Assembly: GCA_963771175.1 (NCBI GenBank) | Contig: CAVYSY010000038.1 | Location: 273,103 to 337,102 of the forward strand | DNA: 64,000 bases | Reading direction: 5' to 3' | Source of the DNA: an uncultured delta proteobacterium | GTDB taxonomy: Bacteria > Myxococcota > Myxococcia > Myxococcales > Myxococcaceae | In this document: positions 1 to 64,000 of the stretch, piece after piece | How the letters are laid out: each line of letters begins with the position of its first letter | How positions within the stretch are numbered: position 1 is the stretch's first letter | Position numbers and translations under genes: made by a program | The notes under the pieces: model-generated | Told to the model about the DNA's origin: nothing | What the model saw: the letters and a program-made list of their open reading frames with translations, nothing else | The model's database searches: none

Positions 1-297
1 GAGGCCCGCTCGCTCGCGTTCGCGGCGCGCTCCGAGGCCTCACGACGGGACTTCTCGGCGGCCTCACCGCGGGTACGGGTCGCGTCGCGACGAGCACCAC
101 CCGCGGCGGTCTCCCGGGCCGACTCGGCCACCGGGGACTCCGCCTCGGGCAGGCGGGGGCGCTGCTCCGGGAGCGTGGCCTGCACCTCGAGCGCCTGGAG
201 GATGGCGGCCCGAGGCTCCTCACGGCGCGGCGACTCCTCGGCGGCGGCCCCGAGGGCCCACAGCGAGAATGGCGAGGAGGATGAGGGAACCGCGCAT
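1..297 (-). CDS. hypothetical secreted protein (partial, runs off window; apparent frameshift near 255)
   Basis: GGAGG RBS before ATG at 297; hydrophobic signal-like N-terminus MRGSLILLAILAVG; Ala/Glu/Arg-rich continuation in another frame. Confidence 0.45.
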
Positions 298-419
298 GAC
301 TGCCTCCACGACGCGCCCGGGGGAGGGCTCCAACGAGGAGCCTAGCATTCCTCGTGCCTGACGCTGGTTCCTCGGGAGCGGGGGTGTCGGGTAGCGGCGC
401 ATGCCCCAACCGGGACACC

Positions 420-443
420 CGGGTGTACCGGCTGGTACACCCG
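420..443. repeat. perfect 10-bp inverted repeat (hairpin/operator) just downstream of the last RiPP-cluster gene
   Basis: cgggtgtacc-ggct-ggtacacccg; no U-tract. Confidence 0.5.
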
Positions 444-475
444 TAGGGGCAAGGCCGTCGGGCACCGCGACAGGA

Positions 476-1108
476 CTAGGAGCTTCGCTTCGCGATGGGT
501 TCGGCGGCCTTCAGCCGCTCCACGGTCGCCGCGTACACGGGGCCCAGCGAGTCGAAGTAGTCGCTCCAGCTCGATGTCTTGCTTTTCGACAGGTAGAGGT
601 CCAGCGTGGGCAGCGCCGCTTCACGGTCATGGAGCACTTGCCGTAGCAGCTCGAGCTGCACATGGGGCGTGAGCGCGAAGGCATTGACCTCGTGCCCGAC
701 CGTGATGAAGGTGCGCTCGACGGCCTCGTACTCCGCCTGCGAGCGCGAGAGGACGCCGACATGGCGCTCGCTCGAGGGTGGACCGCCCTCGCCGTAGCGA
801 TGCCCCTCGCAGCTCGTATAGGTGATGAGGCCGTGGTGCCGGGCGACGACGACGACGAGGTCGCGCACGCCCTCCTCGACGAATTGCTCGAACTGGGGGT
901 GGAGGGGAGGCAGGATGCTCGCCGGCAGCTCACCGGCCCCACCGGCGTTGTTGATGTTGCCGTAGTCCGATTTGCGCAAGGAATACTCGACCCGGTTGGC
1001 CATGGCCCGGGGATCGTCCCACTGCTCCATGAGGTCGCGGGCCCCGTCCAAACGGTTGACGAGCCGCCTCCCTCCTCTATCGAGCTCTTTCATCGTTGTC
1101 TCCGCCAA
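476..1108 (-). CDS. uncharacterised protein with TYTSCEGH motif (possibly distant TYW3-like fold)
   Basis: clean 210-aa ORF; GVRDLV...GLITYTSCEGH pattern; co-oriented with the RiPP cluster. Confidence 0.7.
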   Translation of the reverse strand: MAETTMKELDRGGRRLVNRLDGARDLMEQWDDPRAMANRVEYSLRKSDYGNINNAGGAGELPASILPPLHPQFEQFVEEGVRDLVVVVARHHGLITYTSCEGHRYGEGGPPSSERHVGVLSRSQAEYEAVERTFITVGHEVNAFALTPHVQLELLRQVLHDREAALPTLDLYLSKSKTSSWSDYFDSLGPVYAATVERLKAAEPIAKRSS

Positions 1109-1249
1109 GGCTCACGAACCGGCGCATACCAGTCGAGTGCTCACCTTACCGTGGCACAATCTCGATTGTATAATCACTCTCAACAGCAGAAGCAATACAG
1201 CCGGTGCGGTGTCGAGCGAAGACATCCGTGAGGAAGGACGCCTCCGAAT

Positions 1250-1907
1250 TCAGGGCCGTCGAGCCAATTCCTCGAGCGCTTCGGCAACCACACCTTCCTC
1301 GATGGCCTCCATGCTCCCGGCACCGGTGATGTGGCGATGGTGCTTCGTCACCCGGAAGCCCCAACGCTGCTCGGAGGTGGGCCCGAACAACCCGACCGAC
1401 GGCAGCCGAAAGAAGTCCGCGGCGTGCAGCATGCAGGAGTCCACTCCGAGGAATGCGTCACAAATCCCCACCAGCGCCATGGCCGGCGGAATCGCAATCC
1501 CCGAGGCGGCCAGAACCTGCTTCCCCCGGGGGATGGACTCCAGTCCGCGATCCGCCAGGTCCAGGACGAGCACGAGCCACTCAGGGTGGCGTGTGAGAAA
1601 GGCATTCAGCACACGCTTGAAGCTTTCCAACGGCCATTGCTTCGAGGGAGCCGTCTCGGTATGCACCGCGAGCACCCTGCTCCACGACGACGTGTGTTTG
1701 CTTCATCTCCGCGCGCACCGCGCGGACCTCCCGCAGCGGCAGGCCCGAGTAGAAGAGCTGCTCATCTCCCGGGGCGCCCACGACCCTCAGGCGGCCAGAG
1801 TACAGCTCGGAGAGGGCACGCACGGCCGGCAACGCCAGGAGGCGATCTCCGGTGCCGTTGACGTGGAAGACCACGGGCGCACGGGCGTTTCGAAGTGGGC
1901 CGTCCAT
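1250..1907 (-). pseudogene. glycosyltransferase family 9 (heptosyltransferase-like), frameshifted and apparently internally shortened
   Basis: N-part GTGDRLLALPAVRAL; C-part SKQWP...GVDSCMLHAA...PSVGLFGPT; frame change near 1680; only ~218 codons in total. Confidence 0.7.
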
Positions 1908-1918
1908 GATGCAATGGC

Positions 1919-4358
1919 TCACTCGCTCCTGATGGCGATGATGGGGTCCACGCGCGAGGCCCGGCGCGCGGGCATCCACGTGGCCAGCAGGGCGATGATG
2001 CCCAGCAGCAGCGCGAGCGAGCCGAAGGTGAGCGGATCCCTCGTGCTCACCCCATAGAGGAGGCTCTCCATGAAGCGCGACAGGCCGAAAGCCCCGGCGA
2101 GCCCGGCGCCCACGCCCAGGGCGGCCAGCAGCGCCCCCTGGCGCATCACCAGCTTCACGACGTCCGAGGGCTGCGCGCCCAGGGCCATCCGGATGCCGAG
2201 CTCTCGCGTGCGCTGGGAGACGGTGTAGGAGATGACGCCGTAGAGGCCCGCGGTGGCGAGCACCAGGGCGATGACGGCGAAGGCTCCCAGCAGCACCAGG
2301 TTCATCCGGCGCGCCACCATGGAGCGCGAGATGATCTCCTCCATGGTGAACACCTCGGCGATGGCCAGCTCCGAGTCCACGGACTTCACCGCCGCCCGCA
2401 GCGCGGAGGCGCCGGCCGTCGAATCCACCGTCGTCCTCACCACCAGGAACACGTCCTGGAGACCAAAGGGGTTGGCCCCGGCCTGGTTGTAGGGCAGGTC
2501 GATCTCCGGGACAGGCTTCCGGTCCAACCCACCCTGGCGCACGTCGCCCACCACGCCGATGACGGTGGCGGACTGCCTCATGAACGTCAGCCGCCGGCCC
2601 ACCGCTTCGCCCTGGCCGAAGTGCCGCTGGGCCAACGCCTGGTTGATGATGACCACGAGCTCCCCCTGGCCATCCTGCTCGGTGAATTCGCGCCCGGCCA
2701 GCAAGGGAATCCCCATGGCCTTGATGAGGCCCGGACTCAGGGCGCGGAACTCCGCCATTGGATCCTTCCCCGGTTCGGGCTCCGGCTCCCCCTCGACGGT
2801 GTAGCTGGTGGTGAGGGACCCTGGATGGATGGGGAGCAGCGAGGTGAGCCCCACGGACTGCACGCCGGGCTGAGAGCGCAACTGCTCCAGGACGGGCTGG
2901 AAGACGCGCTGGGGGGCCTCCGCGAGCGGGTACTTGTAGGTGGGCACCGACATGCGGGCGGTGAGCACACCGCGCGCGTCGAAGCCCGGCGCCTCGTTGA
3001 GCAGGGTGATGAAGCCACGCATCATCAGCCCGGCGCCCACCAGGAGGATGAGCGACAGGGCCAGCTCACCCACCACGAGCCCACCACGGAAGCGGTGTTG
3101 CGCCCGCGACGACGAGGCCTTCGTCCCGGACCCGCCGAGGCTGGCGCGCAGGTCGGTGCGAGTGACCTGCAGCGCCGGGAAGAGCCCGAAGAGCACCGAG
3201 CTGCCCGCGGCCACCAGCAGCAGCAGGCCGAAGACGTTGCCCCGCAGCGAGATGTCGCCGAGCAGCGGCAACGAGCGCGACACCAGGCCCTCCAGCGCAC
3301 TCACGCCCCAGGCCGCCAGGAGCGCTCCGAGCACCGCGCCCGCCAGCGACAGCACCAGGCTCTCCACGAGCATCTGCCGGATGAGGCGGGACCGGCTCGC
3401 GCCAAGCGCAGCCGGACGGCCATCTCCTTGCGGCGCGCGGCCCCCTGGGCGAGCAGGAGGTTGGCCACGTTGGCACAGGCGATGAGCAGCACGAGCAGCA
3501 CCGTGCCCTGGAGGATGAGCAGCACGGGCCGCACCTTCCCCATCACCGTCTCCGTGAGCGGCACGGCCGTGGCGCTGCGCCCGGCCAGGTCGTTCGGGTA
3601 GGCCTCCTGCAGACGGGTGACGAGCTGGCGCAGCTCGGTGTTGGTGGCCTCGAGGCTCACCCCGGACTTGAGCCGGCCGATGACGTTCAGGAAGCGCGAG
3701 CCCCGGGCCTCGGCGTTCGGGCCCGTGACGGAGAGGGGGATGAACAGGTCCATCTGCGTCTGCGTGCCCGCGGGGAACTGGACCGCGGTCGGCAGCACGC
3801 CGATGACCGTGTAGGGCAGCCCATCCAGCGTCAGGCTCTGGCCGAGCAGCGCGGGGTTCTCGCCGAAGCGCCGCTTCCAAAGCCCCTCGCTCACCACCAC
3901 CACGGGCGCGCTGCCGGGGGCATCCTCTCCCGGGGAGAAGCCACGGCCGAGCCGCGGCTCCACGCCGAGCACCTGGAAGAGATTGGCGGAGACCTCGGCG
4001 ACGCGCAGCCGCTCGGTGCCCTCGCTCCGCCCAGGTTACGGCTCTTGAGGGTGTAGGTGGCGAGGCCTTCGAGGCTCTGGAGCTGCTGCGCCCAGTCCCG
4101 GACGTTGGGCCAGGAGGCGGACTCGCGCAGGTTGGGATCTCTCTGGGGCACCGTCTCGAAGAGGCGCACGAGCCGCTCCGGCTCCGCGTACGGCAGCGGG
4201 CGCAGGAGCGTGGCGTCCACCACGCTGAAGATGGCCGCGTTGGCGCCGATTCCCAGGGCCAGGCACAGCACCGCCACCGTGGTGAAGCCCGGGCTCTTGC
4301 CCAGCCTGCGCAACGCGAAGCGGACATCCCGGCTCAGGTCATCCATCCAGCTCGTCAT
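1919..4358 (-). CDS. duplicated ABC permease (MacB/FtsX-like, ADOP type); frameshifts near 4020 and 3410
   Basis: [16 protein letters not shown]...[52 protein letters not shown]-terminus. Confidence 0.9.
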
Positions 4359-4448
4359 TCCACGCACCCCTTGGGCAGGACCCACCATGGCCTCGGTCCT
4401 CTCCGGACATGCCGGGCAGCTCGATGGAGCAAGGCCTTCAGCAGCCTA

Positions 4449-4793
4449 CTACGTGTTGCGCTCCAGCTCCGCGCAGGTCTCGGCCGTGCCGGCGCACGGC
4501 ACGGTGTCGAGCTGCCTGAGGCGCTCCAGCTCCGCGCAGGCCTCGGGCGTGCCGGCGCACGGCTCGGTGGTGCCGAGCTGCTTGTTGCGCTCCAGCTCCG
4601 CGCAGGCCTCGGGCGTGCCAGCGCACGGCTCGGTGGTGCCGAGCTGCTTGTTGCGCTCCAGCTCCGCGCAGGCCTCGGGCGTGCCGGCGCACGGCTCGGT
4701 GGTGGACTCCGACGTCACGAGCTCCTCCGGACCACAGCCCGTGGCGAGGACCGTCAATCCCAGGGTGGCAAGCAGCAGGCACGGCTTGAGCAT
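4449..4793 (-). CDS. small lipoprotein (114 aa) with four tandem Cys-x6-Cys repeats
   Basis: GGAGAG RBS; MLKPCLLLATLGLTVLATG-C lipobox; repeats of EPCAGTPEACAELERNKQLGT; TAG TAG stop. Confidence 0.75.
   Translation of the reverse strand: MLKPCLLLATLGLTVLATGCGPEELVTSESTTEPCAGTPEACAELERNKQLGTTEPCAGTPEACAELERNKQLGTTEPCAGTPEACAELERLRQLDTVPCAGTAETCAELERNT
4455..4704 (-). repeat. coding tandem repeat, 63-bp/21-aa unit, four copies (last one diverged)
   Basis: near-identical gcgctccagctccgcgcaggcctcgggcgtgccggcgcacggc units read directly from the sequence. Confidence 0.95.
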
Positions 4794-4876
4794 GTGCATC
4801 TCTCCGGTGAGGGTACGAAGGGTCTGAAGCACTATCATCCAGCAATTCAGGGAAAATTGGAATGAAAGGGGGAGTC

Positions 4877-7004
<2,128 letters not shown>

Positions 7005-7025
7005 GGTGAGCACGTGCGGCGAAGT

Positions 7026-7556
7026 CTACTCGCGGAGGAGATGGACGAGGTACTTCCGGGGGGGCGTCCACACCTGCACCTTGAGCGGCAACGGCGCGGA
7101 AGGGGCCGGGAGGGCGGGGTCGGGGGCGAGCAACACCTGGAGGCAGGACGCCTGCTCCGGGGGCGAGGAGGCCTGCAAGAAGGCCCGGGACTCGCGGCTG
7201 CACGGGCCGGTGGAGAGCTTGGAGATCACCCCCCGCGAGCGCTCCGCCGAGCCCGCGAAGCGGAACTCGAGCGTATCGCCGGGACGCAGGTGCTCGGCGG
7301 CCGTCGGCTCCAGGGAGAGCTCGAGCCCCTGACCCCGCGCGGGGGCGTCTTCCACCAGGGCGACGAACATCGGCTGGAAGTCGAGCCGTGACAGCGCGAA
7401 GCCAAGGAGCGCCATGAGGAGCAGGGGGACCAAGGTCACCAGCCGCAGCGACAGCGGACGCAGCAGGCTGATCTCCCCGAGGTGACGCACTCGGCGGTGG
7501 TTGAGCGCCTCGTACCTGAAGAGAGGCCGGCCTTGAACGGGGGGCTCGGGTTTCAT
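7026..7556 (-). CDS. short HlyD/CvaA-like secretion accessory protein
   Basis: LFRYEAL...HLGEI N-terminal motif, one TM helix, LRPGDTLEFRF...RGVISKLS beta-domain; sits directly upstream of the PCAT. Confidence 0.65.
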   Translation of the reverse strand: MKPEPPVQGRPLFRYEALNHRRVRHLGEISLLRPLSLRLVTLVPLLLMALLGFALSRLDFQPMFVALVEDAPARGQGLELSLEPTAAEHLRPGDTLEFRFAGSAERSRGVISKLSTGPCSRESRAFLQASSPPEQASCLQVLLAPDPALPAPSAPLPLKVQVWTPPRKYLVHLLRE

Positions 7557-7598
7557 GATCGTCACCAATCCGTGGGCAAGCGCCGGCCCCCCGACGGC

Positions 7599-8753
7599 TC
7601 AGGCACCCTGTGCCGTCAGCCGGGCACGCAGAGGACGGGAGAGGGCAAGGCCCAGCTCGCTCAGCCCCACCTCGCTCTCGATGGGGACGCGCAGTTGTTC
7701 CATGTACGCGACAATCGTGCTCTGGCGGCTGGAGATCTCCTTCTGAAGCCCCATGGCGCGGAACTTCTCGAAGGCGATGAGCGCGTTGCCGAAGGCATGA
7801 TAGCCGATGAGGATCCGGTCGAGGGGGCGCTCGCACTTCTTGAGGGGCGAGTAATGCGGCCTGGCCTCGGGCGTCACGAACGAACCGACCCAGCTCGCCA
7901 TGTGGAAGTACTGGTGCGAGCACTCGTGAATCATCATCTCCGCCGTCTCCGTGGGCGTGGCCGGCACGCACAGGTCGATGCCGCCGAAGCGGCGCGGCGA
8001 GGAGCCGCTGGCGATCATGTTCCAGTCCGGACGGCGGATGGGAGTGATCTCCTTGAGCAGACAGAGGACCCAGGCGCGATACTCCGGCATGGCCCGGCCC
8101 ATCAGCTCCAGGGCCTCCTCGAACTGGGCGACCGCTCCCTGATTCACGACCGCCGCGGGCTGGCTGAGCTCATCCAGAAAGGTCGTGTGCCACTCGGCAC
8201 CCACCACGCGGATGGTGGGCTGACCGTCGACCCGGACGAACGAGGACTCCGTGCCGGCTTCAGCCCACACGGGGCTGCCGTTGCGCTGGGCGATGACCGA
8301 GAACGACCGGGGGGCGGTAGCGCCCTCGGCCTGGATCGTCATCCGGTCGGCTCCACCCCGGATGGAGAGACGCGCGGCGGGGACGAGCTGGCCGGCCACG
8401 AAGAGAGGCGCGTTCGTCTCGACGTCGAGCTCGAGCTCGGAGGTCACTCCCGTCACGTGCGCGCTGAGGGAAATCTGGGCCCGGAGCCAGTTCCAGTCGC
8501 CCTCCGTGAAGGCCTGCTTCGACAGGCCGTTGAAGATGATCGCCACCTCCGGCGTCCAGTAGGCCGTGTTCGCCCCCCGCTGGGCGAGCCGCTGGGCGAT
8601 GTCGGCGAGCCGGGCGTCCTGGCTGTAGCCGTGCTGCTCGGCGAGGCGAATCGCCCGGCGACAGAAGACCCGGAACTGGTTGGTGGCAAGCTCGGCCGTC
8701 AGGGCGGCGTAATCGCCCTCGAAAGGATTGGACAGTCGGTTGAAGATTTCCAT
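7599..8753 (-). CDS. aKG-HExxH-type peptide-modifying enzyme (HEXXH motif protein)
   Basis: MIHECSHQ; YSPLKKCERP...GYHAF; SGSSPRRFGGI; directly downstream of the rSAM. Confidence 0.85.
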   Translation of the reverse strand: MEIFNRLSNPFEGDYAALTAELATNQFRVFCRRAIRLAEQHGYSQDARLADIAQRLAQRGANTAYWTPEVAIIFNGLSKQAFTEGDWNWLRAQISLSAHVTGVTSELELDVETNAPLFVAGQLVPAARLSIRGGADRMTIQAEGATAPRSFSVIAQRNGSPVWAEAGTESSFVRVDGQPTIRVVGAEWHTTFLDELSQPAAVVNQGAVAQFEEALELMGRAMPEYRAWVLCLLKEITPIRRPDWNMIASGSSPRRFGGIDLCVPATPTETAEMMIHECSHQYFHMASWVGSFVTPEARPHYSPLKKCERPLDRILIGYHAFGNALIAFEKFRAMGLQKEISSRQSTIVAYMEQLRVPIESEVGLSELGLALSRPLRARLTAQGA

Positions 8754-8757
8754 GGGC

Positions 8758-10068
8758 TCACTCGATGACGGGCAGTTCCATTGAATTGGCTTCGGGAATC
8801 TGAATCTCGGCGGGAGCCGCGCCCAGGGTCACGGGCCGCAGGAAGTCCCGGGCCCAGAACTCGGGCTTGCGCGAGAGCACCTGCGACAGGCGCTCGACGC
8901 CGTTCTCCCGCCTGGCCACGATGGCGGCGATCGCGGTGTGGATGGTGTCCAGCGTCTCGCAGAAGACCGAGGGTTGGTCGAAGCCGGACCCCTTCTGATA
9001 GCGATTGAAGAGCTCTCCGGAGCGGCAGGTCCGGAACCAGTCGCAGCTCGCACACTTCTCGGGGGCCTTGTCGACGGCCCGCACGAGCTGCTGCCACATG
9101 GGGCTGCCGAGGAACTGCGCGAGGGTGGTGTTGCGGACGTTGGTGTCCGCGTTGAAGAGCGCCTTGTCGAGCGCCATGATGTTGTCATCCATCCCGAGCT
9201 TGCCATCGCCGGAGATGGTGATGATGTGGTGGCGGGTGGAGCGCCTGAAGTCCATCCGCTGGGCGCCGGCGTCCGAGATCATCGCCGACATGATGTCGGA
9301 GAGGAGCTGGATGGTGACCAGCCGGCCGATCTTCTTGGGCGTCGTCTGCCAGTACTTGATGATCTCGGTGAAGTAGGCGACCCACTTGCTCTGGGGCTTC
9401 CAGACATCGCTGTCGTAGCCTTCTCGCGGCAGCAGGATGTTGAAGTTGTCGATGCCGAGATCCTCGACGAAGTGCCGGACGACCTCTTCTCCGCTGTGAT
9501 TGGGATTGGCCACGCAGAGGATGCCCGTGGCGCGGTTGCGCCCGGCACGCACCCCCTCCTGGAGCAAGCGCAGGCCCCTCACCGTGGCCTCGTAGCTCCC
9601 CTTCCCCTTATGATCGGGGCGGGCCGCGTCGTGGATGTGGGGCGGGCCATCCAGGCTCACTCCCGCGGCCACCTGGTGCTCGGCGAAGAGCGAGACCCAT
9701 TCCTGGTCGACTCGCGTCCCGTTCGTCTGGAGCCCGAGGTGGACGTTCGTCACATCCGAGAGCTCTTCGCGGAGGATGCGGCAGATGGCATCGAAGCGCT
9801 TCTTCGGCATCAGCAGGGGCTCGCCACCGTGCAGGCCGATGTAGAGGTGCTGGATGTCCATCTCCTGCACACCGCGGCGTAGGAACGCGGCGACGTCTCG
9901 GATCGTGGCCTCGGAGATCAGGGCGGGACTGCTCTTGTAGAGATCGTTTTCCTGAAAAAAGTAATAACAGTACGGGCACGCCAGGTTGCACCGCTCCGCT
10001 ATCTTGAGGACCACGTCCAGACAATTGGCCCACTCTCGAGGTTCTCTGCGCATCCTCGCCTCACTCAT
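8758..10068 (-). CDS. radical SAM/SPASM peptide maturase, XyeB-like three-residue cyclophane-forming enzyme
   Basis: LKIAERCNLACPYCYYF; HGGEPLLM; LQTNG; SLDGP; GILCVAN...RHFVEDLG; C-terminal CASCDWFRTC...SVFC. Confidence 0.9.
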   Translation of the reverse strand: MSEARMRREPREWANCLDVVLKIAERCNLACPYCYYFFQENDLYKSSPALISEATIRDVAAFLRRGVQEMDIQHLYIGLHGGEPLLMPKKRFDAICRILREELSDVTNVHLGLQTNGTRVDQEWVSLFAEHQVAAGVSLDGPPHIHDAARPDHKGKGSYEATVRGLRLLQEGVRAGRNRATGILCVANPNHSGEEVVRHFVEDLGIDNFNILLPREGYDSDVWKPQSKWVAYFTEIIKYWQTTPKKIGRLVTIQLLSDIMSAMISDAGAQRMDFRRSTRHHIITISGDGKLGMDDNIMALDKALFNADTNVRNTTLAQFLGSPMWQQLVRAVDKAPEKCASCDWFRTCRSGELFNRYQKGSGFDQPSVFCETLDTIHTAIAAIVARRENGVERLSQVLSRKPEFWARDFLRPVTLGAAPAEIQIPEANSMELPVIE

Positions 10069-10083
10069 CCTGGGTTGCGGTGC

Positions 10084-10130
10084 AAAAAGCGGCCAGCCGC
10101 CGCGGGGTTGAGTCCACTGCGTCTGGCCGC
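10084..10130 (-). terminator. hairpin plus U5 tract between precursor and rSAM (leaky terminator or stabilising stem)
   Basis: minus strand gcggccag...ctggccgc stem followed by ttttt. Confidence 0.65.
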
Positions 10131-10146
10131 CTACAGCGAACGACTA

Positions 10147-10362
10147 CTACTCCATCTGCTCCAGCTCCTTACCGAGCGAGCCGTGCGCGGAGCCGTGGCC
10201 GGAGAGGTGGCCCGAGGCGTGCGCGGCGGCGGCGCTCACCGCATCCAGGTGCACGTCCATGAGCTCCACCAGCTCCTGGTCCGCGACGACCAGGTTCTTC
10301 TCCGAGGCGCCATCGAGCTTCGCCTTCAGACGGTCCGCCAGGGTCGAGAGGTTGTTATCCAT
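10147..10362 (-). CDS. RiPP precursor peptide, 71 aa, with (H-x-S-G/A) repeat core
   Basis: AAGGAGG RBS; leader ...ELMDVHLDAVSAA; core AAHASGHLSGHGSAHGSLGKELEQME; first gene of the cluster. Confidence 0.88.
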   Translation of the reverse strand: MDNNLSTLADRLKAKLDGASEKNLVVADQELVELMDVHLDAVSAAAAHASGHLSGHGSAHGSLGKELEQME

Positions 10363-10459
10363 ATCGCTTCCTCCTTGGTGTGGCTGTGTGTGGGGGGTGC
10401 GGCGACAACATCACCGTCTCCAAGGTCATCAACGCGATTTCCCTGAAGAAGATGACTAA

Positions 10460-10560
10460 CATTAAACTTTGCAAGTCATTCAGCCTGCTTGTCAAGTGCC
10501 TAAGAAAAAATAACACACACCTGGAATGTCGACTATTCGGCAGTTCCGGCTTGACAAGTC
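10460..10560 (-). promoter_or_regulatory. AT-rich promoter region of the RiPP operon with repeated CTTGWCAAG-type palindromes
   Basis: gcttgtcaagt (10487), gcttgacaagt (10549), actttgcaagt (10466); TTGACA on minus strand at 10495-10490. Confidence 0.5.
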
Positions 10561-10897
10561 GCACGGAATGAGGGCTAAGGCTCCGCGCGGCCCACCGCGT
10601 GGCTCCAGGCTTCGGACCCGCCGCCGCCGGTGGATGCGCGGTACGCGAGCAAAGGCAGACACGGCAGCCCAGGGCCGCTTCCCCAGTCTACGTGCGCGCA
10701 CTGCGACAGGGAAGGTGCCCCGGCTGGTGCGAGCCTTTGGCGAGGGCCGCTACTCCTGGCTCAGTCCCCAATCTGGACGAAAGTGAGCGCAGCCGCCGTC
10801 GCCGGGCGACACCCCGTCCCAGCAGGCCGACCGCTCCGCTTGCCTCCGGTGGCACCGTGACGCGCCGCGCTCCGGGCGCGCGGGAATCGGGGCAGGC

Positions 10898-11254
10898 TCA
10901 GTCTCGGGGGGGGGCGTCCGAGCCGGGCATCGGAATCTCCTCGCCCCGAAGGCGTCCTCGGAACACCGCGGCCCGCATCAGGAACAGGGTGGTGACCGGC
11001 GCGGTGAGCGCGATGAACACCGCGATGAGCAGCGCATGAAGGTAGAGCTGGCCGCGTTCGTAGGAGACCTGCACCGCCGTCGCGAGCGCGAAGCCCCAGG
11101 TGCCCAGCGTCGCGCCCAGGGTGGGCGCGTGGACGCGCTGGAAGAAGCTCCTCAGGCGCAGCACCCCGAACGAGCCGATCAGCGCCGCCAGCGCCCCCCC
11201 CACCACGAGCACCGCGGTCAGCGCATCCACCCACGGAGGAGTCCACCCGTTCAT
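10898..11254 (-). CDS. mnhG: Mrp/Pha monovalent cation/H+ antiporter subunit G
   Basis: GSFGVLRLRSFFQRVHAPT; LTAPV; last gene of the operon. Confidence 0.9.
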   Translation of the reverse strand: MNGWTPPWVDALTAVLVVGGALAALIGSFGVLRLRSFFQRVHAPTLGATLGTWGFALATAVQVSYERGQLYLHALLIAVFIALTAPVTTLFLMRAAVFRGRLRGEEIPMPGSDAPPRD

Positions 11255-11529
11255 TCGATGACCTCCCCGCGCAGGAGGAACTTGGCCATCGCCGTGGAGC
11301 CCACGAACCCGAAGAGGGCGATCAAGAGCGCCGCCTCGAAGTAGGAGCTGCTGCGATAGACGAGCCCCAGCGCGAGGATGACCAGCATCGCGTTCAGGTA
11401 CAGGCAGTCGAACGCCAACACGCGGTCCTCCGCCCTGGGCCCGACAATCATCCGTGCCAGCGCCAGCACCATCGCGAGGGCAAGACAGCCAAGGGCGAAT
11501 GCCAGCGACCAGGAGAGCAGAGGGCTCAT
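11251..11529 (-). CDS. mnhF: Mrp/Pha antiporter subunit F
   Basis: GPRAEDRVLAFDCLY; GFVGSTAMAKFLLRGEVIE. Confidence 0.9.
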   Translation of the reverse strand: MSPLLSWSLAFALGCLALAMVLALARMIVGPRAEDRVLAFDCLYLNAMLVILALGLVYRSSSYFEAALLIALFGFVGSTAMAKFLLRGEVIE

Positions 11530-12013
11530 TCGAAGATCTCCCTGAGCGGACGCTCGTAGTGATGCTTGATGAAGGTCACCAGGTTCGTCTCGCTCTGAAT
11601 GGCGAGCACGTGCAGCAGCAGGACGCGGTTGTCCGCCGACAACTGCGCCCAGGCGGTGCCCGGCGTGAACGTGACGATCATCGCCAGCACGGCCAATCCG
11701 TTCGGATCCTTCAGCTCGAGCGGAATGAGCACGAAGCCGGAGCGGATGTCGCGCGAGCGCTGGGTGAGAATCGCCCACGCCACCTCGGCGTTCGACCGCA
11801 GCATCTCGAGCACCACCCGGCAGAACAGGCGAGCCAGGAGGAGGGGCCTGCGCAACCGCACGGGGGTGGGCCGAGCCCGACGGTCACCGCGGGCCAGAAC
11901 AGCGCCAGGGCGGCGCCCAGCACCAGCGTCCCCGCGTCCAACGACTGCATGAGGAGAATCCAGAGCAGGAGCAGCGCCACCGAGAGCGCGGGAGAAGGAA
12001 GGAGCCGCCTCAT
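11526..12013 (-). CDS. mnhE: Mrp/Pha antiporter subunit E (frameshift near 11870)
   Basis: IVTFTPGT; LLLHVL; YERPLREIFE. Confidence 0.88.
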
Positions 12014-13653
12014 CGCCCCGCCTCCGGCGCCGTGGCGGGCGGCCGCACCTCTGCTCCGAGGACCGCGTCGATGTACCCGCGGCGGTCATAGAGGGACTGG
12101 GCCGTTGCGCGCGCGAGCTCCATCGCGGGTCCCGCCGCGAGCGTCAGCACTCCGCACGCGGTGAGGAGCACCACCAGGGACAAGCCCTCCGGCGCCCGGA
12201 CCCGAGGGGGCTCGCGCTGCATCTCGGACCAGAAGGTCCGGATTCCCGTCCGCGTGAGCGCGATGAGGGTGAGCAGGCCGCAGCCCAGGAGCACCGCCGG
12301 TGAACAGCCATGCACGGGCGGAGACTGGCCCGCTCCTCCCGGGCGACCCGAGCGCCGCCGACAACATGCCGAGCTTGCCGATGAAGGTGGACAGCGGAGG
12401 CAGGCCGGAGATGAGCAGTGCGCACGCGATGAAGGCCAGGCCCAACAGCGCGGTGGAGGCGGGGAACGGCAGGGCGACGAGCGGCTCCTCCTCGTCGTCG
12501 AGGTTGACCTCCTGCGTCTCGAGCGTCGCGCTCAAGAAGGGCGCCTCGTCCACCACGGTCGCACCCGCACGCCACCGCTCGACGAGGTCGACGAGCAGGA
12601 AGAAGGCGCTGGAGGCCAGCGTGGAGCTCACCAGGTAGAACACCGCGCGGCCGAGGACGGCTTCCTCGCCCAGGCCCAGCGCCGCCAGGAGCGTCCCGGC
12701 GGAGACCATCACCCCCGCCGCCGCCTGGACCGCGAGCCTCTGCGAGGCGATCATCCCCAGGGCCGCGAACACCGCGGAGACCACTCCGAACGCGAGCAGC
12801 CCGTCCGAGCCGAACCCCGCCAGCGGCCCCCCGGCGAACATCAGCGTCCAGAGCCGCACCAGGGCGTAGACGCCGACCTTCGTGAGCACCGCGAACATCG
12901 CCGCCACCGGCGGAGTCGCCGACGCATAGGCGGGGACGAGCCAGAAGTTGAGCGGCCAGGCCGCCGCCTTGGCCAGGAACGCCACCGCGAGGATGGCCGC
13001 TCCCGCGTCGATGAGGTGCCGGTTGGCCACATTCTCCTGGGACAGGCGCGCGGAGAGCTCCGCCATGTTGAGCGTCCCGGTGACGCCGTAGATCATCGAC
13101 ACGCCGATGAGGAAGAGCGACGAGGCGGCGAGGTTCACCGCCACGTAGTGCAGGCCCGCGCGGACCCGCGACTTTCCGGAGCCATGCAGCAACAGGCCGT
13201 ACGAGGCGGCGAGGAGAATCTCGAAGAAGACGAAGAGGTTGAAGACGTCCGCCGTCAGGAACGCGCCGGAGAGCCCCATGAGCTGCAGCTGGAAGATGGG
13301 GTGGAAGTGAACGCCCGCGCGGTGCCAGCGCGTGAAGGCGAAGGAGAGCGCGCAGGTGCCCAGGATCCAGGTCAGCACCAACATCCCCGCCGACAGCCGG
13401 TCCACCGCGAGGGCGATCCCGAACGGCGCGGGCCAGTTGCCGGGCAGGTAGGCCACGACGCCGTATTCGTTCACCCACGCCGAGCAGCACCACCGAGACG
13501 GCGAGTCCCAGGAGCGCGGAGATCATCCCCATCAGCAGCTTCGCCGGGCGGCGCCCCTCGCCCAGGAGGAGCATCACCGCCGCGGTCAGCATCGGCAGGA
13601 GGATGGGCGCCACCATCAGGTGGGGCATCAGGGCCTTGGATGAGCGCGCTCAT
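12010..13653 (-). CDS. mnhD: Mrp/Pha antiporter subunit D (several frameshifts)
   Basis: GNWPAPFGI; DVFNLFVFFEILLAASYGL; KAAAWPLNFWL. Confidence 0.9.
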
Positions 13654-13989
13654 GGCTCGGTGCCGTCCACGTGATCCGTCCCGGTCATCCCGCGCGAGGC
13701 CAGGATGATGACCAGGAGGAGCGCCGTCATCGCGAAGCTGATGACGATGGCCGTCAGCACGAGCGCCTGCGGCACCGGGTCCGTGTAGTGCGCGAGATCC
13801 GGCGGGACGCCGTCCACGAGGATGGGCTCCTTGTCGATGGCCAGGCCGCCAATGCTGAAGATGAAGAGGTTGACCGCGTAGGAGAGCAGCGACAGGCCGA
13901 CGACCAGCTGGAACGTGCGCGGGCCGCAGCAGCAGCCAGACGCCAGAGCCGGTCAGGATGCCGATAGCGATCGCGAGCACCACCTCCAT
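13650..13989 (-). CDS. mnhC: Mrp/Pha antiporter subunit C (frameshift near 13920)
   Basis: SYAVNLFIF; DPVPQALVLTAIVISFA. Confidence 0.88.
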
Positions 13990-13992
13990 CAA

Positions 13993-16902
13993 TCACCTCC
14001 CGAGGCCCGGTGCGCGCGGATGCGACTGGTGCGCGAGCGCCACGAGGATGAGCAGCGTGGCGCCCAGCACCAGGCAGAACACGCCCAGGTCGAAGAACAC
14101 CGCGCTCCCAAGGTGGAGCTCGCCCAGCACCGGCACGTTCAGATGGAAGGTGTGCGAGGTGAGCAGCGGGTACCCGACCACGAACGACTCCCGACGGCCG
14201 TGCCGAGCACGAACAGGAGGCCGACCGCCATCATCGCGCGCGGCGCGAGGTCGCAGCCGCTCCTCGACCCACTCGGTCCCGGACACGAGGTACTGCAGCA
14301 GGAAGCCCACCGACATCACCAGCCCCGCGACGAACCCACCGCCCGGCGCGTTGTGCCCACGCAGGAAGAAGAACACCGCCACCACTCCCGACACGGGCAG
14401 GAGCAGCCGGATCAGCACCGCGGGGACCTCAGGTACCCCACCGCGGTGTCTCTGCGCCTGGCGCGGGTTCACCAGGTCCGTCTGCAGGTCCGCCGGCAGC
14501 GCGCTGCTGCTGCGGCGGAAGCGCCATCACCTCGGTCGCCGGCCGGAAGCGGCGCAGGAGCGCGTAGACGGTGAGCGCGACGAGCACCAGCACCACGCCC
14601 TCGCCGAAGGTGTCGAACCCGCGGAAGTCCACCAGCATCACGTTCACCACGTTCCGCCCGCCTCCGCCGCTCAGCGCGTGCTCGAGGAAGAAGGAGGTCC
14701 GCTCGGGGAGCTCGCGCGTCATCACCGCGTAGGCCAGCACCGCCATCCCGCAACCGGCGCCCAGCGCGATGAGGAAGTCGCGGGCTCGCCGGCCCCGGGC
14801 GATCCGCAGGGTGTGCGCGTCGTAGACGCCGCGCGCCGGCTCTCGCGGCGGCAGCCACCGGAGCCCGAGCAGGATGAGCAGCGTCGTCACCACCTCGACG
14901 GTGAGCTGGGTGAGCGCGAGGTCCGGCGCGGAGAACCAGATGAACGTGACGCAGCACACCGCGCCCGCGGTCCCCGACAGCATCAGCGCGGCGAGCCGGT
15001 GGAACTTCGCCTGCCAGGCCGCCCCCATCGCCGCGACGCCGCCCACCGCCCAGAGCGCGACGAACGTCGGCGAGAGCGGCACCAGCGGACGGTCCCCAGT
15101 GCCGATGCCGCCCCACAGCGTCCAGGACGCCCACGAGCAGCGTGACCACCACCATCGCCAGCAGCTGCTGCTGGAGCCCCGCGGTGAGCAGCCAGCGGCG
15201 CGAGCCACCGCTCGCCGCGGTGAGCCGCCGCCAGCAGGGCCGTGAAGAGCCTCGCGCCGTCGAACCACTCCAGGAAGCGCGCGCCCAGCGTCACCCGCCG
15301 CGCCTCCAGCCTCCGCAGCGCAGGTAGCAGCAGCGCGCCGCCGACCGAGCGCCAGCGCGCTCATCAGCAGCGGGAGGGTGAAGCCATGCCAGAGCTTGAG
15401 GCTGTACGGCGGGAGCGCGCCGCCCACGACCTGGCCGGGAGGCGGCCTCGAGGATAGGTCCCGATCGACGCCGCGGGCGCAATGCCCACGACGAGGCAGA
15501 TGAGGACCAGCACCTCGACGGGGACGCGCATCCAGAGCGGGCCTCTTCTGGGACGCGCGGGGTGTCGCGAGCGCGCTCCGGGCCGAAGAAGACCTTCGCG
15601 GAGAACCGGAGCGAGTAGGCGACGCTGCCCACGCCGGCCAGCGTCGCCGCGATGGGCAGGATCCAGCTCGCACCGCCGGGACTGGCGTCGATGAAGGCGG
15701 TCTCCGCGAAGAACATCTCCTTCGAGAGGAAGCCGTTGAGCAGCGGGACGCCGGCCATCGCCGCGGTGGCGACGACCGCGAGCGTCCCGGTGATGGGCAT
15801 CAGCCGGAAGAGCCCCGACAGCCGCCGGATGTCCCTCGTCCCCGTCTCGTGGTCGATGATGCCGACCGCCATGAAGAGCGACGCCTTGAAGGTGGCGTGG
15901 TTCGATCAGGTGGAACACCGCCGCCACCGCCGCGAGCGGGCTGTTGAGCCCGAGCAGCAGGACGATCAGCCCCAGATGCGAGATGGTCGAGTAGGCCAGC
16001 AGCCCCTTCAGGTCGCGCTGGAAGAGCGCCACCCACGCGCCGAACAGCAGCGTCACCAGGCCGGCCGACCCGACCGTGCCAGAACCACAGCTCGGTCCCG
16101 GAGAGCACCGGCCACAGCCGCGCCAGCAGGAAGACGCCCAGCTTCACCATCGTCGCCGAGTGCAGGTACGCCGACACCGGCGTCGGCGCCGCCATCGCGT
16201 TCGGCAGCCAGAACTGGAACGGGAACTGGGCGCTCTTGGTGAACGCGCCGAGGAGGATCAGGCCCAGCGCCACCGGGTAGAGCGGGTGGCTCCGGAGCCG
16301 AGGTCGCGCTCCGCGAGGCAGCGCCTCCAGCTCGTAGCTGCCCACCAGCTGTCCGAGGATCAGCAGCCCGGCGAGCAGGCAGAGCCCGCCCATGCCGGTG
16401 ACGGTGAGCGCCATCCGCGCGCCGCGCTGCGCGTCCTTGCGCTGGTTCCAGTAGCCGATCAGCAGGAAGGAGAAGAGGGAGGTCAGCTCCCAGAAGAACG
16501 CCAGCGGCATCAGGTTCCCGGAGAGGACCACGCCCAGCATCGCGCCCATGAACGCGAGGAGGAAGGCGAAGAAGCGCGGCACCGGGTCCGACGGCGAGAG
16601 GTAGTACCGCGCGTACAGCATCACCAGCACGCCGATCCCCAGGACGAGCACGCAGAAGATCCACGAGAGGCCGTCCAGCCGCAGCACCAGCTCGAGCCCA
16701 AGGCGAGGGCACCCACGGCAGCCGCTCGGTCCTCAGTCCGTCCGCACGCGCGCGCGGGAAGTGCAAGCGCCACGCCCACCAGGCCCACCAGCGCGGTGAG
16801 GCCCGCCAGTCCCGCCGCGCGGTTTCGGGCGCTCGTGGGCAGCAGTGCCGCGATGGCCCCGGAGACCCAGGGAATGAGGAGAAGAGCAAGGAGCGGCATC
16901 AC
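13993..16902 (-). CDS. mnhA: Mrp/Pha antiporter fused subunit A/B (multiple frameshifts)
   Basis: [58 protein letters not shown]. Confidence 0.92.
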
Positions 16903-17849
16903 GAGAAGCGGGTGCTGGGGGGAACCACCAGAACGTCGCAGGGTACCTCACGAAGGACGTCCCCGGCGACAGTCCCGAGCAGCGCGTGCGCGAGTCCCGC
17001 ACGGCCATGCGTTCCGAGCACCAGGAGGTCCGCCCGGCTCGTCGCCACGGCCTTCGGGATGACCAGCCTGGGCGAGCCGTGTCGAATATGTGACCTCCAG
17101 GTGAACCCGTCGTCCGGCGAGACCTTCAGCTCCGCCATCGCGGTGGTGAGCGCTCGTGCGAGGTCGTGAAGGGCCTTCTGGCGGTAATGCTCTCGGTACT
17201 CCTGGCCCTGTTCCGCGTCGAGGCTCGGGTAGATCAGCCCGTGATACGGGGCGTCGTAGGCGTGGACCAGCTCGACGCGAGGGCGGGGAGGCGGAAGCAC
17301 CCGCAGGGCCAGGGCAAGAACATCCCGGGCGGCTTCATCCGTATTCAGGGCGATCACGGGGCGGCGATAGGTCTCGCGAGGCCGTAGGCGGACCACCAGG
17401 ACAGGCAGCTGACTCCCTCGGATGACGCGCTCCGCGGTCGACCCCAGGAAGATGTCACGGAGCGTACGGCCACCGCCGCGGCCCATCACGATCAGTTCCG
17501 CCTTCTGGGAACGCGCGTGCCTGGCGATCTCAGCCGCCGCGACGCCCACCACGACGCGCGGCACGGCCTTGGCGCTCCGCGGGAGTCTGGACACCAGGCT
17601 CTTCGCCGTGAGCTCGAGTGCCTTCTTCGCATCGCGCTCGGCCCGGAGCCTGGCCTCTCCCAGGAGGAGCCTCGGGACCACGTGAAGGAGGGTGAGCTGC
17701 GCATTCTCGGCGAGGGGAAGCAGCGCGGCGCGCGCCAGGACCGGTTCCATCGCCGCGGAGAGATCAACGGGAATGAGTAAGGACTGAAAGGCGTGGGGCC
17801 TGGTCCGCCCAGCCTCTCGCCGGGCGCGGCCCTGGGTCGTCTTGCGCAT
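16899..17849 (-). CDS. universal stress protein (tandem USP domains)
   Basis: two LIVMG/LLVLG...LGS(T)/LGT...PVLVV motifs; stop overlaps the antiporter start. Confidence 0.9.
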   Translation of the reverse strand: MRKTTQGRARREAGRTRPHAFQSLLIPVDLSAAMEPVLARAALLPLAENAQLTLLHVVPRLLLGEARLRAERDAKKALELTAKSLVSRLPRSAKAVPRVVVGVAAAEIARHARSQKAELIVMGRGGGRTLRDIFLGSTAERVIRGSQLPVLVVRLRPRETYRRPVIALNTDEAARDVLALALRVLPPPRPRVELVHAYDAPYHGLIYPSLDAEQGQEYREHYRQKALHDLARALTTAMAELKVSPDDGFTWRSHIRHGSPRLVIPKAVATSRADLLVLGTHGRAGLAHALLGTVAGDVLREVPCDVLVVPPSTRFS

Positions 17850-18021
17850 CACGCCAGCCTGTCCGTTGCCCTGTCGCGCCACAAGCGAAAGAAGGGCGGG
17901 GGCCGTGGGGCGTTGGATACGTCGCAGATGGAGCGACGGCGGGGTGCTCGACTTCCTCAACCCGCTCGGACGCGCTCGGGGTGGGTGTAGAGGTTGAAGC
18001 GCCCCATCCTCACCAGCCCCG

Positions 18022-18459
18022 TCATCGGTCTGGTGGTGGAGTCCCGGTGCACCTACCGAGCCCCGCGAGCCTGTCCCGCACGCCACGCAGAAGCGTCTCC
18101 ACTTCGGGGTCCGAAGTCGACCGCCTGCGCTGGGCCTCCTGAAGCAGCGCGAGCGCGTGGCCAAGTCGGTGGGTCACCCCCAGCGCATCCCCGCGCTGCT
18201 CGAGGAGGTCCGCCTCCGCGCTCACCAGCTTCGCCAGCGCTTTGATCTTCTCCGGCTGCCCGAGCAACTCCGCCACCGAGCCCGCGTCGATGGTGATGAG
18301 CATCCGGTACTCCATGCCGAACAGCGACAGGCTCGTCTGATGGACGAGGTCGAGCGCCTCCTCGGTCTTCTGGGCCTTGCCCGCCTTCAGGATGGCGGCG
18401 AGAGCGGCGACCAACTGCTCGATCATCCGCCCGATGTAGTCCTCGCGGATTCCAGCCAT
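18022..18459 (-). CDS. hypothetical helical protein (DUF6483-like)
   Basis: REDYIGRMIEQL N-terminal motif; GAGG RBS. Confidence 0.7.
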   Translation of the reverse strand: MAGIREDYIGRMIEQLVAALAAILKAGKAQKTEEALDLVHQTSLSLFGMEYRMLITIDAGSVAELLGQPEKIKALAKLVSAEADLLEQRGDALGVTHRLGHALALLQEAQRRRSTSDPEVETLLRGVRDRLAGLGRCTGTPPPDR

Positions 18460-18507
18460 GGGGCACTGCTCCTCTCAGGTCGACCCACCCGACCGGAAAG
18501 TATGGCT

Positions 18508-18988
18508 TCAGCCCCGGGGCCGCGTCCACTCCATCGCCGTGGGGTTGGGCGCGAAGCCCATCGCCTCGTACAGCGGGCGGCCATCCGCGGTGGCATGCAG
18601 CAGTACGCGCCCCACGCCCAGCTCGCGCGCGAAGCGCATCAACTCCGTGAACAGCGCCCGAGCAATGCCCCGACCCCGCCACCCGGGCTCCGTGTACATG
18701 TTGAGGATGTACGCCTCCAGGCTCGCCAGCGTGTCTGGCATCGGCGGCCTCTCGAAGGGCAGCAGGCCACTGCAGGCCACCACCCGCCCCTCGGCCACGG
18801 CCACCCAGGCGTGGAAGCGTCCCGAGGGAAGCGCCTGCGCGAAGTAGCGCCGCGTGGCCTCCACCAGCGCCTCCTCGTCCTTCAGCGCCTCCACCCCGCG
18901 CGTGGTGCGCAGCAGCGCCAGCCGGAGGCGGATCGAGCTCGTCCACGTCCTCCATGCCAGCCTTGCGGATGCTCCATCCTGCTTGCAT
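18508..18988 (-). CDS. GNAT family N-acetyltransferase (frameshift near 18935)
   Basis: NMYTEPGWRGRGIA; LHATADGRPLYEAMGF. Confidence 0.88.
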
Positions 18989-19086
18989 GCGACTCGTGCC
19001 TCCTGGCCACGCGGGCCCTCGGTGTCACGCGCCGCACGCGGGCCCCCGCGCCCTCTCGGGGGCGAGGGCCTCACGGCCACGGCGCG

Positions 19087-19674
19087 CTAGCTCTTGTACT
19101 TCACCGAGCAGCCGTACGGCTCGGTGGTCGCGGCCGGCACCGGCTTGCCGGAGAGGAGCGCGTCCACCGCCGTCTTCACGTGGTTGGTGATGCCCTCCTT
19201 CTTGTTGCCGCGCGGGTCGTCGTCGATGGCGCCCGCGTAGCGCACCACGCCCTGCTCATCGATGACGTACATGTGCGGCGTCGTCTTGGCGCCGTAGGAC
19301 TTGCCCACCGTGCCGCTCGCGTCCTGGAGCACCGGGTAGGCGAAGCCCTTCTCCTTCTTCCAGGCCGCGGACTTCTCCGGCGCGTTGCTCGAGGTGGAGT
19401 CCACCGCCAGCCACACCACCTTCTTGGCATCGAAGCCCGACAGCGTCTTCTGCATGGTGCCCGCCGTGTAGTGGCGCTGCACGAAGGGGCAGCCGGGGTT
19501 GGTCCACTCCAGCACCACCACCTTGCCCTTGTACTGCGACAGCGAGTGCTCCTTGCCGGCCTCGTCCTTCAGGGTGAAGGCCGGAGCGGGCTTGCCCACC
19601 TGGGCGGTCTCGGCGGCGAGGGCCACCACGGGCAGCATCACGGCGAGCGCGACAGCGGTGAAGAGAGACTTCAT
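19087..19674 (-). CDS. secreted thioredoxin/redoxin-fold protein
   Basis: signal peptide; VVLEWTNPGCPF; YGAKTTPH; YGCSVKY. Confidence 0.9.
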   Translation of the reverse strand: MKSLFTAVALAVMLPVVALAAETAQVGKPAPAFTLKDEAGKEHSLSQYKGKVVVLEWTNPGCPFVQRHYTAGTMQKTLSGFDAKKVVWLAVDSTSSNAPEKSAAWKKEKGFAYPVLQDASGTVGKSYGAKTTPHMYVIDEQGVVRYAGAIDDDPRGNKKEGITNHVKTAVDALLSGKPVPAATTEPYGCSVKYKS

Positions 19675-19745
19675 TCGGTCAGCTCCTTGTCGAGGGTACT
19701 GCGGAAAACCCTGTCTCCGCGACCGCTCGGATGCGCGAGAAGCCG

Positions 19746-22018
19746 CTACGTCGCGTCGGCGACCCGCGTGGACGCGCGGCGCACGGCCTCGACGACGGAG
19801 TCGGTGGTGAGCAGCTCGGGCAGCACCTCGGGCTTGTCGGGCGCCGCGGGGCTCAGCACCAGGTACATGGGCACGCCCGGCGCGGCCGAACTCGGCCAGC
19901 TTCGCGCTGATGCGCGCGTCGCGCCGCGTCCAGTCCGCCACGAAGAAGGCCACCTTGTGCTCCGCGAAGGCGGCCCGCACCTCCTCGCGCGTCAGCACGG
20001 TGCGCTCGTTGAACTTGCAGGTGAGGCACCAGTCCGCCGTGAAGTCGATGAAGACGGGCTGCCCCGCCGCCAGTGCCGCCGCCACCGCCGCCTCGTCCCA
20101 CGGCTGCGCCTCGGCCACCATCGAGGCCTTGCGCACGGCCGGCCCCGTCTCGTCGAAGCGCAGGGTGACGAGGCCTCCCACGGCCAGCACCGCCACCACC
20201 GCCGCGACACCCGCCGCCTTGCGCCCGCCCGTCGGCGCCCTGCGCCAGCCCGTACATCCACGCGCCCAGGCCCACCACCGACGAGGAAGGCGAGCAGCCG
20301 CGCCATGCCGTCCACGCCGGTGAGGCCGCCCATCACCCACACCAGCCACACCGTGGTGCCCAGCAGCGCGAAGCCCAGGAGCTGCTTGCCGCGCTCCATC
20401 CACGCGCCCGGCTTGGGCAGGAACTTCGACAGGCCGGGCACCAGCACCAGCAGGCAGAAGGGCAGCGCGAGGCCCAGTCCCAGCATGAGGAAGGTGGCCA
20501 GCACCGTGGCCGGGCCCGCCGCGAGCGCGAAGCCCACCGCGGTGCCCAGCAGCGGCGCCGAGCAGGGCGTGGCCAGCACCACCGCCAGCACGCCCTCGCC
20601 CGCGCTGCGCGCCAGGCCGTGGCTCGAGTCCACCTTCTCCACCAGCGCGGTGCCGTCCGTGCCCACGTGGAAGACGCCGAAGAGGTTGAGCGCGAAGGCC
20701 ACCAGCACCGCGCTCACCGCCGCGACGAAGAGCGGCTCCTGGAACTGGAAGCCCCAGCCCACGGTGCTGCCCGCCGGCGCGCAGCGCCAGCACCACGAAC
20801 GCCAGCACCATCAGCGAGCCCACGATGCCGCCCGCGTACGCCAGCGCGTGCAGCGCCCACCTTGCCGCGCTCGGCATGGACGGTGCGGGTGAAGCCGTAC
20901 GCCTTGAGGGCCAGCACCGGGAAGACGCACGGCATGAGGTTGAGCAGCGCGCCGCCCAGGAAGGCGAAGAGCAGCACCAGCCCCAGCGACAGCGACGACT
21001 CGGGCGCCACGGCGGTGCCCACGCTCGGGGACGGCGCCTTCACGGCGGGCGCGGCGGCCACCACGGCGGCCCCCGGCGTCCCGGCGGCGGGCGCGGCGGC
21101 CACCACGGGCGCGAGCGGCAGGTCCAGCGTCAGCGAGCGGTAGCCCGAGGCGGCCGTGCCCAGGCGCAGCACGCCCGCGAACCGGGGCTCCTTCGCGGGC
21201 ACGCTCGGGGACGCCTCGCCCTCCAGCGTGAAGGTGCCGGGCTTGCCCGCCACGGGCGACAGCGCCATGCGCGCGATGCCTGGATGCGCTCGGGGACGAA
21301 GAAGTCCTTCTCCACCGTGTGCGCCGCCTGGCCCGTCACGGTGAGGGTGCCGGTGAAGGGCTTGCCCGCGGTGAGCGGCTTCGCATCGAGCGCGAGCGTC
21401 ACCGCGTGACCGGCACTCTCGGGCGTCACCGGCACGCGCGCGCGGGACGCGTCGAAGGCGGGGGCGTACTCGGCGTCCGGATGCGTCTCCGAGCCCACCG
21501 TCAGGTTGCGGGTGAGCATGAGCTGCGCGGGCAGGCAGTGGACCTCGCACACCAGCACGTCCGCCGCCGCCGAGAGCTGCAGCGAGCCCGTGGCCTTCTC
21601 GGACGCGCGGGCCTCGGTGAAGAGGAGCACCTCCTCCGCGTAGCCATAGGTGGTGATGAAGCCGTCGGGGGTCCGGAAGGTCGAGGGCGCGGGCCACTGC
21701 AGCTCGCCCACGGTGGTGCCCGGCGTGTCCCAGGTCACCTCGGAGGCCAGGCCCGACTCGCCTGGGTTCTTCCAGTAGATGTGCCAACCCGGGTCCATCC
21801 GGAAGCGCACGCCCACGCGGAAGGTGTCTCCCGGCTTCACCTGGGCGACGTCCAGCAGGAGGGAGGCCTCCACCGCGGTCGTTGCCCTGGTCCGGCGCGC
21901 CACTGGCCACCGCCGTGGCCGGCACTTCCGCCCGGGCCACGCCCGAGCCCACGAAGAGCCCCAGCACCGTGAAGAGAAGTGCCCCCCACCCCAGACGTCG
22001 TACCCGCTGTTGCTTCAT
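19746..22018 (-). CDS. dsbD: DsbD-family protein-disulfide reductase (multiple frameshifts)
   Basis: GWHIYWKNPGESG; LNLMPCVFPVL; LATPCSAP; FTADWCLTCK. Confidence 0.88.
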
Positions 22019-22079
22019 GCGCCTCCCGTAACCCACCGGCCCGCCGACCGCCAGCCTCCACCCCGTGGATTGGCGCCCA

Positions 22080-23482
22080 TCAACCCTCCAGACGGCCAGG
22101 CATTCCCGGTCGAGGACTCCAGTGGTGCGGGTGGTACGCAGCTGGCCGCGTCGGGTTACGGGCAGGCGGAGAATGTCCGGGAGATACCGGTGGAGACGAG
22201 CAGCACGCCGTCGCCTGCCTGCCGAGCGTGCAGGGGCGCCAGTTCCCCGCCTTGCGCGCTGCGGGCAGCGCGGGCTGGATGATGCTCAGTCCGGTGCGCG
22301 CGTCGGCGGCCCGGGCCCGGCGCACCATCAGCGCCGACAGGTCTGCCGCGCGGCGCTCCACCGCCTGCCGCAGGTCCACCAGCCGCTCCACGTGCCGCTT
22401 CGCCGGCACCGACTCCACCGCCAGCCGCACCAGCTCGCGCAGCGCTTCCTCGGCCTCGCCCAGCGACTGCTCGGCCGCCACCGGGTTGCGCCGCGACCAG
22501 CGCCTTCCACGCCGAGGACTCGGCCGCCACCAGGTCCAGCTCCACGCCCACCGCGCGAATGAGGCGGCCCTCGGGGCTGTCCGGCAGCACGCGCTGCACC
22601 GGCACCGACACCCGGCGCGTATCCCCGTTCTCCGTCCACGTCGTCGTCACCCCGAGCGACCAGTCGGCCAGCTCCAGGCGCCCGGTGAAGAGCGCTCGGC
22701 GCGGGAAGGCGTACGAGAGCGAGCCCAGCCCCGCGCTCAACGAGTCCCCCTCCACGCGCGCCGGGTAGCGGTGACGGCAGCAGCAGCTCGGAGAAGCCCA
22801 TGGGGCGCACGTACAGCCGCGCGTCCGTGCCCACCTCGCCGAAGAGCTCGGACACCAGCGCCGCCGCGGCCACCGGCAGGCCCTCGGCGTCGTCCACGTG
22901 GGTGAAGCCCGTGCCCGAGGGGCCCGTCAGGGCCTCGAGAATCTCCGGCAGGTAGTGCCGCCCCAGCCCCAGCGCGTGCAGCGTCATCCCGGACTCGGCC
23001 ACCTTGGCGCCCAGCGCACGGAAGTCCGAGAGCTGGCGCGGGCCCACCGAGGGCTCGCCGTCCGTGAGCACCAGCATCTTCGGGCGCGCGCCGGGGATGA
23101 ACAGCCGGCGCACCGCGGCGGCACCGGACTCCACCGCCTCGTGGAGCGCCGTGCCCTCGCCCACCCGCAGCGCGGAGAGACACTCGGTGAGGGCCTTGCG
23201 CGCACCAGGCTCCATGGCCCGCAGGGGCATGAGCTGCTCGGGGACGCCATCGAAGGCGAGCAGCCCGAGGTAGTCCTTCGGCCCCGCGCGCTCGACGAGC
23301 AACTGCGCGGCTTCCACCGCGGCCGCGAGCGGCGCGCCCCGCATCGAGGCGCTCCGGTCCAGCACGAGGTTCACTGCCACCGGTGCTCGGGGTGCGTCCT
23401 CCTCGGCCTCCACGGTGACGAGCAGGTGCACATCCCGACCGTGCTCGTCGTCGCGCTCCACCGCCCAGGCCATCAGCTTCAT
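22080..23482 (-). CDS. VWA domain protein (frameshifts near 22780 and 22490)
   Basis: LVLDRSASM MIDAS; GTAL; LTDG; LGLG. Confidence 0.85.
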
Positions 23483-23613
23483 TGCTCTTCCTCCGTGGGG
23501 GGGAAACGCGCGTGCGCCCCGAGCCTACCGGGTTCCCATCCTCCAGTATCGCCGTCCTGACCCGGGCGCTTGCAACTGCAACCTCCGGAACGCTCCCCGG
23601 GTACGAAGGGACC

Positions 23614-25083
23614 TCACTCCCCGCTCGGGGTCGCGTCGAGCTCCCGCCGCAGCGCCTCGTGGGAAGCGGGGCGCGAGAACACCGAGCGCCCGTCCTCTGT
23701 TTTCAGCAGGGCCACCTCGTCGAGCGCGAGCTCGCGCAGGAGGAGCGGCGACTGCGTGGCCACGAGCACCTGGCTCTCCGTGGACGCACGCCGGAGCAGC
23801 CGAGCGAGCACCGACAGCATGCGCGGGTGGAGCCCCACCTCGGGCCCGTCGAGCCCCAGCAGCGGCGCCTTGCGCGGAGACAGGCACAGCGACGCGAGAC
23901 ACAGGAAGCGGAGCGTCCCCTCGGAGAGGTCCGCCAGCGTCAGCTCGTGCGCCACCCCGGCCTCGCGCCACACGCCGAGCACCGTGCCCGGCCCGCCCCG
24001 GGGTTTGACCGAGAGGGACTGGAAGGAAGGGAGGGCCTCGCGCAGGTGCGCCTCCAGCTCGCGCCACCGCTCCGGGTGCTCCACCATCAGGTGGAAGAGC
24101 ACCGCGCTCAGATTGGAGCCCTCCGACGCCAGCAGCGGCTCCGGCTCGGTGAGGACGGGACGGCGCGACGCCGAGCCCCGAGCCACCTCGAACCCCGGGT
24201 AGAAGCGCCAGCCGGAGACGAACGTCCGAAAATCATCGACGACGCGAGGCACCGGCTCGAATGCCCCCCGGAGCGCGAGCTCATTCTCCGGCAGGGTGCG
24301 GGACACCGAGAGCTGGCGGGGCCGCGGTGGCTCCCACGTCACGGTGCGAACCGTCCCCCTCCCGTGCTGGAAGTCGAGCACCGTGAAGGGCTCCGCGTCC
24401 TCGCCGCTCGCGCCCGTCCCCTCACAGACGAACCGCTCCGAGAGGACTCGCGGGCCCTCGGCGGAGGCGCCGAGGCTCACGGCGTAGTGGACGCTCCGGC
24501 CGGTGCCGCTCGTGGCACGCAGGGACAGCTGGATGCGCTCGGGGCCACCCGCTCGGAACAGCCGCTGGCCGGCGCCGCGAGGGTCCACCTCGGGAGGGAG
24601 CGGGTGCACCGCCGCGAAGGACAGCAGGGCCAGACAGTCGAGAAGCGAGGACTTGCCCGAGCCCGGGGCTCCGGAGAGGACGGTCAGGGCCCCCAGCCGC
24701 GCCTCCAATCCCTCGAGCACCCGGTACCCATCCACCCGCAGCTCCGTGAGGCGGACGGGTGCCTCCAGGGGACCCAGCGCACCGAGCCGCGCGCGGACGG
24801 ACGCGAAGCGCTCCGTCTCCAGCACCGAGGGCGCGAGCTGGATGGCCCCGACCAGGCCCGCGTCATCTCCGAAGAGGACTTCCGCGAGCCCCAACTTCGA
24901 GGCGAACACCTCCAGCGTCCGAGCCACCTCCGCCGCCGGCAGGCCCGACAGCTCGCCCAGCTCCTCGGCGGACCAGGTCTTGCCGCGGTTGCGCTGCCAG
25001 GCCTCCTTCAACGCGGGCAGCAGCCGGTCGAAGCCGGCGAGCGACTCCTCGGGGCCGAAACCCAGGGGGCCGGCGTCGCACAT
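23614..25083 (-). CDS. AAA_21/ABC-type ATPase-like protein with N-terminal extension and degenerate catalytic motifs
   Basis: GAPGSGKS; LSEGTLRFL; LDGPEVGLHP; VATQSP. Confidence 0.8.
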   Translation of the reverse strand: MCDAGPLGFGPEESLAGFDRLLPALKEAWQRNRGKTWSAEELGELSGLPAAEVARTLEVFASKLGLAEVLFGDDAGLVGAIQLAPSVLETERFASVRARLGALGPLEAPVRLTELRVDGYRVLEGLEARLGALTVLSGAPGSGKSSLLDCLALLSFAAVHPLPPEVDPRGAGQRLFRAGGPERIQLSLRATSGTGRSVHYAVSLGASAEGPRVLSERFVCEGTGASGEDAEPFTVLDFQHGRGTVRTVTWEPPRPRQLSVSRTLPENELALRGAFEPVPRVVDDFRTFVSGWRFYPGFEVARGSASRRPVLTEPEPLLASEGSNLSAVLFHLMVEHPERWRELEAHLREALPSFQSLSVKPRGGPGTVLGVWREAGVAHELTLADLSEGTLRFLCLASLCLSPRKAPLLGLDGPEVGLHPRMLSVLARLLRRASTESQVLVATQSPLLLRELALDEVALLKTEDGRSVFSRPASHEALRRELDATPSGE

Positions 25084-25242
25084 GTCCGTGACGGATGTTG
25101 GGATTCCCACGCGAGGCGGGAGGATACACGGAGCCGCGATTTCCATCCCCGGAGCGGGTGCCAGCACCGACTCGACAGGGAGACGCGCTCCTCCGCGTCA
25201 CTTCGGCCCCCGCGTCATACCGAGACGCGGGGGAGCAGCGCA

Positions 25243-25404
25243 CTACTCGGCGTCGTAACCGCCGTAGGCTTCGTTGGCGCCCCACAGACGACCGCCCGCG
25301 GTGTCATGCACCGTGATGATGGCGCCCGGCTCCTCGTCCTCACCACCCAGGGCGACGTACTCGAGCCCTTCGTCGTCCATGTACGTCCTGTCGTCGTGCA
25401 CCAT
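25243..25404 (-). CDS. small acidic protein, 53 aa (below ORF-track cutoff)
   Basis: GGAGGAG RBS before ATG; MVHDDRTYMDDEGLEYVALGGEDEEPGAIITVHDTAGGRLWGANEAYGGYDAE; GC-rich third positions. Confidence 0.6.
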   Translation of the reverse strand: MVHDDRTYMDDEGLEYVALGGEDEEPGAIITVHDTAGGRLWGANEAYGGYDAE

Positions 25405-25888
25405 GGCTCCTCCTGGCTGGGCGCTCCGTGTGCTGCCTTGGGTCGCCGGCCGACTGGCTCGCCGCCCACTTGGACGCCCGTGTTTCGGTCACCTGGGACC
25501 CACCCCATGTGGTGCCCCCAACTTCGTTGACCGATTTACCAACCAGGGTGACCATTCTTGCCCGTCTTGTAAACCCCCTGGGCAGCAAAGCAGCCGACTA
25601 CGTCGGATAGTGTACGCCCGCTTGATTTTACACATCCTCTTGTGGCAGCCCGCCCGACCCGCGCGTCCGACGGGCCGGGCGAGGGGGCTTTTTCAGCTCC
25701 GCCGGGCCCGAGGCCGCCAGGAGGCCAGCCAGGAGAGCAGCGCCAGTGCGCCCCAGAGACCCGCCGGGAAGTCGCTGCCCGAGCCCTGGCTGTGGAAGGA
25801 AGGTTGTGCTGTCAACGTGCCCCCGCCCGAGGTACGAGCGGGCCGTGCGTCAGGTAAAAACCCGCTCGACTCCAACCTGTCCGGGCAC

Positions 25889-25904
25889 TTGATTCGTGAA
25901 TCAA
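25889..25904. promoter_or_regulatory. palindromic operator candidate upstream of the Fe-S oxidoreductase
   Basis: TTGATTC-GT-GAATCAA, ~90 bp before the ATG. Confidence 0.5.
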
Positions 25905-25992
25905 CCTTGTTAGGGTTGCAGCATTACAGCAGTGCCGCAGCGCGGCATCCGGCCCCGGCCGCGCGGGCCAACGCGAGGTTCACCGAACCACC

Positions 25993-28188
25993 ATGAGTCC
26001 CATCATCACAGGCCTCCTGCTCGTCATCGGGCTCTCCATCTTCGCCATCACCATGAGCGGACGCATCGGCGTCCTGCTGGGGATGAAGAAGGAGAACCGA
26101 CTCGACCACATCCCCCAGCGAGTCGGCGCGCTCCTGCGCTTCGGCCTGGGGCAGAAGCGCATGGTGGACCCGGAGGAGTTCACTCCGGGCCTCATGCACG
26201 TGTTCATCTTCGCGGCGTTCGTGGTGCTGGCGCTGCGCACCATCATGCTGTTCGTGATGGGCTTCTCCGAGACGGCCCTGGTGCTGCTCACGGACCTGAC
26301 GGACCCCTTCTGGGTGGCCAACCCGGCGCTGCTGACCGTCTACAAGGTGTACCTGCTGGCCAAGGACGTGGTGGCGGTGGGCGCGCTGCTGGGCGTGCTC
26401 TACTTCGCGTACCTGCGCGCCAGCGTGAAGCCGGACCGCATGAGCCCCTCGTGGGAGGCCTACCTCATCCTCGGCTTCATCGGCGGGCTGATGGTGACGG
26501 AGTTCATGTTCGGCGGCAGCCACATGGTGCCGCGCGAGCAGGCGATGCCGGCGGCCACGGTCAACCTCGTGTGGTGGGAGCCGGCCACCAGCGCGATGGC
26601 CATGGCGATGGCGCCGCTGGGCTGGACCCCGGCCCACGTGCTGGGCGTGGCGGGCTTCTGGATCCACCTCACCATCATCCTGGCGTTCCTCAACTTCCTG
26701 CCGCGGGGCAAGCACTTCCACGTCATCACGGGCCTGTTCAACGTCTTCTTCCAGCGCATCCAGCCGGGCCGCACCACGCAGAGCTCGAAGCTGCCCACGC
26801 CCAACCTGGAGAAGGAGGAGTTCGGCGCCACGACGGTCAAGGACCTCACCTGGAAGCAGGGCCTGGACCTCTACTCCTGCACCGAGTGCGGCCGCTGCCA
26901 GACGCACTGCCCCACGTACATCACCGGCAAGCCGCTCACCCACAAGGGCGTGAACCAGGACCTGAAGCACTGGGCCTGGGACCACCAGATGTGGATTGAA
27001 GAGGGCCGGGGCCCGTCGGGCACCACCGAGCCGCTGCCGGAGATCATCGGCAGCGCGCTGAAGGCGGAGACGGTGTGGGCCTGCACGACCTGCGGCTGGT
27101 GCGAGACGGCCTGCCCGGTGTTCATCGAGAACGTGCCGCGCCTCATCGACATGCGCCGCTACCAGGTGCAGGTGAAGGCGGAGTTCCCGCCGGAAATCCA
27201 GCGCGTCTTCGAGGGCATGGAGCGCCAGGGCAACCCCTGGGGCATCGGCCAGGACAAGCGCGACGAGTGGGCGGAGGACCTGGCGCTGCCCACCTGGGGT
27301 GATGGCGGCGGCCCGTACGAGTACCTCTTCTTCGTGGGCTGCGCGGGCAGCTACGACGACAAGCAGAAGAAGGTGAGCCGCGCGCTGGTGAAGATTCTGC
27401 GCGAGGCCGGGGTGAGCTTCGCCACGCTCTCCAAGCAGGAGATGTGCAACGGCGACTCGGCGCGCCGCATGGGCAACGAGTACCTGTACCAGACGATGGC
27501 CAAGACGAACGTCGAGACGTGGAACAGCATGGGCGTGAAGGCGGTCATCACCCAGTGCCCGCACTGCTTCAACACCATCAAGAACGAGTACCCGGAGTTC
27601 GGCGGCGAGTACCGCGTCATCAACCACACGCAGCTCATCAACGACCTGCTGAAGGAGAAGCGGATTCAGCTCTCCCAGGTGATGAACGAGAAGCTGACGT
27701 ACCACGACCCCTGCTACCTGGGCCGGCACAACGGGGTGTACGACGCGCCCCGCGAGGTGCTGAAGGCGATTCCGGGCCTCGAGGTGGTGGAGATGCAGCG
27801 CAGCGAGCGCGAGGGCTTCTGCTGCGGCGCGGGTGGCGGCCGGATGTGGATGGAGGAGCACATCGGCACGCGCATCAACCACAACCGGGTCAACGAGGCG
27901 GCGCTGACGCTCAAGCACGCCGAGGACCCGAGCACGCCGTTCCCGTCCGCCACGGACAAGAAGAAGCCGGGCCAGGTGGGCGACTACAAGGAGCCGGGAG
28001 GCAAGGGCATAGTGGCGGTGGCCTGCCCGTTCTGCTCGACGATGCTGAACGACGCGGTGAACGACACGGGCCGCGAGGAGCGCATCAAGGTGAAGGACAT
28101 CACCGAGCTGGTGGCGGACGCCATGGAAGTGAAGCAGGGCGCCGGCACGGTGGCCCCGAGCGCCGCGGTGAACGCCAAGCCCGAGTAG
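25993..28188 (+). CDS. membrane Fe-S oxidoreductase, heterodisulfide-reductase-related (FadF/HdrD-like)
   Basis: TM N-terminus; CTECGRCQTHCP; CTTCGWCETACP; CCG domains. Confidence 0.92.
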   Translation: MSPIITGLLLVIGLSIFAITMSGRIGVLLGMKKENRLDHIPQRVGALLRFGLGQKRMVDPEEFTPGLMHVFIFAAFVVLALRTIMLFVMGFSETALVLLTDLTDPFWVANPALLTVYKVYLLAKDVVAVGALLGVLYFAYLRASVKPDRMSPSWEAYLILGFIGGLMVTEFMFGGSHMVPREQAMPAATVNLVWWEPATSAMAMAMAPLGWTPAHVLGVAGFWIHLTIILAFLNFLPRGKHFHVITGLFNVFFQRIQPGRTTQSSKLPTPNLEKEEFGATTVKDLTWKQGLDLYSCTECGRCQTHCPTYITGKPLTHKGVNQDLKHWAWDHQMWIEEGRGPSGTTEPLPEIIGSALKAETVWACTTCGWCETACPVFIENVPRLIDMRRYQVQVKAEFPPEIQRVFEGMERQGNPWGIGQDKRDEWAEDLALPTWGDGGGPYEYLFFVGCAGSYDDKQKKVSRALVKILREAGVSFATLSKQEMCNGDSARRMGNEYLYQTMAKTNVETWNSMGVKAVITQCPHCFNTIKNEYPEFGGEYRVINHTQLINDLLKEKRIQLSQVMNEKLTYHDPCYLGRHNGVYDAPREVLKAIPGLEVVEMQRSEREGFCCGAGGGRMWMEEHIGTRINHNRVNEAALTLKHAEDPSTPFPSATDKKKPGQVGDYKEPGGKGIVAVACPFCSTMLNDAVNDTGREERIKVKDITELVADAMEVKQGAGTVAPSAAVNAKPE

Positions 28189-28212
28189 TCCCCCTCACCT
28201 GAGTTGTCCCCG

Positions 28213-28251
28213 GAGGCCCGGTGACCCGATATGTGGGTCCCCGGGCCTTCG
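28213..28251. terminator. hairpin between convergent genes
   Basis: ggaggcccgg...ccgggccttc inverted repeat. Confidence 0.5.
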
Positions 28252-28265
28252 TTCATCCGGTCGGA

Positions 28266-29234
28266 CTACACGCCGCCGCCGTAGGAGGGCTCCATGGCCT
28301 TCGGCACGAGGAGGCTGACACTGCCCGAGCCACGCACCGACGCGGCGCTGATGCGGTAGACGTTGTCCACGCCGCCGTCATCGGAGAGGAAGCTCAGCTC
28401 CGTGTTGCCGCGCCAGTTCGGATAGGTGTCCTGCGCCCCGGCCTTGCCCGTCACCTGCGTCACGTTGGAGAGTTGCTGGCCAATCTGCCCCACGAAGATG
28501 CGCGAGCCGCTGGAGGTGCGGGCATCGAAGGCCACCTTCGAGCCGTCCGGCGACACCGTGACACGCGACAGCACCTCTTGCGCCTCGTTGCCCAGGGAGG
28601 TGGAGATGGGAGTCGCGGTGCCGCTCGTCACGTTCACCTGGATGAGGGAGCTGATGTTGGTGGTGGAGAAGCCGCCCGCCGCGAGCACGCTCGTGCCATT
28701 CGGCAGGAAGGAGGCCGGACCGTAGACGTAGGTGGCGTCGGTGAGGAACTGGAAGCCGCTGGCATCCGCGTTCACCCGGGCCAGCCGCCCGGCGCCATCG
28801 CCGCCGTAGACGGTGAAGACGATCGTCCTGCCATCCGGGCTGAAGGTGGGGTAGCGGAAGTCGCTGCAGTTGGTGCAGCCGGTGCTCGTGTTGGCCACCA
28901 GCGTGGAGGGCGTCCCCTGGCCGGTGGTGGGGACCGTCCGCAGCTCGACGGTGGTGCCCGACCTGAACACGAAGGCCACCAGGCCGTTGCGCGACACGGC
29001 GGGGTAGTACGCCCCACCCTGCGTGGTGAGCTGCAGCGGGGAGTTCGGATCCCCGTTGTCGTCCACCGCGAACACGTTGCGGTTGCTGTTGCCGTCACCG
29101 CGGATGAAGACGAAGCCACGGCTGAAGGCCGTACCACCCGTGCCGCCGCCGCCGAGGTCGATGTCATCGATGGGCTCGCATGCCGACAGTCCCACCGCCA
29201 CGGCCAGCCCCAGAATCCTCCACAACGCCTTCAT
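28266..29234 (-). CDS. TolB/PD40-repeat beta-propeller lipoprotein
   Basis: lipobox GLSAC; YPTFSPDG, VSPDG and YPNW repeats. Confidence 0.85.
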   Translation of the reverse strand: MKALWRILGLAVAVGLSACEPIDDIDLGGGGTGGTAFSRGFVFIRGDGNSNRNVFAVDDNGDPNSPLQLTTQGGAYYPAVSRNGLVAFVFRSGTTVELRTVPTTGQGTPSTLVANTSTGCTNCSDFRYPTFSPDGRTIVFTVYGGDGAGRLARVNADASGFQFLTDATYVYGPASFLPNGTSVLAAGGFSTTNISSLIQVNVTSGTATPISTSLGNEAQEVLSRVTVSPDGSKVAFDARTSSGSRIFVGQIGQQLSNVTQVTGKAGAQDTYPNWRGNTELSFLSDDGGVDNVYRISAASVRGSGSVSLLVPKAMEPSYGGGV

Positions 29235-29364
29235 AGACTCGTGCTCCTGTATCCAGCCCGAAAGGGGGCGCCCCGGTTCCGGGGTCACCGCGCATGGAGA
29301 CGTCCATGCGGGCGCGGCATTCAAGCACGAGCGAATGGCGGGTGCGCGCGGGGGGGAGGCTCGC

Positions 29365-29898
29365 CTACCGGTTCAGCTTGTTCAGCTCGTTCCGGCAGTT
29401 GTTGCAGAGGTTCATCTGCTTGCGATCGCAGTCCTGCGGCGTCTGGGCGAAGAACATCACGCACCGGGAGTCCTCGCAGTAGGACAGCCCGAGCAGATGC
29501 CCCGCCTGGTGGACGGCCTCCACCTGGAAGCGGCGCCGGAACTGCTCTCCATCGACGCCCTGGCGCAGCCGGGCCAGGCTCATCACCGCGCTCTTCGACT
29601 CCCGGTCGGCCTCGCCCAGCACGAAGGCCGAGTCCGGCACGAAGAGGTCCACGTCGGTGATGCCCATCACCATGGACTGCCCCGGCTCCAGCAGCGTCGC
29701 CAGCCGGCGCAGGATGGCGTTGCAGTGGTACTGCCCCCGGTCCTTGTTGAAGGCGTAGGTGGGGGTGGGCAGGGCCACCTTGCTCACCACCACCGCCAGG
29801 CCGAGCTGCAGTGAAATGGGGCCCTCCACTTCCCGGAGGAGCACCGGCGTCGGGCTACCCACGGAGACCAGCAGGAGCACCTTCTGCGGCTGCGACAT
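29365..29898 (-). CDS. archaemetzincin-like protein, predicted non-proteolytic
   Basis: ITDVDLF; HQAGHLLGLSYCEDSRCVM; LCNNC. Confidence 0.85.
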   Translation of the reverse strand: MSQPQKVLLLVSVGSPTPVLLREVEGPISLQLGLAVVVSKVALPTPTYAFNKDRGQYHCNAILRRLATLLEPGQSMVMGITDVDLFVPDSAFVLGEADRESKSAVMSLARLRQGVDGEQFRRRFQVEAVHQAGHLLGLSYCEDSRCVMFFAQTPQDCDRKQMNLCNNCRNELNKLNR

Positions 29899-29966
29899 CG
29901 GCCCACCGTCCTTGAGCATCACGGGAGCAGCGCAGGGGCTCGCGCCACCCAGGGAAAAAAGAAGGG

Positions 29967-30040
29967 TGGCTGGGGCGCAAGGATTCGAACCTTGATAATC
30001 AGATTCAAAGTCTGACGTCCTGCCATTAGACGACGCCCCA
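29967..30040 (-). tRNA. tRNA-Gln(TTG)
   Basis: TGGGGCG...TCAGA-CTTTGAA-TCTGA...GGTTCGAATCC...CGCCCCAGCCA cloverleaf with encoded CCA. Confidence 0.97.
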
Positions 30041-30240
30041 GCAAGTACGCACGGTTACGGCAGGTTCCAGATTCTATGCCATCCCCAGGGCCACGGAAAC
30101 AATTCAGTGGGGAGGTCGGCTAACCGACAGCCGGAGGAGCTGGCGGGTAGGAGCCGACCCCCCTACCCCCGCCTCCTCCAACCCCGGGGAGCATCCAGTC
30201 GCTCGCGAAGCCCCCGCACCCGGCGGGTTAGAGTCGGTGG

Positions 30241-31140
30241 ATGAAGCCCGGCATCTATCTGGCCCACAAACCGGTGGGAGCCACCAGCTTTTCCCTGGTG
30301 CACGCCTTCATGGGTGAGGTGGAGGCCGCCGGCCTCTCGCGCAAGCAACTGCCCGCCTGTCACGGCGGCACGCTCGACCCTTTCGCCGAGGGCCTGCTGC
30401 TGCTGCTGGCGGGCCCCGCCACGCACCTCATGGAGCTGCTGCACGCCGTCCCGAAGACGTACGACGCGGAGGTCGTCTGGGGGGTGGAGACGGACAATGG
30501 CGACCTGCTCGGCCGGGTCGTCCACGAGGGAGATGCCACGGCCCTCACGGCGGAGGCGCTGGACGCGGCGCTCGTCCCCTTCCTCGGTTGGAAGGACCAG
30601 GTGCCTCCCGCCACCAGTGCGAAGAAGGTGGAGGGGGAGCCCGCCTACAAGAAGGCACACCGGGGCGAGTCGGTGGAGCTGCCCCCCTCGCGCGTCTACC
30701 TCCACGAGGCGCGCTGGCTCGACCATGAGCTGCCCCGGAGGAGTCGCCTGCGCATCACCTGCCGGGGCGGCTACTACGTGCGCGCCCTCGCCCGGGACCT
30801 GGGCCGGGCGCTGGGGTGCGGGGCCCACCTCGCCCGGCTGCATCGCACGCGCATCGGCCCCTGGGAGGACCCGGGCCCGGGAGCGCGCGTCTGGCTGCAC
30901 GGCTCCGAGCTGCTGCCCTGGTGTCCCTCGCGCGTCATCGCGGGCGACGAGGTGAACGACCTCAAGCACGGGCGCACCATCCCCCTCGGAGGAGTGCGGC
31001 CCCCGGACTGGCGCCTGCCCGAGGGCTTTCCGGACCCCGAGGCCCCCGTGCGAGCCTTCCAGCGGAACCGGCTGGTGGCCCTGCTGCGCGAGCAGGACGG
31101 GGGACTGCGCACCGTCACGCACCTGTGGTCCGGGCTCTAG
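30241..31140 (+). CDS. truB: tRNA pseudouridine(55) synthase
   Basis: HKPVGATS; HGGTLDPFAEGLL; GYYVRALARDLG...LHRTRIG. Confidence 0.88.
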   Translation: MKPGIYLAHKPVGATSFSLVHAFMGEVEAAGLSRKQLPACHGGTLDPFAEGLLLLLAGPATHLMELLHAVPKTYDAEVVWGVETDNGDLLGRVVHEGDATALTAEALDAALVPFLGWKDQVPPATSAKKVEGEPAYKKAHRGESVELPPSRVYLHEARWLDHELPRRSRLRITCRGGYYVRALARDLGRALGCGAHLARLHRTRIGPWEDPGPGARVWLHGSELLPWCPSRVIAGDEVNDLKHGRTIPLGGVRPPDWRLPEGFPDPEAPVRAFQRNRLVALLREQDGGLRTVTHLWSGL

Positions 31141-31175
31141 GGCCGAGCTGCGGTCCACCCCTGGCTGCTGCTTCT

Positions 31176-35012
<3,837 letters not shown>

Positions 35013-35307
35013 CACCAGACTCGCACGGTTCGGTCCACCCCTCCAAGCCGACCGCCTCCCGAGCGCCTCGTCCGCCCGTCCGCCTGCCCCGAAATGGGGC
35101 AGACCGGGGCGACTTTTGGAGTCGGCTCCCTCATACCCGCCGTGACACTCCCTTTACTTTGGACATGAGCGTCACACGGATTTCGCGGGGCGTCACCCCG
35201 TGACGAGGCCGCCACCCGAGCGCGACGGAGGAGTGACACCCACCTCGGGCAAGTGTTGCGAGGGCTGAACGAGACCGCCACGAGGCGTCGCTATTACGGC
35301 GTGCGTC

Positions 35308-36051
35308 ATGTTCGAGACCTTCGACAGCGCCACCGACGTCCAATCGGCTCGCCGGTTCGCGCTCTCCACCGTGGCCTCGCTCGGGGTGTGTGCCCTGATC
35401 GGCGTCGCCGCGGTGGTGGTGGGCAGCCAGGTGAAGGACGTCATCAAGGAGAAGCGGGTGGACGTGGTGTTCCGTCCGCCGCCGCCTCCCGTGCCGGTGG
35501 CCGAGGTGAAGCCGCCGCCGCCCCCTCCTCCGCCGCCGCCCAAGCCCAAGGCGAAGCCGCCTCCGCCCGCGCCCACCGTCGCCGCGCCCGCGGCCATGGT
35601 GGCGCCCAAGGAGATTCCGGTGGAGAAGCCGCCCGAGGCCGATGCCGCCAACGCCGTGGCCGCCGCCCCCATCGCCGTGGGAGGCACGGGCCAACTGGTG
35701 GCGGGCGCCATCGTCACGGGGGTGGACAGCCCCGGGGTGGCCGGTGGCATGCGCCGCGCCGCGCCCATCAACCTGCCCGAGGCCGCCACACCTCCCAAGG
35801 AGCTGGAGTCCAACATCCTCCCCGACTTCCCCGCCGACATGCGCGCGAAGGGGCAGGAGGGCATGGTCATCCTGAAGCTCGTCGTCGAGGTGGATGGCCG
35901 CGTGGGCGCCATCAAGGTGATGCGCGGTGAGGAGCCCTTCGTGGGCGCCGCCCTCGCCGCGGTGAGGTCGTGGCGCTACGAGCCCGCGCTCGTCGACGGC
36001 CAGCCCACCGCCGTCTTCCGCATCGTCAAGGTCCCCTTCCGACTCAAGTAG
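35308..36051 (+). CDS. tonB: energy transducer TonB
   Basis: TM anchor, poly-Pro linker, C-terminal TonB domain (WRYEPA). Confidence 0.9.
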   Translation: MFETFDSATDVQSARRFALSTVASLGVCALIGVAAVVVGSQVKDVIKEKRVDVVFRPPPPPVPVAEVKPPPPPPPPPPKPKAKPPPPAPTVAAPAAMVAPKEIPVEKPPEADAANAVAAAPIAVGGTGQLVAGAIVTGVDSPGVAGGMRRAAPINLPEAATPPKELESNILPDFPADMRAKGQEGMVILKLVVEVDGRVGAIKVMRGEEPFVGAALAAVRSWRYEPALVDGQPTAVFRIVKVPFRLK

Positions 36052-36092
36052 GCGCCTCTCTTCCCCGCACACGCCATCCGGAGCCCCCCGCG

Positions 36093-36849
36093 ATGAATTT
36101 CAACCTGATCGAGATCTACCAGCACATGGGCTTCTTCGCCCGGTGCATCGCCTACACGCTCATCCTCTTCGCGCTGTCGTCGCTGATCGTCTTCATCGAG
36201 CGCCTCATCTACTTCTTCCGCTCCAAGGCGGCGGATCGGAAGTTCGCGGGACGCGCCGGCAAGCTGCTGGAGTCGCAGCAGCACGAGCACTTCGTCACCG
36301 AGTCCACGGCGGCCAAGGCGAGCAGCCTGGCGAAGCTGCTGGGCGGCGGGGTGAAGACGTACCTGGCCAAGAAGGCGGCGCCGCAGGGCAAGCTGGGAGC
36401 GGTGGAGCTCACCCGGCGCGAGCTGGATACGACTCTACGAGCGCGTCACGGCGGACGTGCGCCGGGGCATGAGCGTGCTGGCCTCGGTGGGCTCGGTGGC
36501 CCCGTTCGTCGGCCTGCTGGGCACGGTGGTCGGCATCATCGAGTCCTTCGACGGCATCGCCAAGGCGGGCTCCGGCGGCCTGGGCGCGGTGTCCGGCGGC
36601 ATCGCCGAGGCGCTCGTCGTCACGGCGCTCGGCCTGCTGGTGGCCATTCCCGCGGTGCTGATGTTCAACTTGCTCTCCACCCGCGCGGACGCGCTGCTGC
36701 TGTCGCTGGACCTGGCGCGCAAGGAGTTCATGGACCACCTGGAGGACGTGCACGGCGTCGCCAGCCCGGCGGTGCGCGGCGAGGGCGCGGTGGCCCTGGA
36801 CGTGGAGCGCGCCACGCGCAAGGAGGGGCTCGATGTCCGCCCGGCGTAG
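36093..36849 (+). CDS. exbB: MotA/TolQ/ExbB proton channel (frameshift near 36430)
   Basis: APFVGLLGTVVGI; GIAEALVVTALGLLVAIPA. Confidence 0.9.
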
Positions 36850-37245
36850 CCAGCTCACGCCCGAGATGAACGTGACGCCGCTGGTCGACGTGGTGCTCGT
36901 CCTCCTCATCATCTTCATGGTCGTCACGCCGCAGCTCGAGGCCGGCGCCGCGGTGGAGCTGCCCGGCGGTGATGAACCCGGACAAGGGCGAGGACAACTC
37001 GCTCACCCCCATCACCGTGAGCCTCACCACCCAGGGCGCCCTCTTCATGGATCGCAAGGAGCTGCCCGCGGGCGCAGCTCATCGAGCAGCTCAAGGCCGC
37101 CCACGAGAAGGACCCCGAGGCGCGCGTCGTGCTCAAGGCGGACCGCGCCGTGCGCTACGCCGAGGTGCGCGATGTCTTCAAGACGCTGCAGGACATCGGC
37201 TTCCCGGGCATCTCGCTGCAGGTCGTCGACCTGAAGAAGAACTAG
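36833..37245 (+). CDS. exbD: ExbD/TolR (frameshifted)
   Basis: MNVTPLVDVVLVLLIIFMV; LKADRAVRY. Confidence 0.87.
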
Positions 37246-37257
37246 GAGCACGCTGCC

Positions 37258-37698
37258 ATGGCTTTTGATCTCGGTGGCGGCAAGGGAGGCATCCGCCCGG
37301 CGATGAACGTGACGCCGCTGGTCGACGTGGTGCTCGTCCTCCTCATCATCTTCATGGTCGTCACGCCGCTGATGACCAAGCAGATGTGGCAGGACGTGCC
37401 GGGCAAGGCGGACGAGAAGGCCGAAATCACTCCGCCTCCTCCGGGCGCGCTGCCTCCCGTGGTGCTCACCGTCACCAAGACGGGCGCGGTGCAGATCAAC
37501 CGCGAGGACGTGCCGCGAGACCAGCTCGTGGCGCGGCTGCAGCGGATGATCAACGCGCGCCCGGACAAGATCGTCTTCTTCGACGCGGAGAACGACGTGC
37601 CGTACGGCAGTGCGATGGAAGTGCTGGACCTCGCGCGCGGTGGGAACCTCACCGTCGCGGTGGTGCCGGACGCCGTCGCCGAGCCCGCGGCACCGTGA
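37258..37698 (+). CDS. exbD: ExbD/TolR
   Basis: MNVTPLVDVVLVLLIIFMV; DAENDVPYG. Confidence 0.9.
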   Translation: MAFDLGGGKGGIRPAMNVTPLVDVVLVLLIIFMVVTPLMTKQMWQDVPGKADEKAEITPPPPGALPPVVLTVTKTGAVQINREDVPRDQLVARLQRMINARPDKIVFFDAENDVPYGSAMEVLDLARGGNLTVAVVPDAVAEPAAP

Positions 37699-37796
37699 CC
37701 TGAAGTCTTCGTTCCGTCCTCCGAATCCTCACATTCCATCCATTTCGTTGCCACGGGCCTCGCGTTCTCTACGCGCGCCCGTTGGTGAGGAGTCCC

Positions 37797-40700
37797 GTGT
37801 TGTCTCTTCGTCTCGAATCCATCCGCGCCGCGCTGGCGGCGCTCGCATTGCTGGCCGCGCCGGTGATGGCGCAGACGCCCGCCTCCGAGGGGACCGCGCC
37901 CGCCGCGAGCCCCGCTGTCTCCACTCCGACGACTCCCCCGCCGAGGCTCCCGCGGAGCCGGTGAGCACCGAGCCCGCGACGCAGGCCGCTCCGACCGAGC
38001 CCGTGGCTACAGAGCCCGTTGCCGCCGAGCCCGCGACGCAGGCCGCGCCAACCGATGCACCCGTCGCGAGGGACGCGCTCGTGGCCGAGCCTCCCACCGA
38101 GGCGCCCGCCGCCGAGGCCACCGAGGACGAGCTGATGGCCGAGTCGGCCACTCCGCCCCCGGGCTTCACCGGCATCTACGGCCAGGTGAGCGACGCCCAG
38201 ACGAAGGAGACGCTCATCGAGGCCACGGTGAAGGTGGTGGCCGGCGCGCAGAAGAGCGTCCTCACGGACGTCGACGGCAACTACCGGCTGGCGCTGCCGC
38301 CCGGGAAGTACGACCTGCGCGTCTTCTATGACGTCTACGAGGGCCGCCGCATCACCGGCGTCGTCGTGGAGCAGGGGAAGGCCACGAAGCTGGACGTGCA
38401 GCTCAGCGCCGACGCGGGCGCCGTGCAGGAAGTCGTCGTCGAGGCCCGCGCGGACCGCCGTGCCGAGGGCGCGCTGCTGCAGGAGCGCAAGAAGGCCGCC
38501 GCGGTATCGGATGCCATCAGCTCCCAGGAGATTGCCCGCACGCCGGACTCGAGCGCCTCGGACGCGGTGAAGCGCGTGGTGAGCGCCACGGTGGTGGATG
38601 GCCGCTTCGTGCTCCTGCGTGGCCTGGGCGGACGCTACTCGGTGACGCTGCTCAACGGCGCGCTGCTGCCCAGCCCCGAGCCGGATGAGCCCTCGGTGCC
38701 GCTGGACCTGTTCCCCACCAGCCTGCTGGCCAACCTCAACGTGGTGAAGAGCTACACGGCGGACCTGCCCGGCACCTTCGGCGGCGGCACGCTGCAGATC
38801 GAAACCAACAGCTACCCGAGCAAGTTCGAGTTCAAGCCGCGCATCACCTTCTCCGGCGACAGCGAGGCCACCTTCCAGCAGCGCAACACGCAGCCGGGCA
38901 GCTTCGTGGAGGCGCTGGGCTTCGCGGGCCCCGAGCGCCGGCTGCCGGAGGGCCTGCCCCAGGACGAGCGGATGGGGGACTCGGCGAGCACCTGGAAGAG
39001 CTTCCCCAACCTCTGGTCCGCGCGCCGCACCACCGCGCTGCCCAACCTGGGCCTGGGCGCGTCCATGGGAGACACGCTGCGCTTCGGCAACAGCCGCCTG
39101 GGCTACCTGGCCACCGTCAACTACGGGCACAAGGAGAGCGTGCGCGTGTCCGAGTTCGCCCGCGCCATGCGCCAGTCGGAGGAGCTCGAGGCGCGAGACG
39201 CCGCTCGCACCGTCCAGGGCACCGAGAGCGCCAACCTCAGCGCGCTGGCCAGCGTGGGCTACCAGTTCGACCGCGACAGCGAGCTCACCTTCTTCAGCCT
39301 CTACACCCGCGGCACGGACAGCTCCACCCTCACCTCGCGCGGGGTGAACAACGAGCGCTCGGAGACGTACGAGAGCACCCGCCTGCAGTTCGTCTCCCGC
39401 GTCCTCTCCTTCAACCAGGTGCGCGGCTTCCACCGTCTCAACGGGCTGGGCGATGCCGAGCTGGACTGGCAGGCCAACTTCAGCCGCGTGGAGCGCGACG
39501 AGCCGGACACGCGAGACAGCCTCTACAGCGACGACCTGGGCAGCCCCAGCGGCAAGTTCTCCTTCCCCAACCAGCCCAACAGCGGCGAGCGCTTCTTCGG
39601 CACGCTGGGCGAGAGCTCCACGGGCGGCAGCGCCAGCCTCACCCTGCCCTTCACCGACGTGCGCGTGAAGGCGGGCGGCCTGGCCCAGGTGTCCTTCCGG
39701 GACTTCTCCGCGCGCCGCTTCCGCTACCAGCTCACCGACACGCCGGTGGACACCTCCCTGCCCCCCGAGGAGCTCTTCGGCTCGGACAACCTGGGGGCCG
39801 GCATCCGCATGCGCGAGTCCACCCGCGCCGATGACGCCTATGACGCGTACCTCGGCATCTTCGCCGGCTACGCGACGGCGGACTACACGCCCCTCGAGGC
39901 GCTGCGCCTGGTGGGTGGCGTGCGCGTGGAGCACTCGCTCCAGCAGCTCACCGCGCACAGCCCGTTCAACACCACGCCCGTCGCGAGCAACGACGCGAAG
40001 TACCTGGACGTGCTGCCGGCCCTCAACGCCATCTACTCGCTCAGCCCCACGGTCAACCTGCGCGCCGGCTACAGCTACACCCTGGCGCGGCCCACCTTCC
40101 GCGAGCTGGCGCCCTTCATCTTCTTCGACTTCGTGCGCCGCCGGAACGTGTCCGGCAACCCGGCGCTGCTCGAGACGCGCATCCACAACGTCGACGCCCG
40201 CGCCGAGTGGTTCGTGGGCGAGAACGAGGTGCTGGCCGCCAGCGCCTTCTACAAGCAGTTCCGAGACCCCATCGAGCGCATCATCATCAACCCGCAGTCG
40301 GGCGACGTGGGCTTCGACAACGCGGACGGGGCGCGCAGCTACGGCGTGGAGCTGGAGGCGCGCGCGTCACTCGGTCGCCTCTCCCCGGCCCTCTCCCAGT
40401 TCCGAGCGGCGGCCAACCTCACCCTCATCCAGTCCGACATCGTCCTGACGGACCCGCGCAAGCTGGGCGCGCAGACGAACAGCAACCGGCCCATGCAGGG
40501 CCAGTCGCCCTACGTCCTCAACCTCAACCTCGGCTACGACCGCTCCGAGAGCGGCACCGAGGTGGCCCTCCTCTACAACGTCTACGGCCCGCGCATCAGC
40601 GAGGTGGGCGTGCAGGGCCTGCCGGACATCTACGAGGCGCCCTTCCACCGCGTGGACCTGGCCCTCAGCCAGAAGCTGGGCAACGGCCTGCAGCTCAAGC

Positions 40701-40813
40701 TCACCGGCTCCAACCTCCTCAACTCCGCCGTCCACCTCCAGCAGGGCGGAATCAGCGTCTTGAAGTACCGCCCGGGCATCGCCTTCTCCGCGGCGCTCGG
40801 CTGGACCCTGTAA
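37797..40813 (+). CDS. TonB-dependent receptor with carboxypeptidase-regulatory-like N-domain (frameshift near 37930)
   Basis: GAGGAG RBS; signal peptide; P/A/T/E linker; LRGLGGRY plug; GNPALL; barrel C-terminus. Confidence 0.92.
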
Positions 40814-40841
40814 TCCCACGCAGTCACAAGGAAGCGTTCCA

Positions 40842-42200
40842 ATGAAGCGGATTGCCCTCGGTCTCACCCTCGGTATGTCCCTGCTCGCTGGCTGTGGCGA
40901 GCCGGAGAAGCCGGACACCGCCGACGACATCAGCGCCAACATCACCCAGGACACCACCTGGGCGGCTGACAAGGTCTACACGCTCAAGGGCTACATCTTC
41001 GTGGAGAGCGGCACGCTCACCATCGAGCCGGGCACGAAGGTCCTCGGCGAGGAGGGCAGCGCGCTCGTCATCACCCGCAACGCGAAGCTGAACGCGGTGG
41101 GCACGGCGGACAAGCCCATCGTCTTCACCAGCGCGAAGCCCGAGGGCCAGCGCACCGCGGGTGACTGGGGCGGCGTGGTGCTGCTGGGCAAGGCCCGCAT
41201 CAACGTCTCCGGCGGGCAGAACACCGTCGAGGGCTTCTTCGCCACCAGCGGGGATGAGCGCACGAAGTACGGCGGCGACGACGACACCCACGACTGCGGC
41301 AAGCTGAAGTACGCCCGCATCGAGTTCGCCGGGTACGAGCTGGCCGAGGACAACGAGCTCAACGGCCTGACCACGGGCGCCTGCGGCTCGAGCACGGAGC
41401 TCGACTACGTCCAGGTGCACAAGGGCGCCGACGACGGCGTGGAGATGTTCGGCGGCACCGCCAACCTCAAGCACGTCGTCATCAGCCAGCCGGACGACGA
41501 CGGCCTGGACTATGACCTGGGCTACACCGGCAAGGTGCAGTTCCTGGTGGTGCAGCAGAACGACAAGGTGGGCAACCGCGCCATCGAGGCCAGCGGCAAC
41601 AAGTCCAACAACACGGCCACCCCGCGCTCGGTGCCGGAGATCTGGAACGCCTCCTTCATCGGCTCGAACCGGGCGGCGGCCACCACGGGCACCAAGCAGG
41701 AGGGCCTGGTGTTCAACACCGGCGCGGGCGTGAAGCTGAACAACGCCATCGTCGCCTACTTCGCCGACAAGGCGATGGACGTGGACGGCGCGGCCTCGGC
41801 GCAGCTCTCCGAGTCCGGCAACCTGTCCATCAAGAACACCCTCTTCTGGCAGAACAAGGGCAACACCTCGTCCATCGGCTACTCGGCCAACCCGGTGAAG
41901 GACGCCAGCGGCAACACCACCAACGAGGACGCCACGCGCCTGTCGGATGGCACCATCTACAAGGAGCCGGAGCAGGTGCTGGCCGCAGCCAACAACAACC
42001 AGGTGGTGGACCCGAAGCTGAGCGCCGCGATGAACGTGACGGCGCCGAACTTCAAGCCGGCGCCCGAGTCGCCGGCGCTCATCACCACCCACGCCGCCAC
42101 GCCGACGGCGGACGGGTTCTTCGACACCAGCGCGCAGTTCATCGGCGCCGTGGGCAGCCAGGACTGGACGGCCGGCTGGACCGCGTTCCCGGAGAACTGA
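40842..42200 (+). CDS. surface lipoprotein with predicted beta-helix, TBDR partner
   Basis: lipobox [37 protein letters not shown]. Confidence 0.88.
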
Positions 42201-42321
42201 GCGACACGCCGCACGCCGCCTCTGGTCCTGTCCGGCGGAGGCGGTCCACATCGCCCGGAGGTGCGTACTTCCCACGGAGGGGGCTCCGGAGAAGACGTGC
42301 CTCCGGGCGGTGCCTTTTCGG

Positions 42322-42882
<561 letters not shown>

Positions 42883-42955
42883 GACTGGAGCATGGGCAGC
42901 GGGGCACACTTCTTCAAGCGGGGGAAGGTGCCGAAGGACTCGTCCCAGCGGCAGT

Positions 42956-43537
42956 CTACCCCTCTTCCTGAACGATCCCCTGGCGGAGCAGCTCCTTCGC
43001 CAGGAAGGGGCAGTGCCTCCGGAGGTGGCGGAACTTCGTGTCTCCATCCCGCCAGGCCATGTAATGCGCCTCCCTGGCCCGGACGAACTCCCCGTCGTTC
43101 AGGTCCAACCGGTCGATCGTCTTCTGGACCTGGTCACGCTGCGGTTCGGACAGCCCTTCGCCCGGAATGACCTCGAGCGTGGACAATTCGAGCGCGAACC
43201 ATCCATCCTGCACCTCGAACGGATCCAGAACATCCTCGAGATCGTTCTTGCGCGCGTTCATCCGGACACAAGCGAGCCGGTAGTTGCTCCACTCGTAGGC
43301 CAGCTCGCGCCGCTTCGACTTGGGAAGCAGGTGGTCGACCGAGAGCGCGCCGGTGCCACGAGGAATGTGGAGGGACGAATAGGCACAGACCCCCTTGTAC
43401 GCCTCCCAGAGTTGGGTAGCACAGGAACGCCAGAGGGGTCGAAGCTCACCGTCCGACGAGACCAGATCGGCACGGCCCGGCTGACGGACCCTGGCATCAA
43501 AGTCCGATGGCTCGGGCTGGGGCTCGACATGAATCAC
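42956..43537 (-). CDS. HNH-type endonuclease (PtuB-like)
   Basis: CAYS...SVDHLLPKS...AYEWSNYRLAC...N; GTG start overlaps the ATPase stop. Confidence 0.8.
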   Translation of the reverse strand: MIHVEPQPEPSDFDARVRQPGRADLVSSDGELRPLWRSCATQLWEAYKGVCAYSSLHIPRGTGALSVDHLLPKSKRRELAYEWSNYRLACVRMNARKNDLEDVLDPFEVQDGWFALELSTLEVIPGEGLSEPQRDQVQKTIDRLDLNDGEFVRAREAHYMAWRDGDTKFRHLRRHCPFLAKELLRQGIVQEEG

Positions 43538-44781
43538 GGCTCGATCCCCGCGGCCTCGGCACGTGCGAGCCAGCGTGGCCAGAATGGATCCGTATCCTTG
43601 AGAAGCCGATACAGCTCGTTGTGAATCCGCTTTACCTCCTCGATGGGGAGGTGGGGATCCTTGAGCGCGGCCTTGGCGAGGGTGATGGCATCCTCGGCTT
43701 CCTTGGAGCGGGCCTCCTTGAGGTCGAAGACCTCCGAGGTGAGCCACGCGTTGGCGTCGCCACGGGGTCGCCAGTCGGCCTTGGTGACCTTCACTTCGTG
43801 GCCCACGAGGTCGAACATGAAGAGGGCATCCTGGTCCGAGTCGAACAAGGGCTCCACCGAGGCGAGGACAAGGGGCGCGTGGGTGACGGCGATCACCTGG
43901 ACCTTCACGTCCGGGCTGAGTTCGCGAACGACTGCTAGCAGCGAGGGCAAGATGAGCCGCTGCCAACGAGGGTGAAGGTGGGCTTCCACCTCGTCTATGA
44001 GGAACACGAGGTGGTCGGCCGGCTTCTCCTGAAGCAACTCGGCAGCCCGAAGATGCTCCTCCCATGCCCAGACAAGAAGGTAGGCGAGACCGACAATGCG
44101 CTGGATGCCGGCGGATGCTTGGGTGAGGGGGACGATGCCATAAGGCATCTCCAGTGTCGGAATGTCCCGAGCGTCATCGACACCAACGCGGGTGGGCTCT
44201 CCAGGCGTCAGCGGCTCATTGGCATCTGGCGAGAGCACCGCCAGCACCTCGCGAAGACGCGCAAAAGACGCCGCGCTCTTCAGCTGCCAGTAGACCCAGT
44301 CCCTGACGAGCCCATTGCACAAGACACGCCCGTTCTCCACCAACCCGTTCCAGAGCGCATCCTGAGAGAAGTCGTAGGACTTCGGGCCAGCCGTTCCATG
44401 GCGTACACGCGAGAAGTCGTTTCGCACGGGATCCCATACGCGGAATCCTCCATCGATGCGTGCATAGAGGGTGAGCCCGGAGTTCGTCACCCAGTCGAAC
44501 AACTCATCGCCCGTGTTCCGCCGTCCCCAACGCACAGTGCGCTGAAGATTGATCGTATGCCCCTCCCCCGTCACGATCTCAGCGGAGACCTGCCCCTCCC
44601 GGCCATGTCTGGGGAATGCAGGCACCGGATCGGCGTTCCGGGTCAGCGCCCACCACGCCAGTTCGAGCACGAAGCTCTTCCCCAAGCCGTTGTCACCGGT
44701 CAGCAGGTTGAGGCGCGGCCCAAACGAGAACGAAAGCCGAGGGCTCGGCCCCACTTCCTCCAACTTCAGCTCACCGAGCAT
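43534..44781 (-). CDS. AAA/ABC-type ATPase (PtuA-like)
   Basis: GDNGLGKS; ASAGIQR; LIDEVEAHLHPRWQR; VTHAP; GAGGAGGAG RBS. Confidence 0.9.
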   Translation of the reverse strand: MLGELKLEEVGPSPRLSFSFGPRLNLLTGDNGLGKSFVLELAWWALTRNADPVPAFPRHGREGQVSAEIVTGEGHTINLQRTVRWGRRNTGDELFDWVTNSGLTLYARIDGGFRVWDPVRNDFSRVRHGTAGPKSYDFSQDALWNGLVENGRVLCNGLVRDWVYWQLKSAASFARLREVLAVLSPDANEPLTPGEPTRVGVDDARDIPTLEMPYGIVPLTQASAGIQRIVGLAYLLVWAWEEHLRAAELLQEKPADHLVFLIDEVEAHLHPRWQRLILPSLLAVVRELSPDVKVQVIAVTHAPLVLASVEPLFDSDQDALFMFDLVGHEVKVTKADWRPRGDANAWLTSEVFDLKEARSKEAEDAITLAKAALKDPHLPIEEVKRIHNELYRLLKDTDPFWPRWLARAEAAGIEP

Positions 44782-44843
44782 CCGGGCTCCTCCTCGCGAG
44801 GCCAGCAAGCGACTCCTCTTATGTGAGTTCCCTCGCTCCCATC

Positions 44844-44885
44844 AAAAATAAAGCCGGCCCGGAGCCCCGAGGCGTTCCAGGCCGG
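44844..44885 (-). terminator. rho-independent terminator
   Basis: minus strand ccggcctgg...ccgggccgg stem followed by tttattttt. Confidence 0.75.
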
Positions 44886-44915
44886 ACGGACTCCATGCAA
44901 CGGGAAGCCTGGGCC

Positions 44916-45435
44916 TCAAGCGGCCACGGGACGCGCGGCCACGGGCGCCTCGGCCGACTCCGTGGCGGCGACGAGGGACTCAGGCGAGCCGCCGTCGGAG
45001 AACAGCGGGGCGCTCGGGCGGGACTTCGGCGGACGGCCCCGGCGCTTCGGCGCGGTCTCGTCGTTCTGCGCGGCGGCCTCGGAAACCATGCCGTCCGGAC
45101 GCGCCGTCTTGCGCGCCCCTCGCGGCAGGCTGATGGCCTCCAGCTTCGTGCTCAGCACCGCGTCCTCCTCGGCGAACACGCGCGCGTACGCCAGCGCCCG
45201 CTGGCCCTTCTGCAGCAGCGCCTCCTGGCTCTCGCCCAACGTCTGGCGCGCCGCCTCCAGCGCCGCCTGCGCCTGGGCCACCGCCTCGGCCTGCGCCTTC
45301 ACCCGGGCCGCCGCCTCGTCCAACACCTCCGCGTCCACATCCGGGAACTTCACCTCGGACAGGTCCGTGGAGAACACCTCGAGCAGTGCCCGGCATCGCG
45401 GGCGAGATGGGATCGTTTTCGGTCGTGTCGAACAT
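44916..45435 (-). CDS. hypothetical coiled-coil protein with C-terminal AT-hook (frameshift near 45390)
   Basis: MFDTTENDPISPAM...VKFPDVD; KRRGRPPK. Confidence 0.7.
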
Positions 45436-45644
45436 GGGTTGGGACTCCCCTCCAACGAGCAGCGTGGGCCCGCCATGTGCACAGATGTTCAGTGCCATTT
45501 CAAGGGGGTACGCCGCGGAGCCGATTTATCGGCCTCGCGCCGCGTTCACGTCCCGACCCATCAGCGGCGGCGGGCGGGGATGACCCCCCACATGTGGGCG
45601 GGCAACCCTACATCCCGAGTCTCCTGCCGGACGGACTCGGGGAC

Positions 45645-46745
45645 TCAATCCACGCGCACCAGCGACACGGTGCGCACGCCCTGGGCCGGGTCCACGTCCA
45701 CCGCCAGGAAGTGCCGCCCCACCCCGTCGAACTGCTCGGGGATGGCGCCGCCGCCTCCCGAGATGAACGACGGAATCCCCGCGTTGGAGAACGAGTAGTA
45801 CGAGTGCACGTGGCCGTAGAGCGTGAGGTCCACTCCCCCGCGCGACAGCTTCGCCAGCAGGGAGGCCGCCTCGTTGCGGCTCGCGAAGGCGCCGTTGCGC
45901 ACCCCGATGGGGTCCACGATGGGGATGTGCGTGCCCAGGATGTGCACCGCGTCCTGGCCCGCCGCCAGCCACCCGTCCAGTGCCTCGTCCGCCCTCGGGT
46001 CCAACGAGCCGTTGCCCGAGTCGATCATCGTGAAGTGCACGCCCTGGAAGGTGAAGTGCAGGTTGCCCCGGCCGAAGTACTCGTGCCAGCGCGGGTCCGG
46101 GGTGATGATCTCGTGGTTGCCCAGCGTGGCGAAGAGGGGGATGCGCGACTCCTGCAGGCGCGACTGGAACTCCTCCAGCTGCTCCACGGTGCCCGTCTGC
46201 GTCAGGTCCCCCGAGAAGAAGATGAAGCGCAGCGAGGGGTCCGCGTTGATGCGCCGGTAGATGTCGCCCACGCGCGGCAGGGCCTCCTGCACGTCCGCCA
46301 GCGCCGCGAAGCGGAAGGGTATCGGCTGCTCCCACATGGGAGGCGCCACCGTCAGCCGAGCCTCCGCGCCCGCCGGCAGCCGCACCCGCCACGTCTTCAC
46401 CGTGGGCTGAAGCCCGGGCACGGACTCCACCACCAGCGGCTCGCCGCCCACCATCGCGGAGAGCTCCGCGTCCGGCATGACGTTGCGCACCACCACAACC
46501 CAGGACTCGGTGGCCCCGGACGAAACCAGCGCGCGCACGTGGAAGGCCGGCGCCGAGCCCCACAGCGTCAGCGTGCCCGGCTCCTGCTTGCGCACCACCG
46601 CCAGCCCGTCCTCCACGGTGAAGGCCACCCCACCCACCTCCGACCGCCCCACCTCCAGATCCTTCAGCGCGCGCTCCTCCGACGGCCGCGCACAGCCCCC
46701 GGCCAGCAGCGCGAGCACGACGGCTCCCAGGCCCACGTTCCTCAC
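45645..46745 (-). CDS. metallophosphoesterase lipoprotein
   Basis: lipobox LAGGC; DVQ, GDLT, GNHE, HIP and GHVH motifs. Confidence 0.9.
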   Translation of the reverse strand: MRNVGLGAVVLALLAGGCARPSEERALKDLEVGRSEVGGVAFTVEDGLAVVRKQEPGTLTLWGSAPAFHVRALVSSGATESWVVVVRNVMPDAELSAMVGGEPLVVESVPGLQPTVKTWRVRLPAGAEARLTVAPPMWEQPIPFRFAALADVQEALPRVGDIYRRINADPSLRFIFFSGDLTQTGTVEQLEEFQSRLQESRIPLFATLGNHEIITPDPRWHEYFGRGNLHFTFQGVHFTMIDSGNGSLDPRADEALDGWLAAGQDAVHILGTHIPIVDPIGVRNGAFASRNEAASLLAKLSRGGVDLTLYGHVHSYYSFSNAGIPSFISGGGGAIPEQFDGVGRHFLAVDVDPAQGVRTVSLVRVD

Positions 46746-47950
46746 ATCCCACCTCCCAGCGCGTAGACGAGCGACACCCGGCCCACCAGGGCCGAGCCCG
46801 CCTGCAGGTCCGTGGACACGCCCCACCGCTCGGTGAGCAGGACACGCCCGCGCAGCCCGAAGTACCCCGGCACGCCTCCGAACCTCTGGATGCCGCCCGG
46901 GAAGTCGTCCTTGCGGTGGTCGTAATAGAAGAGCGCCTCGCCCCGGAAGGGTCCGCCGCGCCCCAGGTACACGCCGTAGCCGAAGGTGTAGAGGAGCGCA
47001 TCGAAGAGGCTGTCGTCCGCCGGGCCCGCGTAGACGTAGCGCTGCACCGCCAGCCCCACGCCCAGCTCCGCGAAGGAGCCGGCCATCCTCGGGCTCATGC
47101 GCGCCATGTCGTAGCGGCCCCGGAGGAAGAGCTCACCACCACCCAGGGTGAAACCCTCGGTGGGGTAGCGGTGCACGAGCGCCGCGGCTTCCAGGTCCAC
47201 CGCCGAGCCATCCGCGCCCCCACGCGCGCCCTCGGGCCCGCCCAGCAGCCGGTACGCGCCGCCCACGCGCACGCGCAGGTTGCCATCATCCGGCGACAGC
47301 TTCGCCCCAGCCTCCAGGCGCACGCGCTCCAGCCGCGCCAACGCGCCCAGCGAGACGAAGTGCCGATAGCTGAAGGCCGGGTCCGCCACGTGCTGGTAGC
47401 CCAGTTCCAGCTCGAGCGGGGGCAGGCGCTGGGGAGCCACGCCCGGGGGAAACGCGGGCGACACCGCCGCGTAGAGGTTGGACAGCGTGGAGATGGAAAA
47501 GAGGCCCACACCCGTCAGCGTCACCGCGTACAGCGGGCCGATGATGCGACGCGAGGCCCCGGAGAGCGCGATCGGCACCATGCCCCCCATCAGCAGCCCG
47601 AGGCCCGAGCCCTCCAGGAGGAACATCCGCCCCGCCGTCCGGGTGTCTCCCGCCACGAGTGGCCCCAGCCCGTGCAGCAGCAGGCCCGGCACCACGGAGA
47701 CGGCCGCGGGTAGCACGGCGAAGGGAGGCCGAGCCCCCAGCGTCCCCGGAAGCGGCGCGAGCACCGCGTTCCCCTCCGACATGGGCGCCACCGGGGTGAG
47801 CCCAGCCGTGGTCGGCACGTCCGTGGGCCTGGACTCCCCGACCGGCGACGCCTCCGCCCGAGCCACCGCTCCGCCCGGCGACACCGCCAGGGCGAGCACC
47901 ATCAGCCCCCCCATCCCATGGGAGAGGCACCTGCGACTCAGCGCAATCAT
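46742..47950 (-). CDS. hypothetical exported/outer-membrane protein
   Basis: signal-like N-terminus, alternating beta-strand pattern; stop overlaps the phosphoesterase start. Confidence 0.65.
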   Translation of the reverse strand: MIALSRRCLSHGMGGLMVLALAVSPGGAVARAEASPVGESRPTDVPTTAGLTPVAPMSEGNAVLAPLPGTLGARPPFAVLPAAVSVVPGLLLHGLGPLVAGDTRTAGRMFLLEGSGLGLLMGGMVPIALSGASRRIIGPLYAVTLTGVGLFSISTLSNLYAAVSPAFPPGVAPQRLPPLELELGYQHVADPAFSYRHFVSLGALARLERVRLEAGAKLSPDDGNLRVRVGGAYRLLGGPEGARGGADGSAVDLEAAALVHRYPTEGFTLGGGELFLRGRYDMARMSPRMAGSFAELGVGLAVQRYVYAGPADDSLFDALLYTFGYGVYLGRGGPFRGEALFYYDHRKDDFPGGIQRFGGVPGYFGLRGRVLLTERWGVSTDLQAGSALVGRVSLVYALGGGM

Positions 47951-48154
47951 TGCGGTTCCCATCATCCCAGGGCGCTCCGGCAGATCCACCCCCAGGCTGC
48001 CCACCCGGCTCCTTTCAGGATAAAGCGTTGCCTTGTAGATTCGCAGACCGCTCACCGGGGTAGGTGCGTGGAATACACCTGGGGAGGACCCCCCTCGGGA
48101 CTTTTGAGCGAAGCGGGGTATGCTCCGCTCCCCCTTTTCATCGCGACGCGCATC

Positions 48155-50832
48155 GTGGCCGCCAACGAAGCCCGGGAGTTTGGCAAGTACGAACTGGTAT
48201 CGAAGCTCGCCGCGGGCGGGATGGCGATCACCTATCGTGCGCGTCTGAAGGGCGCTGCGGGGGTGACCAAGCAGGTGGTCATCAAGCAGATCCTCCCCCA
48301 CTTCGCCGACGACCCCGAGCTTCGTGGAGATGTTCGTCAGCGAGGCGCGGGTGGCGGCGGGCCTGACGCACGGCAACATCGCCCAGGTCTTCGACTTCGG
48401 AGAGATCGACGGCCAGTACTTCCTGGCGATGGAGTTCGTCCACGGCCAGCCGCTGTCCAAGCTGCTGCGGCGCGCGCAGAAGGCGCGGGATGCCGGGCCT
48501 GCCGATGCCCCTGGCGCTGCACATCGCCAGCCAGGTGTGCGACGGGCTGGACTACGCGCACCGGCACGTGGGCGAGGACGGCCGGCCCATGGGGCTCGTC
48601 CACCGCGACGTGTCGCCGGACAACGTGCTCATCTCCTACGAGGGCCAGGTCAAGGTCATCGACTTCGGCATCGCCAAGGCCACGAGCGTGGTGGAGGCGC
48701 GCACCTCGCCCGGCACCCTCAAGGGCAAGTACCCGTACTTCTCCACCGAGCAGGCCCGCGGCCAGCAGGACCTGGACGCACGCTCGGACGTCTTCGCCGT
48801 CGGCGTGGTGCTCTACGAGATGCTGTGCGGCCGGCGCCCCTACGAGGGCGAGCTCGCCGCCGTGCTGCCGCGCATCCTCAAGGGCGACTACGCGCGGCCC
48901 TCGGCCCTCAACCCCGCCATCTCCCCGGAGCTGGAGACGGTGATGGGCTCACGCGATGGCGTTGGATCGCGAGGCAGCGCTACCCCACCGCGCAGGCCTT
49001 CTCCGAGGCGCTGCGCGAGCAGCTCTACTCGGCCAACCCGCGCTTCTCGCCCGTGCTGCTCTCGCAGCTGCCTGGGCCACCTCTTCGCCGAGGAGCTCGC
49101 CGCCGAGGGCCGCCGGATCGAGCTGACCCCCGCCTTCACGGAGATGCTCGCCGACTTGCAGGCGCAGCCCCGGGGCGAGCCCACCGGAGTGCGTCCGCGG
49201 CCGCCCACGGGTGGCAATCGTTCCGGTCCTGGCACCAACTCCGGCCAGCGCCCCGCGCTGAGGACGCCGTCCGGCACTGGCGGCTCGAGCAGCCGCCCCG
49301 CCCTTTCCCGTCCCTCCGGCGGCGGAAGCAACGGGGGGATGCGCTCCGTGAGCTCGGCCTCCGTGCGCCGGGTGACGTCGAATAGCGTGCCGAGGACCAT
49401 CGCCGCCCCCACGCGCAGCAGCGATCGCATCCCGGTGGCCACCATGGTGGCCCCGCCGGATGTGACGGAGGGGCCCGCGACGGCCGTATCGAAGCAGGTG
49501 AGCGTCGCCCTGCAGGTCCACGACACCCCCGTCGAGGTGCCGGCCGTCCGCCCCTCGGCGATGACGGACGCCCTGCGCCCCCTGCGCGAGGCCCAGGCCC
49601 GCGAGGAGGCGGAGCGCTCCGAGCGGCGCCAGCGCCTGGTGCTGCTCATCAGCGTGCCCCTCTTCGGTCTCGCGCTGCTGCTGGGCGGCCTGCACTACTT
49701 CATGTCCGGCAGGTCCGAGGAGCTCCCCAAGGGCTCGCTGTGGCTCACCTCCAAGCCGCCAGGCGCCTCGGTGAAGATCAACGGCAGGGACGTGTCCGGC
49801 GTCACGCCGCTCGTCGTCAAGGGTGTCACCCTGGACGAGGCCAACACCCTCATCCTCACCCTGCCGGGCTACCGGCCGTGGACGAAGCGCTTCACGCCCA
49901 CCAGCGAGAACGAGCCTCCCATGCACGTGGAGCTCGAGCGTCTCGAGCCGGAGCCGTCGGCCACCGACACCCCCAAGGTCACGGCCACCGACGTCCCCGA
50001 GGCCACGGCGGACGGTGGAACCCAGACCATGGCGGACGGTGGGACCCAGGCCGTGGCGGCCGCCCCTGACGCGGGCCCCGAGGCGGTGGAAGCGGGCCTC
50101 AAGTACAACGAGGTGGAGTACCCGACGCGGCTGTTCGTCCTGCGGCCCCTGTACAACGCCGTCCCGATGGAGAAGTACGGCACCGCCTCCATCGAGCTCA
50201 GCCCCGGGGCGAGCTACTCCGTCAGCGCGAGCGGTGGCGTCTCGCTCCAGAAGGGGCGGGGTGGCTCGACCGGCATGCTCGCCTTCTACGCCGAGGGGGA
50301 CAACGTGCCCGTGGAGGAGTCCTTCGGACTGCTCGGCGCGGGGTCGCGCACCATCAAGGGCGCGCGCCGGCTGCACGTCTTCATGCTGGACGATGATCTC
50401 TCGGACAACAGCGGCACCATGCGGGTCAACCTGCGCCAGTCCCAGTGGGTGCCGCCGCGCCAGCTCGCGTTCGACGCCACCCGGGACGCCCTGGTGCTCA
50501 AGCCCGAGCACCAGCTCGTGCTACGCGGGCTCAACCCGGACGCCATCTACCTGCTCACCGTGCGCGACGACTTCGCGGAGCTGCGCTCCGGGGGCAAGGG
50601 GCGTACACGTCGGGTGCTGTGCGCGGAGAGCAGCCAGAAGTCCGGCCGGCGCAACCACCGCCTGCTGGAGGCAGGCAAGCGCTACCAGCTCACCGGGGCG
50701 GACACCCTGCGCTGCACCTTCCCGGACAGCCGGGTGGAGGACAACGCCGGGGCGCTCGAGGTGGACATCGTCGACGTGACGGAGATGTCGCGCCGCGAGC
50801 GCGCAGCGGCCCTTCGCGGCGCCTCCCGTTGA
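48155..50832 (+). CDS. membrane Ser/Thr protein kinase with PEGA domain (several frameshifts)
   Basis: FGKYEL...[20 protein letters not shown] helix; [12 protein letters not shown]. Confidence 0.9.
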
Positions 50833-51157
50833 CCTGGAGACACTTCCCAGGATACGAAGACAGACAGGAGATCAGGCGTCAGGCGCCTCGACCGTCCTAC
50901 CCTTAAGTACTCTCCAGCCGGGCACCGGCCGACTCCGTTCGCATGTCGGAGGCGATGCGTACCATGAGGGATGTAGGCCCACGCAGGCAGGTGGGCGGGG
51001 AGTACAACGAGTTCCTTCCGTAAGGGTCACGGAGCGCCTCGAGCACTCCGGCTCAACAAGGACGGGAAAGGCACGTGGGCGCGGAGCCAATCTGGCACCG
51101 GGCCCACATGTCTTTTGGGGGTACGGGCCCGACGGCCCGCGGCCCCCGGGTGCCGGC

Positions 51158-54206
<3,049 letters not shown>

Positions 54207-54274
54207 GCGAGCCCACCCACCCTAGCCTCCCGCTGCGCCGACAGGGGATTTTCCGTGTATGCGTTGCATCGTCT

Positions 54275-55039
54275 ATGACGGACGCTGAACTCAGCGCGCG
54301 CCTTCGCGCCAACATCCTCGACTTCAAGGCCCTCCAGGCCCGCACCAGTCCGCTGCGAATGCTCGAGCTGCCCGGGGTGCGAGCCTTCGCCCTCCCCGGC
54401 CACCGGAACACCCTCTTCCAGCAGCAGGTGCTGTACGAGGAGGGCCACGCGCTCGCCGCGGCGCTCGCGCCGTTGGAGGCGTGGTACCGGAAGCACGGCG
54501 TGCCCGCCTGGCGCGTGCCCGTCCTCCCCGGGGACACGGCCGCGGAGGCCGTGCTGGCCCGCTTTGGCCACCGCCCCGAGGACCCCATCCCCGCCATGGG
54601 CATCGCCCTGACGCACCTGCCGCCCCAGCTCCCTCCGGGCACCACCCTGGAGCACCCGGAGGACCTGGAGGAGGTGCTGGCGCTCAACGGGCTCTCCTAT
54701 GGCCCGCAGCACGTCGGCTTCTTCCAGTCCTGGTGCACCCGGCCGCTGCCCTCGAGCCAGCTCCACGCCGTGCTGCTGCGCGAGCGGGGCCGAGCGCTCG
54801 CCGGCGGCATCTCCTTCGAGCAGGGGGACACCGCGGGCATCTACCTCGTGGCCACCCACCCCGATGCCCGCCACCGAGGCCTGGGCTCCCTGGTGATGCA
54901 GGCCCTGCACGCGGACGCGCGCGCCCGCGGCTGCACCTTCGCCGTCCTCCAGGCCTCGCCCATGGGACACGGCCTGTACCAGCGGATCGGCTACCGGGAC
55001 GTGGGCATGTGGACCAACTGGGTGCGGCGCACCGGCTAA
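54275..55039 (+). CDS. GNAT family N-acetyltransferase
   Basis: VATHPDARHRGLG; LQASPMGHGLYQRIGY. Confidence 0.9.
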   Translation: MTDAELSARLRANILDFKALQARTSPLRMLELPGVRAFALPGHRNTLFQQQVLYEEGHALAAALAPLEAWYRKHGVPAWRVPVLPGDTAAEAVLARFGHRPEDPIPAMGIALTHLPPQLPPGTTLEHPEDLEEVLALNGLSYGPQHVGFFQSWCTRPLPSSQLHAVLLRERGRALAGGISFEQGDTAGIYLVATHPDARHRGLGSLVMQALHADARARGCTFAVLQASPMGHGLYQRIGYRDVGMWTNWVRRTG

Positions 55040-56207
55040 GGGACGAGCAACTCCACCTGCGCGGCGGCCACCGCGGCCCCCGGCTCCGTCCGATGGCCCG
55101 CGGCCACGAGCGCCCGCTCCACCGCGCCCACGGTGGCCAGCACGTCGCCAGGGCCCACCACGTTCATGTGGCCCACGCGGAAGTAGCGCGTCTTGAGCTC
55201 CGGATGCAGGCCCCCGGCCAGCACCGCGCCCTGCTCGCGCACCCGCCCGAGCACCCCGGCGTCCACGCCCTCCGGGTAGTAGAGGGCGCTGAGCGTGTGG
55301 GCCGCCACCGACTCGGACACCGGCAGCATCCGCAGCCCCAGCGCGCGCCACCCGGCCCGGAAGGCTCGGGCCATGCGCTGGTGCCGGGCGAAACGCGCCT
55401 CCATCCCCTCGCGCAGAATCTGCCCCAGGCTCACGTCCAGCGCGCACACCAGGTTGACGGGCGGAGTGGCGAAGTACGAGGGACGGCCCGCCTCGTAGGC
55501 CTCCATGATGGGGAGCCACTCGGCGAAGTCCGCGTACAGCGAGCGCACCGGAGTCCGGCGGGCGCGCCACGCGGCCATGGCTCGCGGACCCAGGCCGACA
55601 GTACCGCCAGCCCCGGAGGCACGCCCGAGCGCCTTCTGGCTCGCGGTGAGGTACACGTCCGCGCCCCACGCCTCCTGGTGGAACGTCTCTCCCGCGGTGG
55701 CGCACACCCCGTCCACCACCGACAGCACCCCGTGCCGGCCCGGCCAGCCCGCACCAGCGACTCCACCGGCACCAGCACTCCGGTGCTCGTGTCCACGTGG
55801 GTGACCGTCATCACCTTGAAGCGCCCGCTCCCCAGCACCGACTCCACCGCGGACACGTCCGGCGCCTCGCCCGGCGCGCACCGCACCTGCACCACCTCCG
55901 CCCCGTAGCGCTCGAGCAGCGTGGCCATGCGGTCGCTGAAGTAGCCGGTGTTCACCACCAGCGCGCGCTCGCCCGGCTCCACCAGGTTGGCCACCGCCAT
56001 CTCCATGGCCAGCGTGCCGCTGCCCGCCACCACGAAGGGCTGGGCCGAGGGCGCCAGGCACACCTCGCGCAGCCGCTTCAGCGCACGGCCGAAGATGGCG
56101 ATGAACTCGGGGGCCACGTGGCTGGTCGTCTTCGCGCCCAGCGCCCGCAGCACCTCCGGGTCGAACTCCACCGGGCCGGGAATCATCAACAGGTCTCGCT
56201 CGCTCAC
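55036..56207 (-). CDS. class V PLP aminotransferase (alanine-glyoxylate/serine-pyruvate type; frameshifts)
   Basis: LLMIPGP; HVDTSTG; TASQKAL; FRVGHM. Confidence 0.9.
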
Positions 56208-56315
56208 GGGCACTCCTCTCTCGCGGTTGAAGGCCCGAGGACGTAGCGCAGCGGAGCGCGGGACTCCACCTCCGGATTCGGGGGTGTCCGAAAAACCTCG
56301 GGGACGCGCGCCCGC

Positions 56316-57038
56316 TCACCCCACCGTGGGCAGGGGGAGGAAGACGATGCCGTCCAAGCCCAGTCGCTGGCAGGCCTCGACGAAGCGCTCGGTGCAGACG
56401 AATCACGGTGCGAGAAGTCCACCAGCCGGAACAGGTCCAGGTGGCTGGGAAGCGTCGAGGCGTCCAACAAGGGCTGCTTGGGCAGGGAGAGGTCCTCCCG
56501 GCCACAGCGGGGGCAGGGAGGCTCACGATGGGGAGGCAAGCACTTCGGGTGCAGGCGGCCCGCGGGGAGGATTTCCAGTTCGAGCAACTCGGGCGCGTTA
56601 CGCTGGCGGAAGCGCACCTGCGTGCGGCAGCCCTTGAGCCCGCGCAGGCCCTCGGCCTGGAGTTTCTCCAGGGCCTCGCGCCGCACCAGCAGGACCCAAT
56701 AGCGAGTTGGAGACGAACTGCCCGAAGCTGCCCTGGGCATTGCCCACCAGCGGTCCAAAGCGAGAACCCGGTTCAACCACGGCACCTGGAGGCAGCAGCG
56801 GGCGCACCAGTTCCCGTAGCCTCTCGTATTCCTCGATGGGCTCGGCCCGGGCCTTCTCGAAATCGCCCAGGGAGGCCACCGGCGTGAGGTCCACCGAGGG
56901 ATACGTCAGGGCAATGTCAGCCCACGTGGACTTGCAGGCCGGGCAGGTATCAATCCCCGGAAGCCCCCACTTGTGCACGCCGTTGACAAAGCCCGTGTAG
57001 CCCAACGACTTGTCTTCCTCGATGCGGAAGTAGCGCAT
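56316..57038 (-). CDS. double-CXXCG-motif immunity protein (SitI6-type; frameshifts)
   Basis: HKWGLPGIDTCPAC; CPRCGR; LPSHLDLFRL; directly downstream of the toxin lipoprotein. Confidence 0.8.
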
Positions 57039-57061
57039 ACGTGTGATCTTCGTTCCCTCAG

Positions 57062-57847
57062 TCACAATAGTAGGGCACCAGTGGACCATTCACTCCGAAC
57101 CGCGACATGAGCTCGCCCGCGAAGGCCCACATTTCCTCCGCGGTGGCATTTCGTTTCTCCCATTCGAAACTGCCGCCAGGCCTCATTCCACTGGCCCCCG
57201 TTGGGTCCGCCACTGTGCAGCCATTGGTGGAAGCTCTTGGGCACCCGGATGGTGAAGGCGTGGATGTCGATGCCCTGGCGAGTGAACCAGAGGGCCAGAG
57301 ATTCCTGCTGCGGGAAGATGTGGTGTTTCTCGTAGGGCTCCTTCTTGGGAATGTCGCACTGCCAGTGGCGCAACTCCTTGGCCACGCGCGGCTCGCGCGT
57401 CTTCCAGTTGTGCCAGGGAATCTCGAAGACGGGGTCCGCCACGGTGGGCGCGGCCACGGGGTGTCCCCACCAGCGATTGGGGCTGTCCTCCCCGGGCAGG
57501 CGCAACGCCGTCGCCATGTTGGGGTCCGTTGAGGGACGAAGTGTCGGCGCGGGACGAAATGCCGGCGCGGGGCGGACCACCGGGGAGAAGCCCTTCGCCA
57601 GCACCACGCGGTGGGCTTCCACCACGGGGGGCGCATCCACCTCCACCACGTCCCGGCAGCGCCAGATGGCGCAGCGCTCCTCGTCGCACAGCGGCACCAC
57701 GCAGCTCGGGTCCTCGCGCGCCTCCTCCCACGAGTACACCGCTTCGGGCGCCTCGTAGCCCTCATGCACGACGGGCGCCGAGGTGGCACACGCCGTCAGC
57801 AGCACACCGAGAAGCGCAGGCCATCGCCAGGAGGTCGGGGAGCTCAT
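57062..57847 (-). CDS. TIGR02269/SitA6-type polymorphic toxin lipoprotein (frameshift near 57165)
   Basis: lipobox LTAC; CVVPLCDEERCAIWRC; EKHHIFPQ...HQWLHSGGPNGGQWNEAW. Confidence 0.82.
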   Translation of the reverse strand: MSSPTSWRWPALLGVLLTACATSAPVVHEGYEAPEAVYSWEEAREDPSCVVPLCDEERCAIWRCRDVVEVDAPPVVEAHRVVLAKGFSPVVRPAPAFRPAPTLRPSTDPNMATALRLPGEDSPNRWWGHPVAAPTVADPVFEIPWHNWKTREPRVAKELRHWQCDIPKKEPYEKHHIFPQQESLALWFTRQGIDIHAFTIRVPKSFHQWLHSGGPNGGQWNEAWRQFRMGETKCHRGGNVGLRGRAHVAVRSEWSTGALLL

Positions 57848-57894
57848 GCGGCCCATGTTACCTGCGGCCCCCACCCGTGAAACACTCGCGCCCG

Positions 57895-58928
57895 ATGAGC
57901 GCCCCTACCTCCCTCCGCGTCTCTCTCGCCCTCCTCCTGGCCTGTGGCTGTGCCACTTCGTCCTCCTCGGGTCGCGACAACCCGCCCGAGTCCCGGCACG
58001 GACGTGGCGGAGCCCGCTGCACCGCGACCACCCGCTGGTGGGAAGAATCTGGGACGTGAGGCAGAGCCGCTGGGTGGAGGAGCCCGCGCTGCTCGCGGAG
58101 CTCTCCCAGGCGCGCTTCGTCCTGCTCGGCGAGCGGCACGACAACCCCGACCACCACCTGCTGCAGGCCGAGCTGGTGCGGGGCCTCACCGCCTCCGGCC
58201 GCAAGCCCGTGCTCGCCTTCGAGATGCTCGACGTGGAGCAGCAGCCCGCCATCGACGCGGCGCTCGCCCGCGCTCCCCAGGACCCGGAGGCCCTCGCCCA
58301 GGCGGTGGCATGGGACAAGAGCGGCTGGCCCGACTGGTCCCTCTACCGCCCCATCTTCGCCGTCGGCACCGAGCGCGGCCTGCGCATCATCGGCGCCAAC
58401 CTCCCGCGCGCCCAGGTGAAGGAGCTCGTCATGCGCGGCCCCGAGGCCCTCGCTCCGGAGACGCGCGCCCGACTCGGACTCGACACGCCGCCACCAGAGG
58501 ACGTCGCCCGCGCCATGCGCACCGAGATGCACGAGTCCCACTGCGGCCACCTGCCCGAGGCCATGCTCGACCCGATGGTGCTCGCCCAGCGGGCGCGCGA
58601 TGCGCAGATGGCCGATCGCCTGCTCACCACCGCCTCGGAAGACGGTGCCCTCCTCATCACCGGCGCCGGCCACGCTCGCACCGACCGGGGCGTCCCGGAC
58701 TGGCTCGCCCGGCGTGCCCCCGGGCTTCCGGTGCGCGCCGTGGCCTTCCTCGAGGTCTCCCCCGAGTCCCGCGAGCCCGGGGACTACGCGCCCTCGGAGA
58801 GCCCCGGGAAGCTGCCCTACGACTTCGTCTGGTTCACCCCGGCCGCCGAGCGGGAGGACCCGTGCGCCACGTTCCAGAAGCCCCAGGCCCCCGCGCGAAA
58901 CGAGCCGGAAAAATCGCCCGGAAAATAG
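57895..58928 (+). CDS. ChaN family lipoprotein (frameshift near 58000)
   Basis: lipobox [35 protein letters not shown]. Confidence 0.87.
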
Positions 58929-59166
58929 CCTGTTGGCCTTCGGGCTCGGCGTGCTGCCGCTGGCGGTGGCCACCGGCGCGGGCTCGGGTGCGCAGCGGGC
59001 CATCGGCACGGGGGTGCTCGGCGGCATGATGGTGGGCACGCTGCTCGGCATCTTCTTCGTGCCCCTGTTCTTCGTGGTGGTGCAGCGCGTGTTCGGCCGG
59101 CGCAGGGTCACCGAGCCGGCAGCTGCGCTCCAGGAGGGCACCAGCGCGCCGGACCTGGCGGGGTGA
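58929..59166 (+). pseudogene. C-terminal remnant of an AcrB-type RND permease
   Basis: [31 protein letters not shown]...[10 protein letters not shown] with no N-terminal part. Confidence 0.85.
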
Positions 59167-59274
59167 GCCCTCCGCGGCCGCGCCTCCGCTCGCGAGTGGA
59201 CCAGGCAGAGTTGCCGCGGAGGAGGTTCGACTTCGACGTGTTCGCCTGAGTGAGGTAGGCCCAGGCCCCTGCCG

Positions 59275-59427
59275 CGCCGGTTCGCGGAAGGCCTGCCGAA
59301 GACGCGCTCGGGGAAGATCATGCGCCGGCTGCTGCGTGACGTGACCGGAGGCAAGCAGACCACCGGCGACGTCACCACACTGGAGGATCTCAACGTCCTC
59401 GCGGCGCTGCGTAGCAACGAGGAGTAG
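59275..59427 (+). pseudogene. C-terminal remnant of acetyl-CoA synthetase
   Basis: [15 protein letters not shown]...GDVTTLED. Confidence 0.85.
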
Positions 59428-59449
59428 CCCTCGGGGCTTCGTACGGGAG

Positions 59450-61210
59450 TGGCCGCATCGCACAGACGCGGCCGCCCCCGTACCCTGGAAGGGGACAACC
59501 CGGCGCGGGCTGCGACCCTCCTCCGCATCCTGCTCTCGTATGCCCTGAACCCCACAAGCAAGCAGGGGCTCCACGGATGCCCGTGGGAGGCTGACGGTAG
59601 CGTGTGCCCTGGCGAGCTGTGGCTGGGGAGGGGCAGGTGGAGGAGCGCGGGTGGGCGTACCGGCGGAGGCAGCCGGAGGGGACAGTGCTGTACGCGGCGG
59701 TGAGGGACAACCTCGCCACGCTGCTGGCGGAGGCGAGCGAGGTAGGGTGCGGCCTGCCCCGGTACGTGGAGCGGGACTTCGCCAGGTACCTGGAGTGCGG
59801 AGTGCTGGCGCACGGCTTCGCGCGTGTGCGCTGTGAGAGTTGCAAGGACGAGCTTCTCGTCGCCTTCTCGTGCAAGGGACGAGGGGTGTGCCCGTCCTGC
59901 AACGCGAAGCGGGCGCATGTGACGGCGGTGCACCTGGTGGAGCGGGTGCTGCCGCACGTGCCCTACCGTCAGTGGACGCTGTCCTTTCCGCACCGGGTGC
60001 GGTGGGTGCTGCTGAAGGACGTGGGACTGCTCTCGGACGTCCTCACCGTCTTCCTGCGCGCGGTGTTCGCCCTGCAGCGTCGGCGAGCGCGGAGGCAGGG
60101 CATCCGTCGTGGGCAGGTAGGGGCCGTGTCGTTCATCCAATTCTTCGGCTCGGCCTTGCAGGTGACGCCGCACTTCCACTCGCTGGTGCCGGACGGCGTC
60201 TTCGTGCCGGGGGAGGGCGGCGTGCGCTTCGAGGCGTTGCCGCCGCCCACGCAAGGGGAGGTGGAGCGGTTGCTGAGGGTGGTGCGTCACCGGGTGCTGC
60301 GCCTGCTGGAAAGAAGAGGGGCCCTGCCCGCGCAAGGGCCTGAGGACGCGCTGCAGGCGTACCAGGCGCACTCCCTGCAGCAGCGGCTGCGCTGGACGGA
60401 GGTGGACGTGCGGCCCCCTCCCCGAAAGCAGCCCCGATGCGCCTTCCTGGAGGGCTTCTCCCTGCACGCCAACACGCACCTTCACGCCAACGACAGGCAA
60501 GGACTGGAGCGGCTGTGCCGCTACGGGGCGCGCGGTGCGCTGGCGCTGGAGCGCCTGTCGCGAGCGGAGGACGGGCGCATCGCCTACCAGATGAAGCGCC
60601 CGCTGCCCGACGGCACCACGCGCCTCTTCTTCACCGGGCTGGAACTCCTCCGTCGTCTGGCGTCGCTGGTGCCTCCGCCTCGGACAAACCTCACAAGGTT
60701 CCACGGCGTCTTCGCTCCAGGCGCGAAAGTGCGGCCATTTCTGCTCCCTCAAGCGGGGGCGGAGCCGGGGCTGGAGGCGGAGAGCCCGGCCCAGACTGCG
60801 ACGGTGGAGGAGCCGAGGAAGGAGCGCACGCCGCGTTTGGATTGGGCGGGGCTGCTGCGCAGGCCTGCTCTAGGTGTGGAGGCCGCAGGAGGGTGCTGGC
60901 ATACCTGACGGCGCCCGGTGGGGTGCGCGCCATTCTGGAGCACCTGGCGTTGCCCTCGCGGGTTGCTCGGTTGGCCCCAGCTCAGGGGCCACCCCAGAGC
61001 GCGTGGTGTTGAGCCCCAAGCACCCACAGTGACCTGGAAGCCCACGCCCCTGCGGCCTGGGTGGGCCGCTTGGGCCGGCGTGTGCCCCACGGGGCGGCAT
61101 GGCCTCTGCTCCGGCCCGGCGCACAGCCCGCGCGTCACCCTCCAGCGGCCCTTCTTGGCCCCTCTTCACCTGCCCGCCTCCCTTAACTGGGCCCCCATGC
61201 GTCCTATCCT
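59450..61210 (+). mobile_element. IS91/ISCR-like rolling-circle element (left boundary approximate)
   Basis: transposase plus ~200-bp 3' tail ending in a CCTATCC oriIS-like motif. Confidence 0.75.
59637..61012 (+). CDS. IS91/ISCR-family HUH transposase (frameshift/small deletion near 60860)
   Basis: YLECG...CESC...[11 protein letters not shown]n domain; [21 protein letters not shown]. Confidence 0.92.
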
Positions 61211-61244
61211 CCCGCTGGGGGACAGAGGGAGGGGGCCGCGGTGT

Positions 61245-61769
61245 TCAGTCCTCCATGAGCGAGTTGGCTGCGTCCTCCAGGTCCTGCATGTTGGGCTGCA
61301 CGTAGATGGCGGTGGTGGCCAGCTTCGCGTGGCCGGCGATGGCGGCGACGAGCGCGAGGTCCTGCTTCTTGTGGCGTACCAGTTCGGTGAGTGTGGTGTG
61401 GCGCAGGACGTGGGGGGTGACGCCGGCGACACCGGAGAGGCGCTCGTACTTGTCCACGAGGCGCCGAATGGAGCTGGTGTTGAGGGCATCCCCGTAGCGG
61501 CCGGGGAAGAGGCAGTCGCCGAGAGCCGGGCGAGCGGCGAGCCAAGTGGCGAGGACGCGGCGCACGTCCCGGTAGGGGGAGGGTGCGCTGGCGCGAGCCC
61601 TTGCCATTCACCTTCACCGAGCCGCGGCGCTCGCCCAGCTCCAGGTCGTTGAGCGTCACGCGCACGAGCTCATCCTCGCGAATAGCCGTGGCGATGAGCA
61701 GCTCACACACGGCCTGGTCGCGCAGGGAGCCGTGCTCCTTCACCGTGCGGAGGAATCGGCGCTTGTCCC
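61245..61769 (-). pseudogene. 5'-truncated tyrosine recombinase (catalytic domain only; frameshift near 61575)
   Basis: TAIREDEL; GKGSRQR; TPHVLRHT; AGH...TTAIY. Confidence 0.87.
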
Positions 61770-61930
61770 GGCGTATAGGCAGGATAGAGGCGGTGTTGAG
61801 GTAGGGCTGGTGCAGAGGGGCCGAGGAGGGGCGCTGACGGGTGCCGGCCGAGCTGTGCGCCGGGCCGGTGGAGAGGCCACGCAGCCTCCTTGGGCAGGCC
61901 TGTCCAGGTCGCCCTCCCATGAGGGGCGCG
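61770..61930 (-). mobile_element. solo inverted IS91/ISCR 3' (oriIS) end
   Basis: reverse complement aligns with 61099-61176 (tggcctct..ccggcccggcgcacagc..ggcccctct..acc.gccc) and ends in CCTATACGCC. Confidence 0.7.
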
Positions 61931-62090
61931 GCAGGGGCACCAGGTCTCTTGGCTCTCTTGGCTGTGGCGGCGTAAGCAGGCCCCACGCTGTACTTGGTCG
62001 TGATCGCGCCACCTGTTACAATTCGGGTGAACTATCGGTGAGTTCCTCCCTAGCTCCACCATAACCACCATAACCGTCTCGAGCGCTCGG

Positions 62091-63784
62091 ATGCCAAAGC
62101 CCGACACCTACGATATCAAGACTGTCAAGCTCGTCACTCTTCCCGATGGCGGGACCGAAGCCCAGATGGAGTTCGTCGCCCGACTGACGGCGTATTCGAA
62201 CGCTGTCAACAAAAAGTTTATCAATGTCGATAACACCGTCCGCGACGTGCTCGTTAAGATTGTTCCGGACTCCAAGTCGCTCAAGGACAGCCAATCGAAC
62301 TTCGAGCGGGCGCAGAGCCACCAAAAAACGGTCTCGGGTTGGACCTCCTCGACACAAAAGCACGCAGCGCTGAACAAGGCTAACGCGAGGTTGTCCAAGG
62401 CACAAGACCGCGTGACGAAGGATCAGCAGGAGGTCGATGCATGGCGAAACGCGCTGTCCGAGCGCTTCAAAGCCATCATCACAGACATCGTGGAGATGGA
62501 GCGGCGCTGGGAGTACAACATGTTCAGCGCATGCAGCACTGCCGCTAAATCTCACGATGAAAACGTCAAGTCGGTAAGCGAGAACTCCGACCTGAAGTCG
62601 GAGCCCGAGGCGGAGGAGGTTTACGGCAAGGATTACTTTGAGGGGCTCCGACTCTGGCTCCGTGGCAACGGCTTCATCGTGTCCCCCTCTTATCTTCCAC
62701 CCGCCGCAGTCTTCCCTGCGGACGAGTGGATCGAGGTCAAAAACCGCACCAAGGACAATGATGACTTCGAAGATTTGGCGGAGCAGGCCGACAAGCTGAT
62801 GTCGAAGTACAAGATTCTGGGCTCCCCCTTCTCGGGCATCAACTATCGCTCGAAGGAGTACAAGAAGAACGACAAGGTTGGGTGCGTGTGCGTCTCGTGG
62901 ACGAAGATCGACGCGATGACGAACAAAAAGACCTTCTTGGTCCCTGTCCTGGGATTTTCGGGGCAAGCGCCCGGAGCACCCAAGGTCGGGAGCTACACCC
63001 TGGAGGCCATGCTCGGTGCTTGCGCTCTCCCGCCCTTCATCGGCGCAGATGGGACGAAGCCCTTCGACTCGAAGGTGGATCCCCACAAGACCGGGAGCAA
63101 TACAAAGACAAGCTCGGATTACACGACCTACTATGACGACATCGTCGTTCGGGCCAACAACCTCGCGGTGAACTATCGGGTCCGAAAGATGTTGAACCTG
63201 CGGCTCCCGAGCCGGCAAGCCATGCTCTCGTACGCCGGCCTGAACTTCAACCAGACAGTGAAGCTGGAGAACAAGAAGGGCGAAGACTTCTCTCCGCTGT
63301 CCGCCCCCTCTCCGCCATCGCGCGCTGGCATAGCCTGAACTGCGCGGAGCCGGCGGCCCTGGCTTGGATCGCGTGCTTCTTCGCGGACGGGCAGGACGTG
63401 GTACTGTGCTGCCCCTACGAGGCAGGCGACGACCCGGGAATTCGCGGGTTGAAGCCCAAAGAGACTTGCCCGTGGTGCGCCACCGTCGAGATCGCCTATC
63501 GCTCGCTCTCGCGGGTTTCGAACCATGAAACATGGTCATTTGAGTATCTCAATAGTATGACAACCGGCAAATGGGGAAGAGAGATCACGATCTCCGAGTC
63601 GTTCGACCTGAAGAAAGACAAGGAAATGCGGGAGAAGCTCCCTCGAAACAAGGGAGAGCTGAGCATGGCGTACCCCGCAAAGGTCAACGACAACGTCGCC
63701 ATCTTGCGCGAGATCTTCAAAGAGATCGGGCTGCTCACTCCAGAAACGATCCGGGTCCTCGAAAAACCGCTGTGGCGCAAGTAA
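62091..63784 (+). CDS. putative ~564-aa protein with C-terminal Zn-dependent deaminase-like domain (one-base frameshift at C5 run 63304-63308)
   Basis: 415-aa ORF joined to the 63398..63784 frame gives ...HSLNCAEPAAL...PKETCPWC; lower GC than host genes. Confidence 0.6.
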
Positions 63785-63824
63785 CCTGCTCAACTCGGAG
63801 TTCCCGCAGATGAGCACGTAGACG

Positions 63825-63991
63825 CAGATGAAGCGCCCGCTGCCCGACGGCACCACGCGCCTCTTCTTCACCGGGCTGGAACTCCTCCGTCGTCTGGCGT
63901 CGCTGGTGCCTCCGCCTCGGACAAACCTCACAAGGTTCCACGGCGTCTTCGCTCCAGGCGCGAAAGTGCGGCCATTTCTGCTCCCTCAAGC
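63825..63991 (+). mobile_element. second transposase fragment, identical to 60588-60754
   Basis: exact 167-bp direct repeat encoding QMKRPLPDG...RPFLLPQ. Confidence 0.9.
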
Positions 63992-64000
63992 CGGGGCATC

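Follow-up and report, generated by a model that had tools for sequence, protein, structure and literature searches.

Nine co-oriented genes in a 64,000-nucleotide stretch of DNA from an uncultured delta proteobacterium (the window; GCA_963771175.1, CAVYSY010000038.1:273103-337102) are likely to constitute a RiPP gene cluster of the triceptide (three-residue cyclophane) class, related to but divergent from the XyeA/XyeB (xenorceptide) systems. By analogy with characterised enzymes, the HxS motifs of the cluster's peptide are probably cross-linked into rings by its radical SAM enzyme (rSAM). The analysis establishes the gene content of the cluster, the family assignments and the conservation of both the HxS core and the gene set. 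Literature searches found no characterised example of this peptide/rSAM family and no experiments on it, in keeping with an earlier note on this DNA, which had recognised none.

Gene order and conservation of the locus

The cluster genes were located by GC3 frame analysis and ORF calling. They run on the minus strand from 10362 to 476 in the order precursor, rSAM, HExxH, HlyD-like, PCAT, lipoprotein, ADOP, GT9 and SCEGH (Table 1). The frames and ORFs bear out the gene set and order given in the earlier note; the shared orientation also holds, the minus strand being a detail that it lacked. The AT-rich promoter region that it described is a dip in GC content to 0.59, and no sigma-70-like promoter was found across positions 1-11000.

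Table 1 Features of the cluster, in gene order.
Feature	Positions	Strand	Basis
Precursor peptide, 71 aa	10147..10362	-	ORF calling, motif scan, alignment of relatives
Stem-loop then U5 tract, between precursor and rSAM genes	10087..10132	-	Terminator scan
XyeB-like radical SAM peptide maturase, 436 aa	8758..10068	-	NCBIfam score, solved relative, conserved Cys
Stand-alone aKG-HExxH-type enzyme, 384 aa	7599..8753	-	TIGR04267 score, motif
Mini membrane-fusion (HlyD-like) protein, 176 aa	7026..7556	-	Locus position, AF2 model, Foldseek
Peptidase-C39 ABC exporter (PCAT)	4877..7013	-	Pfam Peptidase_C39, ABC_membrane, ABC_tran
Small lipoprotein, 116 aa, LATGC lipobox	4449..4799	-	ORF calling, tandem-repeat scan
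ADOP-family duplicated FtsX/MacB-type permease	1919..4358	-	TIGR03434 pieces
GT9 (heptosyltransferase-family) glycosyltransferase remnant	1250..1907	-	Pfam Glyco_transf_9
SCEGH-domain protein, 205 aa	476..1093	-	Conserved cluster member

The comparison set comprised eight related loci, including L001, L002 (Archangium), L003 and L006. Precursor, rSAM and HExxH genes are adjacent in seven of the eight, across four phyla, and HxS peptides are encoded upstream of the rSAM in 7/8. The mini-HlyD and PCAT genes lie downstream in five loci and SCEGH is found in four; L003 also has a divergent PCAT, a full-length HlyD and an OEP. The system had been described as myxobacterial, a label that proves not to be specific, as related loci also occur in Acidobacteriota, Pseudomonadota and Cyanobacteria.

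Precursor peptide and intergenic hairpin

The precursor gene has the ribosome-binding site AAGGAGG. Its product carries four HxS motifs in the core (HAS, HLS, HGS and HGS, at residues 48, 52, 56 and 60, a 4-residue period) and is the sole case with at least three such motifs among the window's 556 stop-to-stop ORFs between 40 and 150 aa long. The leader is of the double-glycine type and ends in LDAVSAA. This leader type and the 4-residue-period HxS repeats are common to the 19 related precursors (alignment A2), all of which have at least two HxS motifs; H48, S50 and H52 are invariant, and hydrophobic residues at -4, -7, -12 and -15 ahead of AA or GG can be read off the alignment. Among the NCBIfam and Pfam models, XyeA and other precursor models included, no family match was obtained. 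By eye, the leader end resembles LDSVSGG of the xenorceptide precursor SmcA, as given in the available part of a preprint (10.1101/2024.12.16.628070).

The stem-loop that follows the precursor gene has a folding energy (dG) of -34.1 kcal/mol (z -2.5) and probably serves as a partial terminator or attenuator setting the precursor:enzyme ratio. Between the precursor and rSAM genes, the window, L001 and L002 share 89% sequence identity.

Radical SAM and HExxH enzymes

The NCBIfam scores of the rSAM (curated cut-offs in brackets) are 292.7 bits for XyeB (TIGR04496, 450), 217.2 for YhhB (445), 199 for FxsB (370), 134.1 for anSME (TIGR03942, 349.45) and 71.4 for HxsB (370), under every one of these equivalog cut-offs. 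The top matches, XyeB, YhhB and FxsB, are cyclophane synthases throughout, and the best solved relative is the rSAM domain of the triceptide synthase ChlB (E 1.3e-29); the anSME structure PDB 4k37 is also matched (E 2.2e-22). XyeB is thus the best-scoring family, and since the score lies below the XyeB cut-off the enzyme, judged by sequence comparison, is called XyeB-like, as in the earlier note, and not XyeB. Assignment as an anaerobic sulfatase maturase was rejected on the TIGR03942 score. The grouping with cyclophane synthases and not with sulfatase maturases agrees with what had been proposed, as does the presence of a peptide neighbour: the HxS-repeat precursor, with its conserved repeats, adjoins the rSAM gene.

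The CX3CX2C motif of the rSAM is CNLACPYC at residue 27, and C27, C31 and C34 are kept in 119/119 relatives. Towards the C-terminus, C339, C342 and C348 are present in all 119 and C370 in 118, which suffices for one auxiliary cluster. The Pfam SPASM model does not match the rSAM; alignments to NCBIfam rSAM/SPASM models span its entire length. By analogy with its relatives, the enzyme is predicted to make three-residue cyclophanes.

The stand-alone HExxH enzyme named in the earlier note scores above the cut-off of the aKG-HExxH model TIGR04267 (65.7 bits, cut-off 40). Its motif is HECSH at residue 276, and 10 homologues share H276, E277, H280, S302, R309, P310 and F321 without exception. The solved relative 22nu_A, an rSAM-annotated chain, aligns over the HExxH motif (E 1e-4). 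At the N-terminus there are about 210 extra residues with no family match.

Export and accessory genes

The mini-HlyD protein combines an LFRxEA-type segment at its N-terminus with a single transmembrane helix and a small beta domain. Neither Pfam nor NCBIfam yields a match at E <= 0.01: the previously noted 'short HlyD' gene is present at its place, without a match to an HlyD sequence model. A Foldseek search with the AF2 model (pLDDT 75.6) gave nothing at E <= 0.001, the best match being MacA (3fpp_B, E 1.7e-3, 96 columns); other MacA, HlyD (7sgr_C), Spr0693 and ZneB chains are also in the list amid generic beta-barrel matches. ORFs of 160-176 aa lie directly upstream of PCAT in five of the eight related loci. 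In PCAT all three Pfam domains were found, the final ATPase part in another frame. An HlyD-like gene and PCAT thus stand downstream as in Xye clusters, as had been noted.

The lipoprotein contains 22-aa repeats with two Cys apiece (DNA unit 66 bp x 3.8). ADOP is covered by three pieces in three frames, at profile positions 1-106, 121-310 and 312-803 of the 803 in TIGR03434, scoring 116.7, 214.2 and 549.1 bits, each under the cut-off of 622.3. The C-terminal piece of GT9 matches Pfam Glyco_transf_9 with 42.3 bits. Among the eight loci, the lipoprotein (homologue in L002 only) and GT9 are each found in one and ADOP in three; these genes are lineage-specific additions with a possible role in immunity, export or glycosylation. 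SCEGH alone among the 'unusual accessory genes' pointed out earlier is widely conserved.

SCEGH is a new element of the cluster. Its motif, (T/S)Y(T/S)SCxGH, is near-invariant. Profile searches against Pfam, NCBIfam and the PDB found no relative, and the AF2 model (pLDDT 87.5) gave nothing at E <= 0.001 by Foldseek against the PDB, with a best TM-score of about 0.3. The domain occurs in 457 representative clusters, including fusions to rSAM, methyltransferase and NUDIX domains. In three proteins it is fused to cyclophane-type rSAM/SPASM domains, and in two actinomycete plasmid loci an rSAM-SCEGH fusion is accompanied by an HExxH gene and by a small ORF containing one HxS motif.

Comparison with known systems

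The cluster resembles the XyeA/XyeB systems (xenorceptide, XncCDE-type cleavage/export) in that XyeB is the best-scoring family for its rSAM. According to the available part of the preprint (10.1101/2024.12.16.628070), the likeness extends to a small precursor whose leader ends in LD-x-VS plus two small residues, HlyD-like and C39-ABC genes downstream and several aromatic-X-X motifs in the core. Differences are the rSAM score (292.7 bits, under 450), the HxS repeats in place of Trp/Phe motifs, the additional stand-alone aKG-HExxH and SCEGH genes, and an HlyD-like protein of just 176 aa without an HlyD-model match.

Minviopeptin (MicA/MicB/MicC/MicD, Mucilaginibacter inviolabilis) involves a triceptide synthase that cross-links HAS: in the accessible portion of the report, MicB forms a His-C2 to Ser-Cbeta ring on this motif, as determined by NMR, the ring imidazole is tailored afterwards and oxidative trimming of the peptide falls to an aKG-dependent iron enzyme (PMC12912966). 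By analogy, this precedent makes HxS cross-linking plausible for the cluster. As far as the same portion goes, the systems differ in that it was a query with the daropeptide synthase PasB that led to MicB, MicC is KdoO-like and not HExxH, an ADP-ribosyltransferase is present, none being recognisable in the cluster, and the core holds a single HAS among mixed motifs, whereas the cluster has an HxS array. HaaB, YhhB and HtkB make His-C2 to Cbeta rings on H-x-x motifs (PMC11499958), in which the third residue is Ala, Arg or Lys and not Ser; the cluster rSAM scores below the YhhB cut-off (217.2 vs 445), and HaaB and HtkB were compared with it by description only.

Both catalytic modules of the cluster are shared with the ChlB type (fused rSAM/aKG-HExxH), BpmH and PflC/PosC; unlike in the ChlB type, rSAM and HExxH are separate genes here. 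As seen for PflC and PosC, the aKG-HExxH family can cleave the backbone too. Hydroxylation by enzymes of this family targets Asp and His once the cyclophane is in place, as described in the available part of one study (PMC12636437). HXS (HxsABCD) also has HxS repeats as the target of rSAM maturation; it differs in having other rSAM families and two rSAM enzymes together with HxsD, and in lacking a PCAT. Its effector, in the part of the paper available, is a protein of larger size (mapped over residues 48-214) that contains a peptidoglycan-binding domain, in contrast to the leader-bearing peptide of the cluster (PMC13128918).

Proposed pathway

The 71-aa precursor would be made in excess, a conserved hairpin and U-tract separating it from the enzyme genes. 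The XyeB-like rSAM would take a hydrogen from Ser-Cbeta of each H-x-S and bond Cbeta to His-C2, giving up to four consecutive imidazole cyclophanes. The aKG-HExxH enzyme would oxidise the cross-linked core, most likely by beta-hydroxylation, possibly by oxidative backbone trimming, with SCEGH as a third cytoplasmic partner, a putative tailoring enzyme or substrate-binding module. Going by family function, the C39 domain would cut the leader after Ala-Ala, a stand-in for double glycine, and the ABC part and the minimal HlyD-like adaptor would export the product.

Alternative interpretations

It is improbable that the rSAM alters the HxS serines without forming cyclophanes, whether by anSME-like conversion to formylglycine or by a change such as that made by HxsB/HxsC. 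The anSME enzymes, superfamily neighbours that oxidise Ser without a cross-link, are clear relatives of the rSAM by score and structure, and Ser is the invariant partner residue of the HxS motif. Formylglycine formation likewise costs 2 Da, and a -2 Da mass read-out cannot tell a cyclophane from anSME-type serine oxidation. HxS repeats are also targeted by another rSAM system, in which HxsB/HxsC install a +8 Da change on an SHRSS motif by a chemistry that the available part of the paper leaves open (PMC13128918). Against this, the top three family matches of the rSAM are cyclophane synthases, 65-160 bits over anSME, HxsB reaches only 71.4 bits where 370 are required, and the HxsC and HxsD models are unmatched among the scanned cluster proteins. 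The invariant His two residues ahead of Ser fits the triceptide aromatic-X-X rule, for which the HAS ring of minviopeptin, in the portion of the report available, is a direct precedent (PMC12912966). The HxsB score and the lack of matches to the HxsA, HxsC and HxsD models in 12 scanned cluster proteins also argue against an HXS-type anti-phage defence, in which rSAM-matured HxS repeats would act in the periplasm with no secreted product. Its hallmark, an HxS-repeat substrate with an rSAM, is shared by the locus, judging from what is available of the source (PMC13128918), but the substrate here is a 71-aa peptide that has a double-glycine-type leader and is accompanied by a PCAT, not a larger effector, and PADLOC gives no system, only weak generic viperin-rSAM matches; this interpretation is very improbable.

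All nine genes of the earlier note are present, but three (PCAT, ADOP and GT9) are broken in the window sequence. Mapped against the intact genes of L001 and L002, PCAT contains a +1 insertion near 5115; the last ~90 residues of its ATPase domain are thereby shifted into another frame, which runs on into the lipoprotein frame. The same mapping shows two -1 deletions in ADOP, one near 4024 and one near 3410; the ADOP reading frame is intact in L001, L002 and L006. From GT9, 302 bp near 1681 are missing by comparison with L002, a deletion atypical for a base-calling error. If these breaks were real, the cluster would not export its product in this strain and could be a decaying, non-functional remnant, which is unlikely. 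Outside the cluster, an MrpA-like gene (14429-16732) and a DsbD-like gene (19087-22014) are each split into three pieces and further partial domains occur in the window, pointing to assembly-wide indel errors; assembly error is thus likely to lie behind the cluster frameshifts. The precursor, rSAM, HExxH, mini-HlyD and SCEGH genes, by contrast, are full length, with 66-90% identity to L001 and L002.

Implications for cyclophane peptides

With the cluster read as a triceptide system, its predicted poly-His cyclophane is a new substrate pattern and not a new chemistry, since His-to-Cbeta cyclophanes, the HAS ring included, have already been published. The fusions and neighbours of SCEGH (rSAM, methyltransferase, NUDIX), together with the ADP-ribosylated HAS-ring imidazole of minviopeptin, suggest the His-Ser ring imidazole as a possible target of SCEGH. 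We tentatively propose, as a possibility with the odds against it, that SCEGH is an undescribed RiPP module for His-x-Ser cyclophane peptides, either a tailoring enzyme with a Glu/Cys/His site or a domain recognising His-core substrates, and widespread like aKG-HExxH. If so, SCEGH would be as common a partner of cyclophane-forming rSAM enzymes as the aKG-HExxH domain.

Organisation and integrity of the gene cluster

The G+C content of the window is ~68% and, as a result, raw ORF lists are full of spurious frames. Third-position GC analysis places the genuine genes between 476 and 10362 on the minus strand throughout. All nine genes of the earlier note were found in the order claimed, from 10362 down to 476. 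The precursor has H-x-S motifs at residues 48, 52, 56 and 60, and is the sole ORF with at least three HxS motifs among the 556 in the window (stop-to-stop, 40-150 aa, six frames); the observation on which that note was built is therefore real. The lipoprotein comprises approximately four 22-aa repeats, each with two cysteines spaced six residues apart. No Rfam family was detected in positions 1-12000, and a sigma-70 promoter scan of positions 1-11000 found none.

Features of the cluster, of the mobile-element region and of two actinomycete plasmid loci (window positions unless an accession is given)
Feature	Position	Strand	Remark
Precursor peptide, 71 aa	10147-10362	-	AAGGAGG in front
Radical SAM (rSAM) protein	8758-10068	-	
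HExxH protein	7599-8753	-	
176-aa protein ('short HlyD')	7026-7556	-	
C39-ABC exporter (PCAT)	4877-7013	-	
Lipoprotein, 116 aa	4449-4799	-	66-bp unit x 3.8
ADOP duplicated permease	1919-4358	-	
GT9 glycosyltransferase	1250-1907	-	
SCEGH protein, 205 aa	476-1093	-	TYTSCEGH motif
IS91-family (Y2) transposase	59601-60908		
Phage-type integrase, partial	61245-61607		
L009, NZ_CP107794.1	164108-170643		actinomycete plasmid, rSAM-SCEGH fusion
L010, NZ_CP115451.1	80532-85903		actinomycete plasmid, rSAM-SCEGH fusion

The gene order stands; breaks in the exporter, permease and GT9 genes had been overlooked. When aligned with L001 (Citreicoccus inhibens) and L002 (an Archangium MAG), related loci with a DNA identity of ~85-88%, the cluster shows a single-base insertion in the exporter gene (near 5115), two single-base deletions in the ADOP permease gene (near 4024 and 3410) and a 302-base deletion in the GT9 gene (near 1681). 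The exporter and permease genes are in frame in both related loci and the GT9 gene is in frame in L002. The precursor, rSAM, HExxH, 176-aa protein and SCEGH genes are of intact length. The frameshifted exporter ORF runs into the frame of the lipoprotein gene, which creates an artificial 854-aa ORF.

Outside the cluster, the genes for an MrpA-like antiporter (14429-16732) and a DsbD-like protein (19087-22014) are each divided into three ORFs, with the frame switching and returning, and partial Pfam domains occur elsewhere in the window (Pkinase, 48367-50832; Aminotran_5, 55431-56315; ACR_tran, 58420-59166). These split and partial genes suggest that indel errors are assembly-wide. Since genes outside the cluster are split alike, assembly error is a more likely cause of the single-base breaks than decay specific to the cluster; the 302-bp deletion in GT9 may be real.

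The region 58420-61607 carries mobile-element remnants, including an AcrB C-terminal fragment. Two AAA_21 (AbiEii-like) ATPase genes and a Uma2-family endonuclease gene (23614-25197, 42322-43098 and 43534-44841) may be linked to defence or toxins.

Family assignment of the putative modifying enzymes and the 'short HlyD' protein

Among the NCBIfam models, the rSAM scored best against XyeB (292.7 bits), followed by YhhB (217.2) and FxsB (199), all of which are cyclophane-forming maturases. It scored 134.1 bits against the anaerobic sulfatase maturase (anSME) model and 71.4 against HxsB, and reached the curated cut-off of none of the five; it is best called XyeB-like and not XyeB proper. Grouping with sulfatase maturases would have counted against the earlier note; the ranking of the models favours a cyclophane maturase. 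Solved structures rank in the same way, with the rSAM domain of ChlB, a triceptide synthase, as the closest (E = 1.3e-29) and anSME behind (2.2e-22). Of 119 relatives, 118-119 retain the cysteines of the CX3CX2C motif and four further ones in the C-terminal part. The Pfam SPASM model did not match the rSAM. The anSME-type oxidation of serine to formylglycine also changes the mass by -2 Da, so a shift of -2 Da alone would be no proof of a ring.

The HExxH protein passed the aKG-HExxH model of NCBIfam, scoring 65.7 bits against a cut-off of 40, and ten homologues all share residues H276, E277 and H280. The 176-aa protein matched no family model in Pfam or NCBIfam. ORFs of 160-176 aa lie directly ahead of the exporter in five of the eight related loci described below. 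Its AF2 model (pLDDT 75.6) gave weak beta-barrel matches in Foldseek, among them MacA, HlyD and other membrane-fusion proteins, the best at E = 1.7e-3 and none at E <= 0.001. The assignment as a 'short HlyD' is plausible, not established.

An HXS anti-phage system was also considered and rejected, as the HXS models had no match in the cluster. PADLOC returned only weak viperin-type rSAM matches.

Conservation of the cluster and the precursor family

Eight related loci were obtained from one scan of species-representative genomes. An HExxH gene adjoins the rSAM gene, with an HxS peptide upstream, in seven of them: L001 and L002, a Kofleriaceae MAG (L003), Acanthopleuribacter (Acidobacteriota; L004), Stenotrophomonas (L005), Corallococcus (L006) and a Chroococcopsis plasmid (L007). 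The eighth, L008 (27% identity), has neither. SCEGH homologues are present in four loci (L002-L005) and ADOP in three, and the lipoprotein together with a full GT9 in L002 only.

In an alignment of 19 precursors the leaders end in L-D-x-V/I-S/T/A plus a pair of small residues (Ala or Gly in most cases), with hydrophobic residues at -4, -7, -12 and -15, the pattern of double-glycine leaders. After the leader come the HxS motifs, two or more in every peptide and with a four-residue period; H48, S50 and H52 do not vary across the alignment. The end of the leader looks, by eye, like that of the xenorceptide precursor SmcA (10.1101/2024.12.16.628070).

The precursor and rSAM genes are separated by an intergenic stretch with 89% identity among the three closest loci (the window, L001 and L002), and within it is a stem-loop with a U5 tract (10087-10132; dG -34.1 kcal/mol, z -2.5). 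The copy in the window has one stem mismatch relative to the other two. Transcription of the precursor in excess is the usual arrangement in RiPP clusters, and the stem-loop fits it.

Some loci carry further genes. Besides the HExxH gene, the Corallococcus coralloides locus has a gene for a classical 2OG-Fe(II) oxygenase (L006, 9344-9934), placed between those for the HxS precursor and the rSAM. In the Kofleriaceae locus (L003, 1450-9544 and 13193-15805) the PCAT is divergent and is accompanied by an OEP outer-membrane factor and an HlyD of full length (417 aa). The precursor gene of this locus is directly preceded by a DUF7005 gene, and its SCEGH gene is followed by one for an AMP-binding enzyme of 871 aa.

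The SCEGH protein

The SCEGH protein has no relative in Pfam, NCBIfam or the PDB sequences. Pfam leads at E <= 10 across 24 members were chance matches of single members, and profiles of 24 and 103 sequences found nothing below E = 0.42 in the PDB. The AF2 model is confident (pLDDT 87.5, pTM 0.86) and had no Foldseek match in the PDB at E <= 0.001. The top match there, YbjN, was weak (1.7e-2, TM 0.23-0.30) and was rejected as a fold relative. Against viral models, the model of ORF 476-1108 matched solely uncharacterised jumbo-phage proteins (best E 2.4e-4); its nearest structural neighbours are from phages 201phi2-1 and PhiPA3 (E ~2.5e-4, TM 0.43-0.57). The Atlas leads, DUF6919/MTHFR_C and TYW3, were all below 0.9. 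The TYW3 motif, which resembles SSCxG, had suggested kinship, which was dropped because no search backed the likeness.

Among 1.84 billion representatives, a profile search returned 457 relatives at E <= 0.001, including 174 at E <= 1e-30. Conservation was counted over 140 stand-alone members, numbered by the 210-aa ORF 476-1108. E78, G102 and H103 occur in all of them; conservation is 99% for W30, C100 and Y184, 98% for S99, and 94% for R122 and E126. The Glu of 'SCEGH' is itself not conserved. The conserved Glu, Cys and His suggest a putative metal or catalytic site.

The same search found the domain in fusion proteins, ahead of a YhhB/XyeB-like rSAM/SPASM domain in P0163 and after one in P0284 and P0240, joined to methyltransferase domains in P0230 and P0265, and to a NUDIX domain in P0252. 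Such a range of catalytic fusion partners would be expected of a recognition domain. An rSAM-SCEGH fusion of ~630 aa is encoded on two annotated plasmids, of Streptomyces clavifer and Kitasatospora cathayae, and a second tblastn against plasmids with the actinomycete SCEGH domain returned the same two records only. A NUDIX gene lies upstream of the fusion on both, adjacent in one and two genes off in the other. Immediately after a small ORF that holds a single HxS motif (HTS, HSS), each plasmid has a gene annotated for HEXXH peptide modification. L009 additionally has a protein kinase gene and three hypothetical genes in between. Since the quartet of rSAM, HExxH, SCEGH and HxS peptide recurs in four phyla, as separate or fused genes, there is good comparative evidence that SCEGH would work on the same peptide as the rSAM and HExxH enzymes.

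Proposed pathway and significance

Judged from its gene content, the cluster probably operates like a triceptide pathway, closest to XyeA/XyeB. It differs from that system in its core motif, the separate HExxH gene, the minimal HlyD-like protein and the SCEGH gene, and its rSAM falls short of the curated XyeB cut-off. By analogy with published enzymes, the rSAM would install as many as four His-Ser cyclophanes and the HExxH enzyme would oxidise the cross-linked product; the PCAT would cut the leader after the Ala-Ala site and export the peptide. The precedents are the triceptide synthases HaaB, YhhB and HtkB, which act on H-x-x motifs and bond His-C2 to Cbeta of the third residue (PMC11499958); MicB, whose His-C2 to Ser-Cbeta bond on an HAS motif was proven by NMR (PMC12912966); and aKG-HExxH enzymes, which hydroxylate Asp and His beta carbons once the cyclophane is made, two members also cutting the backbone oxidatively (PMC12636437).

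Neither the class of gene cluster nor the His-Ser ring is new; what would be added to the known systems is the HxS-array family, together with the SCEGH domain. Full-text searches of the literature yielded no characterisation of either the family or the SCEGH motif, and triceptide networks may list the rSAM clade as uncharacterised. Heterologous expression should be straightforward, given a compact cluster with intact core genes. SCEGH, which has neither a family model nor a solved relative and is fused elsewhere to the same enzymes that it adjoins here, is a candidate new RiPP enzyme or recognition module. XyeB-family triceptides include BamA-targeting antibiotics against Gram-negative bacteria (10.1101/2024.12.16.628070). 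A branch with a core of His-Ser rings only would extend triceptide chemistry, and its product might bind metals or hit a different target.

Follow-up and report, generated by a model that had tools for sequence, protein, structure and literature searches.

A minus-strand operon in the window, as we call the 64,000-nucleotide stretch of DNA analysed here, is headed by a gene for a 71-residue peptide, followed in order by genes for a radical SAM/SPASM enzyme (rSAM), an aKG-HExxH protein, a short HlyD-like membrane protein and a Peptidase-C39 ABC exporter (PCAT). The C-terminal half of the peptide holds four His-x-Ser (HxS) triplets at a period of four residues. We think, with moderate confidence, that this is the precursor of a triceptide-type RiPP from an Archangium-like myxobacterium, which would receive up to four HxS rings, be oxidised, be cut by the C39 domain and be exported. 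Triceptides are defined by a bond from an aromatic residue to a C-beta within aromatic1-X2-X3 motifs (PMC11499958).

The precursor family and its gene neighbourhood

The precursor gene (10147..10362, minus strand; MDNNLSTLADRLKAKLDGASEKNLVVADQELVELMDVHLDAVSAAAAHASGHLSGHGSAHGSLGKELEQME) is an ATG-started ORF with homologues and with a ribosome-binding site, GGAGG, 7 nt before the start codon, and it lies 78 nt upstream of the rSAM gene. The predicted leader comprises residues 1-45 (10228-10362) and the predicted core residues 46-71 (10150-10227), with the stop codon at 10147-10149 (all on the minus strand). The C-terminal half reads ...VSAAAA-HAS-G-HLS-G-HGS-A-HGS-LGKELEQME. Its four triplets, the predicted ring-forming motifs by translation and homologue conservation, span 10177..10221 of the minus strand, which is exactly residues 48-62 (HASGHLSGHGSAHGS). 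The His residues stand at 48, 52, 56 and 60, the Ser residues at 50, 54, 58 and 62, and the single spacers are G51, G55 and A59. A first-pass annotation of this DNA had described the same four His with Ser at +2 and Gly/Ala spacers, in a peptide free of Trp, Phe and Tyr. Re-reading of the ORF and a composition count over the whole peptide agree with it on both points.

The DNA of the HxS stretch is itself repetitive, with 4.1 copies of a degenerate 12-nt unit in tandem (72% matches). When the whole peptide was shuffled 200,000 times, at least three HxS at period 4 never appeared, and at least four HxS at any spacing appeared in 32 shuffles. An equal number of shuffles of the 21-residue core gave a period-4 run of three in 30 cases and a run of four in none. 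Together with the ribosome-binding site and the homologues, the shuffles rule out chance or a spurious ORF.

A word-indexed search returned 14 homologues (all 14 candidates scored), with sources including Archangium sp. and Corallococcus sp. When 1.84 billion cluster representatives were searched with a profile, 27 proteins matched at E ≤0.001, 26 of them beyond the earlier set. The 326-aa repeat protein P0160 was left out because it matches through low-complexity stretches only, and the precursor counts given here refer to a family set of 39 peptides. H52, S54, H56, S58, H60 and S62 are invariant in 14 of 14 homologues. Four HxS at period 4 are present in 11 of these and three in two more; the last has six HxS at spacings of 4, 6, 3, 4 and 6. 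The number of triplets per peptide across the 39 members is one in 1, two in 10, three in 9, four in 15, five in 3 and six in 1, and 80 of the 90 successive pairs are four residues apart. Once the leaders are removed, Ser stands at +2 of 128 of 135 core His residues and at -2 of 89 of 135. Many residues occur at position 2 (G 50, L 22, A 14, V 14, S 12, and others), and the triplet is kept where the spacer differs in length (e.g. HLSGPGHLS, HNSGGHSS and HLSHSS). The conserved motif, the variable position 2 and the altered spacers therefore identify the unit as H-x-S, read from N to C like aromatic1-X2-X3. Counted over the last 30 residues of the 39 members, His occurs 140 times, Tyr 8 times, Phe twice and Trp never. 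The first-pass annotation had made its reading depend on the HxS periodicity being kept in homologues, and their alignments show it strongly conserved. Among the more divergent cores, P0014 has six HxS with GPG spacers, and Cys-spacer cores (HGSCHGSC...) occur among P0141, P0143, P0147 and P0139, where further cross-links are conceivable.

Four other loci have the order precursor, rSAM, HExxH protein, 160-175-aa protein, PCAT. These lie in an Archangium sp. metagenome-assembled genome (MAG; L001), in Citreicoccus inhibens M34 (L002) and in the myxobacterial genomes G197 (L092, the same region as L010; core HTS-W-HGD-H-HSS) and G203 (L093, the same region as L011; core HSS-Y-HQN-N-HSS). A Verrucomicrobiota MAG (L015) has precursor, rSAM and HExxH genes in the same order and the core HLD-I-HNS-A-HQS; a large putative exporter gene lies upstream on the opposite strand, and there is no short HlyD-like ORF among those listed. 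In addition, a short metagenome contig (L012) encodes an rSAM 60% identical to that of the window, with a core reading ...VSGG-A-HGS-V-HVS-V.... The cores of L092, L093, L015 and L012 thus also carry Hxx triplets at period 4. Identity to the window's rSAM is 41-82% across L001, L002, L092 and L093, and 41-45% for L092, L093 and L015. The HExxH proteins of the module loci all exceed the curated cut-off. Some loci have extra tailoring genes: a PKHD-type Fe(II) dioxygenase between precursor and rSAM (L092, 4563-5156), three aKG-HExxH paralogues in all (L093, 1718-8004) and a NodU-like carbamoyltransferase (L015, 5938-7104).

The system is sparse. At E ≤1e-60 it was found in five of 363 genomes of the order, the window's own included, and in one of 17 other genomes of the same genus; 401 genomes sampled across the phylum gave the same five genomes as the order search. 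The source genome has a single copy. The homologue lists of the rSAM and the HExxH protein have 15 apparently common source entries, an indirect hint that the two travel together. A precursor-profile scan of genome contigs returned five loci (L001-L005). The true relatives among them are L001 and L002. L003 and L004 were rejected, having only leader-like words in common and no HxS core, and L005 matches over 33 leader residues. A metagenome scan with an rSAM profile kept 80 loci, mostly with distant rSAMs. Six were inspected (L012-L017), and two (L012 and L015) have precursors with Hxx at period 4; three of the other four have less than 170 nt of upstream sequence.

Enzymes and export genes of the operon

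The rSAM gene (8758..10068, minus strand) encodes a 436-aa protein with the motif CNLACPYC, predicted from NCBIfam, Pfam and PDB matches to be a three-residue cyclophane synthase. It matches Pfam Radical_SAM. Its NCBIfam scores are 292.7 bits for XyeB (TIGR04496; cut-off 450), 217.2 for YhhB (NF041707; cut-off 445) and 199 for FxsB (cut-off 370), all below the cut-off, with anSME behind these at 134.1 bits. Among solved structures, the ChlB rSAM domain is nearest in sequence (PDB 9gm3, E 1.3e-29), and the anSME structure 4k37 matches at E 2.2e-22. C22/C26/C29 (CxxxCxxC) and C334/C337/C343/C365 (C-terminal, with CxxCx5C) are invariant in 25 clade members. All 25 members tested match XyeB, whose best E-value (7.2e-93) is the lowest of any family. 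Two features mark a triceptide pathway, and both are found here: a 3-CyFE homologue with CxxxCxxC and SPASM-type cysteines, and an adjacent precursor with aromatic1-X2-X3 core motifs. At these scores the enzyme is neither a XyeB nor a YhhB/ChlB equivalog and, judged by sequence, it belongs to an unnamed 3-CyFE clade. Since it falls under the cut-off of every named 3-CyFE model, its exact reaction lies outside any equivalog.

Four bases downstream of the rSAM gene starts that of a discrete aKG-HExxH protein (7599..8753, minus strand; 384 aa, IHECSH), a predicted peptide hydroxylase on the evidence of its match to TIGR04267.2 and of its fold. It scores 65.7 bits with TIGR04267.2, the aKG-HExxH beta-hydroxylase model, over a cut-off of 40, and its H276, E277 and H280 are invariant in 31 homologues. 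An AlphaFold model (pLDDT 94, pTM 0.92) gave SjiH-Ni (22ob; E 1.5e-12, TM 0.63/0.60) as the best Foldseek match and ChlB-HExxH (8s5f; E 2.1e-9, TM 0.57/0.63) as the second; the protein is no more than 12-16% identical in sequence to the solved HExxH structures. The protein thus combines the curated score and the conserved HExxH of this hydroxylase family with the modelled fold of ChlB-HExxH and SjiH. A zinc leader peptidase is unlikely in view of the curated match and the two aKG-HExxH fold matches, as zinc peptidases appear only at E >0.03.

A terminator-like hairpin followed by U5 (10084..10132, minus strand), supported by a consensus scan and by folding, lies between the precursor and rSAM genes. 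The scan matches at 10103-10089, and the region 10060-10150 folds at -37.6 kcal/mol (z = -1.97), with seven of 200 shuffles folding as well. The hairpin (10084-10132) is GC-rich and runs into UUUUU. It may act as a leaky or partial terminator that keeps the precursor transcript above the enzyme transcripts and so sets the precursor-to-enzyme ratio.

The leader end follows the pattern [LM][D..]x[VIL]x[GAS][GAS] in all 39 family members, its last two residues being AA in 19, GA in 12, GG in 6 and other in 2. L31, L34, L39 and V42 of the window's peptide are conserved and occupy positions -15, -12, -7 and -4 of the leader end, and hydrophobic residues fill these positions (-4, -7, -12 and -15) in 39 of 39 members. 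Such a double-glycine leader pattern is the classical cut site of C39 domains. The PCAT (4877..7013, minus strand) matches Pfam Peptidase_C39 (112.8 bits), ABC_membrane and ABC_tran, so that a C39 exporter and a GG/GA/AA leader end with hydrophobic -4/-7/-12, the marks of a PCAT-processed peptide, occur together here. Cleavage after (G/A)44-A45 would free a 26-residue product, and the core begins directly with His in 13 of the 39 peptides.

The short membrane protein (7026..7568, minus strand; 180 aa as listed) has a HlyD-like N-terminus according to its Atlas clusters, and neither Pfam nor NCBIfam gave a match. The Atlas clusters nearest to it carry HlyD-family names (score 0.96), no more than a lead. 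In L001, L002, L092 and L093, a protein of 160-175 aa holds the same position, and we take the window's protein as a predicted exporter accessory. Two further genes lie downstream of the PCAT. The first, on the evidence of its translation, is a small lipoprotein-like ORF (4449..4799, minus strand) with a repeated TTEPCAGTPEACAELERNKQLG unit (66-nt repeat, 3.8 copies, two Cys per unit) and a signal sequence ending LATGC. A homologue follows the exporter in L001 and is absent in L002, and whether the ORF is part of the system is uncertain. The second is an ADOP/MacB-like duplicated permease (1919..4388, minus strand), which matches TIGR03434 with 555 bits on residues 306-802. Its gene likewise follows the PCAT in L001, L002 and L092, and it may serve export or self-protection.

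A single surplus base near 5115 puts the PCAT in two frames. In a tblastn comparison with the intact 711-aa protein of L001, residues 3-637 fall in one frame and 626-711 in another, and alignment of the DNA with L001 and L002 places this +1 base beside a (CG)n run. The break (5100-5137, minus strand) parts the ABC signature motif from the Walker B region. The ADOP permease is spread over three frames (tblastn, with the L002 protein as comparison). Upstream of the operon, Mrp-type antiporter genes (11251-16900, minus strand) are also broken across frames: positions 1-146 and 219-273 of Proton_antipo_M fall in separate ORFs, and a 55-aa ORF covers just the last half of Oxidored_q2. Taken together, the broken exporter, permease and Mrp genes suggest that the assembly is rich in indels. 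As the Mrp genes and the ADOP permease are broken too, we read the exporter frameshift, like the others, as probably an assembly error and not gene decay. The source genome is 82% complete in 58 contigs. The genes for the precursor, the rSAM, the HExxH protein and the small protein are unbroken and run collinear with those of L001.

Proposed product and competing readings

In the pathway that we propose, the 71-aa peptide would be bound through its conserved leader. The XyeB-like rSAM/SPASM enzyme would take a hydrogen from the C-beta of Ser, position 3 of each H-x-S, and the Ser radical would attack C2 of the position-1 His. This would yield as many as four His-C2-to-Ser-C-beta rings, parted by single Gly/Ala spacers, at -2 Da each and -8 Da in total. 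The discrete aKG-HExxH enzyme would then oxidise the ringed peptide, most likely by beta-hydroxylation of His. Finally, the C39 domain of the ABC exporter would cut after the double-Gly-type (G/A)44-A45, and AA-[HAS]-G-[HLS]-G-[HGS]-A-[HGS]-LGKELEQME would be exported with the help of the short HlyD-like protein. At a guess, the product is a secreted antagonistic or metal-binding peptide.

There are published precedents for this kind of ring. His-C2-to-C-beta rings are formed in HAA (by HaaB), HNR (YhhB/ChlB) and HTK (HtkB), and some His-triceptide precursor families have two or three or more Hxx motifs (PMC11499958). For a His-to-Ser ring, excerpts of PMC12912966 describe minviopeptin (2026) from Mucilaginibacter inviolabilis, in which MicB joins C2 of His5 to C-beta of Ser7 in HAS, with Gly next. 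HMBC/NMR proved this ring, the Ser C-beta at 67.5 ppm being a substituted methine (same excerpts). With these precedents, four His-C2-to-Ser-C-beta rings followed by oxygenation are therefore the most likely outcome. The first-pass annotation had proposed up to four His-to-Ser links (-8 Da), and the proposal stands as the most likely one, given the conserved HxS, the adjoining cyclophane-synthase homologue and the HAS ring precedent; sequence alone is not proof of the links. Its claim of novelty, namely that Xye-type cores are Trp/Phe-based, is out of date, as rings at HAA, HNR and HTK (excerpts of PMC11499958) and at HAS (excerpts of PMC12912966) are in print.

A comparison for the site of oxidation is ChlB, whose HExxH domain is reported to beta-hydroxylate Asp and His, and to do so only after ring formation (excerpts of PMC12636437). 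Gly is the commonest residue at position 2 and has no beta-carbon, so hydroxylation at that position cannot be general. By elimination, C-beta of His is our guess for the hydroxylation site, since apart from Ser it is the one residue conserved in every core. Oxidative backbone cleavage, which leaves an amide, is also within the reach of HEXXH enzymes (excerpts of PMC12636437), and almost all peptides of the Archangium-type subfamily have Gly64, two residues past the last Ser. C-terminal trimming is therefore a second possibility.

The most serious rival to ring formation is oxidation of the Ser C-beta to an aldehyde. Here the rSAM would modify the Ser of each HxS without a C-C ring, either to formylglycine or by a C-N or C-O link to the imidazole, and the product would be a poly-aldehyde or differently bridged. 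We judge this unlikely, for all that the mass change of formylglycine is the same as that of a ring (-2 Da per Ser) and that the first-pass annotation, which also lacked the aKG-HExxH neighbour, did not have this option for the loss of 2 Da at Ser. SjiB, itself a cyclophane synthase, turns the third-position Ser of YQSSI into formylglycine (PMC13598754, in an excerpt citing Ma et al. 2021), although the same excerpt describes the aldehyde as promiscuity on a minimal substrate. Likewise, anSME is a detectable relative of the rSAM (134.1 bits; PDB 4k37 at E 2.2e-22), yet the cyclophane families outscore it (292.7, 217.2 and 199 bits). rSAM cyclophane synthases as a group also form C-N and C-O bonds (excerpts of PMC11499958); on the other hand, the one characterised natural HAS motif gives a C-C ring with the hydroxyl retained (excerpts of PMC12912966). 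Moreover, if Ser alone were modified, the His two residues before it (128 of 135) would be unexplained.

A further reading, to which we also give a low probability, makes metal binding decisive: ringed or not, the peptide would be a secreted His-rich metallophore or metal buffer, with the four imidazoles as the binding site. A metallophore was also the alternative offered by the first-pass annotation. Among residues that are aromatic or could ligate a metal, His alone is conserved in the cores (140, compared with 8 Tyr, 2 Phe and 0 Trp). An imidazole alkylated at C2 still has its two nitrogens, and copper-binding ribosomal peptides with modified His exist (excerpts of PMC10206099). However, the conserved module contains no TonB receptor, binding protein or metal regulator, its conserved neighbours being exporters, and the strict Ser at +2 is superfluous for metal binding. 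As this reading concerns function and is compatible with rings, it is only partly a rival to the triceptide pathway. The two could even meet in imidazole ladders, that is, runs of two to six His-Ser cyclophanes, each perhaps carrying a beta-hydroxyl, in which the imidazole nitrogens keep fixed positions and which act as metallophores or metal-dependent agents for Cu, Ni or Zn. We regard such a function as doubtful, and excerpts of the triceptide literature examined report no metallophore or metal-dependent role for any triceptide.

In the HXS anti-phage system, an effector with HxS repeats that is matured by rSAM chemistry blocks the entry of phage DNA. It is very improbable that the operon is a small relative of this system: HxsA does have five HxS repeats matured by rSAM enzymes (excerpts of PMC13128918) and the window's rSAM weakly matches the HxsB model (71.4 bits), but this score is far under the cut-off of 370, HXS requires two rSAM enzymes (HxsB and HxsC), HxsD and an effector that has a peptidoglycan-binding domain and whose mass-spectrometry coverage reaches residue 214 (same excerpts), and here there are one rSAM, no HxsD, a domain-free 71-aa peptide and a PCAT exporter. 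We rejected membership on these gene-set grounds, on PADLOC, where only generic viperin radical-SAM models match the rSAM and none match the other three proteins, and on the mass change, which for HXS is reported as a gain of +8 Da on SHRSS instead of a mass loss (excerpts of PMC13128918).

Comparison with known systems

Tandem His-Xaa-Ser repeats in an rSAM-matured substrate are a trait that the window's precursor has in common with HXS (HxsABCD), the gene set, substrate size, domains, localisation route and mass change all being different (excerpts of PMC13128918). HaaB, YhhB and HtkB come closer in chemistry, forming the three-residue His-C2-to-C-beta rings that are predicted here. Yet their position 3 is Ala, Arg or Lys, in contrast to the Ser of the window's triplets, and they come from Pseudomonadota and Cyanobacteria with other leaders; YhhB, for one, scores 217.2 against a cut-off of 445.

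The operon also resembles ChlB and SjiB/SjiH, where a cyclophane-forming rSAM is paired with an aKG-HExxH oxygenase. The two activities are fused in ChlB, whereas they are encoded by separate genes in the window. In both known systems the substrate residues are other ones, and identity of the window's protein to the solved HExxH structures is 12-16%.

The Fxs system consists of a precursor ending in FxSxx-COOH (FxsA), an rSAM/SPASM enzyme (FxsB) and an HExxH protein (FxsC), by their NCBIfam names. It thus resembles the window's operon in having a discrete rSAM/SPASM enzyme, a discrete HExxH protein and an aromatic-x-Ser motif. The window's precursor, unlike FxsA, has no Phe, ends in ...KELEQME instead of FxSxx-COOH and carries four internal repeats where FxsA has one C-terminal motif. 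Its rSAM scores 199 bits with FxsB, short of the 370 expected of a member, and neither this score nor the precursor end places the operon in the Fxs system.

Minviopeptin has the same HAS followed by Gly, in the core YSKIHASGGFTKDL, and there too an aKG-dependent iron enzyme acts after ring formation (excerpts of PMC12912966). As the same excerpts have it, MicA contains a single HAS among YSK, HAS and FTK, whereas the window's core consists of four HxS triplets and no other motif; the fold of MicC is a double-stranded beta-helix, unlike that of the HExxH enzyme of the window; and the mic cluster includes an ADP-ribosyltransferase, of which there is none in the window's cluster. The likeness of MicB to the window's rSAM drawn here is one of chemistry.

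In sum, earlier publications already cover the class, the bond type (His-to-Ser included), multi-His precursors and the association with an aKG-HExxH enzyme, and the chemistry as such leaves existing knowledge unaltered. Our literature search found no paper dealing with a triceptide of HxS repeats or with an rSAM cyclophane peptide from myxobacteria, and nothing on this enzyme clade, leader family or all-HxS tandem core. The survey by Sugiyama et al. (2022), which catalogued about 3900 putative triceptide pathways (as given in excerpts of PMC11499958), may list the clade. What is uncharacterised is an enzyme clade under every curated NCBIfam cut-off and an all-His tandem core. Altogether, the operon points to a coherent triceptide branch with its own leader family, a His-x-Ser-only core and an obligatory discrete aKG-HExxH partner. 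By source names, the branch occurs in cultured myxobacteria (Citreicoccus inhibens M34, Corallococcus, Cystobacter and Haliangium). With four identical ring sites in one natural substrate, it lends itself to following the order and direction of multiple cyclophane formation. It also bears on how C-C coupling at Ser competes with formation of an aldehyde, and on how a stand-alone HExxH oxygenase acts where position 2 is often Gly.
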